Source: an uncultured Candidatus Binatia bacterium
GTDB lineage: Bacteria; Desulfobacterota; Binatia; UBA9968; CAXXLF01
Length of the DNA: 64,000 nucleotides
Reading direction: 5' to 3'
Assembly (NCBI GenBank): GCA_965218425.1
Contig: OZ244621.1
Location: 2,080,001-2,144,000 of the forward strand
Shown here: piece after piece, positions 1 through 64,000 of the stretch
How positions within the stretch are numbered: the stretch's first letter is position 1
How the letters are laid out: every line of letters starts with the position of its first letter
Position numbers and translations under genes: made by a program
Notes under the pieces: model-generated
Database searches by the model: none
What the model saw: only the letters and a program-made list of their open reading frames with translations
What the model was told of the DNA's origin: nothing

Positions 1-256
1 GATAGACCGGGATGGCATCGAGTCCTATAGGCCTCGTTAAATAGGATCAAGAATTGAACCAGGGGCGGCGTGACGGAGTTGTCATCTGGTGTAAGTATCC
101 TTAGCACTTCTGCAACGGAGGTTGAGTCATGCATTGCGATGTTTTTTTGTTGACATTTAGGTTGGGACATACTAGAGAAACTTTTTGCCAGCTTTGAGAC
201 TACAGGTAACCAGCAAGCAGAAATTTAATTATTAAAAAAATGGGAGGTGAGAAGCT

Positions 257-526
257 ATGACCAAGGCAGCATTGATCGCCGCGGTGGCGAAGGCGGCTAA
301 GCTTAGTAAGAGAGCGGGAAGGAACGCTGTGGATGCAACCTTTGAAAGTCTCGCCCGCGCCATCAGGAAAGAGAAACGGTTTCAGGTGCCCGGGTTTGGC
401 ACCTTTTCTGTCCGCTCGAGAAAATCGCGGAAGGGAAGAAACCCTCAGACGGGCAACGTTATCAGTATCAAGGCAAGTAAGACGGTTGGTTTCAAACCTG
501 CCCCGTCATTGAAGAAAGGTCTGTAG
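257..526 (+). CDS. hup: HU family DNA-binding protein
   Basis: 89 aa, MTKAALI...GFGTFSVRSRKSRKGRNPQTG...FKP HU/IHF signature; GGGAGG RBS upstream. Confidence 0.95.
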   Translation: MTKAALIAAVAKAAKLSKRAGRNAVDATFESLARAIRKEKRFQVPGFGTFSVRSRKSRKGRNPQTGNVISIKASKTVGFKPAPSLKKGL

Positions 527-548
527 CTCTTTACAGTTTTAGGTTTCT

Positions 549-582
549 GGCCACCATGACGAACCCATGGTGGCCTTTTTTT
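549..582 (+). terminator. Intrinsic terminator after HU
   Basis: GGCCACCATG (549-558) / CATGGTGGCC (566-575) perfect stem followed by T7. Confidence 0.85.
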
Positions 583-711
583 GTCTATAGTTGCGAACTT
601 CTACGGAACCGTGGGGGAGACCCGGAAAACTGGTAGTCCCTGGCCCTTGATGGGGGGTCATGGGGCAAGTACAATAGGGCTTGGGCCGATTCTGCGGTTG
701 AGGAGATAAGG

Positions 712-1629
712 GTGTCATCAAAAGGAAAACAGATTTGGATGGACGGTAAGATTGTTCCCTGGGATCAGGCCAAGGTTCATGTCTTGGTCCATTCGCTGCA
801 CTATGGGACGGGTTATTTTGAAGGGATCCGCTGCTACCTTCTGGAGGATGGCCGATCCGCGGTCTTCCGATTGGCCGAGCACATTCGAAGGTTTTTTGAT
901 TCGGGTCAGATATTGGGCTTCCCGCTTCCCTTTGGTCTCGAGGATATTGAACAGGCCATCCGACAGGTGATCAAAGGCAATGGTCTCAAGGAATGTTATA
1001 TCCGCCCCATTGCCTTCGTGGGTATGGGGGAGATGGGTCTCCATGCCCCGAGTAATCCGATTCATGTGGTGGTCGCCGCCTGGCCATGGGGCGCCTATTT
1101 GGGCGAGGACGGGATCAAAAACGGGATTCGGGCCAAAGTGTCGTCGTACACTCGTCATCACGTCAACGTGGCCATGACCAAAAGTAAAATCTCGGGTAAC
1201 TATGTCAATTCGGTTCTGGCCAAGAACGAGGTTAAACTGGCAGGTTATGACGAGGCCATTATGCTTGACACCGAAGGTTACGTCTCAGAGGGTAGCGGAG
1301 AGAATATTTTCATTGTCCGTGAGGGGCAAATCAAAACAACTCCCAATACTTCCATCCTGCCAGGAATCACGAGGAATTCTGTGGTGACCATTGCTCGGGA
1401 CCGTGAAATGTCAGTGTCAGAAGAGCGTTTTTCCCGGGATGAGCTCTACATGGCCGACGAAGCCTTTCTCACCGGGACTGCCGCCGAGGTGACACCCGTT
1501 CGTGAGGTGGATGATCGGAAAATTGGATCTGGCCGCCCCGGACAGGTCACCCTCGACCTACAAAAAGCTTTTTTCAATGTCATCAAAGGAAGAGATAAAA
1601 AGTACGCAGGCTGGCTAACCTACCTCTGA
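712..1629 (+). CDS. ilvE: Branched-chain amino acid aminotransferase
   Basis: [40 protein letters not shown] class IV PLP motifs; AGGAG RBS before GTG. Confidence 0.95.
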
Positions 1630-1664
1630 GCTCGGGTCCAATTGGTATTCAATCCCGGGCAGGT

Positions 1665-2085
1665 TTGCACGATCCATCTGGGAGCCATCCGGCCATCAGC
1701 GCACGGAAAAACATAGGATCGAAACGGGAACTCACCACAAGGGTAACTCTGCTTCCTCGGGATACCAACTCCTGGGGCACCATCTTTGGTGGAGTTATCC
1801 TGGGCCATATCGATCCGGCCGGTGGTATCGCTGCTCAAAGATACGCGTCCGGGAGGTTTGTCACTCGAGCCATACGTGAGGTGGAATTCATATCACCCGT
1901 CTTATGTGGGGGATTTGGCGAGTTTTTACGCACGAGTGATTCGTGAAGGACGAGCCTCCCTCGCGGTAAGAATCGAGGTGGAGACCGAGCACCCGCGTCG
2001 TCCCGGGGTCCCGGTCAAAGTGACGGAGGCGGAAGTGACCTACGTGGCCGTCGATGACCACGGCAAACCGGTTTCCACCAAATAG
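1665..2085 (+). pseudogene. Acyl-CoA thioesterase (hotdog fold, YciA-like), split by a +1 frameshift at ~1902
   Basis: First frame gives [22 protein letters not shown]...EVEFISPV; second frame continues [20 protein letters not shown]...VTEAEVTYVAVD; removing one T in GTC-T-TAT restores one ORF; start uncertain. Confidence 0.75.
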
Positions 2086-2161
2086 ATCTGAGTTAAATCG
2101 CTTCAGAATAGGTATCACAGGCTCATGTTGCCCTTTCGTTGGGTTCAATTATATTATCATT

Positions 2162-2267
2162 GAGCTCATGGGTATTTAGCCAGGTGACCTAGCCGGCCAC
2201 CTTCGGGTGGAGCCCTTCTGAGCGCGGTTAAGGGGGGCTCTGCCTTGTTCCTGTGCCCGTGCTTTTC
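2162..2267 (+). ncRNA. Candidate structured RNA or 5' leader upstream of archease-rtcB
   Basis: 5'/3' closing stems CATGGGTAT/GTGCCCGTG and AGCCAGGT/GCCTTGTT, C(UUCG)G hairpin at 2197-2210, 9-bp hairpin 2211-2239; TTGCCC..TATTAT promoter-like sequence just upstream. Confidence 0.35.
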
Positions 2268-2290
2268 AGGACTCACTCCTTGGATGTCTT

Positions 2291-2704
2291 ATGGCTACAC
2301 GGGAAATCGATCACACAGCGGATCTTGGGCTAGAGGTGCAAGGGCTAGACCTGCCGACTCTTTTTTCATCCGGGGGACAGGCCCTGTATAGAATTCTTGT
2401 GGACATCAAAGGAGTGAGGCCAGAGCAAGAAGTGGTCGTATCGGCCAAGGGTGAAGGTTGGGGGGAGCTCTTCCATGCTTGGTTGCGCGAGCTCTTGGCT
2501 CAGTTTAACCTCCACGGCTTTGTGGGAAGACAATGTGAGATCATAAGCCTCCATGAAGGTGCAGTGGAGGGTCTGGTAAAAGGAGAGAGATTGGATCTCA
2601 GACGGCATCGTTTTCATACTGAGATCAAAGGCGTCACTTATCATGATTTCAGAGTATGGAAGGAAAAAGGTCGCTGGCGGGCCAGGGTGATCTTTGATGT
2701 CTAG
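2291..2704 (+). CDS. Archease
   Basis: N-terminal IDHTADLG and C-terminal EIKGVTYH...VIFDV archease signatures. Confidence 0.93.
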   Translation: MATREIDHTADLGLEVQGLDLPTLFSSGGQALYRILVDIKGVRPEQEVVVSAKGEGWGELFHAWLRELLAQFNLHGFVGRQCEIISLHEGAVEGLVKGERLDLRRHRFHTEIKGVTYHDFRVWKEKGRWRARVIFDV

Positions 2705-4166
2705 AAAAGAGTCAACGACAAAAGAGCCCGTAGGACTCGAGCGAATTGGGGAGTGCCTCTGGGAGATCCCGCGCCGGGGAAAAATGAGGGTGCCTGGAAG
2801 GATCTTCGCGAGCGAAGAACTCCTGCCGAGTCTCAAGGATGACAATAGCCTGCGCCAGGTCATGAATGTGGCGAGCCTGCCTGGAATTGTGGGCTATTCG
2901 ATGGCCATGCCGGATATTCACTGGGGCTACGGGTTTCCCATCGGAGGTGTGGCCGCCATGGATTTGAAAGACGGCGTTATCTCACCCGGGGGCGTTGGCT
3001 ATGACATCAACTGTGGAGTCCGGTTGGTCAGGACGAACTTGGTTTTCAGTGAAATCGAAACAAAGTTGACATTCCTGATGGACTCTCTTTTTTCTCTGAT
3101 TCCCTCGGGAGTGGGTTCCGAAGGGGCTATCCCGAAAATTTCCAAAGACGAAGAAAAGCGATTGCTACGCCAAGGGGCGCGTTGGGCGGTGGAGCGGGGA
3201 TATGGGCGAGAGGAAGATCTCGAATGCATGGAAGACGAGGGGGCCCTCAAACTAGCGGATGCGGAGCTCATCAGTGAGCGTGCGTTGGAGCGGGGAGTCA
3301 AGCAGGTTGGCACCCTGGGTTCCGGGAATCACTTTCTTGAGGTGGGCAAGGTTGAAGAGATCTATATGACCCGGGAGGCAGAGACGTTGGGCCTTTTTCC
3401 CGAGCAGGTGGTGGTCCTCATTCATACGGGTTCCCGCGGCTTGGGTTACCAGACCTGCGAGGACTCCCTCAAGATAATGAGTAAAGCCGCCGTGAAGTAC
3501 GCCATTGAGCTCCCTGATCGTCAGCTGGCCTGCACTCCCCTGCAGTCTCCCGAAGGTGAAGATTACATGGCCTCCATGGCCTGTGCCGCCAATTACGCTT
3601 GGGCTAACCGCCAGGTGATTATGAGTCACGCGGAAAATGCGTTCCTTAAGGTTTTTGGGATCAGCCCTCGGGAACTGGGATTTTCACTTATTTATGACGT
3701 GTGTCATAATATCGCTAAGATTGAAGAGCATCAGGTGCAGGGAGAAACCCGTCGTGTCTGTGTCCATCGCAAGGGTGCCACAAGGGCGTTCCCGCCGGGC
3801 CACTCCTCAATTCCAAAAGCCTACCGGACCATCGGACAACCGGTCCTTGTTCCAGGTGATATGGGCCGCTATTCTTATCTCCTAGTGGGGACGCAGGAGG
3901 CCATGAGGTCGAGCTTTGGCAGCACTTGCCACGGGGCTGGGCGGGTCATGAGCCGAGCTCAATCCAAGCGGGTTAGCCGCAGCCTGAACGTCGACCAGGA
4001 GATGAAACGCTGGGGTGTGGTGGCACGGTACCAGGGACGGGCCACCATGGCCGAGGAGATGCCCCACGCTTACAAAGACGTGGCGGCTGTGGTAGAAACT
4101 ATGGACCGAGCGGCCATATCGAAAAAGGTCGCTCGATTTCGCCCCATTGGGGTGATCAAAGGCTAA
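2697..4166 (+). CDS. rtcB: RtcB family RNA ligase (archaeal/eukaryotic-like, archease-associated)
   Basis: MPDIHWGYGFPIGGVAA, GVGYDINCG, GTLGSGNHFLE, HRKGA, CHGAGR motifs; overlaps the archease stop. Confidence 0.95.
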   Translation: MSRKESTTKEPVGLERIGECLWEIPRRGKMRVPGRIFASEELLPSLKDDNSLRQVMNVASLPGIVGYSMAMPDIHWGYGFPIGGVAAMDLKDGVISPGGVGYDINCGVRLVRTNLVFSEIETKLTFLMDSLFSLIPSGVGSEGAIPKISKDEEKRLLRQGARWAVERGYGREEDLECMEDEGALKLADAELISERALERGVKQVGTLGSGNHFLEVGKVEEIYMTREAETLGLFPEQVVVLIHTGSRGLGYQTCEDSLKIMSKAAVKYAIELPDRQLACTPLQSPEGEDYMASMACAANYAWANRQVIMSHAENAFLKVFGISPRELGFSLIYDVCHNIAKIEEHQVQGETRRVCVHRKGATRAFPPGHSSIPKAYRTIGQPVLVPGDMGRYSYLLVGTQEAMRSSFGSTCHGAGRVMSRAQSKRVSRSLNVDQEMKRWGVVARYQGRATMAEEMPHAYKDVAAVVETMDRAAISKKVARFRPIGVIKG

Positions 4167-4228
4167 CCAAGCCAATTTGATATTCGTTGAATTTTGGATT
4201 ACTGAATCCGGGTAAAGATGACTCGCGT

Positions 4229-4266
4229 CCTTCGAGAACCTCAGGACCCCGAGGGGAATCGAGAGG
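4229..4266. repeat. REP-like palindrome (CTTCGA...CTCAG...TCGA family), copy 1
   Basis: CCTTCGAGAACCTCAGGACCCCGAGGGGAATCGAGAGG; related copy at 36687-36723, weaker copy at 34463-34493. Confidence 0.55.
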
Positions 4267-4302
4267 CAAAGACGCTAAGGGCGCAAGGATAGACATCATT
4301 AC

Positions 4303-4505
4303 AAACTCGAAATTTGAAACAAATCCAAATGATCAAAATATATAAATTTCCAAACGATCCCGTTTCGGATTTTGATTTTTTTTAGGTTTGGCCGGTTCGG
4401 TTTGTTTGAGATTTCGAGCTTCGGATTTCGGATTTTAGTTCGGGGGCATTTCAGCGCAAATAGCTTTGTTGAAGTTCTTTCGTAGAAAATTTTATCCATA
4501 AGAAT
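4303..4505. repeat. AT-rich palindromic dispersed repeat, copy A
   Basis: Imperfect inverted repeat 4303-4325 / 4399-4421 with 7-nt periodic tail (TTCGAGC TTCGGAT TTCGGAT); homologous to 16450-16700. Confidence 0.65.
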
Positions 4506-4566
4506 CTTGGGAACGAACCTGCGTAAATTTCGTTTATAACTAGAAAAAATGTAGGAGGAGAAGGAG

Positions 4567-4839
4567 ATGACCTATATTATTGCGGAGCCTTGCGTGGACG
4601 TCAAAGACGCGGCCTGCGTGGATGTATGTCCGGTGGATTGCATTCACCCGACCAAGGATGAGACAGAGGAATTTGAAGAAGTAAAGATGCTTTACATCGA
4701 TCCTGAGGAATGCATCGATTGTGGAGCCTGTGAGCCCGTTTGTCCCGTGGAGGCAATCTTTGAAGAGGCCGCAACACCAGAGAAGTGGAAAAACTACATT
4801 GAAATAAATTCAGAGTGGTACCAGAAGAAAAAAGGCTGA
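4567..4839 (+). CDS. Ferredoxin (7Fe/8Fe dicluster, FdxA-like)
   Basis: [19 protein letters not shown] and [12 protein letters not shown]; strong AGGAG RBS. Confidence 0.92.
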
Positions 4840-4912
4840 GAGCGTTTGCTCAGCAACTCTCCGACCTGCCCATCTGAAGCCCCCATTAAAAACACATGCT
4901 AATTGGAGCCCG

Positions 4913-5761
4913 TCATTGGACGTGGCTCCAGGCGTGGTAGGAACTGCGCACCAACGGCCCCGATTCCACGTGCCGAAAGCCGAGCTTTTCTGCCTTCGTC
5001 TTGAGTTCCTGAAACTCATGGGGGAAAACGTACCTTTCCACCTTCAGCTGATCTGTGGAAGGTCGAAGGTACTGCCCCAGGGTGACGATATCACAGTTCA
5101 TCTGCCTCAGATCCTGGAGGGTGACCATAACCTCTTCAAGGGTCTCGCCCACCCCCAGCATCAATCCCGACTTGGTTAGTATTCCTTCCCGCATTTCTTT
5201 GGCGGCCTTTAGGATGTCCAGCGAACGCCGGTAACAGGACCCCGGCCTAACCTTTTTGTAGAGTCGAGGAACGGTCTCGATATTATGGTTCAGTATATTG
5301 ATCCCTGAGCGAACCACTGTCTCTAGGGCACGCCGGTCTCCCTTGAAATCTGGAATGAGCACTTCCACACGAATCCCGGGATTAAGGTTTTTGATCCAAA
5401 AGACAGTCTTGGCAAAATGGGTTGAGCCTCCGTCGGGAAGATCGTCCCTGTCCACGGACGTCACCACAATATGGCCTAAGCCAAGGTCTTTGACCGCAAG
5501 GCCGACTTTTCGAGGTTCTTCCGGGTCCAAAAGGCTCGGCTTGCCTTTGCTGATGGCGCAAAAGCGGCAGCCGCGGGTGCAAATATCTCCGAGGATCAGG
5601 AACGTGGCGGTGTTGTGCTCCCAGCATTCACCTGCGTTGGGGCAATGTGCCTCTTCGCAGACGGTGTGGAGGTTGTGCTTTCTCAGAATTCGCTTGAGGC
5701 GGAGGTAGTGGGCGCTGCCCGGGGCTTTGACTTTGATCCAATCCGGATGTCTTCGTGGCAT
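4913..5761 (-). CDS. lipA: Lipoyl synthase
   Basis: CEEAHCPNAGEC, CTRGCRFC radical SAM motif, VRSSYHA. Confidence 0.96.
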   Translation of the reverse strand: MPRRHPDWIKVKAPGSAHYLRLKRILRKHNLHTVCEEAHCPNAGECWEHNTATFLILGDICTRGCRFCAISKGKPSLLDPEEPRKVGLAVKDLGLGHIVVTSVDRDDLPDGGSTHFAKTVFWIKNLNPGIRVEVLIPDFKGDRRALETVVRSGINILNHNIETVPRLYKKVRPGSCYRRSLDILKAAKEMREGILTKSGLMLGVGETLEEVMVTLQDLRQMNCDIVTLGQYLRPSTDQLKVERYVFPHEFQELKTKAEKLGFRHVESGPLVRSSYHAWSHVQ

Positions 5762-6396
5762 AGCTTACCAATCCCTGCGTAACGAAATCGCGTGATGAAG
5801 CATTCGATGAAAGCCTCCTTTACCTTTTCCAGGTCAACCTCTTCTCCTAACTCGCGGTTCATGGATGTGACTTCGGCCCAGGGGAGACCACAGGGGATAA
5901 TCCGTTTGAAGTAAGTGAGATCGGAATTCACGTTTAAAGCTGCCCCATGATAGGTGACGCCCCTGCGCACGGCAATGCCAATGGAGGCGATTTTTTTGTT
6001 TTCAATCCATACCCCTGTCCAGGGATGACGCCTGGTGGCCGAGATGCCGAATGCCTTAAGTGTCTGGATGAGCGTCGTTTCGAGATTACGAAGGTAGGTG
6101 TGAACCTTTCTTCGAAGAGTGGATTTGAGGTCCACCAGGGGATAGACCACCAACTGGCCGGGACCGTGATAGGTGATGTCTCCTCCCCGGCCGGTTGAGT
6201 GAACGGGCACCTCACCCGGATCCAGTAGATTTTTCACTTTGCCCCCAAGGCCAATGGTATAAACATGAGGATGCTCGACCAACAGGAGGGTGTCTGCAAG
6301 TTGACCGCTCTGCTTCTGTTTGAGGAGATTTTCCTGAACAGACCGCGCGGCCGCATATTCCAACTGGCCAAGGTCATTGACGAGAAGTGTTTGCAT
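5683..6396 (-). CDS. lipB: Lipoyl(octanoyl) transferase
   Basis: EHPHVYT, RGGDITYHGPGQLVVYP, KIASIG, IIPCG; ATG at 6396 chosen; 3' end overlaps lipA by 79 nt. Confidence 0.94.
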   Translation of the reverse strand: MQTLLVNDLGQLEYAAARSVQENLLKQKQSGQLADTLLLVEHPHVYTIGLGGKVKNLLDPGEVPVHSTGRGGDITYHGPGQLVVYPLVDLKSTLRRKVHTYLRNLETTLIQTLKAFGISATRRHPWTGVWIENKKIASIGIAVRRGVTYHGAALNVNSDLTYFKRIIPCGLPWAEVTSMNRELGEEVDLEKVKEAFIECFITRFRYAGIGKLCHEDIRIGSKSKPRAAPTTSASSEF

Positions 6397-6547
6397 CAAA
6401 TTAGGACCACAGGAAACCAAGGATTGTGTAACCTAAATCATGTCGTGGAAAAATTGCAACAATTGCGTGTTCTCGTCGTGCAATGCAGCAACCCACCCCA
6501 AACGGAAGGGAAGCTATGGGAGGGAGATTGGATGTTCGAGGGGGAGC

Positions 6548-7483
6548 CTACATCAACTCTTTGATCAGGGACTTGGCGTCTTCTTGGGAGATTCCCAATG
6601 AGCGACGTGCCATGGGCCCATCCGCCAGGACCGGTTCGAGCTGATCCAGCGCGGGTAAATCCTCGCGCTTCCAGAATAGCCCTATGGGGATCTCATCGCC
6701 CCACATGTAGGCCTTTTCCATTGCGGCCTTGAAATCTTGTGGGTCGTGTCCCATATCTTCGAGCTTTCGGGCGCGCTGTTTGAAAAAATCATGTCCGTTG
6801 TCAAGGTTGTAGGTTACGCAGGGGCTGAAGGCGTCGATGAGGGCAAAGCCTCTGTGCTCAATGCCTCCCTTGATAAGTTCGGCCAGGTGTTTGACCTGAC
6901 CCGTGTAACCTCGGGCGACGTATGTGGCCCCAGCCGCAATGGCGAGGGGAATCGGATTGATTGGATTCTCTACGCTTCCAAACGGTGTGCTTTTGGTGCT
7001 CATTCCCTTGATGCTGGTAGGCGAGATCTGGCCAGTGGTCAAACCATAAATTTGGTTGTCCATGACGATGTAGGTCAAATCCGCGTTTCGTCGCATGGTG
7101 TGAACGAAGTGGTTGCCCCCGATGCCATATCCATCACCGTCTCCGCCGGCGGCGATGATCTTGAGTTTGTGATTGGCCAACTGGGCGCCCGTGGCCACCG
7201 CCAGGGCTCGTCCATGGAGAGTGTGCATGCCATAGGCGTTGACGTAACCTGGCAAGTTCGATGAGCAGCCAATGCCGCTCACGGTCATCACCTCGTGGGG
7301 GTGAAGCCCCAACTCCACGATGGCTTGTTTAAGGGCGACGAGCACTCCGAAGTCGCCGCATCCGGGGCACCAGTCGGGTTCAACCAATCCTTTGAAATCT
7401 TTGACGGTTAGTTTGGGCCGTTGCAGTTGCGACCCTGTCGGCCCCCCTGCTCTGCTTTCAATTTCTGCCATGGGCGTGCTCAT
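6548..7483 (-). CDS. 2-oxoacid:ferredoxin oxidoreductase beta subunit
   Basis: WCPGCGDF, SGIGCSS, GDGD...N TPP-binding motif, YGLTTGQISPT. Confidence 0.93.
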   Translation of the reverse strand: MSTPMAEIESRAGGPTGSQLQRPKLTVKDFKGLVEPDWCPGCGDFGVLVALKQAIVELGLHPHEVMTVSGIGCSSNLPGYVNAYGMHTLHGRALAVATGAQLANHKLKIIAAGGDGDGYGIGGNHFVHTMRRNADLTYIVMDNQIYGLTTGQISPTSIKGMSTKSTPFGSVENPINPIPLAIAAGATYVARGYTGQVKHLAELIKGGIEHRGFALIDAFSPCVTYNLDNGHDFFKQRARKLEDMGHDPQDFKAAMEKAYMWGDEIPIGLFWKREDLPALDQLEPVLADGPMARRSLGISQEDAKSLIKELM

Positions 7484-7492
7484 GATTTCTCC

Positions 7493-9280
7493 TCAAACTG
7501 TAATCTCGTGAACCGGTACATACTGCGTGGATTTGCCGGCAAGAATCTTTTTCACCCCGTCCACAATATGATGGGGCATGAATGGCTCGCCGTCGTACTT
7601 CCGGATGTGGCCATCCGCCTCGATGCCGGTCTCTGACCTGAGATACCTGGCAAATTGGCCGCTATAGTTGTTTTCGACGATGATGGTTTTTTTACTCTTG
7701 GAAAGAATCGAGACGATTGCCTTGGCATGAAGGGGAACGATCCACTTGATTTGAAGATGGTTGGCGACGATCTTTTCTTCTTTGAGTTGCTCCCATGCTT
7801 CGCGCATGACACCTTCGGTGGATCCCCACCCAACCAGGGTTACATTGGCTGTGGCGGGTCCGAACAGTTTGGGCGCCTTCAGCAGCGGAAGAACCCCCTT
7901 CATTTTACGCATGCGTTTCTCGTGGCTGGCCTGCCGCTTGTGGGGATTGGTGAATTCATCACTGATGAGCACGCCGTCTTCATCGTGATCATCGGTGGCC
8001 ACCACATGGACATAGCCGGGTGTTCCAGGAAGGGCGCGCGGCGATATGCCGCTCTTAGTGAGGAGGAAACGCTTATACCCGCCGTTCGCCGCAGGCGTAC
8101 TACCGTTGAGTCCAATGACTTCACCACGGTCGATGGGGACGTTGAAGTCTAAGTCTGCGGGATCCACGCTGGACCGCCCTTCGGAAAGGAGGAGATCGGT
8201 GAGGATAATGCCTGGGCATTGAAATTTGTCCACCAGATTGAAGAGCTGGGGGACTGTTTTGAAACAATCGGGGATATTGGTTGGTGCAACGATGATTCTA
8301 GGATAGTCTCCCTGACCGGCCCCCAACGCCTGCCAGAGATCACCTTGCTCGGTCTTCGTGGGAACGCCGGTGGCCGGGCCCGCTCGTTGGACATTGATGC
8401 AGACTAGAGGGATCTCCATCATTGATGCTGAGCCGAGTCCTTCGGTCATGAGGGCGAAACCGCCCCCCGAGGTGGCGCACATGGCACGGCAGCCTGCGTG
8501 TGCGGCACCCGTTGCCATATTGACAACTCCCAGTTCGTCTTCCACCTGCCGCACCATGATCCCCAACTGGCGGGCGTGTCGTGCCATCCAGTGGAGAACT
8601 CCGGTTGAAGGACTCATGGGATAGGCGCAGTAAAATTTCACACCAGCCGCCGCACCGCCCATGGCCAGGGCTTGATTGCCCTCGAAAAACGCGAGCTTTT
8701 TGCCGGTATCAGGCAGGGTAAAGGGAAACGGTTTGAAATGTCGAGCGGAATAATCGTAACCTGCCCGCGCCACCCCGACGTTTTCATCCACCACAGCCTG
8801 CCCTTTTCTTTTGAATTGGAGGGTGAGGATCTCCTCGAGGATACTGAAGTCAACCCCGATGAGTTGTAGGACGGCGGAAAGGGCAATGGTGTTTTGGACC
8901 AAGTCTCCCTTAATGGCAGGAGCCAGTTCCTTGACCGAGAAGGGACAGAGCTGTGCTCCTTCGTTGGGGGTTCCCGGTTTGATTTTGTCGCTGTTGAAGA
9001 GGATCGTGGATCCCGACTTCATGAGTCTGAGATGGCGATCCATGGTGTCCTGGTTTAAGGGAATCAGCACGTCGAGTTTGTCTCCCATGCTGAGCACGGG
9101 TTTGTCGCTGGTACGGAGCGTCAGAAAGATATGGCCGCCGCGAATAATTGACTGGTAGGCGTTGTAAGCGTTTAGGTGAAGTCCGCGGCGTACGAAAATC
9201 CGTGCCAGGATATCTCCAGGCGTTGCAATTCCCTGTCCGGCCGCGCCGCCGATTGCAATGGCAAGATCAACTTTGCTCAT
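7493..9280 (-). CDS. 2-oxoacid:ferredoxin oxidoreductase alpha subunit (gamma-alpha fusion)
   Basis: GGAAGQG, IRGGH, YPMSPST, QVEDE, TSGGGF, QRAGPATGVPTKTEQGD; ATG at 9280 with AAGGA RBS. Confidence 0.93.
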   Translation of the reverse strand: MSKVDLAIAIGGAAGQGIATPGDILARIFVRRGLHLNAYNAYQSIIRGGHIFLTLRTSDKPVLSMGDKLDVLIPLNQDTMDRHLRLMKSGSTILFNSDKIKPGTPNEGAQLCPFSVKELAPAIKGDLVQNTIALSAVLQLIGVDFSILEEILTLQFKRKGQAVVDENVGVARAGYDYSARHFKPFPFTLPDTGKKLAFFEGNQALAMGGAAAGVKFYCAYPMSPSTGVLHWMARHARQLGIMVRQVEDELGVVNMATGAAHAGCRAMCATSGGGFALMTEGLGSASMMEIPLVCINVQRAGPATGVPTKTEQGDLWQALGAGQGDYPRIIVAPTNIPDCFKTVPQLFNLVDKFQCPGIILTDLLLSEGRSSVDPADLDFNVPIDRGEVIGLNGSTPAANGGYKRFLLTKSGISPRALPGTPGYVHVVATDDHDEDGVLISDEFTNPHKRQASHEKRMRKMKGVLPLLKAPKLFGPATANVTLVGWGSTEGVMREAWEQLKEEKIVANHLQIKWIVPLHAKAIVSILSKSKKTIIVENNYSGQFARYLRSETGIEADGHIRKYDGEPFMPHHIVDGVKKILAGKSTQYVPVHEITV

Positions 9281-9776
9281 GGTTGTTTCCTTCAAATAGC
9301 GACCGATTTCCAGTGCAGGAGGCCGGTCCCTTCTCGTTAATACAATTTTGAATGAATACGTTCACTAGCCGTAGGCGGGTCCTAAATAGTTGGTAGTCTT
9401 TCCCACCGCTCTATCCCCAGGGAAACCGTAACCGCCCCGATAACCAACCTGTTAGCTTATAGCACTAAATTCGGTAAGCCCCAACAACTTTAGGGCCCGT
9501 TTTCAGGCACTTCCCATTCTTTATTCCTGATGGCTTACTTTTTCAAGGGGAATCGACGAAAACTTAATTATATTTACACTAACGCGAGGCGTGATGGTTA
9601 GGTTCCCTGCCTGTGGATAACTAACCAATTTAGCCCTCGTTGTCGCTATATCCTTAGCAGGGAAAGAAAGTATCACGATCCACCTTTGCAAGCCTACTTC
9701 GCCCTTTGCTCCTTGACTTGGTAGTTTGGCGGGATTATTTAGAAGTTTAAATCCGATTAGGAAAGAAGATCTATTT

Positions 9777-9980
9777 ATGACCGGAACGATTAAGAAACTG
9801 GCGCGGGATAAAGGTTTTGGCTTCATTGTCCCCGATGATGGCGGCGATGATGTGTTTTTTCATCGGGGCAGTCTAGCTCCTAGAGGCCAATTTGAGGATA
9901 TCGACGAGGGGGACAGCGTACAGTTTCAGACTCGTAAAGGTGAAAAAGGTCCGGTGGCTTTTGATTTAAAAGTTCGATAG
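9777..9980 (+). CDS. Cold-shock domain protein
   Basis: MTGTIK...KGFGFI...DVFFH RNP1/RNP2 motifs, KGPVA. Confidence 0.92.
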   Translation: MTGTIKKLARDKGFGFIVPDDGGDDVFFHRGSLAPRGQFEDIDEGDSVQFQTRKGEKGPVAFDLKVR

Positions 9981-10003
9981 CAAACGCCAAAGGAGGCTTA
10001 GCC

Positions 10004-10489
10004 ATGGAGGAAGGCGCGAAAAAGACGGCATTGCGCATGATCCCGTATGGGATGTTCGTTTTGACTACGAAGGACGGTGACGGGAAAGATGTGAGCGCGG
10101 CCACCATTAACTGGGCGACACAGACTTCGTTCAAGCCGCCCCTGGTGGCCATTGGGGTCAAGGCCGACTCCGGTGTCCACCGGCATATCAAAGGCACCAG
10201 CGTCTTTGCTGTTAACGTGATTGGAAAGGATCAAAAAGATTTGGCCTTTAACTTCTTCAAACCTCACCAAGTTCAGGGGGACACCATCGGTGGCGAGAAA
10301 TTTCAGCTTGGTAAAGAAACCGGTTGTCCGTTGCTGCTAAATTCACCTGCATGGTGGGAGTGCAAGGTGGTGGGGGAAGTGGCAAAGGGAGATCATACCC
10401 TGTTTGTGGGGGAAGTGGTGGATGCAGGTGTGCGACGGGAGGACCAGACAATTCTGATGCGAGACCACGGCCTTAACTACGGTGGTTAG
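10004..10489 (+). CDS. Flavin reductase-like FMN-binding protein
   Basis: ALRMIPYG, SFKPPLV, GDHTLFVGEVV; AGGAGG RBS. Confidence 0.9.
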   Translation: MEEGAKKTALRMIPYGMFVLTTKDGDGKDVSAATINWATQTSFKPPLVAIGVKADSGVHRHIKGTSVFAVNVIGKDQKDLAFNFFKPHQVQGDTIGGEKFQLGKETGCPLLLNSPAWWECKVVGEVAKGDHTLFVGEVVDAGVRREDQTILMRDHGLNYGG

Positions 10490-11366
10490 GTGGGCCCGCC
10501 CCGTTGCGATCGGATGGCCAGCTTGGTTGCAGCAAATGCCATTGGGTCGGGGCTTCCCGCACCATGGCTTCAAGAGCATGGGCGAGGCGTTGAGTTCGTA
10601 TTCGTAGGCGCTGTTCGAGACTTCCTGTGGTGGCTGGTTCAAGGGACGGGTAGACAACGGTCCGGTGGCCACACTCGGGTTGAAAATAGACAGCCAGGGG
10701 GAAAATAGGGGCCCCTGTCAGTTGTGCCAATGTGGCCGGGCCCGCGGGGAGCGTGGTTTCCTCGTTAAAGAACTGGACGGGGACTCCGGTGCCGGTGACG
10801 TCGCGATCGCTCAGGAGCGCCACCGCTCCTCCGGCCCGCAATCTCTTCACTAAAGCCCATGTGGAGGTGCCGCTTTCATCCGCAAAAAACACCTCGATTC
10901 CCAATTCCCTCTGCAACTCCACGACATATTCTCTAGTGCGTCGGCGGCCCGGGACCTGGACCACAACGGTGAGAGGGATCTGCTCCCGTAGTGCCACGGG
11001 TCCTGCCATGTCCCAGTTGCCCAGATGAGGGAAGGCCAGTATCATTCCCCGACCTAGGTCTCGAGCCTTGCGTAGTTGTTCGATTCCGTCAACTGTGATG
11101 TAATGGTCCACCTCCTTGACCCCGTGAGATCGGGTCCAGAATATCTCAGCCCAGTAGCGACCGTAATTGGCGAACACCTCTCTGGCTGCCTCACCGGGAT
11201 CGGCTCCGGATCCCAGCACCCGCCCCATATGTCGCATGGCCATTCGCATCCGTCGCCGGCAAAAATAGGAGGCAAGATAACCGCAGAAACGGCCCAATTT
11301 TATGGCAACAGGCTCAGACAGAAGTCCCGTCATGCCTGTTACGCTACGGATAAATAAATAATTCAC
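10473..11366 (-). CDS. PatA-like acyltransferase (phosphatidylinositol mannoside / lipid A acyltransferase family)
   Basis: YGRYWAE, LAFPHLGNWDMAG, LLSDRD...GVPVQFF.EETTLPAGPA, QWHLLQP.WPSD; GTG at 11366 chosen, start uncertain. Confidence 0.8.
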   Translation of the reverse strand: MNYLFIRSVTGMTGLLSEPVAIKLGRFCGYLASYFCRRRMRMAMRHMGRVLGSGADPGEAAREVFANYGRYWAEIFWTRSHGVKEVDHYITVDGIEQLRKARDLGRGMILAFPHLGNWDMAGPVALREQIPLTVVVQVPGRRRTREYVVELQRELGIEVFFADESGTSTWALVKRLRAGGAVALLSDRDVTGTGVPVQFFNEETTLPAGPATLAQLTGAPIFPLAVYFQPECGHRTVVYPSLEPATTGSLEQRLRIRTQRLAHALEAMVREAPTQWHLLQPSWPSDRNGAGPPNHRS

Positions 11367-11806
11367 AAGGTTAATCTCGTTAAGACCGTCGGGTCCCAAT
11401 CTAGTGGAAAGGCAGCAAGACGGTGAGGAAAGTGAGCCCTGAGATCGAACACATTCGATTTCCCTCGTACGGCCTGCTGAACTAACTCTATCCATATCAT
11501 ATTAGATCTTTGTTGACACCCACCAGGATGAGCAGGTAGTTTCCCGACTTGAACAGGTGGTTCTTGAAGTAAGTGGCCATAAGGCGACCGAGGGGTGAGT
11601 TCTGAAGAGCGCGGGCACAGGAACGTAGAGGTTGCGTTCAGGCCCGGGCGGCGAAAATCGCCGCCTTTGGAGTGGACAGGGTGGTGGCCTGCAAGGCACT
11701 GGCGCATTGCCCGGACTCGCAAGAGCTCGGCCCGAGGGTGCCCGGCTACATCATTTGTCTAGATACTGACGAACTCGATAGCTCAGTTAAAGGGAGGTTC
11801 TTCGTG

Positions 11807-13219
11807 ATGAAGATGTTTTTGGCAGGTCAGTGGGTAGAAAAACCGAGAGTGATTGAGGTGAAAAATCCCTACGACGGCACATTGATCGACACGGCGCCCA
11901 GAGGGGAAGGGTCCGATGTAGAACGTGCACTTGCCTTCGCCGAACAGGGGGCCAAGGTCATGGCGAGGCTGTCCGCCTATGAACGCTGGCGAATCCTCAG
12001 GAAAACGGCCGATCTGATTGCGGCGCGCACCGAAGAATTGGGACAGATAATATCGAAGGAAGAGGGGAAGATCATCGCCGAAGGTCGCGCAGAGGCTGGA
12101 CGAGCGGTGGAGACTCTTATGGGTTCGGCGGAGGAGGCAAAGAGGATCCATGGAGAGACCATCCCCCTGGATGGGGACCCAAGCGGTGTCAAAAAGCTAG
12201 GATTTACCCTGAGGGTGCCGTGTGGCGTGGTGGCGGCCATTAGCCCCTTTAACTTTCCCTTGAATTTGGTTTGTCATAAAGTTGGGCCAGCCCTGGCCGC
12301 GGGCAACTCGGTAATCATCAAGCCGGCAACGGATACGCCCCTCTCTGCCCTCAAACTCACCGAGATCCTCCTGGAAGCGGGGCTCCCCCCTGAAGGCGTA
12401 CAGTGCATTACCGGCCCGGGCGGCGAAATCGGTGATCGGCTGGTTTCAGATCATCGAGTGCGCAAGATTACCTTTACGGGCAGCCGGGACGTTGGGGAGC
12501 GGATTTGCCGCCTTGCGGGAATCAAGAAGGTGACCATGGAACTTGGTTCCAATTGTCCTTTGATCGTCATGCCGGACGCCGACCTGGAAAAAGTGGCTGC
12601 GGCCGTCGCTTCCACCGGGTATGCCAATGCCGGCCAGGTTTGCATTTCAACCCAGAGGGTCATCACGGCGGGCAAGGTCTATAGTGATTTTCTCAAAGTC
12701 TTAAATTCCAGGGTGGACGGCCTCACGACTGGAAACCAACTGGATGAAAAGACCAAGGTGGGTCCCATGATTCGTGAGGATGACGCCATCCGTGTGGATC
12801 AGTGGGTGCGGGAGGCCGTGGGAGGCGGGGCCCGCGTAACGGCAGGTGGGCGGAGACAGGGCGCCGTATACGCACCTACGGTGGTGGCCGATGTCAATCC
12901 GGAAATGCGAATTTCTTCCGATGAGCTGTTCGGCCCGGCGGTGGCGGTGACACCCTTCGAATCCATTGAGGAAGCCCTAGAGCTGGCAAACCGTACCGTC
13001 TACGGTCTGTCCGCCGGCATATTTACCGAAAACCTTGACTGGGCCATGAGATTCGCCCGGGAAGCGGAGTCGGGAAATCTTCACATCAACTGGGGCCCCC
13101 AATGGCGCGCGGACCTAATGCCTTATGGAGGGTTAAAGGATTCGGGATTTGGCAAAGAGGGACCCCGTTACGCCGTGGAAGAGATGACGGAACTAAAAAT
13201 GGTGGTCTTTCACCTATAG
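11807..13219 (+). CDS. NAD(P)-dependent aldehyde dehydrogenase
   Basis: SPFNFPLNL, KPA, FTGS, MELGSN, AGQVCIS (catalytic Cys), ELFGP, PYGGLKDSG; GGAGG RBS. Confidence 0.92.
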   Translation: MKMFLAGQWVEKPRVIEVKNPYDGTLIDTAPRGEGSDVERALAFAEQGAKVMARLSAYERWRILRKTADLIAARTEELGQIISKEEGKIIAEGRAEAGRAVETLMGSAEEAKRIHGETIPLDGDPSGVKKLGFTLRVPCGVVAAISPFNFPLNLVCHKVGPALAAGNSVIIKPATDTPLSALKLTEILLEAGLPPEGVQCITGPGGEIGDRLVSDHRVRKITFTGSRDVGERICRLAGIKKVTMELGSNCPLIVMPDADLEKVAAAVASTGYANAGQVCISTQRVITAGKVYSDFLKVLNSRVDGLTTGNQLDEKTKVGPMIREDDAIRVDQWVREAVGGGARVTAGGRRQGAVYAPTVVADVNPEMRISSDELFGPAVAVTPFESIEEALELANRTVYGLSAGIFTENLDWAMRFAREAESGNLHINWGPQWRADLMPYGGLKDSGFGKEGPRYAVEEMTELKMVVFHL

Positions 13220-13235
13220 CGCGGAGACTCTAACG

Positions 13236-14687
13236 GTGAAGGATATAGACCGGATAGCCAAGGAGCTGCTTGCTGTGGTTGGCAAGGACGGGGTTGTGGT
13301 GGACCCCGATGAGCTCAGGGTCTACGAAACGGATGGTTTGACTGTTTTTAAAGCCCGTCCAGACATCGTCGTTCTGCCGCGCTCTGCAGAGGAAGTTGGC
13401 AGGGTGGTGGAGGTCTGTCACCGAGAGCGATGCCCCTTCGTGGCGAGGGGCGCGGGGACCGGGTTGTCTGGGGGCGCCCTCCCGTTGGATGGTGGAGTCT
13501 TGATCGGTCTCAACCGTGTCAACCGGATCTTAGAAATCGACTTGAGGGATCAGCGCGCCGTGGTGGAGCCCGGTATGGTCAATATCTGGCTTACGAATTC
13601 TCTCGCACCGCGGAACTACTATTATTCTCCCGATCCGGCCAGCCAGACCGCATGCAGTATAGGGGGCAACGTGGCAGAAAACTCCGGGGGGCCCCGCACG
13701 CCGAAGTATGGCGTCACCACCAATCACGTCCTCGGCTTGGAAGTGATCCTCCCCACGGGCAAAGTGGTTCAAATTGGAGGAAAGACCTTGGATCCCCCTG
13801 GCTATGATTTGACCGGGGTCTTTGTGGGTTCCGAGGGGACCCTAGGGATTGCCAGTAAGGTAATCGTGCGTATTATGCGCAAACCGGAAGCGGTTCAAAC
13901 TCTGTTGGGCGTCTTCGAGACCATTGAAGATGCCTCCGCCGCCGTTTCCGGGATCGTGGCCCGAGGGATTGTTCCGGCAGCCGTGGAGATGATGGATAAC
14001 CTGAGTATACGGGCCGTAGAGAAGGGAGTGGGCGCGGGCTATCCCCTCAATGCGGGGGCGGTTTTACTCATCGAAGTGGACGGGCCGAAAGATGAAGTGG
14101 CGGCCGTGGTGGACCCCATAATTGAGGTCTGCCGAGAAAACCGAGTGCGAGAAGTGAGAGTGGCCAAAGATGAAAATGATCGATTGCAACTCTGGAAGGG
14201 TCGAAAATCCGCCTTTGCCTCAATGGGTCGGTTGGGTCCCGATTACTATGTCCAGGACACCGTCATCCCGAGGACGAAGCTCCCTCCCATCATGAAGATG
14301 ATCGAGGAGCTTTCCCGAAAGTATGGCCTGCGAGTTGCCAATGTGTTTCACGCAGGTGACGGCAACCTCCATCCCCTGATGCTCTACGACTCTCGCAACG
14401 AAGGGGAACTGCGCAAGGCGGAGGAAATGGGAAGCGAGATTATTAGGGCCTGTATCGATATGGGAGGGAGTCTCACGGGTGAGCACGGCATCGGGCTGGA
14501 GAAACGGGAATACATGCCCATGATGTACACGGATGACGATCTGGAGGCCATGGCCAAGGTCAAAAGAGTCTTTGACCCCGACGGATTGCTGAACCCCGGA
14601 AAGATTTTCCCCTCAACGAACTCGAATCACACGACAGGGATATCGACGCAAAGTGATATTTTGCACAGGGTGTTGGGACACCATTAA
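13236..14687 (+). CDS. glcD: Glycolate oxidase subunit D (FAD-linked)
   Basis: ARGAGTGLSGG, PDPASQ, GSEGTLG, FHAGDGNLHP, GEHGIG. Confidence 0.88.
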   Translation: MKDIDRIAKELLAVVGKDGVVVDPDELRVYETDGLTVFKARPDIVVLPRSAEEVGRVVEVCHRERCPFVARGAGTGLSGGALPLDGGVLIGLNRVNRILEIDLRDQRAVVEPGMVNIWLTNSLAPRNYYYSPDPASQTACSIGGNVAENSGGPRTPKYGVTTNHVLGLEVILPTGKVVQIGGKTLDPPGYDLTGVFVGSEGTLGIASKVIVRIMRKPEAVQTLLGVFETIEDASAAVSGIVARGIVPAAVEMMDNLSIRAVEKGVGAGYPLNAGAVLLIEVDGPKDEVAAVVDPIIEVCRENRVREVRVAKDENDRLQLWKGRKSAFASMGRLGPDYYVQDTVIPRTKLPPIMKMIEELSRKYGLRVANVFHAGDGNLHPLMLYDSRNEGELRKAEEMGSEIIRACIDMGGSLTGEHGIGLEKREYMPMMYTDDDLEAMAKVKRVFDPDGLLNPGKIFPSTNSNHTTGISTQSDILHRVLGHH

Positions 14688-14696
14688 GCGTCAATC

Positions 14697-16055
14697 GTGC
14701 ACTCTCAAAAGAAACTGCTGGGACGATTGAACGAAATTGTGGGCGAGGCGAATGTTGTGGCAGGTGATGGGGTTTCCGCCTGCGCTGTTGATGGAAAAGT
14801 GCCTCAGGCCATGGCCTTCCCGGCATCGGTGGAAGAAGTCTCAGCGCTCATGGCCTTTGCCTCGACTGAAGGGCTTAGGGTAACCCCGTGGGGGAGTGGA
14901 ACGAAGATCAGCCTCGGAACGGCTCCAGATGGAGTTGATCTTGTCCTTGGTCTTTTCCGCCTCAGCGCATTGGTGGCCCACGAACCGGCCGATATGACTG
15001 CCACCTTCCAAGCGGGCATCGCACTCAGAGAGGCACAGGAGATGCTCGCACATAGCGGACAGTTTATCGCCCTCGATCCCCCATATTTCGAAAAGGCAAC
15101 CATCGGTGGGATCTTGGCGACCAATTCCAGCGGGCCTCGGAGGCTTCGCTATGGAAGTGCCAGGGATCTATTGATTGCCGTCCGGGTCGTGCAAGCCGAC
15201 GGCAAGATCATCAAAGGCGGGGCGAAGGTGGTGAAGAGTGTTAGTGGCTACGACATGAATAAGCTTTTTATCGGCTCGCTGGGGACCTTGGGGATAATCG
15301 CGGAAGCCACCTTCCGGCTATACCCGGTTCCCAACGTTGAAAAGACCTGCCTGATTCCATTTGCTTCAGTGGATGGCGCATGTGAAGTGGTTGCCAGGGT
15401 TCTCGATTCTTCCCTGCTTCCCTCTGCCGTGGAGCTGCTCTGCCCCGTGGCCTCGCGTCTGGCGGTTGGTCCGGCGGGTCTTTCTTGGCCGCAAGATCGT
15501 TATGGCCTGGCGCTGGCCATCGGTAGCGTGAGTCCAGAGGCGGTTGACGCCCAGCTCGAAGGAGTGGCGCGGATCTCCGGAAATGATCAGGGCAACGAGG
15601 GGTACAGATTGGAGGGCCGGGACCATGATTCCTTCTGGCGGGCGACATGCGGGATTTCCATGGGAGATCACTTCCAAACCGTCCTCAAGTCAAGTGTCCT
15701 CATAAGTCGAGTAGCCGACGCGGTGAGGTTAGGGCAAAATTTGGCTGCGCACCTGGGTCTGGACGTTGCCATCGTAGCCGAGGCGGGTTCTGGAATCGTC
15801 CGATACCATTTTGCCCGTCAAGGGGACGCCTCCCTTGGGCTTCATCAAGGGGTCGGCGAAGCCGTGAATCAGCTTCGAACCTTCGCTCAAGACTGTGGAG
15901 GGAGCCTCGTCGTTACCGAGGCGCCGCCCGATGTAAAAGGTGATGTCGATGTCTGGGGTCCGGTGGGGAGCGCTCTTCTTTTAATGCAGGGGCTTAAAAG
16001 GCAGTTCGATCCAAAAAGAATTTTGAATCCGGGAAGATTCGTGGGAGGAATCTAA
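14697..16055 (+). CDS. glcE: Glycolate oxidase subunit E (FAD-binding)
   Basis: ATIGGILATNSSGPRRLRYG, GAKVVK..GYDMNKLFIGSLGTLG, FDPKRILNPGRF. Confidence 0.85.
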   Translation: MHSQKKLLGRLNEIVGEANVVAGDGVSACAVDGKVPQAMAFPASVEEVSALMAFASTEGLRVTPWGSGTKISLGTAPDGVDLVLGLFRLSALVAHEPADMTATFQAGIALREAQEMLAHSGQFIALDPPYFEKATIGGILATNSSGPRRLRYGSARDLLIAVRVVQADGKIIKGGAKVVKSVSGYDMNKLFIGSLGTLGIIAEATFRLYPVPNVEKTCLIPFASVDGACEVVARVLDSSLLPSAVELLCPVASRLAVGPAGLSWPQDRYGLALAIGSVSPEAVDAQLEGVARISGNDQGNEGYRLEGRDHDSFWRATCGISMGDHFQTVLKSSVLISRVADAVRLGQNLAAHLGLDVAIVAEAGSGIVRYHFARQGDASLGLHQGVGEAVNQLRTFAQDCGGSLVVTEAPPDVKGDVDVWGPVGSALLLMQGLKRQFDPKRILNPGRFVGGI

Positions 16056-16104
16056 CGCAAGACAGATAGCGGTAAGGCGCCGGTCGGTTCTGAGTAGCGA
16101 GTTT

Positions 16105-16420
16105 GTATACTACTTAGGTTCTCCTCGGGGAGCGATTCTCCGGCCGTGGGCAACAGGCCGGTGAATATCTGAAGCTTCACGTTCGATGCCCACGGCCTTA
16201 CGTCTCGCTCCCCTGCGTCGCTGATTGCCATCGGGCGCAGGGGGCCCGGCGCGAAGAAAGGGAGACGTCCGATACTGGAGGTTCGAAGCGCATTGGCATG
16301 ACGGATAAAATGACGCGGCCTCGAGGCATGAACCTGTCGGCTCCCGCTGAGGGCAGGCCCCCGAGCCCAGAAATTCGCGGTTTTGTAAACGGCGCGCTGA
16401 GCGGGTTTGGGGCTGAACGC
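16105..16420. other. GC-rich structured intergenic element between glcE and glcF
   Basis: Nested inverted repeats GGGGAGCGA (16127-16135)/TCGCTCCCC (16205-16213) and GGCCGTGGGCA (16142-16152)/TGCCCACGGCC (16187-16197); no credible ORF; boundaries approximate. Confidence 0.5.
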
Positions 16421-16449
16421 TGAGGGCTGGACCAAGAGCGCCAAGAATA

Positions 16450-16700
16450 GATTTCAATACAAATTCGAATAACCAAAGTACAAAACAAAAGTATCAACCG
16501 GTTTGTCTTAAGTAGCCGTCTTTTCGTACTTGCAAGAAATGTCAGAGCGCTTGTTCAATGTTTTGAGCATTAATCATTTGAGATTGTGGAATTGTTTAGG
16601 AATTCGTGCTTCGAGTTTGGGATGTTGACTCGAGGCGGTCTTCGCGCGGAATACTTTAGCGAGGTCGTTCTGTTTAACATCCAATCGGCAGAGAGCTAAA
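16450..16700. repeat. AT-rich palindromic dispersed repeat, copy B
   Basis: 16592-16626 aligns with 4402-4436 (about 27/35 identities by eye) and similarity continues downstream. Confidence 0.6.
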
Positions 16701-16703
16701 AAT

Positions 16704-18005
16704 ATGGACCAACGTGAGCAGCCCGCAAGCGCCTTCCATCGGCTGGACCGGCCTGACTCCGAGCTCTACTTGGACTGTGTGCACTGCGGATTCTGTCTTC
16801 CCGCCTGTCCCACCTATCTCGTGCTCGGTAACGAGATGGACAATCCGAGGGGGCGCATCTATCTCATCCGGGCGGCTTCAGAGGGTAAGATCAAGATCAC
16901 CGACAACTTCGTCAAGCATATGGATCTCTGTCTGCTCTGTCGTAATTGCGAGACGGCCTGTCCCTCCGGGGTGAAGTTTGGTTTCCTTATGGAGTCGGCC
17001 AAGGGGCAAATTGAAACCCATTATAAGTACGCTCCTGTGGAACGATGGTTCCGTGAATTCATCCTCGGCACCTTTACCCACATAGGTCGTTTAAACGCCA
17101 TGAGCAGACTGCTGCGTTATTATCAGAGATCTGGACTCCAGAGAGTAGTGCGGAGCTCTGGGTTATTGAACCTGTTGGGCCGGGCGGGTCGGATGGAAGC
17201 CCTTCTTCCTCCCGTTGCCAAAGTGAGCGAGGATCTGCCTGCGGTGATGCCTGCCCGAGGTGAGAGCCGTGGCCGGGTGGGTCTCCTGCTGGGATGCGTC
17301 CAACGTTATTTTTTCCCCGGGGTGAATATTGCAACGGCGCGGGCCTTGAGGGAGTACGGGTATGACGTCGTGGTGCCGAAGCGGCAGGGCTGCTGCGGCT
17401 CGCTTCTTGTCCACGAAGGCGCGAGGGAAAGGGCCAAGGAGTTGGCAAAGAAAACCATGGATGTCTTTGAACAGTCGGGAGTGGACATGATCGCAGTCAA
17501 CGCTGCGGGGTGCGGCTCGGTTATGAAAGAGTACTGGGAACTGTTCCAAGGCGACCCGGCCTACTCTCAAAGGGCCGAAGCCTTTAGTAAGAGGGTGTTT
17601 GACGTGTCCCAGATCCTGGCCCAACAACCCCTTGCCGTGGGTCTTGGAAGGCTTGACCTTACGGTCACCTATCATGACGCCTGCCATCTCGCCCATGGGC
17701 AGAGGGTTAGGCAGGAACCCAGGTCCCTCTTGCAGGCAATTCCCGGGCTTCGACTCGTGGAGCTTAGGGAGTCTGACTTCTGTTGTGGTAGCGCAGGAAT
17801 CTACAATCTACTTCACCCGGAATTGGCCCAGGAGTTCCTCCATAGAAAGATCGAGCGAATCAAAGAAACGGGCGCCGATGTGGTGGTGAGCGGTAATCCG
17901 GGTTGCTCTCTCCAGATGGAAATGGGCCTGAAACAACAGGGCATGAACCTTGCGGTGCTGCATCCAGTGGAGCTTATCGACCGGTCGTTACATGGCAAGG
18001 GGTGA
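16704..18005 (+). CDS. glcF: Glycolate oxidase iron-sulfur subunit
   Basis: CVHCGFCLPACPTY, CLLCRNCETACPSG, two CCG domains, YHDACHLAH. Confidence 0.9.
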   Translation: MDQREQPASAFHRLDRPDSELYLDCVHCGFCLPACPTYLVLGNEMDNPRGRIYLIRAASEGKIKITDNFVKHMDLCLLCRNCETACPSGVKFGFLMESAKGQIETHYKYAPVERWFREFILGTFTHIGRLNAMSRLLRYYQRSGLQRVVRSSGLLNLLGRAGRMEALLPPVAKVSEDLPAVMPARGESRGRVGLLLGCVQRYFFPGVNIATARALREYGYDVVVPKRQGCCGSLLVHEGARERAKELAKKTMDVFEQSGVDMIAVNAAGCGSVMKEYWELFQGDPAYSQRAEAFSKRVFDVSQILAQQPLAVGLGRLDLTVTYHDACHLAHGQRVRQEPRSLLQAIPGLRLVELRESDFCCGSAGIYNLLHPELAQEFLHRKIERIKETGADVVVSGNPGCSLQMEMGLKQQGMNLAVLHPVELIDRSLHGKG

Positions 18006-18009
18006 GGAA

Positions 18010-18288
18010 ATGTATAAAGCTATCGATCTTTCAAAGGCCGTGCCTCCGAACACGGTAGCCATAACCTTTCGTTACGAGATCACAAGCGGCGCTGAAGAAG
18101 CGCTCCCTGTGGCCTGGCTGGCGGACAACGTCCATGGAGAGAACCCCATCCGTTTGGCCGGTGGTTCTGGCCGTGTTACAGTCCGTTTGCAGACGTCGCA
18201 AAAACTCTACTACAACCTTGCCGGTTTGCCCTCCCACCTGAACCTGTGGATTGTGGAATGTAGGGAGCTTGGAAGGCAAGCTTGTTAG
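18010..18288 (+). CDS. Hypothetical protein (92 aa)
   Basis: ATG 4 nt after the glcF stop with GAGGA RBS; no recognisable motif. Confidence 0.55.
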
Positions 18289-18343
18289 ACGCTATCTCTT
18301 TTTGAGGTCGATTGATTCCTCCTGCGCAGCAAAAGGATATTGC

Positions 18344-19066
18344 ATGAGGGCGGACGGAAGAAAAGAAAAAGAACTTAGACCGGTCTCCATTACACCGGGT
18401 TTTATTAAGCACGCCGACGGTTCGGCCCTGATTGAGGTGGGTGCTACACGGGTCATCTGCACTGCCAAGGTGGAGAGCAAGGTGCCCGTTTTTCTGCGCA
18501 ACACCGGCAAGGGTTGGATCACCGCAGAGTATGGAATGCTTCCCTCCTCATCACCGGTCCGTATCCCGCGTGAAGCCGCCAGGGGCAGGGTCGGGGGAAG
18601 AACCCACGAAATTCAAAGGCTCATCGGTCGAAGCCTGCGGGCCATCGCCAATCTAGAGTCCTTGGGAGAAAGGACCGTCTGGATCGACTGCGATGTGATT
18701 CAGGCGGACGGCGGCACACGCACGGCATCCATCACCGGGGCCTATGTTGCCCTGGTGGAAGCGGTGCGCCGATCATCGGAAAAGGGGTTCACGGAAGATA
18801 GTCTCATCAAGGATACGGTTGCGGCCGTTAGTGTGGGAATGGTGGACGGCAAGGTGCTTCTAGACCTCAACGCGCAAGAGGACAGTCACGCGGAGGTGGA
18901 CATGAACTTTGTGGTGACCGGATCGGGAAAATTCGTCGAGGTGCAGGGGACGGCGGAACTCACCCCGTTTAGCAAGGCGAAACTGGACCGTATGCTCGAG
19001 GTTGCCCAGAAGGGGATTCGGGAACTTCTGCAGAGGCAACAAAAAGTTCTCAAGTCCGTTGCCTAG
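18344..19066 (+). CDS. rph: Ribonuclease PH
   Basis: [51 protein letters not shown]. Confidence 0.96.
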
Positions 19067-19077
19067 GCCTTGGTTCC

Positions 19078-19692
19078 GTGGCCGTCCTACTAGTGGGAAC
19101 AACCAATGCGGGGAAGCTTCGCGAAGCAACCTCGATCCTGTCCAATCTTCCGTTGCGGCTCCTTTCCCTCGCAGAATTTGTCACCTGGCCAAAGGTGGTG
19201 GAAGACGGCAACAGCTTCGAAGAAAACGCTCTCAAGAAAGCGCGCATCTTGGCTGATTTCTCCGGTTACGTTACCCTGGCGGACGATTCAGGGCTGGAGG
19301 TGAGTGCCCTGGGAGGGGCGCCCGGCGTACGGTCGGCGCGTTTGTGCGGGGAAGAGGGCAACGATGAGAAAAACAACGAGTTGCTGTTGCAAGAATTGGA
19401 CGGGGTTTCGGAGGAAAAGAGAGACGCTCGTTTCGTGTGTGTGATTGCGTTTTGTGAGCCCCGAGCCTCCGGCGGCAAGCAATACCTTTTTCGCGGGGAA
19501 TGCGAGGGAAGGATCGCTTTGTCCCCCAAGGGGGAGGAAGGGTTTGGTTATGATCCGCTCTTTTTCTATCCTCCCATGGGCCTGACCTTTGCCCAACTGG
19601 ACTCGAAAACCAAAAACCGGGTGAGCCATCGCGGAAAGGCACTGAGGAAGCTAAAGGAAGAGCTGCCTTTGCATGTTCCCCTTGGACGGTAA
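19078..19692 (+). CDS. rdgB: dITP/XTP pyrophosphatase (Ham1 family)
   Basis: TTNAGK, FEENALKKA, ADDSGL, GAPGVRSAR, GFGYDPLF, SHRG. Confidence 0.95.
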   Translation: MAVLLVGTTNAGKLREATSILSNLPLRLLSLAEFVTWPKVVEDGNSFEENALKKARILADFSGYVTLADDSGLEVSALGGAPGVRSARLCGEEGNDEKNNELLLQELDGVSEEKRDARFVCVIAFCEPRASGGKQYLFRGECEGRIALSPKGEEGFGYDPLFFYPPMGLTFAQLDSKTKNRVSHRGKALRKLKEELPLHVPLGR

Positions 19693-19944
19693 CCGGCTCT
19701 CCTTCAAGATGATCATTTCTGTCAGAGCTATGGCTGATGTCGGGCGCCAATCTCCCCAGCGTCGCACTCCGGTTTGGGGCGCAGGGGGCCTGGCCGCCGA
19801 GGCTGTCGAAGTTCTTGACCCGTTGGCGCCCCTATATTTGAGATGCAGGCAAACGAACGTTGACCCCGATCATGACCTGTGCACTTTAGTCACTTCCGTT
19901 CTTCGACGGTGCGAAACAGTATTCAATCAGGGTTACCTTCAGGG

Positions 19945-19972
19945 TTGAAATCGTCTCGTCCGAGTGTACAAT
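19945..19972 (+). promoter_or_regulatory. Putative sigma70 promoter for tRNA-Pro/Arg/His
   Basis: TTGAAA-16-TACAAT. Confidence 0.5.
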
Positions 19973-19989
19973 TAGCTGCTTGGTCCTGA

Positions 19990-20066
19990 CGGGGCGTAGC
20001 GCAGCCAGGTAGCGCACCTGCCTTGGGAGCAGGGGGTCGGCCGTTCAAATCGGCTCGCCCCGACCA
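19990..20066 (+). tRNA. tRNA-Pro(TGG)
   Basis: CGGGGCG acceptor, CCTGC-ct-TGG-ga-GCAGG anticodon arm, GTTCAAAT T-loop, CCA. Confidence 0.96.
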
Positions 20067-20139
20067 AACTTCAGTTGGCAGCAGGCAGGTTAAAGCCTGC
20101 TTTTGGTCTTCCGCCGTCTGCATCCTGCGAACTTATCTG

Positions 20140-20216
20140 GCGCCAGTAGCTCAGGTGGATAGAGCAACGGCCTTCTAAGCCGTAGGTCGGGGGTTCGAAT
20201 CCCTTCTGGCGCGCCA
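20140..20216 (+). tRNA. tRNA-Arg(TCT)
   Basis: GCGCCAG/CTGGCGC acceptor, ACGGC-ct-TCT-aa-GCCGT, GTTCGAAT, CCA. Confidence 0.96.
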
Positions 20217-20232
20217 AAATGGCAGGAGATGT

Positions 20233-20310
20233 GGTGAGTGTAGCTCAATAGGTTAGAGCACTGGACTGTGGCTCCAGGGGTTGAGGGTTCAAGTCCCTTC
20301 ACTCACCCCA
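20233..20310 (+). tRNA. tRNA-His(GTG)
   Basis: G-1 plus GTGAGTG/CACTCAC acceptor, CTGGA-ct-GTG-gc-TCCAG, CCA. Confidence 0.96.
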
Positions 20311-20341
20311 ATTTTTACCGTTCACCGCAGACGGGTGACCG

Positions 20342-21316
20342 CGGTGGCTCGCCGGCGTGGCGGTTTCTCGCAACGTGGGCGACGGCTCGTACCGCATAGC
20401 CAAGGACATGTCGAGCAGGCTTGAGGGCTCGCTGACGAGCGTGCACCCTTATCTGCGCCTGTCGGCGAACGAACGTCTGTCGTTGTGGGGCCTGTTCGGC
20501 CATGGGCAGGGCGAGTTGACGCTGGCCGCGGACCGGACCGGGGACGATATAAAGACCGACATCAAGATGACCATGGGGGCCTTGGGAGCGCGTGGCGTAC
20601 TTGTGTCGGCGAAAGAGACGGGGGGCTTCAAGGTCGCGGTGCGTGCGGACGCGCTGTTGGTGCGGATGAAGTCGGGCGCGACGCGGGACATACTGGCGGC
20701 GGAGACGGAGACGAACCGGCTGCGGCTGGCGCTGGAGGGCTCACGGGCGTTCGAGCTGACCTCGGGCGGGGCGGTGCTGACGCCGTTGCTGGAGGTTGGC
20801 CTGCGCCATGACGGGGGCGACGCGGAGACGGGGACCGGTGTGGAGCTGGGCGGGCGTGTCCGCTATGCCGACCCGGCGTGGGGCCTGACGATGGAGGCGC
20901 AGGTCCCCGGTCTGATCGCCCATAAGGACAGCGGCTACGAGGAATGGCGCGCAGGCGGCTCGATCCGTCTCTCTCCGCGGTCCGACGGGCAAGGCCTGTC
21001 GTTCAGCCTGCTGCCTTCCTATGGCGCGGCCGGCAACGGCGCCGAGCGGCTGTGGGAGCAGGGCATAGCGGCGAACGACCATACGCCGTCGGCCCGCCTT
21101 GAGGCGGAACTCGGCTACGGCCTGCCGGCGCTCGACGGCCTGCTGACGCCCTATGGCGGGCTCGGGCTATCGGAGGGCGGCGACAAGAGCTACCGCGCAG
21201 GCGGTCGCTTCGTGCTCGGCCAGATGCTGGAACTCAGCCTCGAAGGCAACCGCCGCGAGGGCGCGGCTCGCGCTCCCGAGCACGGCCTCGCCCTGCGCGC
21301 GGGTGTGCGCTGGTAG
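20342..21316 (+). pseudogene. 5'-truncated autotransporter beta-barrel domain
   Basis: RWLAGVAVS...LTSVHPY...GLRHDGGDAETGTGVELGG...LEAELGYG...C-terminal VRW; frame closed upstream by TGA about 25 nt after tRNA-His; no signal peptide or passenger; much higher GC than flanks. Confidence 0.75.
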
Positions 21317-21679
21317 GCGCACGCCCCGGCCGCAAGCATCCGGGCCTTGGGCGCACGGGCGTCTCGCCGCGTGCCCGGTCTGTTTCACGGCGGGGGGCGC
21401 GCCCTTGTTCACGGCCCGGGTGATCTGCATCGGGCTGTGGTGGGAAGGCTTCGGTACCTGCAAAACAGTCCCGAGATGGTTCGCTCGTTGTTTCCGGCGC
21501 CCGATACCTGCTTACCCCTAAGCCGCATAGTCCCTAAATTGCGGACTCCTTAGCAACACTGCCGCTTACTGCTCTGTACAGAACTGTGTCGGATTTTCGT
21601 TTCCATCGGTCTTTGAAAATCCTGACAGGCGTGCTAAAAAATTGGACTCGCAAACAAACTTGACCGTTGGACGCGTCAT

Positions 21680-21755
<76 letters not shown>

Positions 21756-22376
21756 AATTTCCAGCCGCCAGCTTTGGCGGTCTTTTAGTTAACGCGAGCC
21801 CCCGTGGATTGCCTTTTCGGGGACTTGTCCTATCTGGCGCTTCTTCAAGCACTTGCGCCGCTCCACACATAATCCCCGATTCTCTGTCTCGAAAATAAGC
21901 TTCTGGAGTGCACTTGCAACCGGGGGGGTGCGCACTGATATCTAAAATATCATTTACTGATTCTCCTATCCTCCTTTTTTCGAGCCGCCTTGTTTAACAC
22001 CCCGGTTGCATACGGTCACCCGAAATCGCTATCCCCCAGTAAACAACGATGGTGACCGAAGTCTCGATACCAGAAGGCGGCCAGCTCCAGTGGGAGGGGC
22101 TTCGGTCCTTTATATCATCATGACCGTCCCCTCCTGGGGCGTCTGAGATGCAGGTTGGCCGGGGCGACTTAGGCGACTGCCTAACTAACCCCCAGGGAAG
22201 GATTGACGAACACAGGATCCAGCTTCAGATCCTCAGTTTTTCGTTCCCCAATCCCGGACAGGACGTCTTCATTAAATGTCTATTATTACCAAAATGGCTT
22301 GTGGTGCTCTCGTAGTGGGCTGTAGCGGCGTTTCTCCAGTAACAAGAGGAAGTCCGTCATAATCGCCCAATGCTCG

Positions 22377-22405
22377 TTGATGAGAGACTCAGGTTCGCGT
22401 ATGCT
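22377..22405 (+). promoter_or_regulatory. Putative sigma70 promoter of the herA-nurA-MTase operon
   Basis: TTGATG-17-TATGCT, about 250 nt upstream of the herA start. Confidence 0.45.
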
Positions 22406-22634
22406 ATCGTAGTTGAGAATCGTGCGGGCACCGACACAAGCGGAACGCTTCCCCGCATGCGGCGTACTGCTCAGGGTGTGCGAGACCCGGGGCTAACCAC
22501 ACGCTGCAGGACTCCTCCCCCGCGCTGGCACCTGGGCGGTCCGGAAATCACCGGGCTACCTTCCAGCAACAGAGACCGCATCGACCGGGGCCGCTGTGGC
22601 ACCACGGACGGAGCCGGACACGGTTAGTTAGTCG

Positions 22635-24776
22635 TTGGCGATGGAGGACGATGAGGCTATGGCAATGAATACAGTCGATGAATCCGGCATTCTGGATCAT
22701 CTCGTAAAGGATGCGGGAAACTCCAAGGACATGAAAACGTCCTTTCGCGAGCGCTCGACAAGAGTCGGGGCGGTCTACACGATGACTTACAACCGAGCAA
22801 CGGTCGCCATCTACGACTTCGACCGCGAAAAGGCAGGCGGACTCCCCAAAGGCGGCTTTCTCATGGCTGCCAAACAGAGAGGGGATGAGAGCTTCATCTT
22901 GCTTCGGATTCTGAAGGAGGCTAGGCTCCCGAACACGACGGCCAACGATCAGACCCGCCAGCAAAGCGTTGAAAGCACCGCGAACGAGAGGCCGTGGCCA
23001 GAGGCATTGGACCCTTGGATGAAAGATCGGATGTCCATTCATGGAATCGAATGCCGCCTGCTCGGTACTTTCACTGCGGCGGAGGGCAGAGGGTACCAGT
23101 ATGCAGAAGACACTGACAACTACTTTGCTGTGAACGACTTGATGGTGTGGAAACCAGACCAGAAAACCCTTGACACGATCGTCAATTACCGGCATCGGCG
23201 AAATCCAATTTCAATGGGTGACAATCGCAGAAAGATCGGTCAAACCCGATTCGCGGCTGCCGAGAAGGACACTGCAACCAAGGCAGAGATGTGCCTGGAT
23301 CCGACAGACCTGCTCCAACGCCGGACCGTCTATCTGGGCATGTCGCGATCCGGGAAGTCGAACGCCATGAAGGTAACCGCGGAAGCGATCTATCAGCTCC
23401 GCGAGGCAAATCCGGAGAACAAAATTGGACAGTTGATCTTCGACCCCAACGGGGAGTATGCGCAGGACAATCTGCAAGACGGTCCAGGACTCCACAATAT
23501 CCACAAAGCCATCAACCGGCAAAGGAAAACCGAAGTTGAGACGTATGGACTTTTCCAGACGCCTTCGGATCCGGATCGGAAGATCATGAAGATCAACTTC
23601 TTCGGTGATCCTATTCCTCAGCAGTGGACGACTGCAGGGGTAAAAGCCGCACTCGATCAGATGCTCGCAGGCCGCGAGATCATCCAGGAGATAATGGCAG
23701 ACGAGAGCGCCCGGTACACGACCGCGTTCCGCGAAGTGGATCTCTCCGTCCCACCAACAGCTGACGCGGATCTGGGCGCCCAAATCCGGTACCGGAGGGC
23801 CGTGCTCGTGCATCAGACGGCGCTGGCCGCTGCGGGACTGGATCCACCACAATGGTTTCCGTCCATCAGCGGGCTCTTCAACAAGGATTTAATCTCAGCC
23901 ATGAAGGGAGCTCAGAACCAAGATAGCGATCACAGCGTCAAATACGACCAAGCTTCAACGATCTTGGAGTCGGCAGGAAAGAAAAATGGCCAAGTATCTT
24001 GGAATCAGTTGGAGACAATTTTCAGTGCGCTCAACCAGTTCATCAGTGACAAGCAGAGCTACTACGTGCGCTTTGAGACCGATTACATTCACAAATCGAA
24101 GAGCGGGGATAATTGGGCCGATCCGAAATTCAAGAATCTCCTTCGCATTTTCGAGACTCAGAATGGTCCTCGTTCCTTTCAGCGGGCTTATGAGCAACAT
24201 GACCCAAACGCTGCCAGAGATTTCGCGAATGATGTAGTCGAAGACCTACAGCACGGGAAGCTCGTAATCGTCGACCAGTCCACCGGGGACCCGGAGCAAA
24301 ACCGAAAGGCGGCAGAACGCATTATGTGGAGAGTGTTCCGCGCGCAACAGGAAGCCTTCAGAAATGCCGCGGGCACTGGGGACCTGAACGCAAACAAAGG
24401 CCACATCCTGGTCTATGTCGAAGAAGCGCACAACCTGCTTCCCCGGGCAAACGCCGCCGACAACCTGCGAACGGTGTGGGCGCGTTCGGCCAAGGAGGGT
24501 AGCAAGATGAACATCGGAATGGTGCTTGCTACACAGGCGCCAAGCTCAATCATGCCCGAGATTCTCAGCGAAACGGACAACTGGATTCTCGCTTACCTGA
24601 ACTCGGAGAACGAGCGCAGAGTGATTTCTGGATACATGGATTTTGAAGATTTTCTGGAACAAATCGGACAAGTTAGTGAGCCCGGTTTCGTGCGAATGCG
24701 CACGTTATCCCTCGCATATACCGTGCCTGTTCAATTTGACCGGTTTCGCCTGGACATTCCGGGTGTACAGGACTGA
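22635..24776 (+). CDS. HerA/FtsK-superfamily ATPase (DUF87-type) with N-terminal HAS-barrel-like region
   Basis: Walker A YLGMSRSGKSN, IFDPNGEY, Walker B VYVEEAHNLL, KEGSK.NIGMVLATQ.PS; true start probably ATG 22659 or 22665 (GGAGG/GAGG RBS). Confidence 0.88.
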   Translation: MAMEDDEAMAMNTVDESGILDHLVKDAGNSKDMKTSFRERSTRVGAVYTMTYNRATVAIYDFDREKAGGLPKGGFLMAAKQRGDESFILLRILKEARLPNTTANDQTRQQSVESTANERPWPEALDPWMKDRMSIHGIECRLLGTFTAAEGRGYQYAEDTDNYFAVNDLMVWKPDQKTLDTIVNYRHRRNPISMGDNRRKIGQTRFAAAEKDTATKAEMCLDPTDLLQRRTVYLGMSRSGKSNAMKVTAEAIYQLREANPENKIGQLIFDPNGEYAQDNLQDGPGLHNIHKAINRQRKTEVETYGLFQTPSDPDRKIMKINFFGDPIPQQWTTAGVKAALDQMLAGREIIQEIMADESARYTTAFREVDLSVPPTADADLGAQIRYRRAVLVHQTALAAAGLDPPQWFPSISGLFNKDLISAMKGAQNQDSDHSVKYDQASTILESAGKKNGQVSWNQLETIFSALNQFISDKQSYYVRFETDYIHKSKSGDNWADPKFKNLLRIFETQNGPRSFQRAYEQHDPNAARDFANDVVEDLQHGKLVIVDQSTGDPEQNRKAAERIMWRVFRAQQEAFRNAAGTGDLNANKGHILVYVEEAHNLLPRANAADNLRTVWARSAKEGSKMNIGMVLATQAPSSIMPEILSETDNWILAYLNSENERRVISGYMDFEDFLEQIGQVSEPGFVRMRTLSLAYTVPVQFDRFRLDIPGVQD

Positions 24777-24781
24777 ACGCG

Positions 24782-26089
24782 ATGCCGTACGAGGATGAGC
24801 GGGCGGGTCTAGCGGCAATTCGGGCCATCGCCCAAAGTGGGGTAGTCGACGAGTTTCGTACCCGGATGGCTGAGCGCCATGACGGTACTTTGCCCGAGTC
24901 TCCGCCATTCCAACTCTGTTCTAGTAGAAGAGCGAGGACGCATGTTCTGGCTATTGATGGTTCGAATCTCTATGAGCCAATCCCCGGCGCCTTGCCGTGC
25001 ACCGAAGCCGGGCTGGTTTCCTTGGGCGTTGTGATCATCGATACACAAAAGCTTAGGACTTTGGAACGACTTCCGAACAGCGGGGCCGCGGATCCGAGGG
25101 AGCTGCAGAGCACGGAGAAAGGGGAGACCTGGGGAACGATGCTGCCTGGGCAGAATGCCGCGAGACAAGACGGAACCGGTCCGAGAATGTGGTTCAGGGA
25201 GATCATCAATCACGAACTTGAAAGTGCCAATCTTGGCGGTGAGAGCTTCGCCGAGACGCTGCACGCGCTTCTCCGCAATAGCAGAGAGGTCACATGTCCA
25301 GACCCGGACTGCGGGTCCCGAGTTCGCCTCCCCGAACCGGAACAGTCGGGCTCCTGCCCGAAGTGCAAAGGTCCCGTGTGGCTCGCAGACGGGCTGCGAA
25401 TTCACGAGCAGTTCGTTGAGAATCATCCGGTGGGCGAATGCCATGCGCGCTTCCGGGACACCCTGGAACTCCTCGCTCTTGTAAACTCACTCCGCCATCT
25501 TGTTAAGACCGAGCAGGGGCGTCGCGCCATTGCCAATACGGCATTCGTTATGGATGGTCCGCTTGCCGCCTTTGGGACCATTGCAGTTCTTTCCAAGGCC
25601 GTCAGGGGAGAACTGCGGCGTGTTCAGGAGGCGCTGGATGTCCACTCGTGTAGATCGGACTTGCTGGTAATGTCCGGTATCAAGAGCGGGCCGTTTGTGG
25701 AGCATGCTGCAGAACTCGACCGGGCACCTGAGCCTGGCCGGAGAATCCCACCGAACCACGTGTGGCTTCCAGACAATGGCTACATCCGGTCCCACATCAT
25801 TGCTGGAGCTTCGGAACAGTCGAAGCCGTGGGGCGAGCTGACGTATTTTGGGCGTCCTGTCGTCTTCAAGACTGTCAACGGCCAGCGACTCGTTCTCAAT
25901 CTTGCGCAGCCTGAAGCCGAACCACCACTCACTGAGGCCTCGCGCCCCCGCGTACTGGACGATGCCATTGCGACGGCGGGATCACTTGGTGTCGGCGCGC
26001 ACCAATTCCTTCCGCTTCGTCGCGTTCACGCCCAGGCCGCCATTCCGTTACGAAGCGGTACCGACCTCATCAAGAGTCTCGCACCTTGA
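24782..26089 (+). CDS. NurA-family nuclease with Zn-ribbon insertion
   Basis: VLAIDGS, FVMDGPL, GIKSG, TYFGR, C-terminal RRVHAQA; CPDPDC...CPKC insert; 5 nt after the HerA stop. Confidence 0.8.
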   Translation: MPYEDERAGLAAIRAIAQSGVVDEFRTRMAERHDGTLPESPPFQLCSSRRARTHVLAIDGSNLYEPIPGALPCTEAGLVSLGVVIIDTQKLRTLERLPNSGAADPRELQSTEKGETWGTMLPGQNAARQDGTGPRMWFREIINHELESANLGGESFAETLHALLRNSREVTCPDPDCGSRVRLPEPEQSGSCPKCKGPVWLADGLRIHEQFVENHPVGECHARFRDTLELLALVNSLRHLVKTEQGRRAIANTAFVMDGPLAAFGTIAVLSKAVRGELRRVQEALDVHSCRSDLLVMSGIKSGPFVEHAAELDRAPEPGRRIPPNHVWLPDNGYIRSHIIAGASEQSKPWGELTYFGRPVVFKTVNGQRLVLNLAQPEAEPPLTEASRPRVLDDAIATAGSLGVGAHQFLPLRRVHAQAAIPLRSGTDLIKSLAP

Positions 26090-27285
26090 CCCAGTCTCAG
26101 CGCATCGCAGAGTCGCGGGCCTCACCTTGGCCACGCGACACGGCAGCTCACCGATGGTATGGGTTCGGTCGCTACTACGCGATGTTTCCTCCCACATTCG
26201 CCTACGACGCGATCAGTGGTCTGACCCGATCCGGAGAGCCTGTTCTGGATCCATTCTGCGGGCGCGGGAACGGCCCTTTCACCGCAACCGTTTTGGAACG
26301 TCCCGCCCTGGGCATCGACGTCAATCCCGTGGCATGGCTCTTTACAGCCGTGAAGCTCGAGCCCGAAGCGAATCGAGACCGACTCCTGCGCCGCTTAAAA
26401 GAGGTCGCCCGCGCAACCCGGGCCCAGGACCGGCGCGGGCGGAGTCGTTTCGAAAGGATGGCATGGGCCCCTGATGTGCGGGCCTTCCTCAAGGCCGCCC
26501 GCCGTGAACTCGATTGGAGGCATTCAGTCACCGACCGCACGCTGATGGCCTTCATCGCGCTCCATATGCAGGACAAGCTTGGGGCCGGACTCTCAAATGG
26601 CCTCTGGCCAACTATCGCGTGCTCGCCCCGATATGCGGTTACCTGGTGGACCGAAAACGGTTTCCAGCGGCCTCCCAAAGTCGAGCCCGTGACTTTACTC
26701 GCGGACAAAATCATTCGTCGATACTGGTACGGGATACCGAAGCAAGCACCCGGATCGGTGGTGCTCTCCGACGCGCGCGACGCCCTACGGAGGAAATCTG
26801 CAATAAACGCAGGGCTTCTGATTACATCACCGCCTTACAATGGCGTTACTGACTACTGGAACGATCATTGGATTCGGCTATGGATCCTCGGGCACGACAT
26901 GCGAAAGGATTGGAAGCGTTCGTCGAGGCACGAGAACAAGGGGGACTACCAAAAGCTCATTCACAACGTTTTTCGGCAGGCGCTGCGACACCTCGCGAAC
27001 GACGCCGCTATTCTCGTACGAAGTGACCTGCGTCGGCAAACGGCACGGACTTGCCTAGAGGCCCTGCGGAAGACCTGGCCGCGCCGAAGACTGCTTTATC
27101 GGACCAGTGCGGCGCCTCATAAGGGGATCTCCATTTACCATGGGCGAGGAGGAAGCAGGGCGAGGGAATTCGATCTTCTGATTCCGGGCAAGCGGGGCGA
27201 AGCGTGGGGGGCAACCCACGGTTTCCAGCCATTCGAAGAGGAAGATCGTCAGGCCATGGATCTTGGTTACCCTTTACCGCCCTGA
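26086..27285 (+). CDS. Amino-DNA methyltransferase (N4-cytosine or N6-adenine)
   Basis: YYAMFP, motif I VLDPFCGRG near the N-terminus, motif IV ITSPPY downstream; TTG start overlaps the NurA TGA (TTGA). Confidence 0.88.
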   Translation: MTQSQRIAESRASPWPRDTAAHRWYGFGRYYAMFPPTFAYDAISGLTRSGEPVLDPFCGRGNGPFTATVLERPALGIDVNPVAWLFTAVKLEPEANRDRLLRRLKEVARATRAQDRRGRSRFERMAWAPDVRAFLKAARRELDWRHSVTDRTLMAFIALHMQDKLGAGLSNGLWPTIACSPRYAVTWWTENGFQRPPKVEPVTLLADKIIRRYWYGIPKQAPGSVVLSDARDALRRKSAINAGLLITSPPYNGVTDYWNDHWIRLWILGHDMRKDWKRSSRHENKGDYQKLIHNVFRQALRHLANDAAILVRSDLRRQTARTCLEALRKTWPRRRLLYRTSAAPHKGISIYHGRGGSRAREFDLLIPGKRGEAWGATHGFQPFEEEDRQAMDLGYPLPP

Positions 27286-27318
27286 TCCGGAGCATTGAAT
27301 CGACTGGCGCACTAAGGA

Positions 27319-27610
27319 GGTCAAGTCCCAGTTTCAGTTGAAACAGAGCACAGGCGGTTGAATGTGTCAGCTCGTCATGACGAGCTGTTTGATACTGGGC
27401 TTGGCTTGTATGGCTTGCCGGAGGGTCGGTTAGGTGGTGGTAGCCTTTGACCTGGCGCAGACGCGGTTCGATGTTGAGCAACGTCGTGGCTACCCCGGTG
27501 ACGCTGGGATGAGTTGGTCTAGCGCCGCACGTTATGCGTCAACTGCTGCAGGAGACTATTGATGTTCTCAGTTGGTACTGCGATAGGAATCTTCAGCATG
27601 GGCAGCGCGA
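27319..27610 (-). mobile_element. IS256-family transposase 3' relic with terminal inverted repeat
   Basis: Minus strand reads SYRSTN..ENINSLLQQLTHNVRR*TNSSQRHR/VATTLLNIEPRLRQVKGYHHL with a stop and frameshifts; IR-like GGTCAAGTCCCAGTTTCAGTTGAAA at 27319-27343. Confidence 0.7.
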
Positions 27611-28064
27611 GCCTTCATCGCTGGTGCCGCAGCTCCTCGACTTTGTGCGTGAACCCCTGCCGGCGCCATACGAGCGACGTCCCATCAGCAACGGGGTGAA
27701 CAGGTCGTTAACGACGACCCGGACATCCCAGTCCCCATGTCTCAGCAGCGGCTGATTTGACCCTGAAAGGCGGAAGTCGTCTTGACGCCGCGTCTGCTTT
27801 TGCTGACATAAGTCAGAATAGGGGGAATTGGCCTCAGCTTTGCTTCCGTCGCGGCGGACCTGCCCGACTTTCCATAAGCCTTTCAAATACAAGACGTTAT
27901 TCTCTCGGGCATGACGGTGAGTGGTTATGAAGAGAGGTGCACATGGCCCACCAAACACCAGCCTGATGATTCCCGCACCCATTGCCTCTTCCCTGAAGGA
28001 ATCTTAAGTGTTCATAAGAGGATTATTGTAAGTCGGAAAGGAGCTCTCAAAAAACAGGCGGTTC

Positions 28065-28094
28065 TTGACATGGCTTCAGGTTGTTTCATACTGT
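28065..28094 (+). promoter_or_regulatory. Putative sigma70 promoter for tRNA-Leu/tig
   Basis: TTGACA-18-TACTGT (or -16-CATACT). Confidence 0.5.
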
Positions 28095-28177
28095 CCTAAT
28101 CCTGGGCTTCGGTTAAGGATGAGTTTCTCAATCGTTCAGGAGGCGGACCCGCGAAGTTAGGTGACCCGAATGCGGAT

Positions 28178-28260
28178 GCGAGAGTGGCGGAATTGGCAGA
28201 CGCACTAGACTTAGGATCTAGCGGGTAACCGTGGGGGTTCGAATCCCCCCTCTCGCACCA
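28178..28260 (+). tRNA. tRNA-Leu(TAG)
   Basis: GCGAGAG/CTCTCGC acceptor, CTAGA-ct-TAG-ga-TCTAG, variable arm, CCA. Confidence 0.96.
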
Positions 28261-28311
28261 TAGATCCTTCTCTCCTATTTTTAGGTCATTGGAAGCATCA
28301 GAGGATTTAAG

Positions 28312-29637
28312 ATGAAAGTTGACGTCGATATCCTTGGTCCCATTCAGCGGAAGATTCACATAGAGATCCCCGGTCAAGCGGTGCGCGACGAGTTTTCCCG
28401 CGTCTACGGGGCCCTCAGCCAGAGGGCCAAAATCAAGGGTTTCCGGCCGGGAAAGGTTCCACGAACGGTTCTTGAGGGGATCTATGGCGAGGAGGCAAAA
28501 AGCCAGACCCTTTCACGTCTTGTGGAGCAGTCGCTACGTGACGCCGTGAGGGAAAAAGGGTTGCACGTGGTCTCCCCACCCGAAGTGGAACCCGGCGAAT
28601 TGGTGGAGGGGAGTCCATTTACCTTTTCCGCCGTTGTGGAGATCAAGCCGGAAATCGAGCTCAAAGACTACCTTGGATTGGAAGTGGAACGGATAAAAAT
28701 GGCGGTGGAAGATAGTCGGGTGGATGAGGCTTTGAGCGGCTTCCAAGATGCTCATGCTCATCTGCAGCCCGTCGAAGATCGCGACGTTGTGGAACATGGG
28801 GACTGCGTGCTCCTGGATTTTTCCGGTGCGGTTGACGGGAAACCGTTCCCGGGAAGCCGGGGGGAAAACACGCTGCTTGAGGTGGATGGGCAAAGCGCGC
28901 CATCCCAGTTTGAACAGGCCATGATCGGCTTGAAAAAGGATATGGACCATAATATTAGTGTGACGTATCCCAAGGATCATGGAAATCCAGAGTTGGCGGG
29001 AAAAGCGGTTGACTTTCGCGTGCGCATTAAAGATATTAAGAAAAAAATATTGCCGCCGCTCGACGATGACTTCGCCAAAGACTATGGCGAATGCGCGTCC
29101 CTTGCCGAGTTAAAAGACAAAGTGAGGGCTCGCCTGGAGTCGGAACTCAGAGAGATTCAAAATAGAGAGTTGAAGGAACAACTGCTCACCCGGTTAATCG
29201 ACACGCATCCCTTTGAAGTTCCAACCGCCATGGTGGATCAACAGCTTCGATATCTCATGGAACGGCGCCAACGCCGGGTCGAGTCAGGCGGATCCACCGA
29301 CGCGGGACAGACACCCCCCACAGAGCAACTGCGTAAAGAGCTAACTCCCCAGGCCCAACGACAAGTCCAGGTCATGCTCCTGGTTGAAAAAGTCGCGGAA
29401 CGGGAAAAGATCGAAGTGCCCGATCAAGAGGTTCAGCAGAGAATTGACGAGGTGGTGCGCTCAGTGAAGGACCGGGGAACTGTGGTGCGAGACTTCTATC
29501 GGCGAACCGAGGCCCGGGACGAGCTGCGCTCTCAAATGGTCTTCGATAAGACTCTGAATTTCTTATTAGAAAAGGCCAAGGTGGAAGAAACGGAGCTTTC
29601 CGAAACAAAGGTTGATGAGGGCCGTAAAAAAGGATAA
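28312..29637 (+). CDS. tig: Trigger factor
   Basis: GFRPGKVP ribosome-binding motif, FKBP domain, position before clpP. Confidence 0.95.
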   Translation: MKVDVDILGPIQRKIHIEIPGQAVRDEFSRVYGALSQRAKIKGFRPGKVPRTVLEGIYGEEAKSQTLSRLVEQSLRDAVREKGLHVVSPPEVEPGELVEGSPFTFSAVVEIKPEIELKDYLGLEVERIKMAVEDSRVDEALSGFQDAHAHLQPVEDRDVVEHGDCVLLDFSGAVDGKPFPGSRGENTLLEVDGQSAPSQFEQAMIGLKKDMDHNISVTYPKDHGNPELAGKAVDFRVRIKDIKKKILPPLDDDFAKDYGECASLAELKDKVRARLESELREIQNRELKEQLLTRLIDTHPFEVPTAMVDQQLRYLMERRQRRVESGGSTDAGQTPPTEQLRKELTPQAQRQVQVMLLVEKVAEREKIEVPDQEVQQRIDEVVRSVKDRGTVVRDFYRRTEARDELRSQMVFDKTLNFLLEKAKVEETELSETKVDEGRKKG

Positions 29638-29670
29638 AATAACTTCCGCATCAAGAGGAAAGTTTGAATT

Positions 29671-30273
29671 ATGAATTTCATCCCAATCGTGGTCGAGCAA
29701 ACAGGACGGGGAGAACGAGCCTATGATATCTATTCTCGCCTGCTCAAGGATCGAATCGTTTTTCTGGGCAGCGTGGTGGATGATGACGTGGCCAACGTGG
29801 TCACGGCTCAGCTCCTTTTTCTGGAGTCCGAGGACCCGGAGCGGGATATTTATTTTTACATCAATTCGCCTGGGGGCTCCGTCACAGCGGGTCTGGCCAT
29901 CTACGATACCATGGAGTATGTTAAACCTCAGATATCCACGGTTTGTTTGGGCCAAGCGGCCAGCATGGGGGCGCTGCTTTTGGCCTGTGGCGCCAAGGGA
30001 AAGAGATACGCGTTGCCCCATTCTAGAATTATGATCCATCAGCCTCTGGGCGGCTTTCAAGGCTCTGCAACCGATGTGGATATTCAGGCGCGAGAAATTT
30101 TGAGAATGAGAGAAGAGCTCAATGCGATTTTGATGAAACATACGGGTCAGACTCTCAAAAAAATCGAAAAAGATACGGATCGAGACCTCTTTATGACGGG
30201 GAAGCAAGCTTTGGAATACGGGATCGTGGATGAAGTCATATCCAGTCGTTGGGACATAGATCAAAAGAAATAA
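29671..30273 (+). CDS. clpP: Clp protease proteolytic subunit
   Basis: [30 protein letters not shown]. Confidence 0.97.
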
Positions 30274-30285
30274 AGGAACTCTTCT

Positions 30286-31539
<1,254 letters not shown>

Positions 31540-31551
31540 GGGGGATGAGTT

Positions 31552-34008
31552 ATGCTATTTCGTAACGATAAAAAAGACGACAAAGAGCAGGGCGGCGACG
31601 AAACCCAGGTGCCGCTGTTGCCGCTGAGGGATATTATTGTTTTTCCTCACATGGTGGTGCCTCTGTTCGTGGGGCGGCACAAATCCATCCGGGCCCTGGA
31701 GGAGGCAACTCAAAAACAGGGACCCATCTTTCTGTCATCTCAGAAAGACGCCAAGACCAACGACCCCACTGAAACCGATATTTATCCCATCGGCACCTTG
31801 GGTACGGTGGTTCAAATGTTGAAGCTTCCTGATGGGACGGTGAAAGTGCTGGTGGAAGGAAAGAAGCGGGCCAAGGTGGTGCGTTATCTGACCCATCCGG
31901 ACTTTTTTCTCGTAGGTGTCGAGGAAATTCAGGAGGTGGCGGATCGAACCCCGGAGGTGGAGGCTTTGATCCGTGAGGTTCACACCACTTTTGAAAACTT
32001 CGTCAAATTAAAAAAGAAAATTCCTCCGGAAATGGTGGTGTCCGTTTCGTCCATTGATGATCCGAGTCGACTTGCAGATACCATTGTAGGCCATCTTGGG
32101 ATCAAGCTGGAAGAGCGACAGAATCTTCTGGAGATTTTAAACGCTGCGGAGCGGCTCGAAAAGGTATTGGGCCACATGCGAGCCGAGATTGAGATCCTGG
32201 AAGTGGAGCGGCGTATTCGTTCCCGAGTGAAAAAGCAGATGGAGCGCTCGCAGAAGGAATACTATCTGAACGAGCAGATGCGTGCGATCCAAAAGGAGCT
32301 GGGTGAAAAAGACGAATTTAAAAATGAAATCCAGGAAATCGAAGAAAAGATAAAACAGAAAAAGTTTTCCCAAGAGGCCAGGGAGAAGATTGAAAAGGAG
32401 TTGAAAAAACTCAAGATGATGTCTCCCATGTCTGCGGAAGCAACCGTGGTGAGAAACTACCTCGATTGGATTCTTGGTCTGCCCTGGAACGAATACACAG
32501 AGGAAAAACTGGATATCAAAGAAGCCGAGAAGGTCCTCGAAGAGGATCATTACGGTCTGGAGAAGGTGAAACTGCGAATCCTTGAGTACCTGGCCGTCCA
32601 GAGTCTAGTGGGTAAAATCAAAGGTCCGATTCTATGCCTGGTGGGCCCTCCGGGTGTGGGGAAAACGTCTCTGGGTCGTTCCATTGCCCGCGCCACGGGG
32701 AGAAAATTCGTTCGGGTATCCCTGGGCGGGGTACGTGACGAGGCAGAGATCCGGGGACATCGGCGCACCTATATTGGCGCGCTTCCGGGGAAGATCATTC
32801 AGAGCATGAAGAAGGCGGGGTCCAGCAATCCTGTTTTTCTCATGGACGAAGTGGATAAAATGTCCATGGATTTCCGGGGTGATCCGTCCTCGGCCCTGCT
32901 GGAGGTTTTGGATCCGGAGCAGAATCAAGCTTTTAACGATCATTACCTGGACCTTGATTACGATCTGTCCAAGGTCATGTTCGTGACCACGGCTAACAGT
33001 TTGGATCGGATACCCAGACCTCTTCAAGACCGGATGGAGATTATCCGAATCGCCGGCTACACGGAGTTGGAAAAATTAAATATTGCCAAGAAGTATCTCA
33101 TTGACAAGCAGCGGGAGGCCAACGGGCTAAAGGAAAAAAACATCGTATTGCCGGACAATACCCTCCTGGGGCTTATCCGCCACTATACCAAGGAGGCCGG
33201 GGTCAGAAATTTGGAGCGTGAAATCGCGTCACTGTGTCGGAAGGTTGCAGTGGAGGTGGTTAAGAAAGACCGTGATGCGAAGGTGAATATCGGTGCGCGG
33301 AGCCTCCACAAATTTCTCGGTCCAGTAAAGTATCGATACGGCAGGGCCGAGGAAGAGCACAAGGTTGGCGTGACCACGGGCCTGGCTTGGACGGAGCTGG
33401 GCGGGGAGCTGCTCTCCACGGAAGCGACGATTATGCCTGGCAAGGGACAGTTGATCATCACGGGCAAGTTGGGCGATGTGATGCAAGAATCGGCACAGGC
33501 CGCTATGAGCTACGTACGGTCTCGAGCGGAACTGCTGGGTTTAGAAAAAGACTTTTATCAGAAGGTGGATATTCACATCCACGTGCCTGAGGGGGCCATC
33601 CCCAAGGACGGACCCTCTGCGGGAATTACTATGGCCACTTCCCTTGTCTCTGCCCTCATTCGCACGCCCGTCTGTCACGATCTGGCCATGACAGGAGAAA
33701 TCACTCTAAGAGGAGCGATCCTTCCCATCGGGGGATTAAAGGAGAAGGTGCTGGCGGCTCATCGGGGGGGGATCAAAAGAGTCATTGTCCCTCAGGAGAA
33801 TGAAAAAGACATCGAAGAAATCCCGCAGGTTATTTTAAAGACAGTGGAACTCGAGCTCGTGGCCCACATGGATGATGTGCTGAAGAAGGCCCTTGTCCTT
33901 GAAGATCCCGAGTCTTTTATGAAAAAGAAAACGGATCCGACCGAGGAGCCTCCTCCCTTCGGCGGAAAGGGGCAAGATGAGCCGAGAGCCGATATCTTGC
34001 CGCAATAA
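31552..34008 (+). CDS. lon: Lon protease
   Basis: [27 protein letters not shown]. Confidence 0.97.
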
Positions 34009-34043
34009 ATGAGCTCCCTTGGTCTCAGGGCTGATTTTTTAAT

Positions 34044-34072
34044 TTGACACTGAGGGGCTCGGTTGTTATAAA
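34044..34072 (+). promoter_or_regulatory. Sigma70 promoter for the second HU gene
   Basis: TTGACA-17-TATAAA with TGn extended -10. Confidence 0.65.
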
Positions 34073-34118
34073 ACATTAAGCTTAACGCGGGATTTCGCAG
34101 AATTGAGGAGTATCATTC

Positions 34119-34391
34119 ATGACAAAAGCGGACTTGATAGAATCTGCCGCAAGCAAGGCGGGGCTCTCTAGGCAAGGCATTGAAGACATAATCAATCAGG
34201 TATTCGACGGTATCGTCTCCGCTTTGAAGAACGGAGACAAAGTCAATATCTCCGGGTTCGGTACATTTTCGGTTTCCCACCGCAAGGCACGAACGGGGAG
34301 AAATCCCAAGACTGGAGAGACGATTCAGATTGCCTCCTCCCGAGCCGCAAAATTTAAGGCTGGCAAGGGTTTAAAAGAGTCCCTCGCATAA
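34119..34391 (+). CDS. hup: HU family DNA-binding protein (second copy)
   Basis: MTKADLI, GFGTF, RTGRNPKTG, KFKAGK; canonical position after lon. Confidence 0.95.
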   Translation: MTKADLIESAASKAGLSRQGIEDIINQVFDGIVSALKNGDKVNISGFGTFSVSHRKARTGRNPKTGETIQIASSRAAKFKAGKGLKESLA

Positions 34392-34492
34392 TTCACTCTT
34401 TTTACACTGCTCGTTACCAAAAACCCGGGCAAACGAGAGGCGGCTTGGACTCTGAGTTTTAGCCCTTCGGATAAGGTGTTTGAGCCGAGAGG

Positions 34493-34564
34493 GGGCGGTT
34501 AGCTCAGCGGGAGAGCATCGGCCTTACAAGCCGAGGGTCACAGGTTCAAATCCTGTACCGCCCA
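34493..34564 (+). tRNA. tRNA-Val(TAC), CCA not encoded
   Basis: GGGCGGT/ACCGCCC acceptor, TCGGC-ct-TAC-aa-GCCGA. Confidence 0.95.
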
Positions 34565-34604
34565 TTGTTTATTTATGGTCCGGAGAATGCTATTGACGAG
34601 TGAT

Positions 34605-34681
34605 GGGGTCGTAGTTCAGCTGGTTAGAACGCCGGCCTGTCACGCCGGAGGTCGCGAGTTCGAGTCTCGTCGGCCCCGCCA
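34605..34681 (+). tRNA. tRNA-Asp(GTC)
   Basis: GGGGTCG/CGGCCCC acceptor, CCGGC-ct-GTC-ac-GCCGG, CCA. Confidence 0.96.
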
Positions 34682-34751
34682 TTGCTAGTTAGAGTTGAGA
34701 CGTCGGTGGGCTAAAAGGCGGATTCGTCTTCTAGCCCACTGAATCTTTAGG

Positions 34752-35201
34752 TTGCTCAAAATGGGTACCCGTCAATTGAATAAAGAAGATGCACTGGCCC
34801 AACGTCAATGGTACATCGTTGATGCGGAGGGCAAAATATTGGGACGGCTCGCCACCGAGGTGGCGAGGGTTTTGAGGGGAAAACATAAGCCGAGCTTTTC
34901 TCCCCATATAGACGGAGGAGATTTTGTTATTGTTGTGAACTCCGGGCGAGTGAGCCTAACCGGGAAAAAGCTCGAACAGAAGACCTATTATCGGCACTCA
35001 GGATATCCCGGGGGGCTTAGGGCCTCCACCGCCGGCAAGTTGTCGGGAACGAACCCAAATGCTATTGTCCAATTGGCCGTCAAGGGTATGTTACCCAAAA
35101 ACCGTTTAGGGAGAGAGTTACTTCGAAAGTTGAAAGTCTATCCTGGACCTGAGCATCCCCATCAGGCCCAAAAACCACAGCCGCTTGTCATTAGCGGTTA
35201 G
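34752..35201 (+). CDS. rplM: 50S ribosomal protein L13
   Basis: [33 protein letters not shown]; start may be ATG 34761. Confidence 0.96.
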
Positions 35202-35212
35202 AGGCCGAGAAG

Positions 35213-35605
35213 ATGGCTGAAGAGACCTATTACGCAACAGGCCGCAGAAAGACTTCAGTGGCCAGGGTTCATTTGAAGGGCGGCAAAGGAGAAATCCTGG
35301 TCAACGAACGTCCTTTAGATGTTTATTTTGGACGAGAAACCGCCCGCCGGATTGTCCTTCAACCATTTGATGTCACCCAAACCGCAGGGAGTTTTGATAT
35401 TCGTGTCAACGTCTGCGGAGGGGGGATTTCAGGACAGGCGGGAGCCATTCGTCATGGGATCACTCGCGCCCTGTTGAAGATGAATCCCGATCTCCGCTCT
35501 CCGTTGAAGAAAGCGGGTTTTGTAACCCGCGACCCCCGTGCCGTGGAGCGCAAGAAATACGGTCTCCACAAAGCACGCAAGCGTCCGCAATACTCTAAAC
35601 GTTGA
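35213..35605 (+). CDS. rpsI: 30S ribosomal protein S9
   Basis: [21 protein letters not shown]-terminal QYSKR. Confidence 0.97.
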
Positions 35606-36684
35606 GTCCCCTGGCAAGGACTGGGAGAAATCCCAGCAGAAAAGAGGCTGAGCTCCGTGTGGCTGTTTTTGGTGCCACAGGGTACGCGGGGCTGGAGTTG
35701 CTGCGTATCCTCGTGCGTCATCCCAGAGTGGGCTTGACGGTGCTCAGTTCCCAGCAGTATACAGGGAAACGGGTGAGCGAGGTCTACCCGTCCCTGACTG
35801 GAAGATGCGAGCAGGTTCTGGAGAAAGTGAACCTGGCGCGGATGATCTCCCGGTTCGATCTGGCATTTACCGCGCTGCCCCACGAGACCTCCATGGATAT
35901 CGTGCCGGCCCTGCTCAAACATGGCAAGCGGGTCATCGATTTGAGTGCCGACTTCCGCCTCCGGGACGTTCAGGTTTATCGACGCTGGTACCGGCCCCAT
36001 AAGGCCGCCCATCTTTTACGACGGTCGGTTTACGGCCTGACAGAGATTCACAGGAAAGAAATTTCTCAGGCCTCTCTCGTCGCTAATCCTGGGTGTTATC
36101 CCACCGGCGCGGTGCTGGGCCTCGCCCCACTTTTCGCTACTCAATTAATCCAGGGGACTGTCCTCATTGACTCAAAGTCAGGAACCACTGGAGCCGGAAG
36201 AAGTGGCGCCGTGGAGCTCTCCTTCAGCGAGGTTAACGAAAACTTCAAGGCCTATAACGTTGGAGTCCATCGACACGCTCCTGAGATTGAACAGGAGTTG
36301 GGTCGGGTGGCTAAAAAATCAGTCACCGTCCTGTTTGCGCCCCACTTGCTTCCCATTAGCCGTGGCATCCTCTCCACCATGTACGTGGAGCTCAAAAGAT
36401 CTGTGGGCGAGGAGAGACTCGGTAAGATCTATCGGGATTTTTACCGTGGGGAAACCTTTATTCGTGTCTTGCCTCCTGGAGTTCTTCCAGAAACCAAAGA
36501 GGTCCGGGGTTCTAACGACTGCGCCATTGGATTGCGTTACGATTCCCATTCGCGACGGTTGGTGGTGATCACTGCCATTGACAATTTGGTGAAGGGGGCG
36601 GCAGGGCAGGCGGTGCAAAATATGAATTTAATGTATGGATTCCATGAGACGGAAGGGTTACAGGGTGCGGGGCTGGTGCCTTAG
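35602..36684 (+). CDS. argC: N-acetyl-gamma-glutamyl-phosphate reductase
   Basis: [41 protein letters not shown]; start uncertain. Confidence 0.95.
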
Positions 36685-36686
36685 CG

Positions 36687-36723
36687 CTTCGAGTGCCTCA
36701 GCACGGTCCTGATCAGGTCGAAG
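36687..36723. repeat. REP-like palindrome (CTTCGA...CTCAG...TCGAAG family), copy 2
   Basis: CTTCGAGTGCCTCAGCACGGTCCTGATCAGGTCGAAG between convergent argC and lptG. Confidence 0.55.
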
Positions 36724-36726
36724 GAC

Positions 36727-37857
36727 TTAGGAGCCGTCTTGTTCTTCCCCGCTAGCAAAGTAACTTCCCACCAGGGCGAGGAGCAGGTTAGGAAACCAAG
36801 CCGCGACCCAGGGCTGAAGCACTCCCTCTTTTCCTAGCGACCAACACAACGATAGAAGGGTGATATGAGGGAGCCCAATGAGCATGGTGAGTCCAAGAGA
36901 CACCGCAATCCCTCCTCTCAATCCCTGTTTGAGGACGAAGGGGATTGCTAGAAAAACCATCAAGGGGGGGATAAAGGGAAAGGCCAACTTCATCTGTATA
37001 TCCGTTTGGTATTCCGTCGTATCGATACCTTTACTGTTCAAGTCATCGATCTGCTTTTTGAGGTCGAATACCGTGAACTCCTCCGGCTTTCGAGCAAGCA
37101 CTTTGAAATCATCGGGTGTCTCGGCAATAGGCAGAACCTTAACGACTTCCTTTTCGGGGCTGAGCTGACCGTTAGAGAGCAAGGTCCACTGGGTGCTTCC
37201 TGACGTTTTCCACTGTGACCCATCCCAACGGGCCCGGGGCGCCTCGATGAACCCTTTGAGGCTGAACTCACGGCTTAGGAGATAGATCACGACTCCCTGA
37301 AGAATGTTTTTCTGCGCGTCGAAATAGTCGGTGCTAATAAAAGCGTCCTTCCCACGAATCCAGATTCCTCTGTCTCCAAACATGGTCTGGGGGTTGTTCT
37401 TCTTGACTTCCACCGTGTAAATGTAGTGGGCCTTACGTGTGAACAGCGGAACCAAACTCTCCATCCATAAAAAGGACATGAGGCCGATGAGGAGTGAGGT
37501 GAGCAACAGGGGGAGAGAAAGGCGGCGCAGGCTAAGCCCGGCAGCGCGCATGGCGGTGATCTCTTGGCTGCGCTGCAGTAGGCCGAGGCAAAACAGGGAC
37601 GAGAAAAGAGCGGCAAACCCGAACACCTGGGAGAGCAGGAAAGGGATCTTATAGAGAAAGTATCGGATCATCGCGGAGATGGTAGCCCCGGCTTCCAACA
37701 ACCTTCCTAGGTGGTCGAAGAAATCCACGATCAAGTATATGACCACGATACACAAGAGGGTGACCATAAAGGTGGTTAAGAAATATTTGACTACATAGTG
37801 GTCGAGGATGCTCCCCAGCGGCATGGATGTCGTCCGCTTTGCTTGCACTGCGTTCAA
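36727..37857 (-). CDS. lptG: LPS export ABC transporter permease LptG
   Basis: Multi-TM, QEITAMRAAGLS, AAWFPN; downstream of lptF; start may be ATG 37824. Confidence 0.85.
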   Translation of the reverse strand: MNAVQAKRTTSMPLGSILDHYVVKYFLTTFMVTLLCIVVIYLIVDFFDHLGRLLEAGATISAMIRYFLYKIPFLLSQVFGFAALFSSLFCLGLLQRSQEITAMRAAGLSLRRLSLPLLLTSLLIGLMSFLWMESLVPLFTRKAHYIYTVEVKKNNPQTMFGDRGIWIRGKDAFISTDYFDAQKNILQGVVIYLLSREFSLKGFIEAPRARWDGSQWKTSGSTQWTLLSNGQLSPEKEVVKVLPIAETPDDFKVLARKPEEFTVFDLKKQIDDLNSKGIDTTEYQTDIQMKLAFPFIPPLMVFLAIPFVLKQGLRGGIAVSLGLTMLIGLPHITLLSLCWSLGKEGVLQPWVAAWFPNLLLALVGSYFASGEEQDGS

Positions 37858-37858
37858 C

Positions 37859-39052
37859 TCAAGAAGCCCCCCTGTGCTTTGGTATTAAGCTGCGAAGCAA
37901 CATTGAGGATTTCCTCTGCAAGCCCTCCCCGAACCAGGGTGGAGATTCTCTCAAGGCCCTGATAAAGAAATGGATGGCCACTAGGCCCACCAGGAGGTTG
38001 GGGAGCCACAGGGCCAGCACGGGAGGGAGCATCTCTCTTTCTGCTAGAGCTTTCCCTGCGGTGAGCAAAGCGTAGTAGAGGAGCAACCAAAAGAGACAGG
38101 ACGCTAGGCCCCAAAAGCGGCCCTGACGAGAAGGGGCCGGCATCAGTACCAAGGCCACTCCGAGCAAGCTAAAGACCAGCGGGGCAAACGGAAAAGAAAA
38201 CCTCTCATGGAAATCCATGATTTCGCTAATGGGGTTGAGCCCCCGAGCTTGTTTGCTGCGGATCGACTCCCTCAATTGCCGAACTGACATCTCCGAGGGA
38301 TCCTGCTCGCGTTGCTTTATCAGGTTGACGGTCTCTTCCAGATCAAGATTGAAGTTATATACATTGAAATGAGTTTGACTAAAGACGGATCGACTCTTTT
38401 CTTTTTCATGAATGACGCCGTCAAAGAGCTTCAGGCTGAGGGTAGCGGTTTCCTCATTGGATAAAAAAAGTGCCACTTTGCCAAAGATAACGGTTTCCCG
38501 TGTTGGATTCCGCCTGTCCACAATGAGCACGCCTTGGGAGGTATTGCCAGGCGGGATTACTTCCTCCACGTAAATCAGGACCTGAGGGAAGTCGCTGTTA
38601 AATACATTTTCCTTGAGGGCCGTCGCCACATGGCTTTTTGCGATGTTGTACAGCTCTTGCTTGAGTGCGAGATTGGCGGCAGGGCGCACCGACGTAGTAA
38701 TCACAAGTGTGAGAAGGGAAACAAAAAGAGCAACCATTCCAATGGGCCAAAGGACTTGAAAGGGGCTTATCCCGGAAGCCTTGAGAGCGAGAATCTCGTG
38801 ATCATTGGAGAGTCCAGCGAGCCCTACCAGTATCCCCAGTAGGAGGGCCATGGGTACGGTCATCTCCAGGAAGGTCGGTAGGATGAAGGCGAAAAGCTTA
38901 CCAGTTTGGGTTAAGGAAACCCCGCGGGTGACGAGGAGCTCAACGAGTTTTAAAATGCGGGCCGTGAGCAGGATGAAGGTAAACGCCATGAGACCCAAGA
39001 AAAAAGGTGGGAGGATCTCTGAGACCACGTAAAAGCTGAGGGTCCGTTTCAC
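37859..39052 (-). CDS. lptF: LPS export ABC transporter permease LptF
   Basis: EILPPF, LSNDHEILALKASGIS, LALWLPN. Confidence 0.87.
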   Translation of the reverse strand: MKRTLSFYVVSEILPPFFLGLMAFTFILLTARILKLVELLVTRGVSLTQTGKLFAFILPTFLEMTVPMALLLGILVGLAGLSNDHEILALKASGISPFQVLWPIGMVALFVSLLTLVITTSVRPAANLALKQELYNIAKSHVATALKENVFNSDFPQVLIYVEEVIPPGNTSQGVLIVDRRNPTRETVIFGKVALFLSNEETATLSLKLFDGVIHEKEKSRSVFSQTHFNVYNFNLDLEETVNLIKQREQDPSEMSVRQLRESIRSKQARGLNPISEIMDFHERFSFPFAPLVFSLLGVALVLMPAPSRQGRFWGLASCLFWLLLYYALLTAGKALAEREMLPPVLALWLPNLLVGLVAIHFFIRALRESPPWFGEGLQRKSSMLLRSLIPKHRGAS

Positions 39053-39186
39053 TGTGTGTCCATGTTAACTGGTACATCCTTCATTGTAAAATAGAGGCTA
39101 AGGTATTTGAATCTTTCAGTTGAGTCACGGAATCGGAAAAAGACGACTCAAGCCAAAACGCGAAGTCCGAAGCAAAATCAGCCGGC

Positions 39187-39307
39187 AGTGAGCAGATGGC
39201 AGCGGGCGGCAATTCGGACTGCGGATTAATGAGCCAGCAGGCAGTAAGAGACCAACCCTTCCGCTGGGTTTTTTAAATTCAGAATTGCCTACTGCCATCC
39301 GCCTACT
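39187..39307. repeat. Heptamer-periodic palindromic intergenic element (GGCAGTA-like)
   Basis: AGTGAGCAGATGGCAGCGGGCGGCAATTC (39187-39215) is an imperfect inverted repeat of GAATTGCCTACTGCCATCCGCCTACT (39282-39307). Confidence 0.6.
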
Positions 39308-39400
39308 AGTTTCACCTGGCGTCTTGGCGCGAGATTCTCCTACGCTAAGGCTTCGGAGAATCCTTCGGTAAAAGACTAATTGTAGAAAGAGGAGTATTGG

Positions 39401-40159
39401 GTGGTTCGAGAAAACGACTCTGTCTACCTGTTTGGGGTCCATTCGGTGATGGAAAAACTGAAAGGCGCTTCCTCTGAGGTGATAGAGGTATTCATCGCCA
39501 AGGGGCATCGGCGAGGGCCGCTCAAGTCCATAGAACAGGAAGCCAAACGCCGTGGGGTACCCGTAAACTCGTTGGACAGAGCCGAATTAAGCAGGTTGGT
39601 GCAAGGGGAGGAGAAACATCAAGGAGTGGTGGCCAAGGTATTCTCGTATATTTATACCGACTTCGATGCCCTACTTGGAGAGCCGCCCAGCGCTGATGGA
39701 CATCGTTGGATACTTGCCTTGGATGGTGTAACCGATCCGCGAAATTTCGGCAGTCTGCTACGGACCGCAGAAGGGGCGGGGGTTCGAGATGTGATCATTG
39801 CGAAGGATCGCTCCGTAGGTGTTACCCCTGTGGTTGTCAAGGCATCGGCGGGGGCCGTGTCGTACCTCAGCACCTATCGAGTTACCAATTTACGACGTGC
39901 GATCCAGGAGCTCAAGGCAATGGGCTATTGGGTCGTTGGGCTAGATGCACAGGCAAAAGACGCTATATTTTCAAAGGTTTATCCTGACAGGCTGGTGGTG
40001 CTTCTGGGTAGCGAGGGATCGGGAATTCGCCCCCTACTCCGAGAAGAGTGTGATTTTCTCGTGTCGGTCCCCATGTTGGGTAGGGTCGAATCACTAAATG
40101 TAGCGGTTTCCGCGGGTATGTTCCTTTACGAATTGGTGAGGCAAAAGCTTGGTGCTTAA
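39401..40159 (+). CDS. rlmB: 23S rRNA (G2251-2'-O)-methyltransferase
   Basis: HQGVVA, LDGVTDPRNFG, GSEGSG, VESLNVAV SPOUT motifs. Confidence 0.93.
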   Translation: MVRENDSVYLFGVHSVMEKLKGASSEVIEVFIAKGHRRGPLKSIEQEAKRRGVPVNSLDRAELSRLVQGEEKHQGVVAKVFSYIYTDFDALLGEPPSADGHRWILALDGVTDPRNFGSLLRTAEGAGVRDVIIAKDRSVGVTPVVVKASAGAVSYLSTYRVTNLRRAIQELKAMGYWVVGLDAQAKDAIFSKVYPDRLVVLLGSEGSGIRPLLREECDFLVSVPMLGRVESLNVAVSAGMFLYELVRQKLGA

Positions 40160-40416
40160 AGGAGTTGTGGCCCGAATTGGCGCCCATTTAGGTCCATTTG
40201 AGGATTTCTGTGAAAAAATATGGCCAAGACTATTGACAAGGATTCCCAAAGATGATTAAAAGACAGTATAAAAAGGGTTAAGTGTGCTAAATCCTTGTCA
40301 TTTGTCCTAACGACCAAGGATTCTTCCCTGATATAATTAGGGTGTTCTGCTTCTCCATGACCGTTTTTTCACGGTATGGTAGAGGAAAAGGCGCGGGTGC
40401 AATTTTTTCCTCAGAA

Positions 40417-40491
40417 GCTGGCGTAGCTCAACGGCAGAGCAGCTGATTTGTAATCAGCAGGTTGTAGGTTCAACTCCTATCGCCAGCTCCA
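40417..40491 (+). tRNA. tRNA-Thr(TGT)
   Basis: GCTGGCG/CGCCAGC acceptor, GCTGA-tt-TGT-aa-TCAGC, CCA. Confidence 0.96.
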
Positions 40492-40551
40492 GGTTGTGGG
40501 GTTAATTTTTTACCGATAGAAATTTGGCGGATTTGAGTACCAGGCTGACGA

Positions 40552-40637
<86 letters not shown>

Positions 40638-40690
40638 TTAGTGTGAAGGCTGTAAGGCGAATCCAAGCAAGGATGCTATTGGACATTTTC

Positions 40691-40767
40691 GCGGGAATAG
40701 CTCAGTTGGCTAGAGCACGAGCCTTCCAAGCTCGGGGTCGCGGGTTCGAATCCCGTTTCCCGCTCCA
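40691..40767 (+). tRNA. tRNA-Gly(TCC)
   Basis: GCGGGAA/TTCCCGC acceptor, CGAGC-ct-TCC-aa-GCTCG, CCA. Confidence 0.96.
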
Positions 40768-40855
40768 AATTGGGATTGGCGTCGAGCAGGTGACGGTTCT
40801 TTTCTCCCGAGGCGGGTTGAGTCAACAACATCTGCCACCAGATTTCGATTGAAGC

Positions 40856-40928
40856 GCCCAGGTAGCTCAGTCGGTAGAGCACGTCCTTGGTAAGGACGAG
40901 GTCGGCGGTTCAAGCCCGCTCCTGGGCT
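40856..40928 (+). tRNA. tRNA-Thr(GGT), CCA not encoded
   Basis: GCCCAGG/CCTGGGC acceptor, CGTCC-tt-GGT-aa-GGACG. Confidence 0.95.
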
Positions 40929-41023
40929 TTGCCTTAAAAGCCGTGAACTAGGAACGCCGCGCGAGAAACTGAAAGAGAAAGCCACATTGAGCAATTCAGG
41001 ATGACAAATTGTAGGAGGGAAGG

Positions 41024-42214
41024 ATGAGCAAGGCAAAGTTTGAGAGGAAGAAACCCCATCTCAATATTGGAACTATCGGCCATGTGGATCACGGTAAAAC
41101 CACGCTGACCACGTCCATCACCAAAGTACTGGAAAAGAAGGGAATGGCTAAGTACATGGCCTACGACCAAATTGATAAGGCTCCAGAGGAGAGGGAAAGG
41201 GGGCTCACCATCAATATCGCTCATGTAGAGTATGAAACCGACAACCGGCATTATGCCCACGTGGATTGTCCGGGCCACGCCGACTATGTAAAGAACATGA
41301 TCACGGGCGCAGCGCAGATGGACGGCGCCATTCTGGTGGTCTCCGCGGCCGACGGTCCCATGCCGCAGACTCGCGAGCATATACTGCTTGCGCGCCAAGT
41401 GGGCGTTCCCTCCATTGTAGTATTCCTCAATAAGGCGGACATGGTTGATGACAAAGAGCTGCTCGAGCTCGTGGAATTGGAAGTTCGAGAGTTGTTGTCC
41501 AAATATCAATTTCTCGGAGACGAAATTCCCGTCATCATAGGAAGCGCTTTAAAGGCCGCCGAAGGGGACGTGGGAGATATGGGGGAAGGGGCCATCATAA
41601 AATTGATGGAAGCGGTAGACAGCTACATTCCAGAACCTACGCGTGACGTCGATAAACCATTTATTATGCCCGTGGAGGACGTTTTTACAATCAGTGGCCG
41701 TGGTACCGTAGTGACCGGCAGGGTGGAGAGGGGCATTATCAAGGTCGGCGAAGAAGTGGAAATTGTAGGGTTCAAGGATACTAAAAAAACTGTAGCCACA
41801 GGGGTGGAAATGTTCCGCAAACTCCTCGATCAGGGTCAGGCGGGCGACAACGTCGGAGTGCTCTTGAGGGGCATCAAACGGGAAGAAGTGGAGCGGGGTC
41901 AGGTGCTGGCCAAACCGGGGAGTATCACTCCTCACACGAAGTTCAATGCGGAGGCCTACATTCTGACCAAGGAGGAGGGTGGAAGGCACACGCCATTTTT
42001 TAACGGATACCGTCCCCAATTCTACGTTCGCACCACCGATGTTACCGGTGTGACCAAGTTGCCGGAAGGTACCGAGATGGTGATGCCTGGAGACAACGTG
42101 ACCATGGAAGTTGATCTCATTACACCCGTGGCCATGGAAGAGGGGTTGAGATTTGCCATACGTGAAGGGGGACGGACCGTCGGTGCAGGGGTTGTGACCA
42201 AGATCCTTCAATAA
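41024..42214 (+). CDS. tuf: Elongation factor Tu
   Basis: [33 protein letters not shown]. Confidence 0.98.
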
Positions 42215-42234
42215 GGTGAACGGAGGGAGAGATC

Positions 42235-42387
42235 ATGCGAGATTTAATTGGGTTTGCTTGTGACCAGTGCAAGGGAAAGAATTACACCAGGACAAAAAAC
42301 AAAAAGAGGACCACGGACAAATTATCTCTGAAGAAGTTCTGTCCTTCCTGTCGGACCCACACCGTGCACAAAGAAGTTAAGTTGTAA
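42235..42387 (+). CDS. rpmG: 50S ribosomal protein L33 (Zn-binding type); absent from the ORF track
   Basis: Translated by hand: MRDLIGFACDQCKGKNYTRTKNKKRTTDKLSLKKFCPSCRTHTVHKEVKL. Confidence 0.95.
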   Translation: MRDLIGFACDQCKGKNYTRTKNKKRTTDKLSLKKFCPSCRTHTVHKEVKL

Positions 42388-42403
42388 CAGTGAAGAGAGT
42401 TTG

Positions 42404-42481
42404 GGGTCAGTAGCTCCAACTGGCTAGAGCGCCGGACTCCAAATCCGGTTGTTGCAGGTTCGAATCCTGCCTGACCCGCCA
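42404..42481 (+). tRNA. tRNA-Trp(CCA)
   Basis: GGGTCAG/CTGACCC acceptor, CCGGA-ct-CCA-aa-TCCGG, CCA end; position between rpmG and secE. Confidence 0.96.
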
Positions 42482-42503
42482 AAACGTCGCGTTCGGCGGA
42501 CTC

Positions 42504-42719
42504 ATGGGAGATTGGATAAGCAACGTCAAAAATAGTTTCCGAAAGGCGACCACCTTTTTTAAGGAGGCTTGGCAAGAATTAAAGCGGGTCCACTGGCCGA
42601 CCCGAAAGGAAACCTATGCGGCAACATCGGTGGTTCTCGTCCTGGTTCTGATCATCGCCTTATATCTGGCGCTAGTGGATCTTGGCTTGACCCGGGCCGT
42701 TCAGGCGCTGCTCAGTTGA
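42504..42719 (+). CDS. secE: Preprotein translocase subunit SecE
   Basis: ELKRVHWPTRKE plus a single TM helix. Confidence 0.93.
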   Translation: MGDWISNVKNSFRKATTFFKEAWQELKRVHWPTRKETYAATSVVLVLVLIIALYLALVDLGLTRAVQALLS

Positions 42720-42737
42720 ATCATTGATGTATCCCCT

Positions 42738-43271
42738 TTGATGTCTATGAAATGGTACGTGGTACATACGTTTTCGGGTTTTGAACATAAGGCCAAGGCC
42801 GCCTTGGAGGAACGGATCAAGACCTTGGGCAAGCAGGACCAGTTTGGTGAGATTCTGGTGCCTGTGGAGAAGGTGATGGAGCTTGTCAAGGGAAAGAAGA
42901 AAACCTCATCGAGGAAGTTCTTTCCAGGCTACATCCTCGTCCAAATGGAGATGAGCGATGAAACTTGGCACGTTGTAAAGGGGACTCCTAAGGTCACAGG
43001 ATTTGTCGGGGGAAACACACAACCCCCGTCGGTAAGCGATGAGGGGATTAAAGAAATTACGCAACAGATGGAGGAAGGAGCCGCCAAACCCAGACCCCGA
43101 GTGGTTTACTCCGCGGGGGAGAACGTCAAGGTTGTGGATGGGCCTTTTTCGGATTTTAACGGGGTGGTAGAGGAAGTCAGGCTGGAAAAAGGCAAACTCA
43201 GGGTTCTCATCAGTATTTTCGGACGGGCGACTCCGGTGGAACTGGATTTTGTTCAGGTGGAGCGGAGTTGA
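42738..43271 (+). CDS. nusG: Transcription factor NusG
   Basis: [19 protein letters not shown] motif, [10 protein letters not shown]. Confidence 0.97.
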
Positions 43272-43283
43272 GATTAGGAAATG

Positions 43284-43317
43284 GTTCAAAACGTTCAACG
43301 GATTGAACGTTTTGAAC
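43284..43317. repeat. Perfect 15-bp inverted repeat between nusG and rplK
   Basis: GTTCAAAACGTTCAA-CGGA-TTGAACGTTTTGAAC. Confidence 0.75.
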
Positions 43318-43350
43318 GACTTTAACGATTTTCAGATGTAATCCAAGGTT

Positions 43351-43776
43351 ATGGCTAAAAAAGTTGTAGGTGAGATTAAGCTACAGATACCGGCGGGCCA
43401 GGCGAACCCAAGTCCCCCCGTGGGTCCAGCGTTGGGGCAGCGGGGGGTCAATATCATGGAGTTTTGTAAGGCCTTCAATGCCGCCACTCAGGCCCAGCAG
43501 GGGATGATCATTCCGGTGGTGATAACGGTCTACGCCGATCGATCCTTTACCTTTATTACCAAGACTCCCCCCGCGGCGGTTCTGCTGAAGAAGGCGGCGG
43601 GAATCGAGAAGGGTTCTAAGGAACCCGGGAAAGAGAAAGTGGGAAAGGTCACCCGTGCGCAGATTCGGGAGATCGGACAGATTAAGATGACTGATTTGAC
43701 AGTGAGAAGTGTTGAGGCCGCTGAGAAAACCGTGGAGGGCACGGCGAGGAGTCTCGGTTTAGAAATCGTGGAATAG
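43351..43776 (+). CDS. rplK: 50S ribosomal protein L11
   Basis: [25 protein letters not shown]. Confidence 0.98.
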
Positions 43777-43786
43777 TGGGGAAAAA

Positions 43787-44491
43787 ATGAGCGTCAAGGG
43801 GAAATCCTATCGTTCCAAGTTGGAGAAAATTGATCGTGACCGGAGATACACCCTGGAGGAGGGTCTCAAGTTAGTTCGTGAAACGGCGCGGGTGAAATTT
43901 GATGAAACCGTGGAACTAGCCGTTCGGTTGGGAGTGGATCCTAGGCAGGCGGATCAAAACATTCGCGGCACCGTATTGCTTCCCCACGGGATGGGAAAGA
44001 CGGTGCAGGTTCTGGCCTTTGCCAAGGGGGAGAAGGAGAAAGAGGCCCAAGAGGCCGGTGCTGATTTTGTCGGTAGTGATGAACTCGTCAAGAAGATCAG
44101 CGACGGTTGGACCGACTTCGATAAGGCGGTGGCGACACCTGACATGATGGCTTCGGTGGGTAGGATCGGAAAGATACTTGGACCGCGGGGTCTGATGCCT
44201 AACCCGAAGGCCGGGACGGTGACCCAGAACATTGGTAAGGCCGTGCAAGAACTGAAGGCCGGCAAGTTGGAATTCAGAGTGGACAAGGCCGGCATTGTCC
44301 ATATGCCCATCGGTAAAGTTTCCTTTTCGGAAGAGCATCTGGTGGAGAACGCCAGGACCATATTGGCGTCCCTGGTGCGTGCCAAGCCCGCCTCGGCCAA
44401 AGGGAACTATATCCGCGCAGTGGCTATTTCCGCCACCATGGGACCAGGGATCAAGGTAGATCCGGCGCAGCTGCAATCCATGGCAGCCTAG
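43787..44491 (+). CDS. rplA: 50S ribosomal protein L1
   Basis: [23 protein letters not shown]. Confidence 0.98.
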
Positions 44492-44520
44492 CGTTATAAG
44501 AATAATTAGGAGGGTGCGTT

Positions 44521-45048
44521 TTGAATCGCGAGCAAAAAGCAGGGCAGGTAACTGAAGTCCAGGATAAATTTAAGGCGGCCAAGATGGCCATCGTAACAGA
44601 GTTTCGAGGTCTTACGGTCTCCCAGATGGCCCGGTTGCGCCGCGAGGTTTACGAAGCCTCGGGCGAGTACAAGGTTATCAAGAACACCATGGCCCGACTC
44701 GCCATACAGGACGGGGTCTTTAGCTCCCTGGAGAATATGCTCAAGGGGCCCAATGGGTGGGTTTTTTCCTACGAGGATCCAGTGAACCTGTCGAAGGCTC
44801 TGGTCAAGTTCTCCGAACAGCACGAGATGCTGAAGATCAAAGGTGGGGTCCTGGAGGGTGAGTTTTTGGAGGCGGCCACGGTGAAAGAACTCGCCAAAAT
44901 GCCCAGCCGACCTCAACTGCAGGCCAAGCTCTTGACCCTCATGCAGGCGCCGGGGACTCAGCTTGTTCGATTGATCCAGGAGCCGGGGGCGAGGGTGGCT
45001 CGCCTTGTGGAGACCATACGCAAGACAAAGTCAGAGCAAGAGAGTTGA
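44521..45048 (+). CDS. rplJ: 50S ribosomal protein L10
   Basis: FRGLTV, VIKNT, ELAKMPS; TTG start with AGGAGG RBS. Confidence 0.96.
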   Translation: MNREQKAGQVTEVQDKFKAAKMAIVTEFRGLTVSQMARLRREVYEASGEYKVIKNTMARLAIQDGVFSSLENMLKGPNGWVFSYEDPVNLSKALVKFSEQHEMLKIKGGVLEGEFLEAATVKELAKMPSRPQLQAKLLTLMQAPGTQLVRLIQEPGARVARLVETIRKTKSEQES

Positions 45049-45080
45049 AATTTTATATCCGTTAGGGGGGGGAATCGATT

Positions 45081-45455
45081 ATGGAAACAGTGAATCGCGA
45101 CCAGGTAAAGGATTTTATCAAAAACATGAGTCTCCTAGAGGCCTCTGCACTGGTGAAGGAACTGGAAGAGGAGCTGGGTGTGAGCGCGGCGGCTCCTGTG
45201 GCCGTAATGGCGGGGCCCGCAGCGGCGGCTCCAGCGGAGGAGAAGACTGAGTTCGACGCCATCCTGACCGGGGCAGGAGATAAGAAGATTCAGGTCATTA
45301 AGGTGGTCCGGGAGCTGACGAGTTTGGGCCTGAAGGAGGCAAAGGACCTCGTGGACGGGACTCCCAGGGCGGTGAAGGAGGGGGTGTCCAAGGACGAAGC
45401 GGAGGACGTCAAGAAAAAGATCGAAGAAGTAGGAGGCAAGATCGAAATCAAGTAA
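45081..45455 (+). CDS. rplL: 50S ribosomal protein L7/L12
   Basis: [27 protein letters not shown]. Confidence 0.98.
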
Positions 45456-45551
45456 GCGTCCAAACCCTGAGTCGTTTGTCGTTAGGGGGGAGGGGATATT
45501 TCCTCCCGCCTCATGAATCAAACTAACGGATTTTAACGAAGAGGAGTTATA

Positions 45552-48500
45552 ATGGCAGTTCGTGTGGCTAATAACTTAAGATTCCGCCGCAATTTTGGAA
45601 GAATTAAAAAAATTATTGAGATCCCTTATTTGATTGAGATTCAGAAAAACTCCTTTAACCTCTTCATACAAAAGGATGTTTCGCCAGACCAGCGTGAGGA
45701 CTTTGGACTGCAAGGTGTGTTTAAGTCGGTTTTCCCCATTAAAGACTTTAACGATACGGCCTCCCTGGAATTTGTTGGTTACAGTCTTGGCGAGCCAAAA
45801 TATGATGTAGGGGATTGTCGGCAACGGGGGATGACCTTCGCGGCGCCGCTTAAAGTGACTGTCCAGATGGTACTCTGGGATGTGGATCCGCAATCCAATG
45901 ATCGGAGCATTCGGAACATCAAGGAACAGGAGGTCTATTTTGGAGAGATCCCATTGATGACCAAGAATGGCACGTTCATGGTAAATGGGACGGAGCGTGT
46001 CATCGTCAGTCAACTCCATCGCTCCCCAGGGGTGTTTTTCGAACACGACAAGGGAAAGACCCATGCCAGCGGCAAGCTCCTCTATTCGGCTCGGGTCATC
46101 CCCTACCGTGGCTCCTGGCTGGATTTTGAATTCGACCCAAGGGATATCCTTTACGTGCGCATCGACCGGAGGAGGAAGTTTCCCGTAACGGTATTGCTCC
46201 GCGCCTTGGGGATGACCACGGAAGATCTCCTTAACTATTTTTACCAGACCGATACCGTGGTTTTCGACGGAAAAAAGACGAATTTAGTTTTCAAGCCCGA
46301 GCACTTTGTGGGGTTCAAAACCGGGAAGGATATTCGGGACCCGAAGTCCAACGATCTGATTGCGAAAGAGGGAAGAAAACTCACCCGGCTTCTGATCCGT
46401 CAGATGGAGGCTGCAAAAGTAAAGCATGTCCCTGTGGCACTGGAAGATGTCATCGGGCGTGTTGCCGCCCGTGACATCGTGGATCCCGAGAACCAAGAGG
46501 TGCTGGTGGAGTGTAATCAGGAGCTCACACAGGAGAAGCTGGAACTGATCAGGGATAAGGGCGTTGCGGAAATCGAAGTTATCTTTCTGGACGAATCCCG
46601 AGTGGGTCCCTATCTACGCGACACTTTGATTCAAGACAAAATGCATACTCCGGAGGAAGCCAGTTTAGAAATCTATCGGCGAATGCGCCCCGGCGATCCG
46701 CCCACCATACAACCGGCAACCACTTTTTTTAACAACTTGTTCTTTAACCCGGATCGCTACGATCTGTCCAAGGTGGGGAGGCTGAAGCTGAACCACCGGT
46801 TCAAATTCAACGTGCCCCTGGAGCAGGGGACCTTGCGCAAGGAAGACATTCTGGAAGTGGTTCGATATCTGATCGAACTGCGCAATGGTAATGGATTTGT
46901 GGACGATATCGACCACCTGGGCAATCGCCGGGTTCGGCCCGTAGGGGAGTTGGTGGAAAATCACTTCCGTATGGGTTTGGTTCGCATGGAGCGCGCCATC
47001 AAGGAAAAGATGAGTCTTCAAGATATCGATGCCCTGATGCCGCAGGAGTTGATCAACTATAAGCCCGTTTCGGCGGCCTTGAAGGAGTTTTTTGGCTCCA
47101 GCCAGCTTTCCCAATTCCTAGACCAAACCAATCCCCTGTCGGAGATTACCCATAAGCGGCGCCTCTCGGCCCTGGGACCCGGCGGTCTCACGAGAGAACG
47201 CGCCGGCTTTGAAGTGCGCGACGTTCACCCTACCCACTATGGTCGGGTTTGTCCCATTGAGACGCCGGAAGGGCCCAATATCGGTTTGATTGCATCCCTC
47301 TCAAGTTACGCAAGGGTGAACGAGTTTGGATTTATTGAGACCCCCTATCGAGAGGTTAGTGGTGGTCGCGTGAGCGAGCGAATCCGTTACCTGTCGGCCC
47401 TGGATGAAGAGGATCATGTGATCGCCCAGGCCAACGCGCCCATCGACAACCGGGGAACGTTTACCTCCGATCTGGTTTCTGCGCGTAAGGGCGGTGAGTT
47501 TGTGGTGGCTCGCCCGCAGGACGTGAACTTCATGGACGTTTCTCCCAATCAATTGGTCAGCGTGGCTGCCTCTCTCATTCCCTTCCTGGAAAACGATGAC
47601 GCCAATCGAGCGCTGATGGGTTCCAATATGCAGCGTCAGGCGGTTCCGCTTCTTCGGACTGAGGCTCCATTGGTGGGTACCGGAATGGAAAAGGTGGTGG
47701 CCCGTGATTCAGGGGCAACGGTGGTGGCTCTGCGGGATGGGGTGGTGGAGAACGTCGACTCCACCCGAGTGGTCGTGAAGGCCGATCGTCCTTCGGGATC
47801 CCACCGCGACACCGGAGTGGATATCTACGATCTGGTTAAATTCCAGCGCTCCAATCAAAATACTTGCATCAATCAGAGGCCCATCGTGGTGGTGGGCGAT
47901 CACGTGAAGAAGGAAGATGTCATTGCGGACGGGCCCTCCACCGAAATGGGAGAGCTGGCATTGGGCAGTAATCTCCTGGTGGCCCTCATGCCCTGGGGTG
48001 GGTACAACTTCGAGGATTCCATTCTCATCAGTGAGAGGGTGGTCAAAGAGGACGTGTATACCTCGGTCCATATCGAGGAATTCGAATGCGTTTCTCGGGA
48101 TACTAAACTTGGCCCGGAGGATATTACACGTGACATCCCCAATGTTGGCGATGAAGTACTGAAGGACCTCGATGAAAGTGGCGTCATTCGTATCGGCGCA
48201 GAGGTGGGGCCGGGAGATATCCTGGTGGGGAAGATCACTCCCAAAGGCGAGAGTCAGCTCTCACCCGAGGAAAAGCTCCTGCGCGCCATCTTTGGAGAAA
48301 AGGCCGGTGAAGTTCGGGATACCTCTCTTAGGGTTCCCCCGGGGGTGGAGGGAACCGTGACCAGTGTTCGTATCTTCTCTCGCAAAGGGATGGGCAAGGA
48401 CGAGCGCAGTAAGGTCATTGAGGACGAGGAGATCGATCGGCTGAAAAAGGATCAGCAGGATGAAATCCGTATCATCCAAGAAGGAGCCCTTAAGCGCATC

Positions 48501-49664
48501 AAGAAGCTCCTGGTGGGTCGTGTGGCATCGGCCCGGGTCTGTGACGATAGCCGAAAGGTTCTTTTAAACAAAGGTGAGGAGATTACCGAAGAGGATGTGG
48601 ACCAAATCCCCAGGGCGTACCTGGGGGAGATTCGTGTGGATCATGAATCCACGGAGAACGAGGTTCGACGCGTTTTGGATGGCATGAACGAGCAGGCGGA
48701 TCTGATCAAAGTGGTTTTCCAGGATAAGATCAACCGGCTCAAGAGCGGCGATGAGCTACCCCCCGGGGTAATCAAGATGGTGACGGTGCTGGTGGCCATT
48801 AAGCGAAAACTGCAGGTGGGAGACAAGATGGCCGGGCGGCACGGTAACAAAGGGGTTATCTCTCGAATCATGCCCGAGGAGGATATGCCCTATCTGGAAG
48901 ACGGTACCCCCGTGGATATTGTACTGAACCCCCTGGGAGTCCCCTCCCGAATGAACGTGGGACAGATCCTTGAAGCTCACCTGGGCTGGGCCACGCGAAA
49001 GTTAGGGGATCAGATCGATAAACTGCTCAATCACGATAAGGCGGATGTGGATGGTCTTAGAAAACACCTAAAGGAGTATTTGGCGTCGAAGGAGATCAAT
49101 GAGTTCATTGATTCACTGACCGATCAGGATGTAGTCCGACTGGGTCAGAAGTATCGTTGCGGGATCCCCGTGGCGTCACCGGTCTTTGATGGTAGCCGGG
49201 AGGAGGAAACTTTTCGGCTGTTAAAGGAATCGGGTCTACCGGTGGAGGGACAGACCACGCTTTACGATGGTCGAAATGGGCACCCCTTCGATCAACAGGT
49301 GACCGTCGGCATGATGTATATGATGAAACTGCACCATCTCGTGGACGATAAGATTCATGCCCGTTCCACGGGTCCTTATTCCCTCGTGACCCAGCAACCT
49401 TTGGGTGGAAAAGCACAGTTCGGTGGGCAGCGCCTCGGAGAAATGGAAGTCTGGGCCTTGGAGGCCTATGGAGCCGCCTACACGCTGCAGGAGATGCTGA
49501 CGGTAAAATCGGATGATGTGGCGGGACGGACGCGCATGTACGAAGGCATCTTCAAAGGAGACAATTTGTTGGAGCCCGGCCTGCCGGAATCTTTTAACGT
49601 TATGGTCAAAGAGCTCCAGAGTCTGTGTTTGGATGTTGAATTAATGGAAGGCGAGAAGGGTTAA
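45552..49664 (+). CDS. rpoB: RNA polymerase beta subunit
   Basis: [39 protein letters not shown]. Confidence 0.99.
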
Positions 49665-49680
49665 TTTTAGGAGGTTCCTA

Positions 49681-52600
49681 GTGGAAGAACTCTTTAATCT
49701 CTTCGAGAAACCTAAGAATCCGCTAAGTTTCAATGCCATCAGAGTGGCCCTTGCCTCTCCGGAAAAGATCCGATCTTGGTCCCACGGCGAGGTCAGGAAG
49801 TCGGAGACCATCAACTACCGGACCTTTAAACCGGAGCGGGATGGTCTTTTCTGTGCCAAGATTTTTGGTCCCACCAAGGACTACGAGTGCAATTGTGGAA
49901 AATACAAAAGGATGAGACACCGTGGAGTGGTGTGTGAAAAGTGCGGTGTTGAGGTGATTCAGTCGAAGGTACGGCGCGAGCGGATGGGTCACATTGAGCT
50001 AGCCACGCCGGTGGCACATATCTGGTTTTTGAAAAGCCTTCCAAGTCGTATCGGCGCCCTTTTGGATATGTCGTTAAAGGATCTTGAGAAGGTCCTCTAT
50101 TTTGAATCCTACGTGGTTACCGATCCCGGCAACACTCCCCTACAGGTCCAAGAGCTGCTTACAGAGGCCCGCTACCGAAAAGCCGTGGAGGAATACGGTC
50201 CCACCTTTAGCGCTGAAATGGGCGCAGGGGCTATTCGTAAGCTTCTCGCATCGGTTGACGAGGAGAAGCTATCGGAAGAGCTCCGCGTGGAGATGCGAGA
50301 CACCAATTCTGAAGTCCGGCGCAAAAAAGTGGCCAAGCGACTCAAGGTGCTCAATGCCTTCAAAAACTCTGGAAACCGGCCGGAATGGATGATTTTGGAA
50401 GCCGTTCCGGTTATCCCCCCCGATTTGCGTCCTCTGGTCCCTCTCGATGGCGGGCGATTTGCCACCTCGGACCTCAATGATCTTTACCGACGAGTGATCA
50501 ATCGAAACAACCGTCTCAAGAGACTCATGGAGCTTAGCGCCCCGGACATCATCATCCGCAATGAGAAACGGATGTTGCAAGAGGCGGTGGATGCCATGTT
50601 CGATAACGGTCGCAGGGGCAGGGCTATTACGGGGCCGAACCGTCGGCCTCTTAAATCGTTGAGCGATATGCTCAAGGGTAAAACGGGACGCTTCCGTCAA
50701 AACCTCCTGGGCAAGCGCGTGGATTATTCGGGTCGTTCCGTGATCGTGGTGGGTCCGGAGCTTAGACTCCACCAGTGTGGGTTGCCGAAAAAGATGGCAT
50801 TGGAGCTTTTCAAGCCCTTTATCTACAACAAACTGGAAGAGCGGGGTCTTGTGACCACCATTAAGAGCGCGAAAAAAGTGGTGGAAAAGGAACGCTCCGA
50901 GGTCTGGGATATTCTGGAGGAAGTTATCCGGGAGCATCCCATCCTGCTAAACCGTGCCCCCACCCTTCACCGCCTGGGATTCCAGGCCTTTGAGCCCATT
51001 TTGATTGAGGGTAAGGCGATTCAACTGCACCCTCTGGTATGTGCTGCGTATAACGCTGATTTCGATGGAGATCAAATGGCGGTCCATGTCCCCTTGTCCG
51101 TAGAGGCTCAGGTGGAGGCCAGGGCCCTCATGATGTCCACAAATAATATTCTTTCACCTGCAAACGGTAAACCCATCATCGTCCCCACCCAGGATACGGT
51201 TTTGGGCCTTTACTACATGACGCGAGAGCGAGTCAATGCCAAGGGAACCGGCCGAGTCTATACCAGCCCCCTGGAGGTTCGCATTGCCTTTGATCATGGG
51301 GAAGCGGATCTCCAAGCGCGGATAACCGTTCGCATGGATGGCGAGAGGATCAACTCCACGGTGGGCCGGGTGCTCCTCTATGAAGTGATTCCTCCCATGA
51401 TCCCCTTCAGCGAGGTGAACCGCGTGATGAAGAAAAAGGAGCTGGGGAACCTGATTGACCTTAGCTACCGGCTGGCGGGCAATAAGGCGACGGTTATCCT
51501 TGCGGATAGGCTGAAGGACGTTGGATACCAATATGCCACGAAGGCAGGGATTTCCATCGCCCTCAAGGATATGATGATCCCCGCGGGTAAGGAGCAGTTG
51601 CTTAATGGGGCCTATGGGGATGTGCGAGAGATCGAGGAGCAATACAAGGACGGTCTCATTACGGACGGGGAGCGCTATAACAAGGTCGTCGATATCTGGG
51701 CGGAAGTGACGGATCGAATTGCGGACGAAATGCTGCGCGATCTAGCCACGGAGACCGTCACCGACGAAAACGGCAAGAAGCTCACTGTACCAAGCTTCAA
51801 TCCCATCTTTATGATGGCTGATTCTGGAGCCAGGGGCAGTGCGCAGCAGATTCGACAGCTGGCCGGCATGCGTGGTTTGATGGCGAAACCTTCCGGTGAA
51901 ATTATTGAAACGCCCATCACTGCGAACTTTCGCGAGGGTCTGAGCGTGCTTCAGTACTTTATTTCCACTCACGGTGCGCGAAAGGGGTTGGCCGATACGG
52001 CATTGAAGACCGCCAACTCAGGCTATTTGACCCGACGTCTCGTGGATGTGGCCCAGGATTCGGTCATCAGTGGGGAGAACTGCGGAACTCTGGATGGAAT
52101 CGAAATCACCCCCTTGATGGAAGGTGGTGAGATCATAGAACCCCTCGGCGATCGTGTGCTTGGCCGGGTGGCCTTGGAAGACGTGAGGGATCCCTATACA
52201 GGCCAGGTCATTGTAAAGGCCAATCAAGAGATCGACGAGGATCTGGTTAAAGGTATCGAGGAGGCCGGGCTGGAGCGCATCAGGATTCGCTCGGTGTTGA
52301 CCTGTCAGTCGAAACGAGGGGTCTGCGTCATGTGCTACGGTCGGGACCTGGCACGTGGCCATATGGTGAACCACGGTGAGGCCATCGGTGTCGTTGCAGC
52401 CCAGTCCATCGGTGAACCGGGTACGCAGCTCACCATGAGAACCTTCCATATCGGAGGAACGGCGAGCCGAAGGGCGGAACAAACCACCCTGGAGGCGCGC
52501 AACGAAGGTTTTATCAAATTCATCAATGTCAACACGGTTGCCGCCAAGAGCGGGGATCTCGTGGTGATGAGTCGCAACAGCGAAATCGCCATCGTGGATT

Positions 52601-53811
52601 ATCCGGAAGGAAAGGACAAGGGCAGAGAAAGAGAGAGGGAGCGCTACACCATTGTGTATGGTGCCCGATTAAAGAAAGAGAACGATTCCAAAGTCAAAGC
52701 GGGGGAGCTGATCGCCGAATGGGATCCGTATACGGTTCCCATCATTACTGAGGTGGGTGGAGTGGTCAAGTTCGGCGATATCCTCGAGGGATCCACCATG
52801 GAAGAGAAGGTGGATGAGCGGACCGGGTTATCCACTAAAGTCATCATCGAGTTCAAGGACATCGACAAACGCCCGCGTATCTCCATTAAGGATAAGGCAG
52901 GAAAGACCGCTCGTTTCTCTCCCACCACGGAGGCACGTTATTTATTGCCTGTGGGTGCCCACATCCACGTGCAAGAAGGACAGACCATTGCGGCGGGTGA
53001 TGCGCTGGCCAAGATTCCACGTGAGACCACCAAGACTAAGGATATTACGGGAGGCCTGCCCCGGGTGGCAGAGCTGTTTGAAGCCCGCAAGCCCAAAGAG
53101 TTTGCCGTCATTAGTGAAATCGACGGTGCCGTCTCCTTTGGTAAGGATACCAAGGGAAAACGTAAGGTTGTGGTAACCCCCGACGTGGGAGAACCCAGAG
53201 AGTACCTCATCCAAAAGGGCAAGCACATCAGCGTCCACGAAGGAGATTGGGTCAGAGCCGGTGAGGCGCTCATGCAAGGTTCGTCAAACCCCCATGACAT
53301 CCTTAACATCCTGGGTGAGAAGGCGTTGGCGAAGTACTTGGTGGATGAGGTGCAGGAGATCTATCGACTGCAGGGAGTGCGGATCAATGATAAGCACATC
53401 GAGGTGATCGTCAGGCAGATGCTCCGCCGGGTGCGCATTAAAGAGGTGGGGGATACAGATTTCCTCGTGGGTGACCAGGTGGAAAAGTGGGACTTCGAGG
53501 ATGAAAACCGCAGGGTGATGGGACAAAAGGGAAAACCGGCTGTGGCGGAGCCTCTTCTCCTCGGCATCACCAAAGCCTCTCTGTCCACAGGGAGCTTCAT
53601 CTCTGCAGCCTCCTTCCAGGAGACCACCAAAGTCCTTACGGAAGCGGCGATCCACGGGAAAGTGGATCCCCTTATCGGTCTAAAGGAGAACGTTATTATG
53701 GGAAAACTGATACCTGCGGGTACCGGGTTGGCCGAGTACGCTGACGTGCAGATTGAAGTGAAGGAGCCCGAGCTGCACGAAACGGTAGTTTCAGACGCTG
53801 AGGTGGCATAA
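49681..53811 (+). CDS. rpoC: RNA polymerase beta' subunit
   Basis: [23 protein letters not shown], Zn-binding Cys motifs. Confidence 0.99.
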
Positions 53812-53815
53812 TCGA

Positions 53816-53845
53816 TTGACATTATGGGAATTTTTCTTGTACATT
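53816..53845 (+). promoter_or_regulatory. Putative sigma70 promoter for the rpsL operon
   Basis: TTGACA-18-TACATT. Confidence 0.55.
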
Positions 53846-53892
53846 GCATGATTTGTAATTCAATAAGAAAGCGGAGATAACAGAGCAACCCT

Positions 53893-54264
53893 ATGCCGAC
53901 AACTAATCAATTGGTTCGAACGGGTCGCGTCATTCAGCGTCGGAAAAATACTGCGCCTGCTCTGCAGGGATGCCCTCAGAAAAGGGGGGTGTGTATTAGG
54001 GTCTATACCTCGACACCTAAGAAGCCGAACTCGGCTTTGCGCAAAGTAGCTCGGGTCAGGTTGACCAACGGAATTGAAGTGACCTCCTATATTCCCGGTG
54101 TTGGTCATAATCTTCAAGAGCACTCGGTGATTTTAACCCGGGGCGGAAGAGTGAAGGATCTACCGGGCGTAAGGTATCATATTATTCGTGGAACTTTGGA
54201 TTCCATTGGAGTTCAGGACCGGCGCCAGGGTCGTTCAAAATACGGGGCGAAGAAACCGAAGTAG
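53893..54264 (+). CDS. rpsL: 30S ribosomal protein S12
   Basis: [20 protein letters not shown]. Confidence 0.98.
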
Positions 54265-54268
54265 CGAA

Positions 54269-54739
54269 ATGCCACGCAAGGGAGAAATAAGAAGGAGAGA
54301 TATTTTGCCCGACCCGAGATACGGGGACAAGCTGGTGGCAAAGTTTATTAACACCATGATGTCAGCGGGCAAGAAGAGCGTGCTGGAGGGAGTTCTTTAC
54401 GGCTCGCTGGATCTCATTGCGGCCAAGACCAAGGGAGATGCATTGGGGGTCTTTAAGCAGGCAGTGGAAAACACGCGCCCCATGCTTGAGGTCCGTTCCC
54501 GTCGGGTGGGTGGAGCCACCTATCAGGTTCCCGTGGAGGTTCGTCCTCAGCGGCGTGTTTCGCTGAGTATTCGCTGGTTGATCCAAGCCGCGCGGTCTCG
54601 AAGTGAAAAATCCATGGAGGAGAAGCTGGCGGCAGAGTTCATCGATGCCTCAAACCAGCGAGGCAACGCAATTAAAAAGAAGGAAGACACCCATCGAATG
54701 GCAGAGGCGAATAGGGCCTTTGCCCATTACCGGTGGTAA
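54269..54739 (+). CDS. rpsG: 30S ribosomal protein S7
   Basis: [32 protein letters not shown] 54269. Confidence 0.97.
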
Positions 54740-54765
54740 TTGTGTCGGAGGATTTCATAGAGACG

Positions 54766-54795
54766 AAGGAGGCGGCTGGACCGCCTTCTTTTTTT
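54766..54795 (+). terminator. Intrinsic-terminator-like hairpin between rpsG and fusA
   Basis: AAGGAGGCGG/CCGCCTTCTT stem running into a T tract. Confidence 0.55.
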
Positions 54796-54813
54796 GTCTA
54801 ACGACTCAAGGCA

Positions 54814-56895
54814 ATGGCAAGAGATCTCGCATTACACAAATCCCGCAATATAGGCATCATGGCCCATATTGATGCGGGTAAAACCACCACCACGGAACGG
54901 GTTCTCTATTATACGGGTATCACGTACAAGATCGGTGAGGTCCATGAAGGTACGGCCACCATGGACTGGATGCAGCAGGAGCAGGAGCGCGGCATTACCA
55001 TCACTTCGGCCGCCACCACCTGTTCTTGGCGTGACCACCGAATCAATATCATTGATACCCCTGGCCACGTGGATTTTACCATCGAGGTGGAGCGGTGTCT
55101 CAGGGTCCTGGATGGGGCCGTAGCGGTCTTTGATTCGGTGGGAGGAGTAGAGCCTCAGTCGGAAACGGTTTGGCGTCAAGCGGATAAGTATGGGGTGCCG
55201 AGGATCGCCTTCGTAAATAAAATGGATCGGGTGGGAGCGGATTTTTTCCGGGTGGTGCAGATGATGAAGGATCGTCTCGGCACGAATCCACTACCGGTGC
55301 AGCTTCCCATCAAGATCGATGACAATTTTACCGGCGTGGTGGATCTGTTGCACATGAATGCCGTGGTGTGGGATGAGGAGAGTTTGGGGGCAAAGTTCCG
55401 GATTACAGCCATTCCTAATGAACTCAAGGCTCAGGCCGATGAATACCGTGAGAAGATCGTAGAGGCCGCGGCCGACGTTGATGACAAGATCATGGAAAAA
55501 TATCTGGGCGGTGAAGAGGTGTCCGAACCCGAGCTTCGCCCGGCCATTCGCAGGGGAGGCTTGGATCTCAAATTGGTGCCCGTAGTATGCGGATCCGCCT
55601 TCAGGAACAAAGGAGTCCAACCTCTATTGGATGCGGTGGTGGACTATCTTCCCTCACCTTTGGATGTTCCACCGGTTCGGGGACACCATTGCGTATCGCA
55701 AAAAGAAGAGGAAAGGCTCCCCAAGGCGGATAGTCCATTCTCGGCGTTGGCCTTCAAAATTATGACGGATCCCTATGTGGGAACCTTGGCCTTCTTTCGC
55801 GTCTACTCCGGCGTGCTGGCTGGAGGGTCGTACATCTATAATTCAACGAAAGACAGAAAAGAGAGAATCGGCCGGCTGCTCAAGATGCATGCCAACAAGC
55901 GGGAAGAGCTTAAAGAAGTGTGTGCCGGTGACATTGCCGCCGCTGTGGGCCTTAAAAATACAACCACCGGTGATACCCTGTGTGACGAAGTGGCTCCCAT
56001 CATTCTCGAATCCATTGAGTTTCCTGAACCTGTTATTTCTATTGCTATCGAACCAAAGAGTAAGGCGGACCAAGAAAAGCTTGGCCTCACCCTCCAGAAG
56101 TTAGCAACGGAAGATCCTTCTTTTAGGGTGCGTACGGATGAAGAAACCGGGCAGACCATTATCTCCGGCATGGGAGAACTCCACCTAGAGATCATCGTGG
56201 ACCGTCTCCTCAGGGAGTTTAACGTAGGCGCCAATGTGGGTCGCCCACAAGTGGCTTACAAAGAGACCATTCGCAAGGTAGTAGAGAAAGAGGGAAGATT
56301 TGTACGCCAGACCGGTGGCCGGGGTCAATTCGGACATGTTTATCTGCGGGTGGAGCCGAAGTCGCCGGGGGATGGTTTTAAGTTCGTGGATGCAGTCAAG
56401 GGGGGCAACATTGCGCGGGAATATATTCCTGCGGTAGAAAAAGGGGTCCGGGAAGCGATGGAGGCCGGTTGCCTCGCCGGTTACCCCATGGTGGATGTTG
56501 GTGTGACGCTTTTGGACGGAAGTTATCATGAAGTGGACTCCTCAGAAATTGCCTTTAAGATTGCAGGCTCCATGGCCTTCAAGGAGGCTGTGGCGAGGGC
56601 AGGGCCCGTTTTGCTGGAACCTGTTATGGCTGTGGAGGTGGTGGTACCGGAGGAGTTTATGGGTGAGGTCATCGGGGATGTGAGCGCCCGTCGGGGCAGG
56701 GTCCTGGGAATCGACTCTCGTCCTGCGGTGAAGGCCATCGAGGGTCGTGTCCCCTTGGCGGAGATGTTTGGTTATGCTACGGAGCTCAGATCCATGACCC
56801 AGGGAAGGGCAACCTATACCATGCAGTTCTCCCATTACGATCAAGTGCCCAGTTCCTTATCTGAGGAAATCAGTGCTAAGGCTGTCGGAACTTAA
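54814..56895 (+). CDS. fusA: Elongation factor G
   Basis: [29 protein letters not shown]. Confidence 0.98.
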
Positions 56896-56914
56896 CGATT
56901 ATTGAGGATTATCG

Positions 56915-57223
56915 GTGAATGAAAAAATACGCATACGGCTCAAGGCTTACGATTATCGGGTCTTAGACCAATCGGTTGGGGAAATCGTTGAAACCGTAAA
57001 GCGGACCGGTGGGAGGGTAGCTGGTCCCATCCCTCTCCCCACGCGCATTGAGCGGTTCACGGTCAATCGGTCTCCCCACGTGGATAAAAAATCCAGAGAG
57101 CAGTTTGAGATACGCACCCATAAGAGGCTACTGGACATCCTTGAGCCTACCCAGCAGACCATTGATGCCTTGGGAAAACTGGACCTCGCCGCGGGCGTGG
57201 ACGTGGAAATAAAATTACAGTGA
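56915..57223 (+). CDS. rpsJ: 30S ribosomal protein S10
   Basis: [28 protein letters not shown]. Confidence 0.98.
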
Positions 57224-57306
57224 ACGTAAAAAGAAATCTAAATTTGTAATTTGAGAATTTGAAATCCAAAATCCAAGATGAGAAGTTAAAAATTCAAGTG
57301 GCTCGT

Positions 57307-57942
57307 ATGAATGGTCTTATAGGCAGAAAAGTTGGGATGACTCAGGTCTTTAGCGAGGATGGCAACCTGGTTCCCGTCACGGCCATCGAGGCCGGTCCCT
57401 GCGTGGTGGTCCAAAAGAAGGACAAGGCAACAGACGGATATGAGGCCCTGCAATTGGGATTCGGATCGAAGAAAAGTCAGCGAGTCAATAAGCCGGATCA
57501 GGGTCATATGAGCAAAGCAGGAAAGGGGGCCTTTTCTGTGTTGAATGAGTTCCGCTCAGAAGAGGTGGCATCCTTTGAAGTGGGGCAGGAAATCAAGCTA
57601 TCGGATCTTTTTAAGGCGGGGGATCATGTGGATGTGACGGGAACCTCCAAGGGCAGGGGGTTTGCCGGGGTGATTAAACGTTGGGGGTTTGGTGGATTTC
57701 CGGGCTCCCACGGAACCCATGAGTATTTTCGCCATGGCGGAGCCATCGGTAATCGTTCTTATCCCGGGCGAGTCTTTCGGGGGAAGAAGATGGCGGGTCA
57801 GTTGGGCAATGAACAGGTCTCGGTCCAGAATCTAGAGGTGGTTCAGATTCGAGAAGATTCGAACCTCCTTTTGGTTAAAGGGGCCGTCCCGGGGGCTAAG
57901 AGGGGAATCCTGTTAATTCGAAGGACGGTGAAAAGGAAATAA
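57307..57942 (+). CDS. rplC: 50S ribosomal protein L3
   Basis: GRKVGMTQ, SKGRGFAG, GKKMAG, VKGAVPG; ATG 57307. Confidence 0.97.
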   Translation: MNGLIGRKVGMTQVFSEDGNLVPVTAIEAGPCVVVQKKDKATDGYEALQLGFGSKKSQRVNKPDQGHMSKAGKGAFSVLNEFRSEEVASFEVGQEIKLSDLFKAGDHVDVTGTSKGRGFAGVIKRWGFGGFPGSHGTHEYFRHGGAIGNRSYPGRVFRGKKMAGQLGNEQVSVQNLEVVQIREDSNLLLVKGAVPGAKRGILLIRRTVKRK

Positions 57943-57944
57943 CC

Positions 57945-58568
57945 ATGGCAGTCCAAGTCGTTCATCCCCAACTTCAGGAGCGTATATTTGGTGTCCCCAT
58001 ACGCCCTCGTCTCCTGCATCAAGTGGTATTGATGCAACTGAACAGCCGCCGATCCGGCACCGCGTCCACGAAAACAAGGGGTGTGGTACGTGGGAGCGGG
58101 AGAAAACCCTGGCGTCAGAAGGGAACGGGGCGGGCCCGTGCAGGTAGTGTGAGATCTCCTATTTGGGTTGGGGGAGGGACGGTGTTTGGTCCTCATCCTA
58201 GGGATTACTCCTATCGTTTACCTAAAAAGGCGCGCAGGGAGGCCTTGCTTACCGCCTTGAGCCTGCGGATGCAGGAGGAAAAGATTATCGTCGTGGACAA
58301 GTTGGAGCTTGCCGAGGTGAAGACCAAAGAGATGAAAAAGACTTTGGACGAATTGGGGGTGGAAAGCGCCCTAATCGTTATTTCTGAGCCAGATGAGAAA
58401 GTGGAACGCTCGGCGCGTAACCTTGCGGCTGTTAAGGTCCTTCGTGCTCAAGGACTTAATGTCTATGATATTCTCTGCTATAAGCATCTGATTCTAACGG
58501 AGAAATCACTGAAAGCCATCGAAGAGAGACTGGCTCCGGTCCAGGAGGTTGCCGGGGTGAGCGGGTAA
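57945..58568 (+). CDS. rplD: 50S ribosomal protein L4
   Basis: KPWRQKGTGRARAGS, GGGTVFGP, SARNL. Confidence 0.96.
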   Translation: MAVQVVHPQLQERIFGVPIRPRLLHQVVLMQLNSRRSGTASTKTRGVVRGSGRKPWRQKGTGRARAGSVRSPIWVGGGTVFGPHPRDYSYRLPKKARREALLTALSLRMQEEKIIVVDKLELAEVKTKEMKKTLDELGVESALIVISEPDEKVERSARNLAAVKVLRAQGLNVYDILCYKHLILTEKSLKAIEERLAPVQEVAGVSG

Positions 58569-58606
58569 TTTATGGAGCGGAAAATCCTTTAGATTCGGAG
58601 ACGCGA

Positions 58607-58897
58607 ATGAGAGAGGCTGAAGAAATCATTAAGGCGCCTTTAATCACAGAGAAGGGATCTCTGTTGACCGAAAAGTCCAATCAGGTGCTGTTTAAGGTGC
58701 GCCCTGATGCCAATAAGATTGAAGTCAAAAAGGCCGTGGAAGAGCTCTTTAAAGTCAAAGTGGTCAAGGTGAGGACCAATCGCCACCTGGGAAAGATTCG
58801 GCGTATGGGCCGGAATTTTGGACGTCTGCCCCAGTGGAAGAAGGCCTATGTGACCCTCAAGGAAGGAGACCGGATTGACTTCTTTGGCGGGGCCTAG
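58607..58897 (+). CDS. rplW: 50S ribosomal protein L23
   Basis: PLITEK, ANKIEVK, WKKAYVTL. Confidence 0.97.
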   Translation: MREAEEIIKAPLITEKGSLLTEKSNQVLFKVRPDANKIEVKKAVEELFKVKVVKVRTNRHLGKIRRMGRNFGRLPQWKKAYVTLKEGDRIDFFGGA

Positions 58898-58929
58898 AAC
58901 AGAGTTAACGCCTAGAAGGGTAGACAAAG

Positions 58930-59754
58930 ATGCCTATTAAGAATTTTGCACCCACTTCTCCGGGTAGACGTCTCTCCACCGGATTTACCTTTGAGGAAAT
59001 CACGAAGTCGAGGCCTGATAAGCACCTGGTACGACCGCTGAAGAGGAGCGGTGGGCGAAACAGCACAGGGCGAATTACCAGTGATCATCGGGGGGGAGGT
59101 CACAAACGTCTTTACCGGTTCATTGATTTCAAGCGGAACAAGCTTGGGGTTCCTGCACGGGTTGAGGCCATCGAGTATGATCCTAATCGTTCTGCGCGTA
59201 TTGCCCTGCTCTGTTATGCCGATGGAGAGCGTCGGTATATTTTGGCGCCGGACCAGCTCCGGGTGGGAGATCCCGTGATGACCGGTACTGACGATGTGGA
59301 TATCAAACCGGGCAATTCATTACCCATGAAGTTTATTCCGGTGGGCACGGTGCTTCACAATATTGAGCTCAAAATCGGCAAGGGAGGTCAGTTGGTCCGA
59401 AGCGCCGGCGCCGGCGCCCAGCTGATGGCAAAAGAGGGTGCCTACGCCCTGCTGAAACTTCCCTCTGGCGAACTGCGCAACGTGTTGGTGGAGTGTCGAG
59501 CCACGGTGGGACAGGTGGGAAATGTTGAGCATGAGAACGTCACCCTAGGAAAAGCGGGGAGATCCCGATGGATGCGCAGGAGGCCTGCCACACGGGGAAT
59601 GGCTAAGAATCCCGTGGACCATCCACATGGCGGGGGAGAGGGTCGTTCCAAGGGGAATCACCCCATGACTCCCTGGGGCAAGCCCACCAAGGGATACAAA
59701 ACGAGAAAAAGTCGGCTATCGGATAAGTATATTGTCAGACGGAGAAAGGCCTAA
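58930..59754 (+). CDS. rplB: 50S ribosomal protein L2
   Basis: [28 protein letters not shown]. Confidence 0.98.
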
Positions 59755-59759
59755 ACCCA

Positions 59760-60101
59760 ATGGCACGCTCGGTTAAAAAGGGTCCCTTTGTGGACGATCA
59801 CCTGAAGAAAAAGATCGACGGCATGAATCGGACCGATGAGAAAAGGGTGTTGAAGACCTGGTCACGTCGTTCCACCGTGACACCGGACATGATCGGCCAC
59901 ACCATTGCCGTTCACAACGGCCGGAAGTTCATCCCAGTCTATGTCACCGAGAATATGGTGGGGCATAAACTGGGGGAATTTTCACCGACACGCACCTTTT
60001 ATAGCCATGCGGGAGACCGCAAGGGACAGGCAAAAGAGACCTCCTCGGCCCCCGTTACTTCGAGGGCTCCATCCGGAGGTGGCGCTCAAACTTCAAGCTA
60101 G
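59760..60101 (+). CDS. rpsS: 30S ribosomal protein S19 (C-terminal extension)
   Basis: [21 protein letters not shown]. Confidence 0.97.
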
Positions 60102-60119
60102 CCAGCATTTGAATAGGTT

Positions 60120-60455
60120 ATGGAGACACGTGCAATGACAAAATTTCTCCGGGTTTCACCTCGTAAAGTAAGGCTAGTGGTGAATCAGATCCGGGGAAAA
60201 GAAGTGGATGCGGCTCTTAACATCCTGAAGTTTACGCCAAAACGTTCAGCGGCCATTGTAAGTAAAGTCCTTCGCACTGCCATTGTCAACGCCGAAAATA
60301 CGCAGAGTGTGGATGTGGATCGGCTTTACATCAAGCAGGTCAAGGTGGATGAGGGAGGCATGTGGAAACGCTTTATGCCCCGGGCCCAGGGCCGGGCCAC
60401 GCGAATTCGGAAACGGCTTAGCCATATTACCATAGTGATCGATGAGAGGACTTAA
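60120..60455 (+). CDS. rplV: 50S ribosomal protein L22
   Basis: [20 protein letters not shown]. Confidence 0.97.
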
Positions 60456-60460
60456 ACGGT

Positions 60461-61123
60461 ATGGGTCAAAAAACGCATCCTAAGATATTTCGTATCGGGG
60501 TCATCGAGTCGTGGGATTCCAAGTGGTACGCAGATCGTGACTATTCCCATCTGCTTCATGAGGATTTCAAGATCAAAAAGTTTATCAAGGGTCGACTCTT
60601 TCACGCAGGGATATCCAAGATTGAAATCGAGCGGGCCACCAATAAAGCGAAGATCAACATCCATACCGCTCGTCCCGGGATCGTCATTGGCAAAAAGGGT
60701 GCCGAGATTGAGAAACTGAAAGAAGATCTCTCTCATCTTACCGGCGGAGAGATATATATTAATATTCACGAGGTGCGCCGCCCGGATCTGGATGGACAAC
60801 TGGTGGCGGAAAACGTTGCCTTGCAGTTGCAAAGGCGCGTGGCCTTTCGAAGAGCCATGAAGGAGAGCGTTTCCCGTGCTTTGCGGATGGGGGCCCAGGG
60901 CATTAGGGTTCAGTGCGCGGGTCGGTTGGGGGGAGCAGAAATTGCACGTACCAATTGGTACCGTGAAGGACGGGTGCCACTGCATACCCTGCGTGCGGAT
61001 GTGAGTTACGGACTAGCGGAGGCCCAGACCACCTATGGGGTGATCGGGGTAAAGGTTTGGATCTTTCGTGGGGAGGTGTTGACGGAGGACGAGGAACAGC
61101 AGAAGGCGGCGTTGGGGGTGTAG
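60461..61123 (+). CDS. rpsC: 30S ribosomal protein S3
   Basis: [37 protein letters not shown]. Confidence 0.98.
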
Positions 61124-61129
61124 CAACCC

Positions 61130-61197
61130 AGTGCTGAGTTAGGAGTGCTGGGGGACGAGTTATGAAATCCAAAACTCAATCCTCAGGACTCGGCACT
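61130..61197. repeat. Heptamer-periodic palindromic element (GAGTGCT/AGCACTC-like) between rpsC and rplP
   Basis: AGTGCTGAGT..GAGTGCTG...ACTCAATCCTCAGGACTCGGCACTC. Confidence 0.55.
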
Positions 61198-61210
61198 CGG
61201 AGCTTATATT

Positions 61211-61621
61211 ATGTTGGAACCTAAAAAGGTAAAACACCGTAAGATTCAAAAAGGCAGAAGATCCGGGATGGCCATGCGCGGCTCTTCCCTGGCCTTTGGT
61301 GATTATGGATTGAAGGCGCTTGACCGAGGATGGATTACTGCCCGGGAAATCGAGGCCGCTCGAATTGCCCTTACCCGATTCCTCAAGCGAGGTGGCAAGG
61401 TATGGATCCGAATCTTTCCGGATAAACCCATTACCAAGAAGCCGGCTGAGGTCCGGATGGGAAAGGGGAAAGGAGCGCCGGAAAGCTGGGTGGCCGTGAT
61501 CAAACCAGGGAGAATCCTCTTCGAAATGGAAGGGGTCCAGAGCGAATCGGCCCGCGAGGCCTTTCGTCTAGCCTCTCACAAAATCTCCCTTCCCACTGGG
61601 TTTGTGAGGCGCGGGATATAG
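61211..61621 (+). CDS. rplP: 50S ribosomal protein L16
   Basis: [21 protein letters not shown]. Confidence 0.98.
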
Positions 61622-61622
61622 T

Positions 61623-61835
61623 ATGGAGGCCAAGGAAATACGGGAGATGAACCGCGAGGAGATCATCCAAAAGCGCCGGGAACTCAAGCAACAGGTCTTT
61701 CACCTCAGATTGAGCCGGAGTGCCGGACGACTGGAGAGTTCAATTAAGTTGAGACAGACCAAAAGAGATCTGGCGCGCTTGGAGACTGTCTTGAGGGAAA
61801 AGGAAGCAGCCGAAGTCGGGACAAAAGCAGGATGA
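61623..61835 (+). CDS. rpmC: 50S ribosomal protein L29
   Basis: EIREM, FHLRL, KRDLARLETV; position in S10 operon. Confidence 0.93.
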   Translation: MEAKEIREMNREEIIQKRRELKQQVFHLRLSRSAGRLESSIKLRQTKRDLARLETVLREKEAAEVGTKAG

Positions 61836-62146
61836 ATCAAAAAATCACTAGAAAAATTCGTGAGGGAAAGGTCACCAGCAATCGTATGCAGAAGACTGTG
61901 GTGGTCTCCATCGACAGGAATGTGCTGCACTCGAGGTACAAGAAATACCTCAAACGAAAAACCACAGTTAAAGCACATGATGAAAGAAACGAGTGTCAAA
62001 TTGGAGATCGAGTGCTCATCGTTGAGTGTCGACCGTTGAGCCATGATAAGTGTTGGCGTGTCCGGCGGATCCTGGAACGGAATGTCTCTGGCGGTACGGA
62101 TGTTGCTGGGGATCTAGGAGAATCCGGTCCCTCCCCTGCCGTTTAA
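61832..62146 (+). CDS. rpsQ: 30S ribosomal protein S17 (C-terminal extension)
   Basis: MQKTVVV, AHDE, ECRPLS. Confidence 0.96.
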   Translation: MNQKITRKIREGKVTSNRMQKTVVVSIDRNVLHSRYKKYLKRKTTVKAHDERNECQIGDRVLIVECRPLSHDKCWRVRRILERNVSGGTDVAGDLGESGPSPAV

Positions 62147-62172
62147 GATCTTTGTGATGAGGTGGAATTGTT

Positions 62173-62541
62173 ATGGTTCAGATGAGTACAGTTTTGGATG
62201 TTGCGGACAATTCGGGGGCGCGGAGGGTTCAGTGTATTCGAGTGCTTGGCGGTACCAGACGCAGGTACGCCTCCATTGGAGATATCATCGTGGTGGCCGT
62301 CAAGGAGGCCATTCCTAATTCGAAGGTGAAAAAAGGGGCGGTGATGAGGGCCGTGGTGGTTCGAACAGCCAAAGAAATTGGCCGCCCGGAAGGGAGCTAC
62401 ATTCGCTTTGACAATAACTCCGCTGTGCTCATCGACAATCAGAAGGAACCGGTGGGTACTCGTATCTTTGGGCCTGTGGCTCGTGAACTCAGGGCAAAGA
62501 AGTTTATGAAGATCATTTCCCTGGCGCCAGAGGTCATCTGA
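62173..62541 (+). CDS. rplN: 50S ribosomal protein L14
   Basis: [29 protein letters not shown]. Confidence 0.98.
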
Positions 62542-62542
62542 A

Positions 62543-62860
62543 ATGGCAATGCATCTGCGCAAAAACGACAACGTGATGATCATCGCGGGTAAGGAGAGGG
62601 GCACCACGGGAAAAATTCTCAAGGTCCTTTCAGAAAAGGATCGGGCCATCATCGAGCGACTCAACCTGGTAAAGAGGCACACCAAACCCAGGGGACCACA
62701 ACAGCCGGGGGGAATAGTGGAAAAAGAGGCCTCCATTCACATCTCGAATCTAATGCTCATGTGTGACCGTTGTAATGCGCCCGTTCGGTTTGGACACAAG
62801 GTCCTGGGAGACGGGAAAAAAGTTAGAATTTGTCGTCGTTGTAGTGAAACCATCGATTAA
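62543..62860 (+). CDS. rplX: 50S ribosomal protein L24
   Basis: KOW motif [15 protein letters not shown]. Confidence 0.97.
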
Positions 62861-62868
62861 GGGAAACC

Positions 62869-63408
62869 GTGGCACGTTTGAAGGAAAAATATCAGGAACA
62901 GGTGGTCTCCTCTTTGATGAAGGAGTTCGGATACAAGAACCGTCATCAGGTTCCTCGCCTGGAAAAGATTACTTTGAATGTAAGCATGGGGGAGGCCATA
63001 CAAAACATCAAGGTCCTGGATGGAGCAGTGGCCGAGTTGAAGGCCATTAGCGGGCAGAAGCCGGTGGTAACCCGTGCCAGGAAGGACATTTCGAACTTCA
63101 AACTGCGAAAGGGAGTTCCCATTGGCTGCATGGTTACCCTTCGAAGGGAGCGAATGTACGAGTTCTTGGACCGGATGATTCATGTGGCTTTACCGCAGGT
63201 CAGAGATTTCAGGGGTCTTTCGGTCCGCTCATTTCAGGGTCATGGTGATTACTCGCTTGGGATCCGAGAGCAGATCATTTTTCCGGAGATTGCGGTGGAT
63301 TCAGTGGAGAAAGTTCATGGGCTCACGGTTTCAATCGTAACCACGGCCCGCACGGATGAAGAGGGCAAAGCGTTGCTCAAACAATTGGGGATGCCCTTTG
63401 CCAGTTAG
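62869..63408 (+). CDS. rplE: 50S ribosomal protein L5
   Basis: [26 protein letters not shown]. Confidence 0.97.
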
Positions 63409-63425
63409 AAATCGAGGAATAGGAA

Positions 63426-63611
63426 ATGGCTAAAAAGTGTCTCCGAGTCAAGGCGGAACGGACCCCTAAATTTAAGGTCAGGACATACAACCGATGTCCT
63501 CTTTGCGGTCGTCCACGGGCCTTTTACCGGCGGTTTCGCATGTGCCGTATTTGCCTCAGGGACTTTGCGCGCAGAGGAGAAATCCCAGGGTTGATCAAAG
63601 CCAGCTGGTAG
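63426..63611 (+). CDS. rpsN: 30S ribosomal protein S14, Zn-binding (type Z)
   Basis: 61 aa with RCPLCGR...MCRIC. Confidence 0.96.
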
Positions 63612-63624
63612 TTCGGAGAAAACT

Positions 63625-64000
63625 ATGGGAATGACAGATCCAATCGCAGACATGTTGACTCGAATTCGTAACGGCGGCCGGGCTCACCACCGGGAGGTGG
63701 AAATCCCTTGGTCTTGTATTAAGGAGAGTATGGCCCGTTTGTTGGTGCAAGAGGGCTATGTGCGGGACGTCAAGAGGGCCAAACCGAAGGACAAAGTGGG
63801 AGAGGTTCTCCGGGTCCAGCTCAAGTTTGATAAGAACGACAATCCGGTTATCACCGGCATCAAGCGGGTGAGTCGCCCAGGGCGCAGGGTCTATGTAGGA
63901 AAAAAGGAAATCCCGCAGGTCCGTCGTGGACTGGGAATTAACCTTCTCTCCACGCCAAGGGGGATTCTTGTGGATCGGCAGGCGCAGAAAACTGGAGTCG
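63625..64000 (+). CDS. rpsH: 30S ribosomal protein S8 (runs off the window end)
   Basis: MGMTDPIADMLTRIRN...RVSRPGRRVY...GLG...STPRG. Confidence 0.96.
   Translation, partial: MGMTDPIADMLTRIRNGGRAHHREVEIPWSCIKESMARLLVQEGYVRDVKRAKPKDKVGEVLRVQLKFDKNDNPVITGIKRVSRPGRRVYVGKKEIPQVRRGLGINLLSTPRGILVDRQAQKTGV

Follow-up and report, generated by a model that had tools for sequence, protein, structure and literature searches.

What is the function of three closely packed genes, encoding a HerA-type ATPase, a predicted NurA-fold nuclease and a predicted DNA methyltransferase, that lie beside a tRNA gene in an uncultured Candidatus Binatia bacterium? An earlier note on this DNA, made from the sequence alone, had proposed a candidate restriction-modification (R-M)-like defence system. 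We followed up that proposal within a 64,000-nucleotide stretch of contig OZ244621.1 (positions 2,080,001 to 2,144,000 of the forward strand; the window, in whose coordinates all positions below are given) and by comparison with relatives, homologous loci and characterised systems. The results lead us to regard a self-contained, horizontally mobile defence system of R-M type as the probable answer.

The cassette and its insertion site

The three genes are all on the forward strand and together occupy 22635-27285 (4.65 kb). As read from the open reading frames, gene 1 (22635-24776, +) encodes 713 aa from a TTG start, gene 2 (24782-26089, +) encodes 435 aa from an ATG, and gene 3 (26086-27285, +) encodes 399 aa, again from a TTG. 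The stop codon of gene 1 ends at 24776, which leaves a gap of 5 nt before the ATG of gene 2 at 24782, and genes 2 and 3 overlap in a TTGA, the last two bases of the TTG of gene 3 belonging to the TGA of gene 2; reading frames and junction letters thus bear out the one-strand arrangement described earlier. The start of gene 1 probably needs to be moved, because a GGAGGA box lies 9 nt 5' of an ATG at 22659, which suggests that this codon is the true start and that the product is 705 aa long. No membrane helix is predicted in any of the three proteins, and a scan of the locus for promoters and terminators gave matches at chance level only.

The cassette has been horizontally acquired, by insertion at a tRNA hotspot. 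Its left boundary is a tRNA-Lys gene (CTT; 21680..21755, +; detected by ARAGORN and Rfam), and to its right stands a tRNA-Leu gene (TAG; 28178..28260, +; ARAGORN), a conserved neighbour that relatives also have in synteny with trigger factor. The two tRNA genes are 6422 bp apart here, as opposed to only 328 bp in a genome of the same genus and 341 bp in one of the same family, which confirms that the genes sit in a tRNA-Lys islet, as had been claimed. By blastn, homology to the relatives G001 and G002 stops at 21756/21757 and restarts at 28044, delimiting an insertion of 6.3 kb (21757..28043) that is missing from both. Besides the three genes, the insertion contains about 880 bp upstream and about 760 bp downstream of them without a recognisable gene, and its GC skew (0.009, against 0.118 in the rest of the window) falls outside the range of 90 windows of equal size. 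There is no integrase in the 6.3-kb insertion, a repeat search found neither a flanking direct repeat nor an att-like repeat of the tRNA-Lys end, and Rfam matched the two tRNAs at the locus and nothing else. The cassette is flanked by housekeeping genes (RNase PH, Ham1, trigger factor, ClpP, ClpX, Lon and HU) and, in agreement with the earlier observation, no restriction endonuclease, mre11/rad50 or sbcCD is present within about 10 kb of the cassette. At this locus the cassette stands alone among these genes, outside any defence island, which counts against a role in defence.

The three proteins

All of the motifs from which the gene products had first been identified are present in the translations of genes 1-3, and the residues in question are invariant or nearly so among homologues. 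Gene 1 encodes a HerA-type (HerA/TdpA-like) ATPase built of a HAS barrel, a RecA-like core and, around residues 333-540, a helical insert, and contains the four HerA motifs GMSRSGKS, DPNGEY, VEEAH and LATQ. A comparison of 27 sequences shows no variation at G235, R238, G240, K241 and S242 of its Walker A motif GMSRSGKS (residues 235-242; 23337..23360, +). In the Walker B region ILVYVEEAHN (residues 591-600; 24405..24434, +), E596, E597, A598 and H599 are likewise invariant. The protein matches the Pfam family DUF87/HerA (E 5.5e-9) and the HerA models of PADLOC, while the HerA matches in NCBIfam are all far below threshold. Its best match by sequence in the PDB is TdpA (E 3.4e-16), and in a profile search of the PDB TdpA has an E of 9.9e-27 (96.8 bits), the next match reaching 3.7e-13 (51.9 bits). 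TdpA is also the best structural match of the AF2 model (pLDDT 82.2), with a Z of 29.6 over 527 of 574 residues, followed by the HerAs of the SIR2-HerA and DUF4297-HerA systems (Z 24-28).

The product of gene 2 is, by its modelled structure, a predicted nuclease of the NurA fold, TdpB-like and with an inserted zinc ribbon. Its match to the Pfam NurA family (PF09376; E 0.002, 18.1 bits; 17.2 bits when searched genome-wide) falls below the gathering cut-off of 21 bits. NCBIfam gave no match, and a sequence profile run against PDB chains returned nothing meaningful (best E 0.14; TdpB was not matched at the sequence level), so that a comparison of folds was required. Using the AF2 model (pLDDT 77.3, pTM 0.80), the top match in Foldseek was TdpB (8wfd_G, E 1.5e-7), and alignment by VIA-align to the same chain, which belongs to the TdpAB-DNA complex, gave a Z of 18.6 with 317 of 358 residues aligned (rmsd 4.2), compared with 10.6-12.4 for other NurAs. 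Some close homologues bear a precomputed NurA family label, and a protein atlas assigns the same label to gene 2. NurA motifs I, II and III, as defined in a review (a DG motif I, a DG motif II and a C-terminal AH motif), are conserved as AIDGS (D59), MDGPL (D258) and RVHAQAA (H416), so the RNase H-like acidic motifs and the C-terminal histidine noted from the sequence are present and the fold agrees with them. The catalytic residues are kept across a family of 576 cluster representatives. Of the four cysteines of the zinc ribbon (C172-x4-C177 ... C192-x2-C195; 25295..25366, +), three (C172, C177 and C192) do not vary across the diverse family, and the fourth, C195, is kept in at least 90% of it; the ribbon is modelled with a pLDDT above 90.

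Gene 3 is predicted from its sequence to encode an N4/N6 amino-methyltransferase of DNA of the PF01555 family (Pfam N6_N4_Mtase, E 2.6e-9; PADLOC MTase_II, E 8.2e-18). Both of the motifs reported for it, the SAM-binding and the catalytic one, are intact: motif I is DPFCGRG (residues 55-61; 26248..26268, +), with D55, P56, F57, G59 and R60 invariant in 25 sequences, and motif IV is TSPPY (residues 247-251; 26824..26838, +), with T247, S248, P249, P250 and Y251 all invariant. Motif I precedes motif IV, an order that is permuted relative to the beta-class enzymes, and the profile accordingly matches beta-class N4/N6 methylases with the segments in reversed order. Unlike most R-M methylases, that of the cassette shows no hypervariable target-recognition segment, which counts against an R-M-like reading.

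Co-inheritance and distribution

The trio is strictly co-inherited and patchily distributed across phyla. Every one of 16 genome loci, drawn from at least three phyla, carries it, and the co-conservation with a methyltransferase extends to a distant subfamily found in metagenomes, which is only about 30% identical. A scan with a narrow alignment (A3), counting in each case the loci with room on the relevant side or sides, placed a HerA gene upstream of the nuclease gene at 67 of 68 loci and a methylase gene downstream of it at 63 of 67; 56 of 60 loci had both. Three of the four exceptions for the methylase still contain methyltransferase DNA, and the gene junctions in this subfamily mostly fall between -4 and +5 nt. 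The pairwise identities of the three proteins are correlated (r 0.88-0.97 over 59 loci, among which related loci are not independent). The trio is also found on an archaeal plasmid and, in a different gene order, on a Deferribacter plasmid. A variant on a cyanobacterial plasmid joins HerA-NurA to a gene with an exonuclease domain and has no annotated methylase, which counts against the R-M-like reading.

The NurA-like gene has no true orthologue among 40 relatives, where one weak partial match was found. Across the phylum it is rare: of 400 other genomes, 3 carry it. The flanks are unrelated from locus to locus. Ten of the 16 genome loci have defence or mobile genes no more than about 5 kb away, and such genes are also present at no fewer than eight of the 30 metagenome loci scanned (in a Pfam scan of 120 of the 240 flanking ORFs). 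Two genome loci (L009 and L015) have a type IIG gene of the Eco57I family directly upstream of the cassette; an integrase lies nearby at two further loci, L004 and L023. These neighbours, the rarity within the phylum and the insertion without counterpart in close relatives all speak for an accessory rather than a core-repair context; at the remaining 6 of the 16 genome loci the neighbours are all metabolic, which counts against defence. The viral contigs gave no sign that the cassette is a phage gene set, as judged by sequence searches: alignment A3 returned two weak relatives, located where provirus contigs end, and alignment A1 none.

Relation to characterised systems

Neither PADLOC, which has 0 matches for the nuclease, nor the top-listed papers and selected passages of a literature search provided a name for the trio, and the comparative-genomics papers on BREX and Dnd, which treat HerA/FtsK 'capture' systems, do not mention NurA. 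The statement that no named system corresponds to the three genes therefore holds as far as the name is concerned; it needs to be amended in that the pair of motor and nuclease is closest to TdpAB and that an operon with the same families, in ICEth1, has been studied. TdpABC is reportedly a phosphorothioate-based R-M-like system of thermophiles. It is listed in the literature as a phosphorothioate-based R-M system with one modification gene, tdpC, and like the cassette it combines a HerA-type ATPase and a NurA-fold nuclease, as the restriction half, with a single DNA-modification gene. Among solved structures, TdpA and TdpB (TdpAB structures 8wet, 8wfd and 8y1k; An et al. 2025, Nat Chem Biol) come closest to genes 1 and 2, although identity is only 13% to TdpB and 21-22% to TdpA. 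Here, in contrast, the third gene is a PF01555 methyltransferase and not TdpC, so the mark would consist of methyl groups on bases instead of sulfur in the backbone; the nuclease is longer (435 aa against 358) and has a zinc-ribbon insert, and the hosts of the cassette are not restricted to thermophiles.

According to the ICEth1 paper, the operon of Thermus thermophilus HB27 comprises the type IIG restriction enzyme Tth111II/TthHB27I, the NurA-like TTC1878 (377 aa), TdtA (TTC1879) and a PF01555 methylase (TTC1880, 410 aa). The family descriptions given there make it the same three protein families in one operon, on acquired DNA adjoining a tRNA gene. The order differs (NurA-TdtA-methylase), and the type IIG enzyme and integrase that accompany the operon in that account are both missing from the 6.3-kb islet. 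The function shown, again by that account, is DNA donation, a process that needs TdtA, NurA and the restriction enzyme and on which the methylase has minor effects only.

The canonical HerA-NurA machine of archaea, Deinococcus and Thermus likewise combines a ring translocase with a nuclease bearing NurA motifs I-III, but the cassette has neither linkage to mre11/rad50 nor the conservation of a core gene, being patchy and mobile, with an obligately linked methylase and an inserted zinc ribbon. SIR2-HerA (Nezha) and DUF4297-HerA also use a HerA hexamer with an effector for defence; here the effector would be a NurA-fold nuclease, and those systems have no modification gene. The ATP-dependent R-M systems of types I and III mark self by methylation and pair a nuclease with a translocase that NTP hydrolysis drives. 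The cassette would share a self-marking methylase and an NTP-driven translocase with its nuclease, although the motor is a HerA/FtsK ring and not an SF2 helicase, the predicted nuclease is of the RNase H-like NurA type and not PD-(D/E)xK, and there is no specificity subunit. With R-M systems in general it has in common a methyltransferase with intact SAM-binding and catalytic motifs that is genetically linked to a predicted nuclease. Gene 1 also matches the mad8 model of PADLOC (E 4e-12). MADS (mad1-mad8) combines methylation-based self-marking with ATPase-nuclease modules, and identity with it was rejected because MADS has eight genes, as opposed to three here, of which the ATPase alone gives a match, and a weak one.

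Proposed function and alternatives

We consider it likely that the cassette is a self-contained, horizontally mobile defence system of R-M type. The sequence-based checks that the earlier note had named as able to overturn its proposal (linkage to a methyltransferase, repair or accessory setting, identity with a named system) all turned out in favour of the proposal. By analogy, the best reading is that of a TdpAB-like degrading module in which methylation would replace the phosphorothioation carried out by TdpC. In the proposed mechanism, the product of gene 1 would form a hexameric ring of the HerA/TdpA type that pumps double-stranded DNA at the expense of ATP, and the NurA/TdpB-type nuclease, probably as a dimer capping the ring, would join it in a complex and shred the DNA fed in. 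Gene 3 would methylate the host's own DNA at its target site, probably at N4 of cytosine given the SPPY motif, and this mark would spare self DNA. Most plausibly the motor-nuclease would stall at it or be kept off, the effect that phosphorothioate reportedly has on TdpAB, so that degradation of the unmarked remainder could protect the host against viruses. Since the ring of HerA/FtsK motors contacts mainly the DNA backbone, it is less obvious how a methyl group on a base would be sensed than a phosphorothioate in the backbone, a point against the proposal. A bolder version of the proposal, which we advance tentatively, is that of a new class of R-M system without a site-specific endonuclease, in which a processive HerA-ring/NurA degradasome would attack any DNA onto which it can load and base methylation (probably m4C) would act as a stop signal during translocation. 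In that case self and non-self would be told apart by the motor instead of a recognition subunit, and the methylase would be dedicated and unusually uniform.

The genes could instead form a transjugation-like module for DNA donation, in which the HerA/FtsK-type motor and the NurA-like nuclease process chromosomal DNA and release it for neighbouring cells to take up, and the methylase is an accessory. The operon of ICEth1, the only experimentally studied one with these three families, makes this worth considering, as do the minor effects of its methylase, the type IIG genes placed upstream of the cassette at two loci just as in ICEth1, and the integrases at two more. We nevertheless find it unlikely: the window encodes neither a restriction enzyme nor an integrase, nor any further transfer function, the gene order is not that of ICEth1, and the cassette proteins have no predicted membrane helix, even if the same is true of TdtA according to the ICEth1 paper. 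Moreover, the methylase is almost never lost and therefore fits poorly with an accessory role. Another possibility is that of a selfish addiction cassette, where the nuclease-motor and the methylase would serve mainly to stabilise the mobile DNA that carries them, through post-segregational killing, and would do little against viruses. Such behaviour is known from classical type II R-M systems, and the compactness of the cassette, its movement between phyla and onto plasmids and the strict co-inheritance of the three genes are what such an element would show. It is not exclusive of defence, with which it is compatible, but as a full explanation it appears improbable, given that no plasmid-maintenance or integrase gene accompanies the cassette and that the window contains no mobile backbone left to stabilise.

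The least expected answer would be a housekeeping machine for processing double-strand breaks, beside which an orphan methyltransferase has come to lie by chance. End resection is the role classically given to HerA-NurA in archaea, with studies in Deinococcus and Thermus as well, and the loci with metabolic neighbours only would agree with it. We judge it very unlikely, however, in view of the absence of the gene from close relatives and from nearly all other genomes of the phylum, its acquisition by insertion, the strict linkage to the methylase and the lack of mre11/rad50 nearby; in addition, a recent study of HerA-NurA in T. kodakarensis disputes end resection and favours the degradation of foreign DNA.

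If the R-M-like proposal is true, the TdpAB-type motor-nuclease would be a general restriction chassis able to work with more than one kind of self-mark: phosphorothioate in thermophiles, and methylation in a much wider family that extends over several phyla of bacteria and includes at least one archaeon. A mechanistic question would follow, namely how a ring translocase or its nuclease senses a methylated base. The 'DNA donation' operon of Thermus ICEth1 would also appear in a new light, as possible kin to a defence system, or the other way round. Self-contained and only 4.65 kb long, the cassette lends itself to direct testing after transfer into a laboratory strain.

Results

The cassette occupies 22635-27285 as three ORFs, all on the + strand, encoding a HerA-type ATPase (gene 1, 22635-24776, 713 aa), a NurA-fold nuclease (gene 2, starting at 24782, 435 aa) and a PF01555 methyltransferase (gene 3, 26086-27285, 399 aa). 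In the window sequence gene 1 stops at 24776, directly ahead of gene 2, and the TGA stop of gene 2 is overlapped by the TTG start of gene 3. The gene 1 ORF also opens with TTG, but a GGAGGA box 9 nt 5' of ATG 22659 suggests this ATG as the likelier start. The earlier note had proposed that HerA, NurA and a methyltransferase form an RM-like defence system here, and every sequence motif it quoted was found in the translations. No membrane helix was predicted in any of the three proteins.

Gene 1 belongs to DUF87/HerA in Pfam (E 5.5e-9) and matches 13 HerA models plus mad8 in PADLOC; NCBIfam returned HerA matches only, far below threshold. Among solved structures its best sequence match is TdpA (E 3.4e-16), from the phosphorothioate-based TdpABC system of thermophiles, which is also its best profile match (E 9.9e-27, 96.8 bits; the HerA ranked next scores 51.9 bits). 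The predicted model (pLDDT 82.2) aligns with TdpA over 527 residues at Z 29.6, compared with Z 24-28 and about 440 residues for other HerAs. Among homologues, Walker A, Walker B and the ATQ segment that follows them vary little or not at all.

Gene 2 is more divergent: its NurA score of 18.1 bits falls below the Pfam cut-off of 21, it matched no PADLOC (2023) model, and its sequence profile found no match among solved structures. The best structural match of its AlphaFold model (pLDDT 77.3, pTM 0.80) is TdpB in the TdpAB-DNA complex (Foldseek E 1.5e-7; VIA-align Z 18.6, 317 residues aligned, rmsd 4.2), ahead of the NurAs of Sulfolobus, Deinococcus, Thermococcus and Pyrococcus (VIA-align Z 10.6-12.4); the solved TdpAB entries are titled as TdpAB with AMPPNP and DNA. 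Full-length homologues, about 435 aa long, run into the hundreds (of the candidates scored, 288 reach E <= 0.001), and a profile built from 25 of them retrieved 576 cluster representatives from 1.84 billion proteins. Residues D59, D258, K301, C172, C177 and C192 are invariant across a diverse sample, in which C195 is at least 90% conserved, and H416 is invariant among close homologues; this pattern fits the three NurA motifs as outlined in a 2026 review, together with an inserted zinc ribbon. Viral contigs held no match with the close nuclease family and two weak matches at provirus edges. These distant relatives (28-29% identity; 166-1387 in IMG/VR contigs L105 and L106) sit at the very start of predicted provirus contigs of about 42 kb, and may be host flank or cargo.

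Gene 3 is assigned to N6_N4_Mtase in Pfam (E 2.6e-9) and to type II methylase models in PADLOC, and its motifs I (DPFxGR, residues 55-60) and IV (TSPPY, residues 247-251) are invariant among homologues. Because the motif I segment aligns with the C-terminal part, and the SPPY segment with the N-terminal part, of solved beta-class N4/N6 methylases, its motif order is permuted relative to theirs. SPPY in amino-methyltransferases points to m4C, and N4-cytosine methylases are among the best structural relatives sharing the TSPPY box. Column entropy over gene 3 and 77 homologues stays at ~1 to 2.5 bits along the whole length past the unaligned first 20 residues, with no clear hypervariable target-recognition stretch, which is unusual for R-M methylases.

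The cassette lies in an insertion between tRNA-Lys (21680-21755) and tRNA-Leu (28178-28260). These genes are 6422 bp apart in the window, compared with 328 bp in a relative of the same genus (G001) and 341 bp in one of the same family (G002), and homology to both breaks off at 21756/21757 and picks up again at 28044. GC skew is 0.009 in the inserted 6287 bp against 0.118 in the remaining window, and falls beyond every value seen in 90 windows of the same size. The islet contains no integrase, direct repeat of the tRNA end or RNA family, and is surrounded by housekeeping genes (RNase PH, Ham1, trigger factor, ClpP, ClpX, Lon and HU). The same tRNA cluster has a second variable slot between tRNA-His and tRNA-Lys (20326-21574), of 1.25 kb in the window and about 11 kb in G001 (L112, G001:C2:339000-353000, reverse complement 796-11784); in the window it holds a single GC-rich 319-aa ORF (20357-21316; GC 0.65 over 20001-21000) with no Pfam match.

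The window's nuclease found just one weak partial match among 40 relatives, and when 400 other genomes from the phylum were searched with a diverse profile, 3 had the gene. The trio recurs elsewhere: a scan of species-representative genomes gave 16 loci (by record titles 12 Dehalococcoidia and one each from the SAR202 cluster, Pseudomonadales, Longimicrobiales and an unclassified bacterium), all with the three genes in identical order and, bar one pair of close relatives, unrelated flanks. In metagenomes, searched with a subfamily ~30% identical to the window's nuclease (80 loci kept of 470 confirmed), and with the count restricted to loci offering enough room, HerA lies upstream of the nuclease in 67/68, the methylase downstream in 63/67, and both are present in 56/60. 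Where no methylase ORF was called, its DNA is matched at full length at one locus (L066), near full length at another (L037) and over the first 115 or so codons at a third (L085), with nothing found at L089. Gene junctions there are mostly -4 to +5 nt, and the pairwise identities of each protein track those of the other two across 59 loci (r 0.88-0.97, related loci not being independent), which fits inheritance of the three genes as one unit. Only two loci, L025 and L026, have a nuclease and methylase that do not abut, the 488-bp gap enclosing a small opposite-strand ORF (L025:8389-8763, L026:4352-4726).

Defence or mobile genes occur at 10 of the 16 genome loci (145 flank ORFs scanned), the remaining six having metabolic neighbours only. 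They comprise an AAA_21/DUF4276 pair (L003), an integrase and a relaxase (L004), a D12 methylase (L007), a transposase (L008), an IrrE-type peptidase (L010), HsdM (L012), AIPR (L013), Macro and Uma2 (L016), and Eco57I-type enzymes at L009 and, along with TIR-TPR, at L015; the last two are large R-M genes on the cassette's strand (L009:605-5752, L015:1254-3827). Scanning 120 of 240 flank ORFs from 30 metagenome loci gave such genes at 8 or more of these loci, among them GmrSD, Cas1, a Schlafen helicase, an AAA_21 protein, a ResIII-DUF3427 helicase, transposases and an integrase. Being raw counts, these neighbourhoods are suggestive rather than a statistical enrichment.

Discussion

We interpret the putative restriction half of the cassette as a motor-nuclease of the TdpAB type. 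TdpABC itself is cited as the third R-M system based on phosphorothioate, with one modification gene, tdpC; the cassette has a methyltransferase in that place, so that a methylation-based version of TdpABC logic would be the most economical reading. A HerA-NurA complex from Thermococcus has been shown to degrade both strands from DNA ends, and the authors of that study argue that it acts against foreign DNA. Among the literature matches listed, none gave a name to a system of HerA, NurA and a methylase.

The cassette could instead be a DNA-donation module like that of ICEth1, the mobile element of Thermus thermophilus HB27, whose operon is described as comprising a type IIG restriction enzyme, a NurA-like protein, the HerA/FtsK-type ATPase TdtA and a PF01555 methylase. 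A type IIG (Eco57I-family) gene directly upstream of the cassette in 2 of the 16 genome loci (L009 and L015) recalls this Tth111II-NurA-TdtA-methylase operon; the comparison with ICEth1 is one of protein families. Donation of DNA to other cells reportedly requires the restriction enzyme, the NurA-like protein and TdtA, with the methylase mattering little. In the cassette, by contrast, the methylase is almost universally retained, which argues for an essential part, and the window lacks both an ICEth1-type restriction enzyme and an integrase. We consider donation improbable, and rate the cassette as probable TdpAB-type restriction with a different self-mark.

Plasmids also carry these genes. 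Among annotated plasmids, an archaeal one (Halorarius) has the trio, and the Deferribacter megaplasmid pDF308 (L114, 4950-10828) has the same families in the order methylase-HerA-NurA, its HerA split into two ORFs by an IS200/IS605 tnpA-tnpB insertion. On a Tolypothrix plasmid (NZ_CP050441.1; L103, 5920-12309) the gene after HerA-NurA encodes an 816-aa protein with an exonuclease domain, with no annotated methylase by the cassette, where PLSDB annotation may be incomplete; at L037 an RNase_T exonuclease ORF (5266-6459) follows the disrupted methylase, and both look like variant cassettes. Two further loci (L052:2-967, L053:336-2396) have a second DUF87/HerA-type gene, which lies upstream of the HerA of the cassette itself at a distance of ~400 bp.
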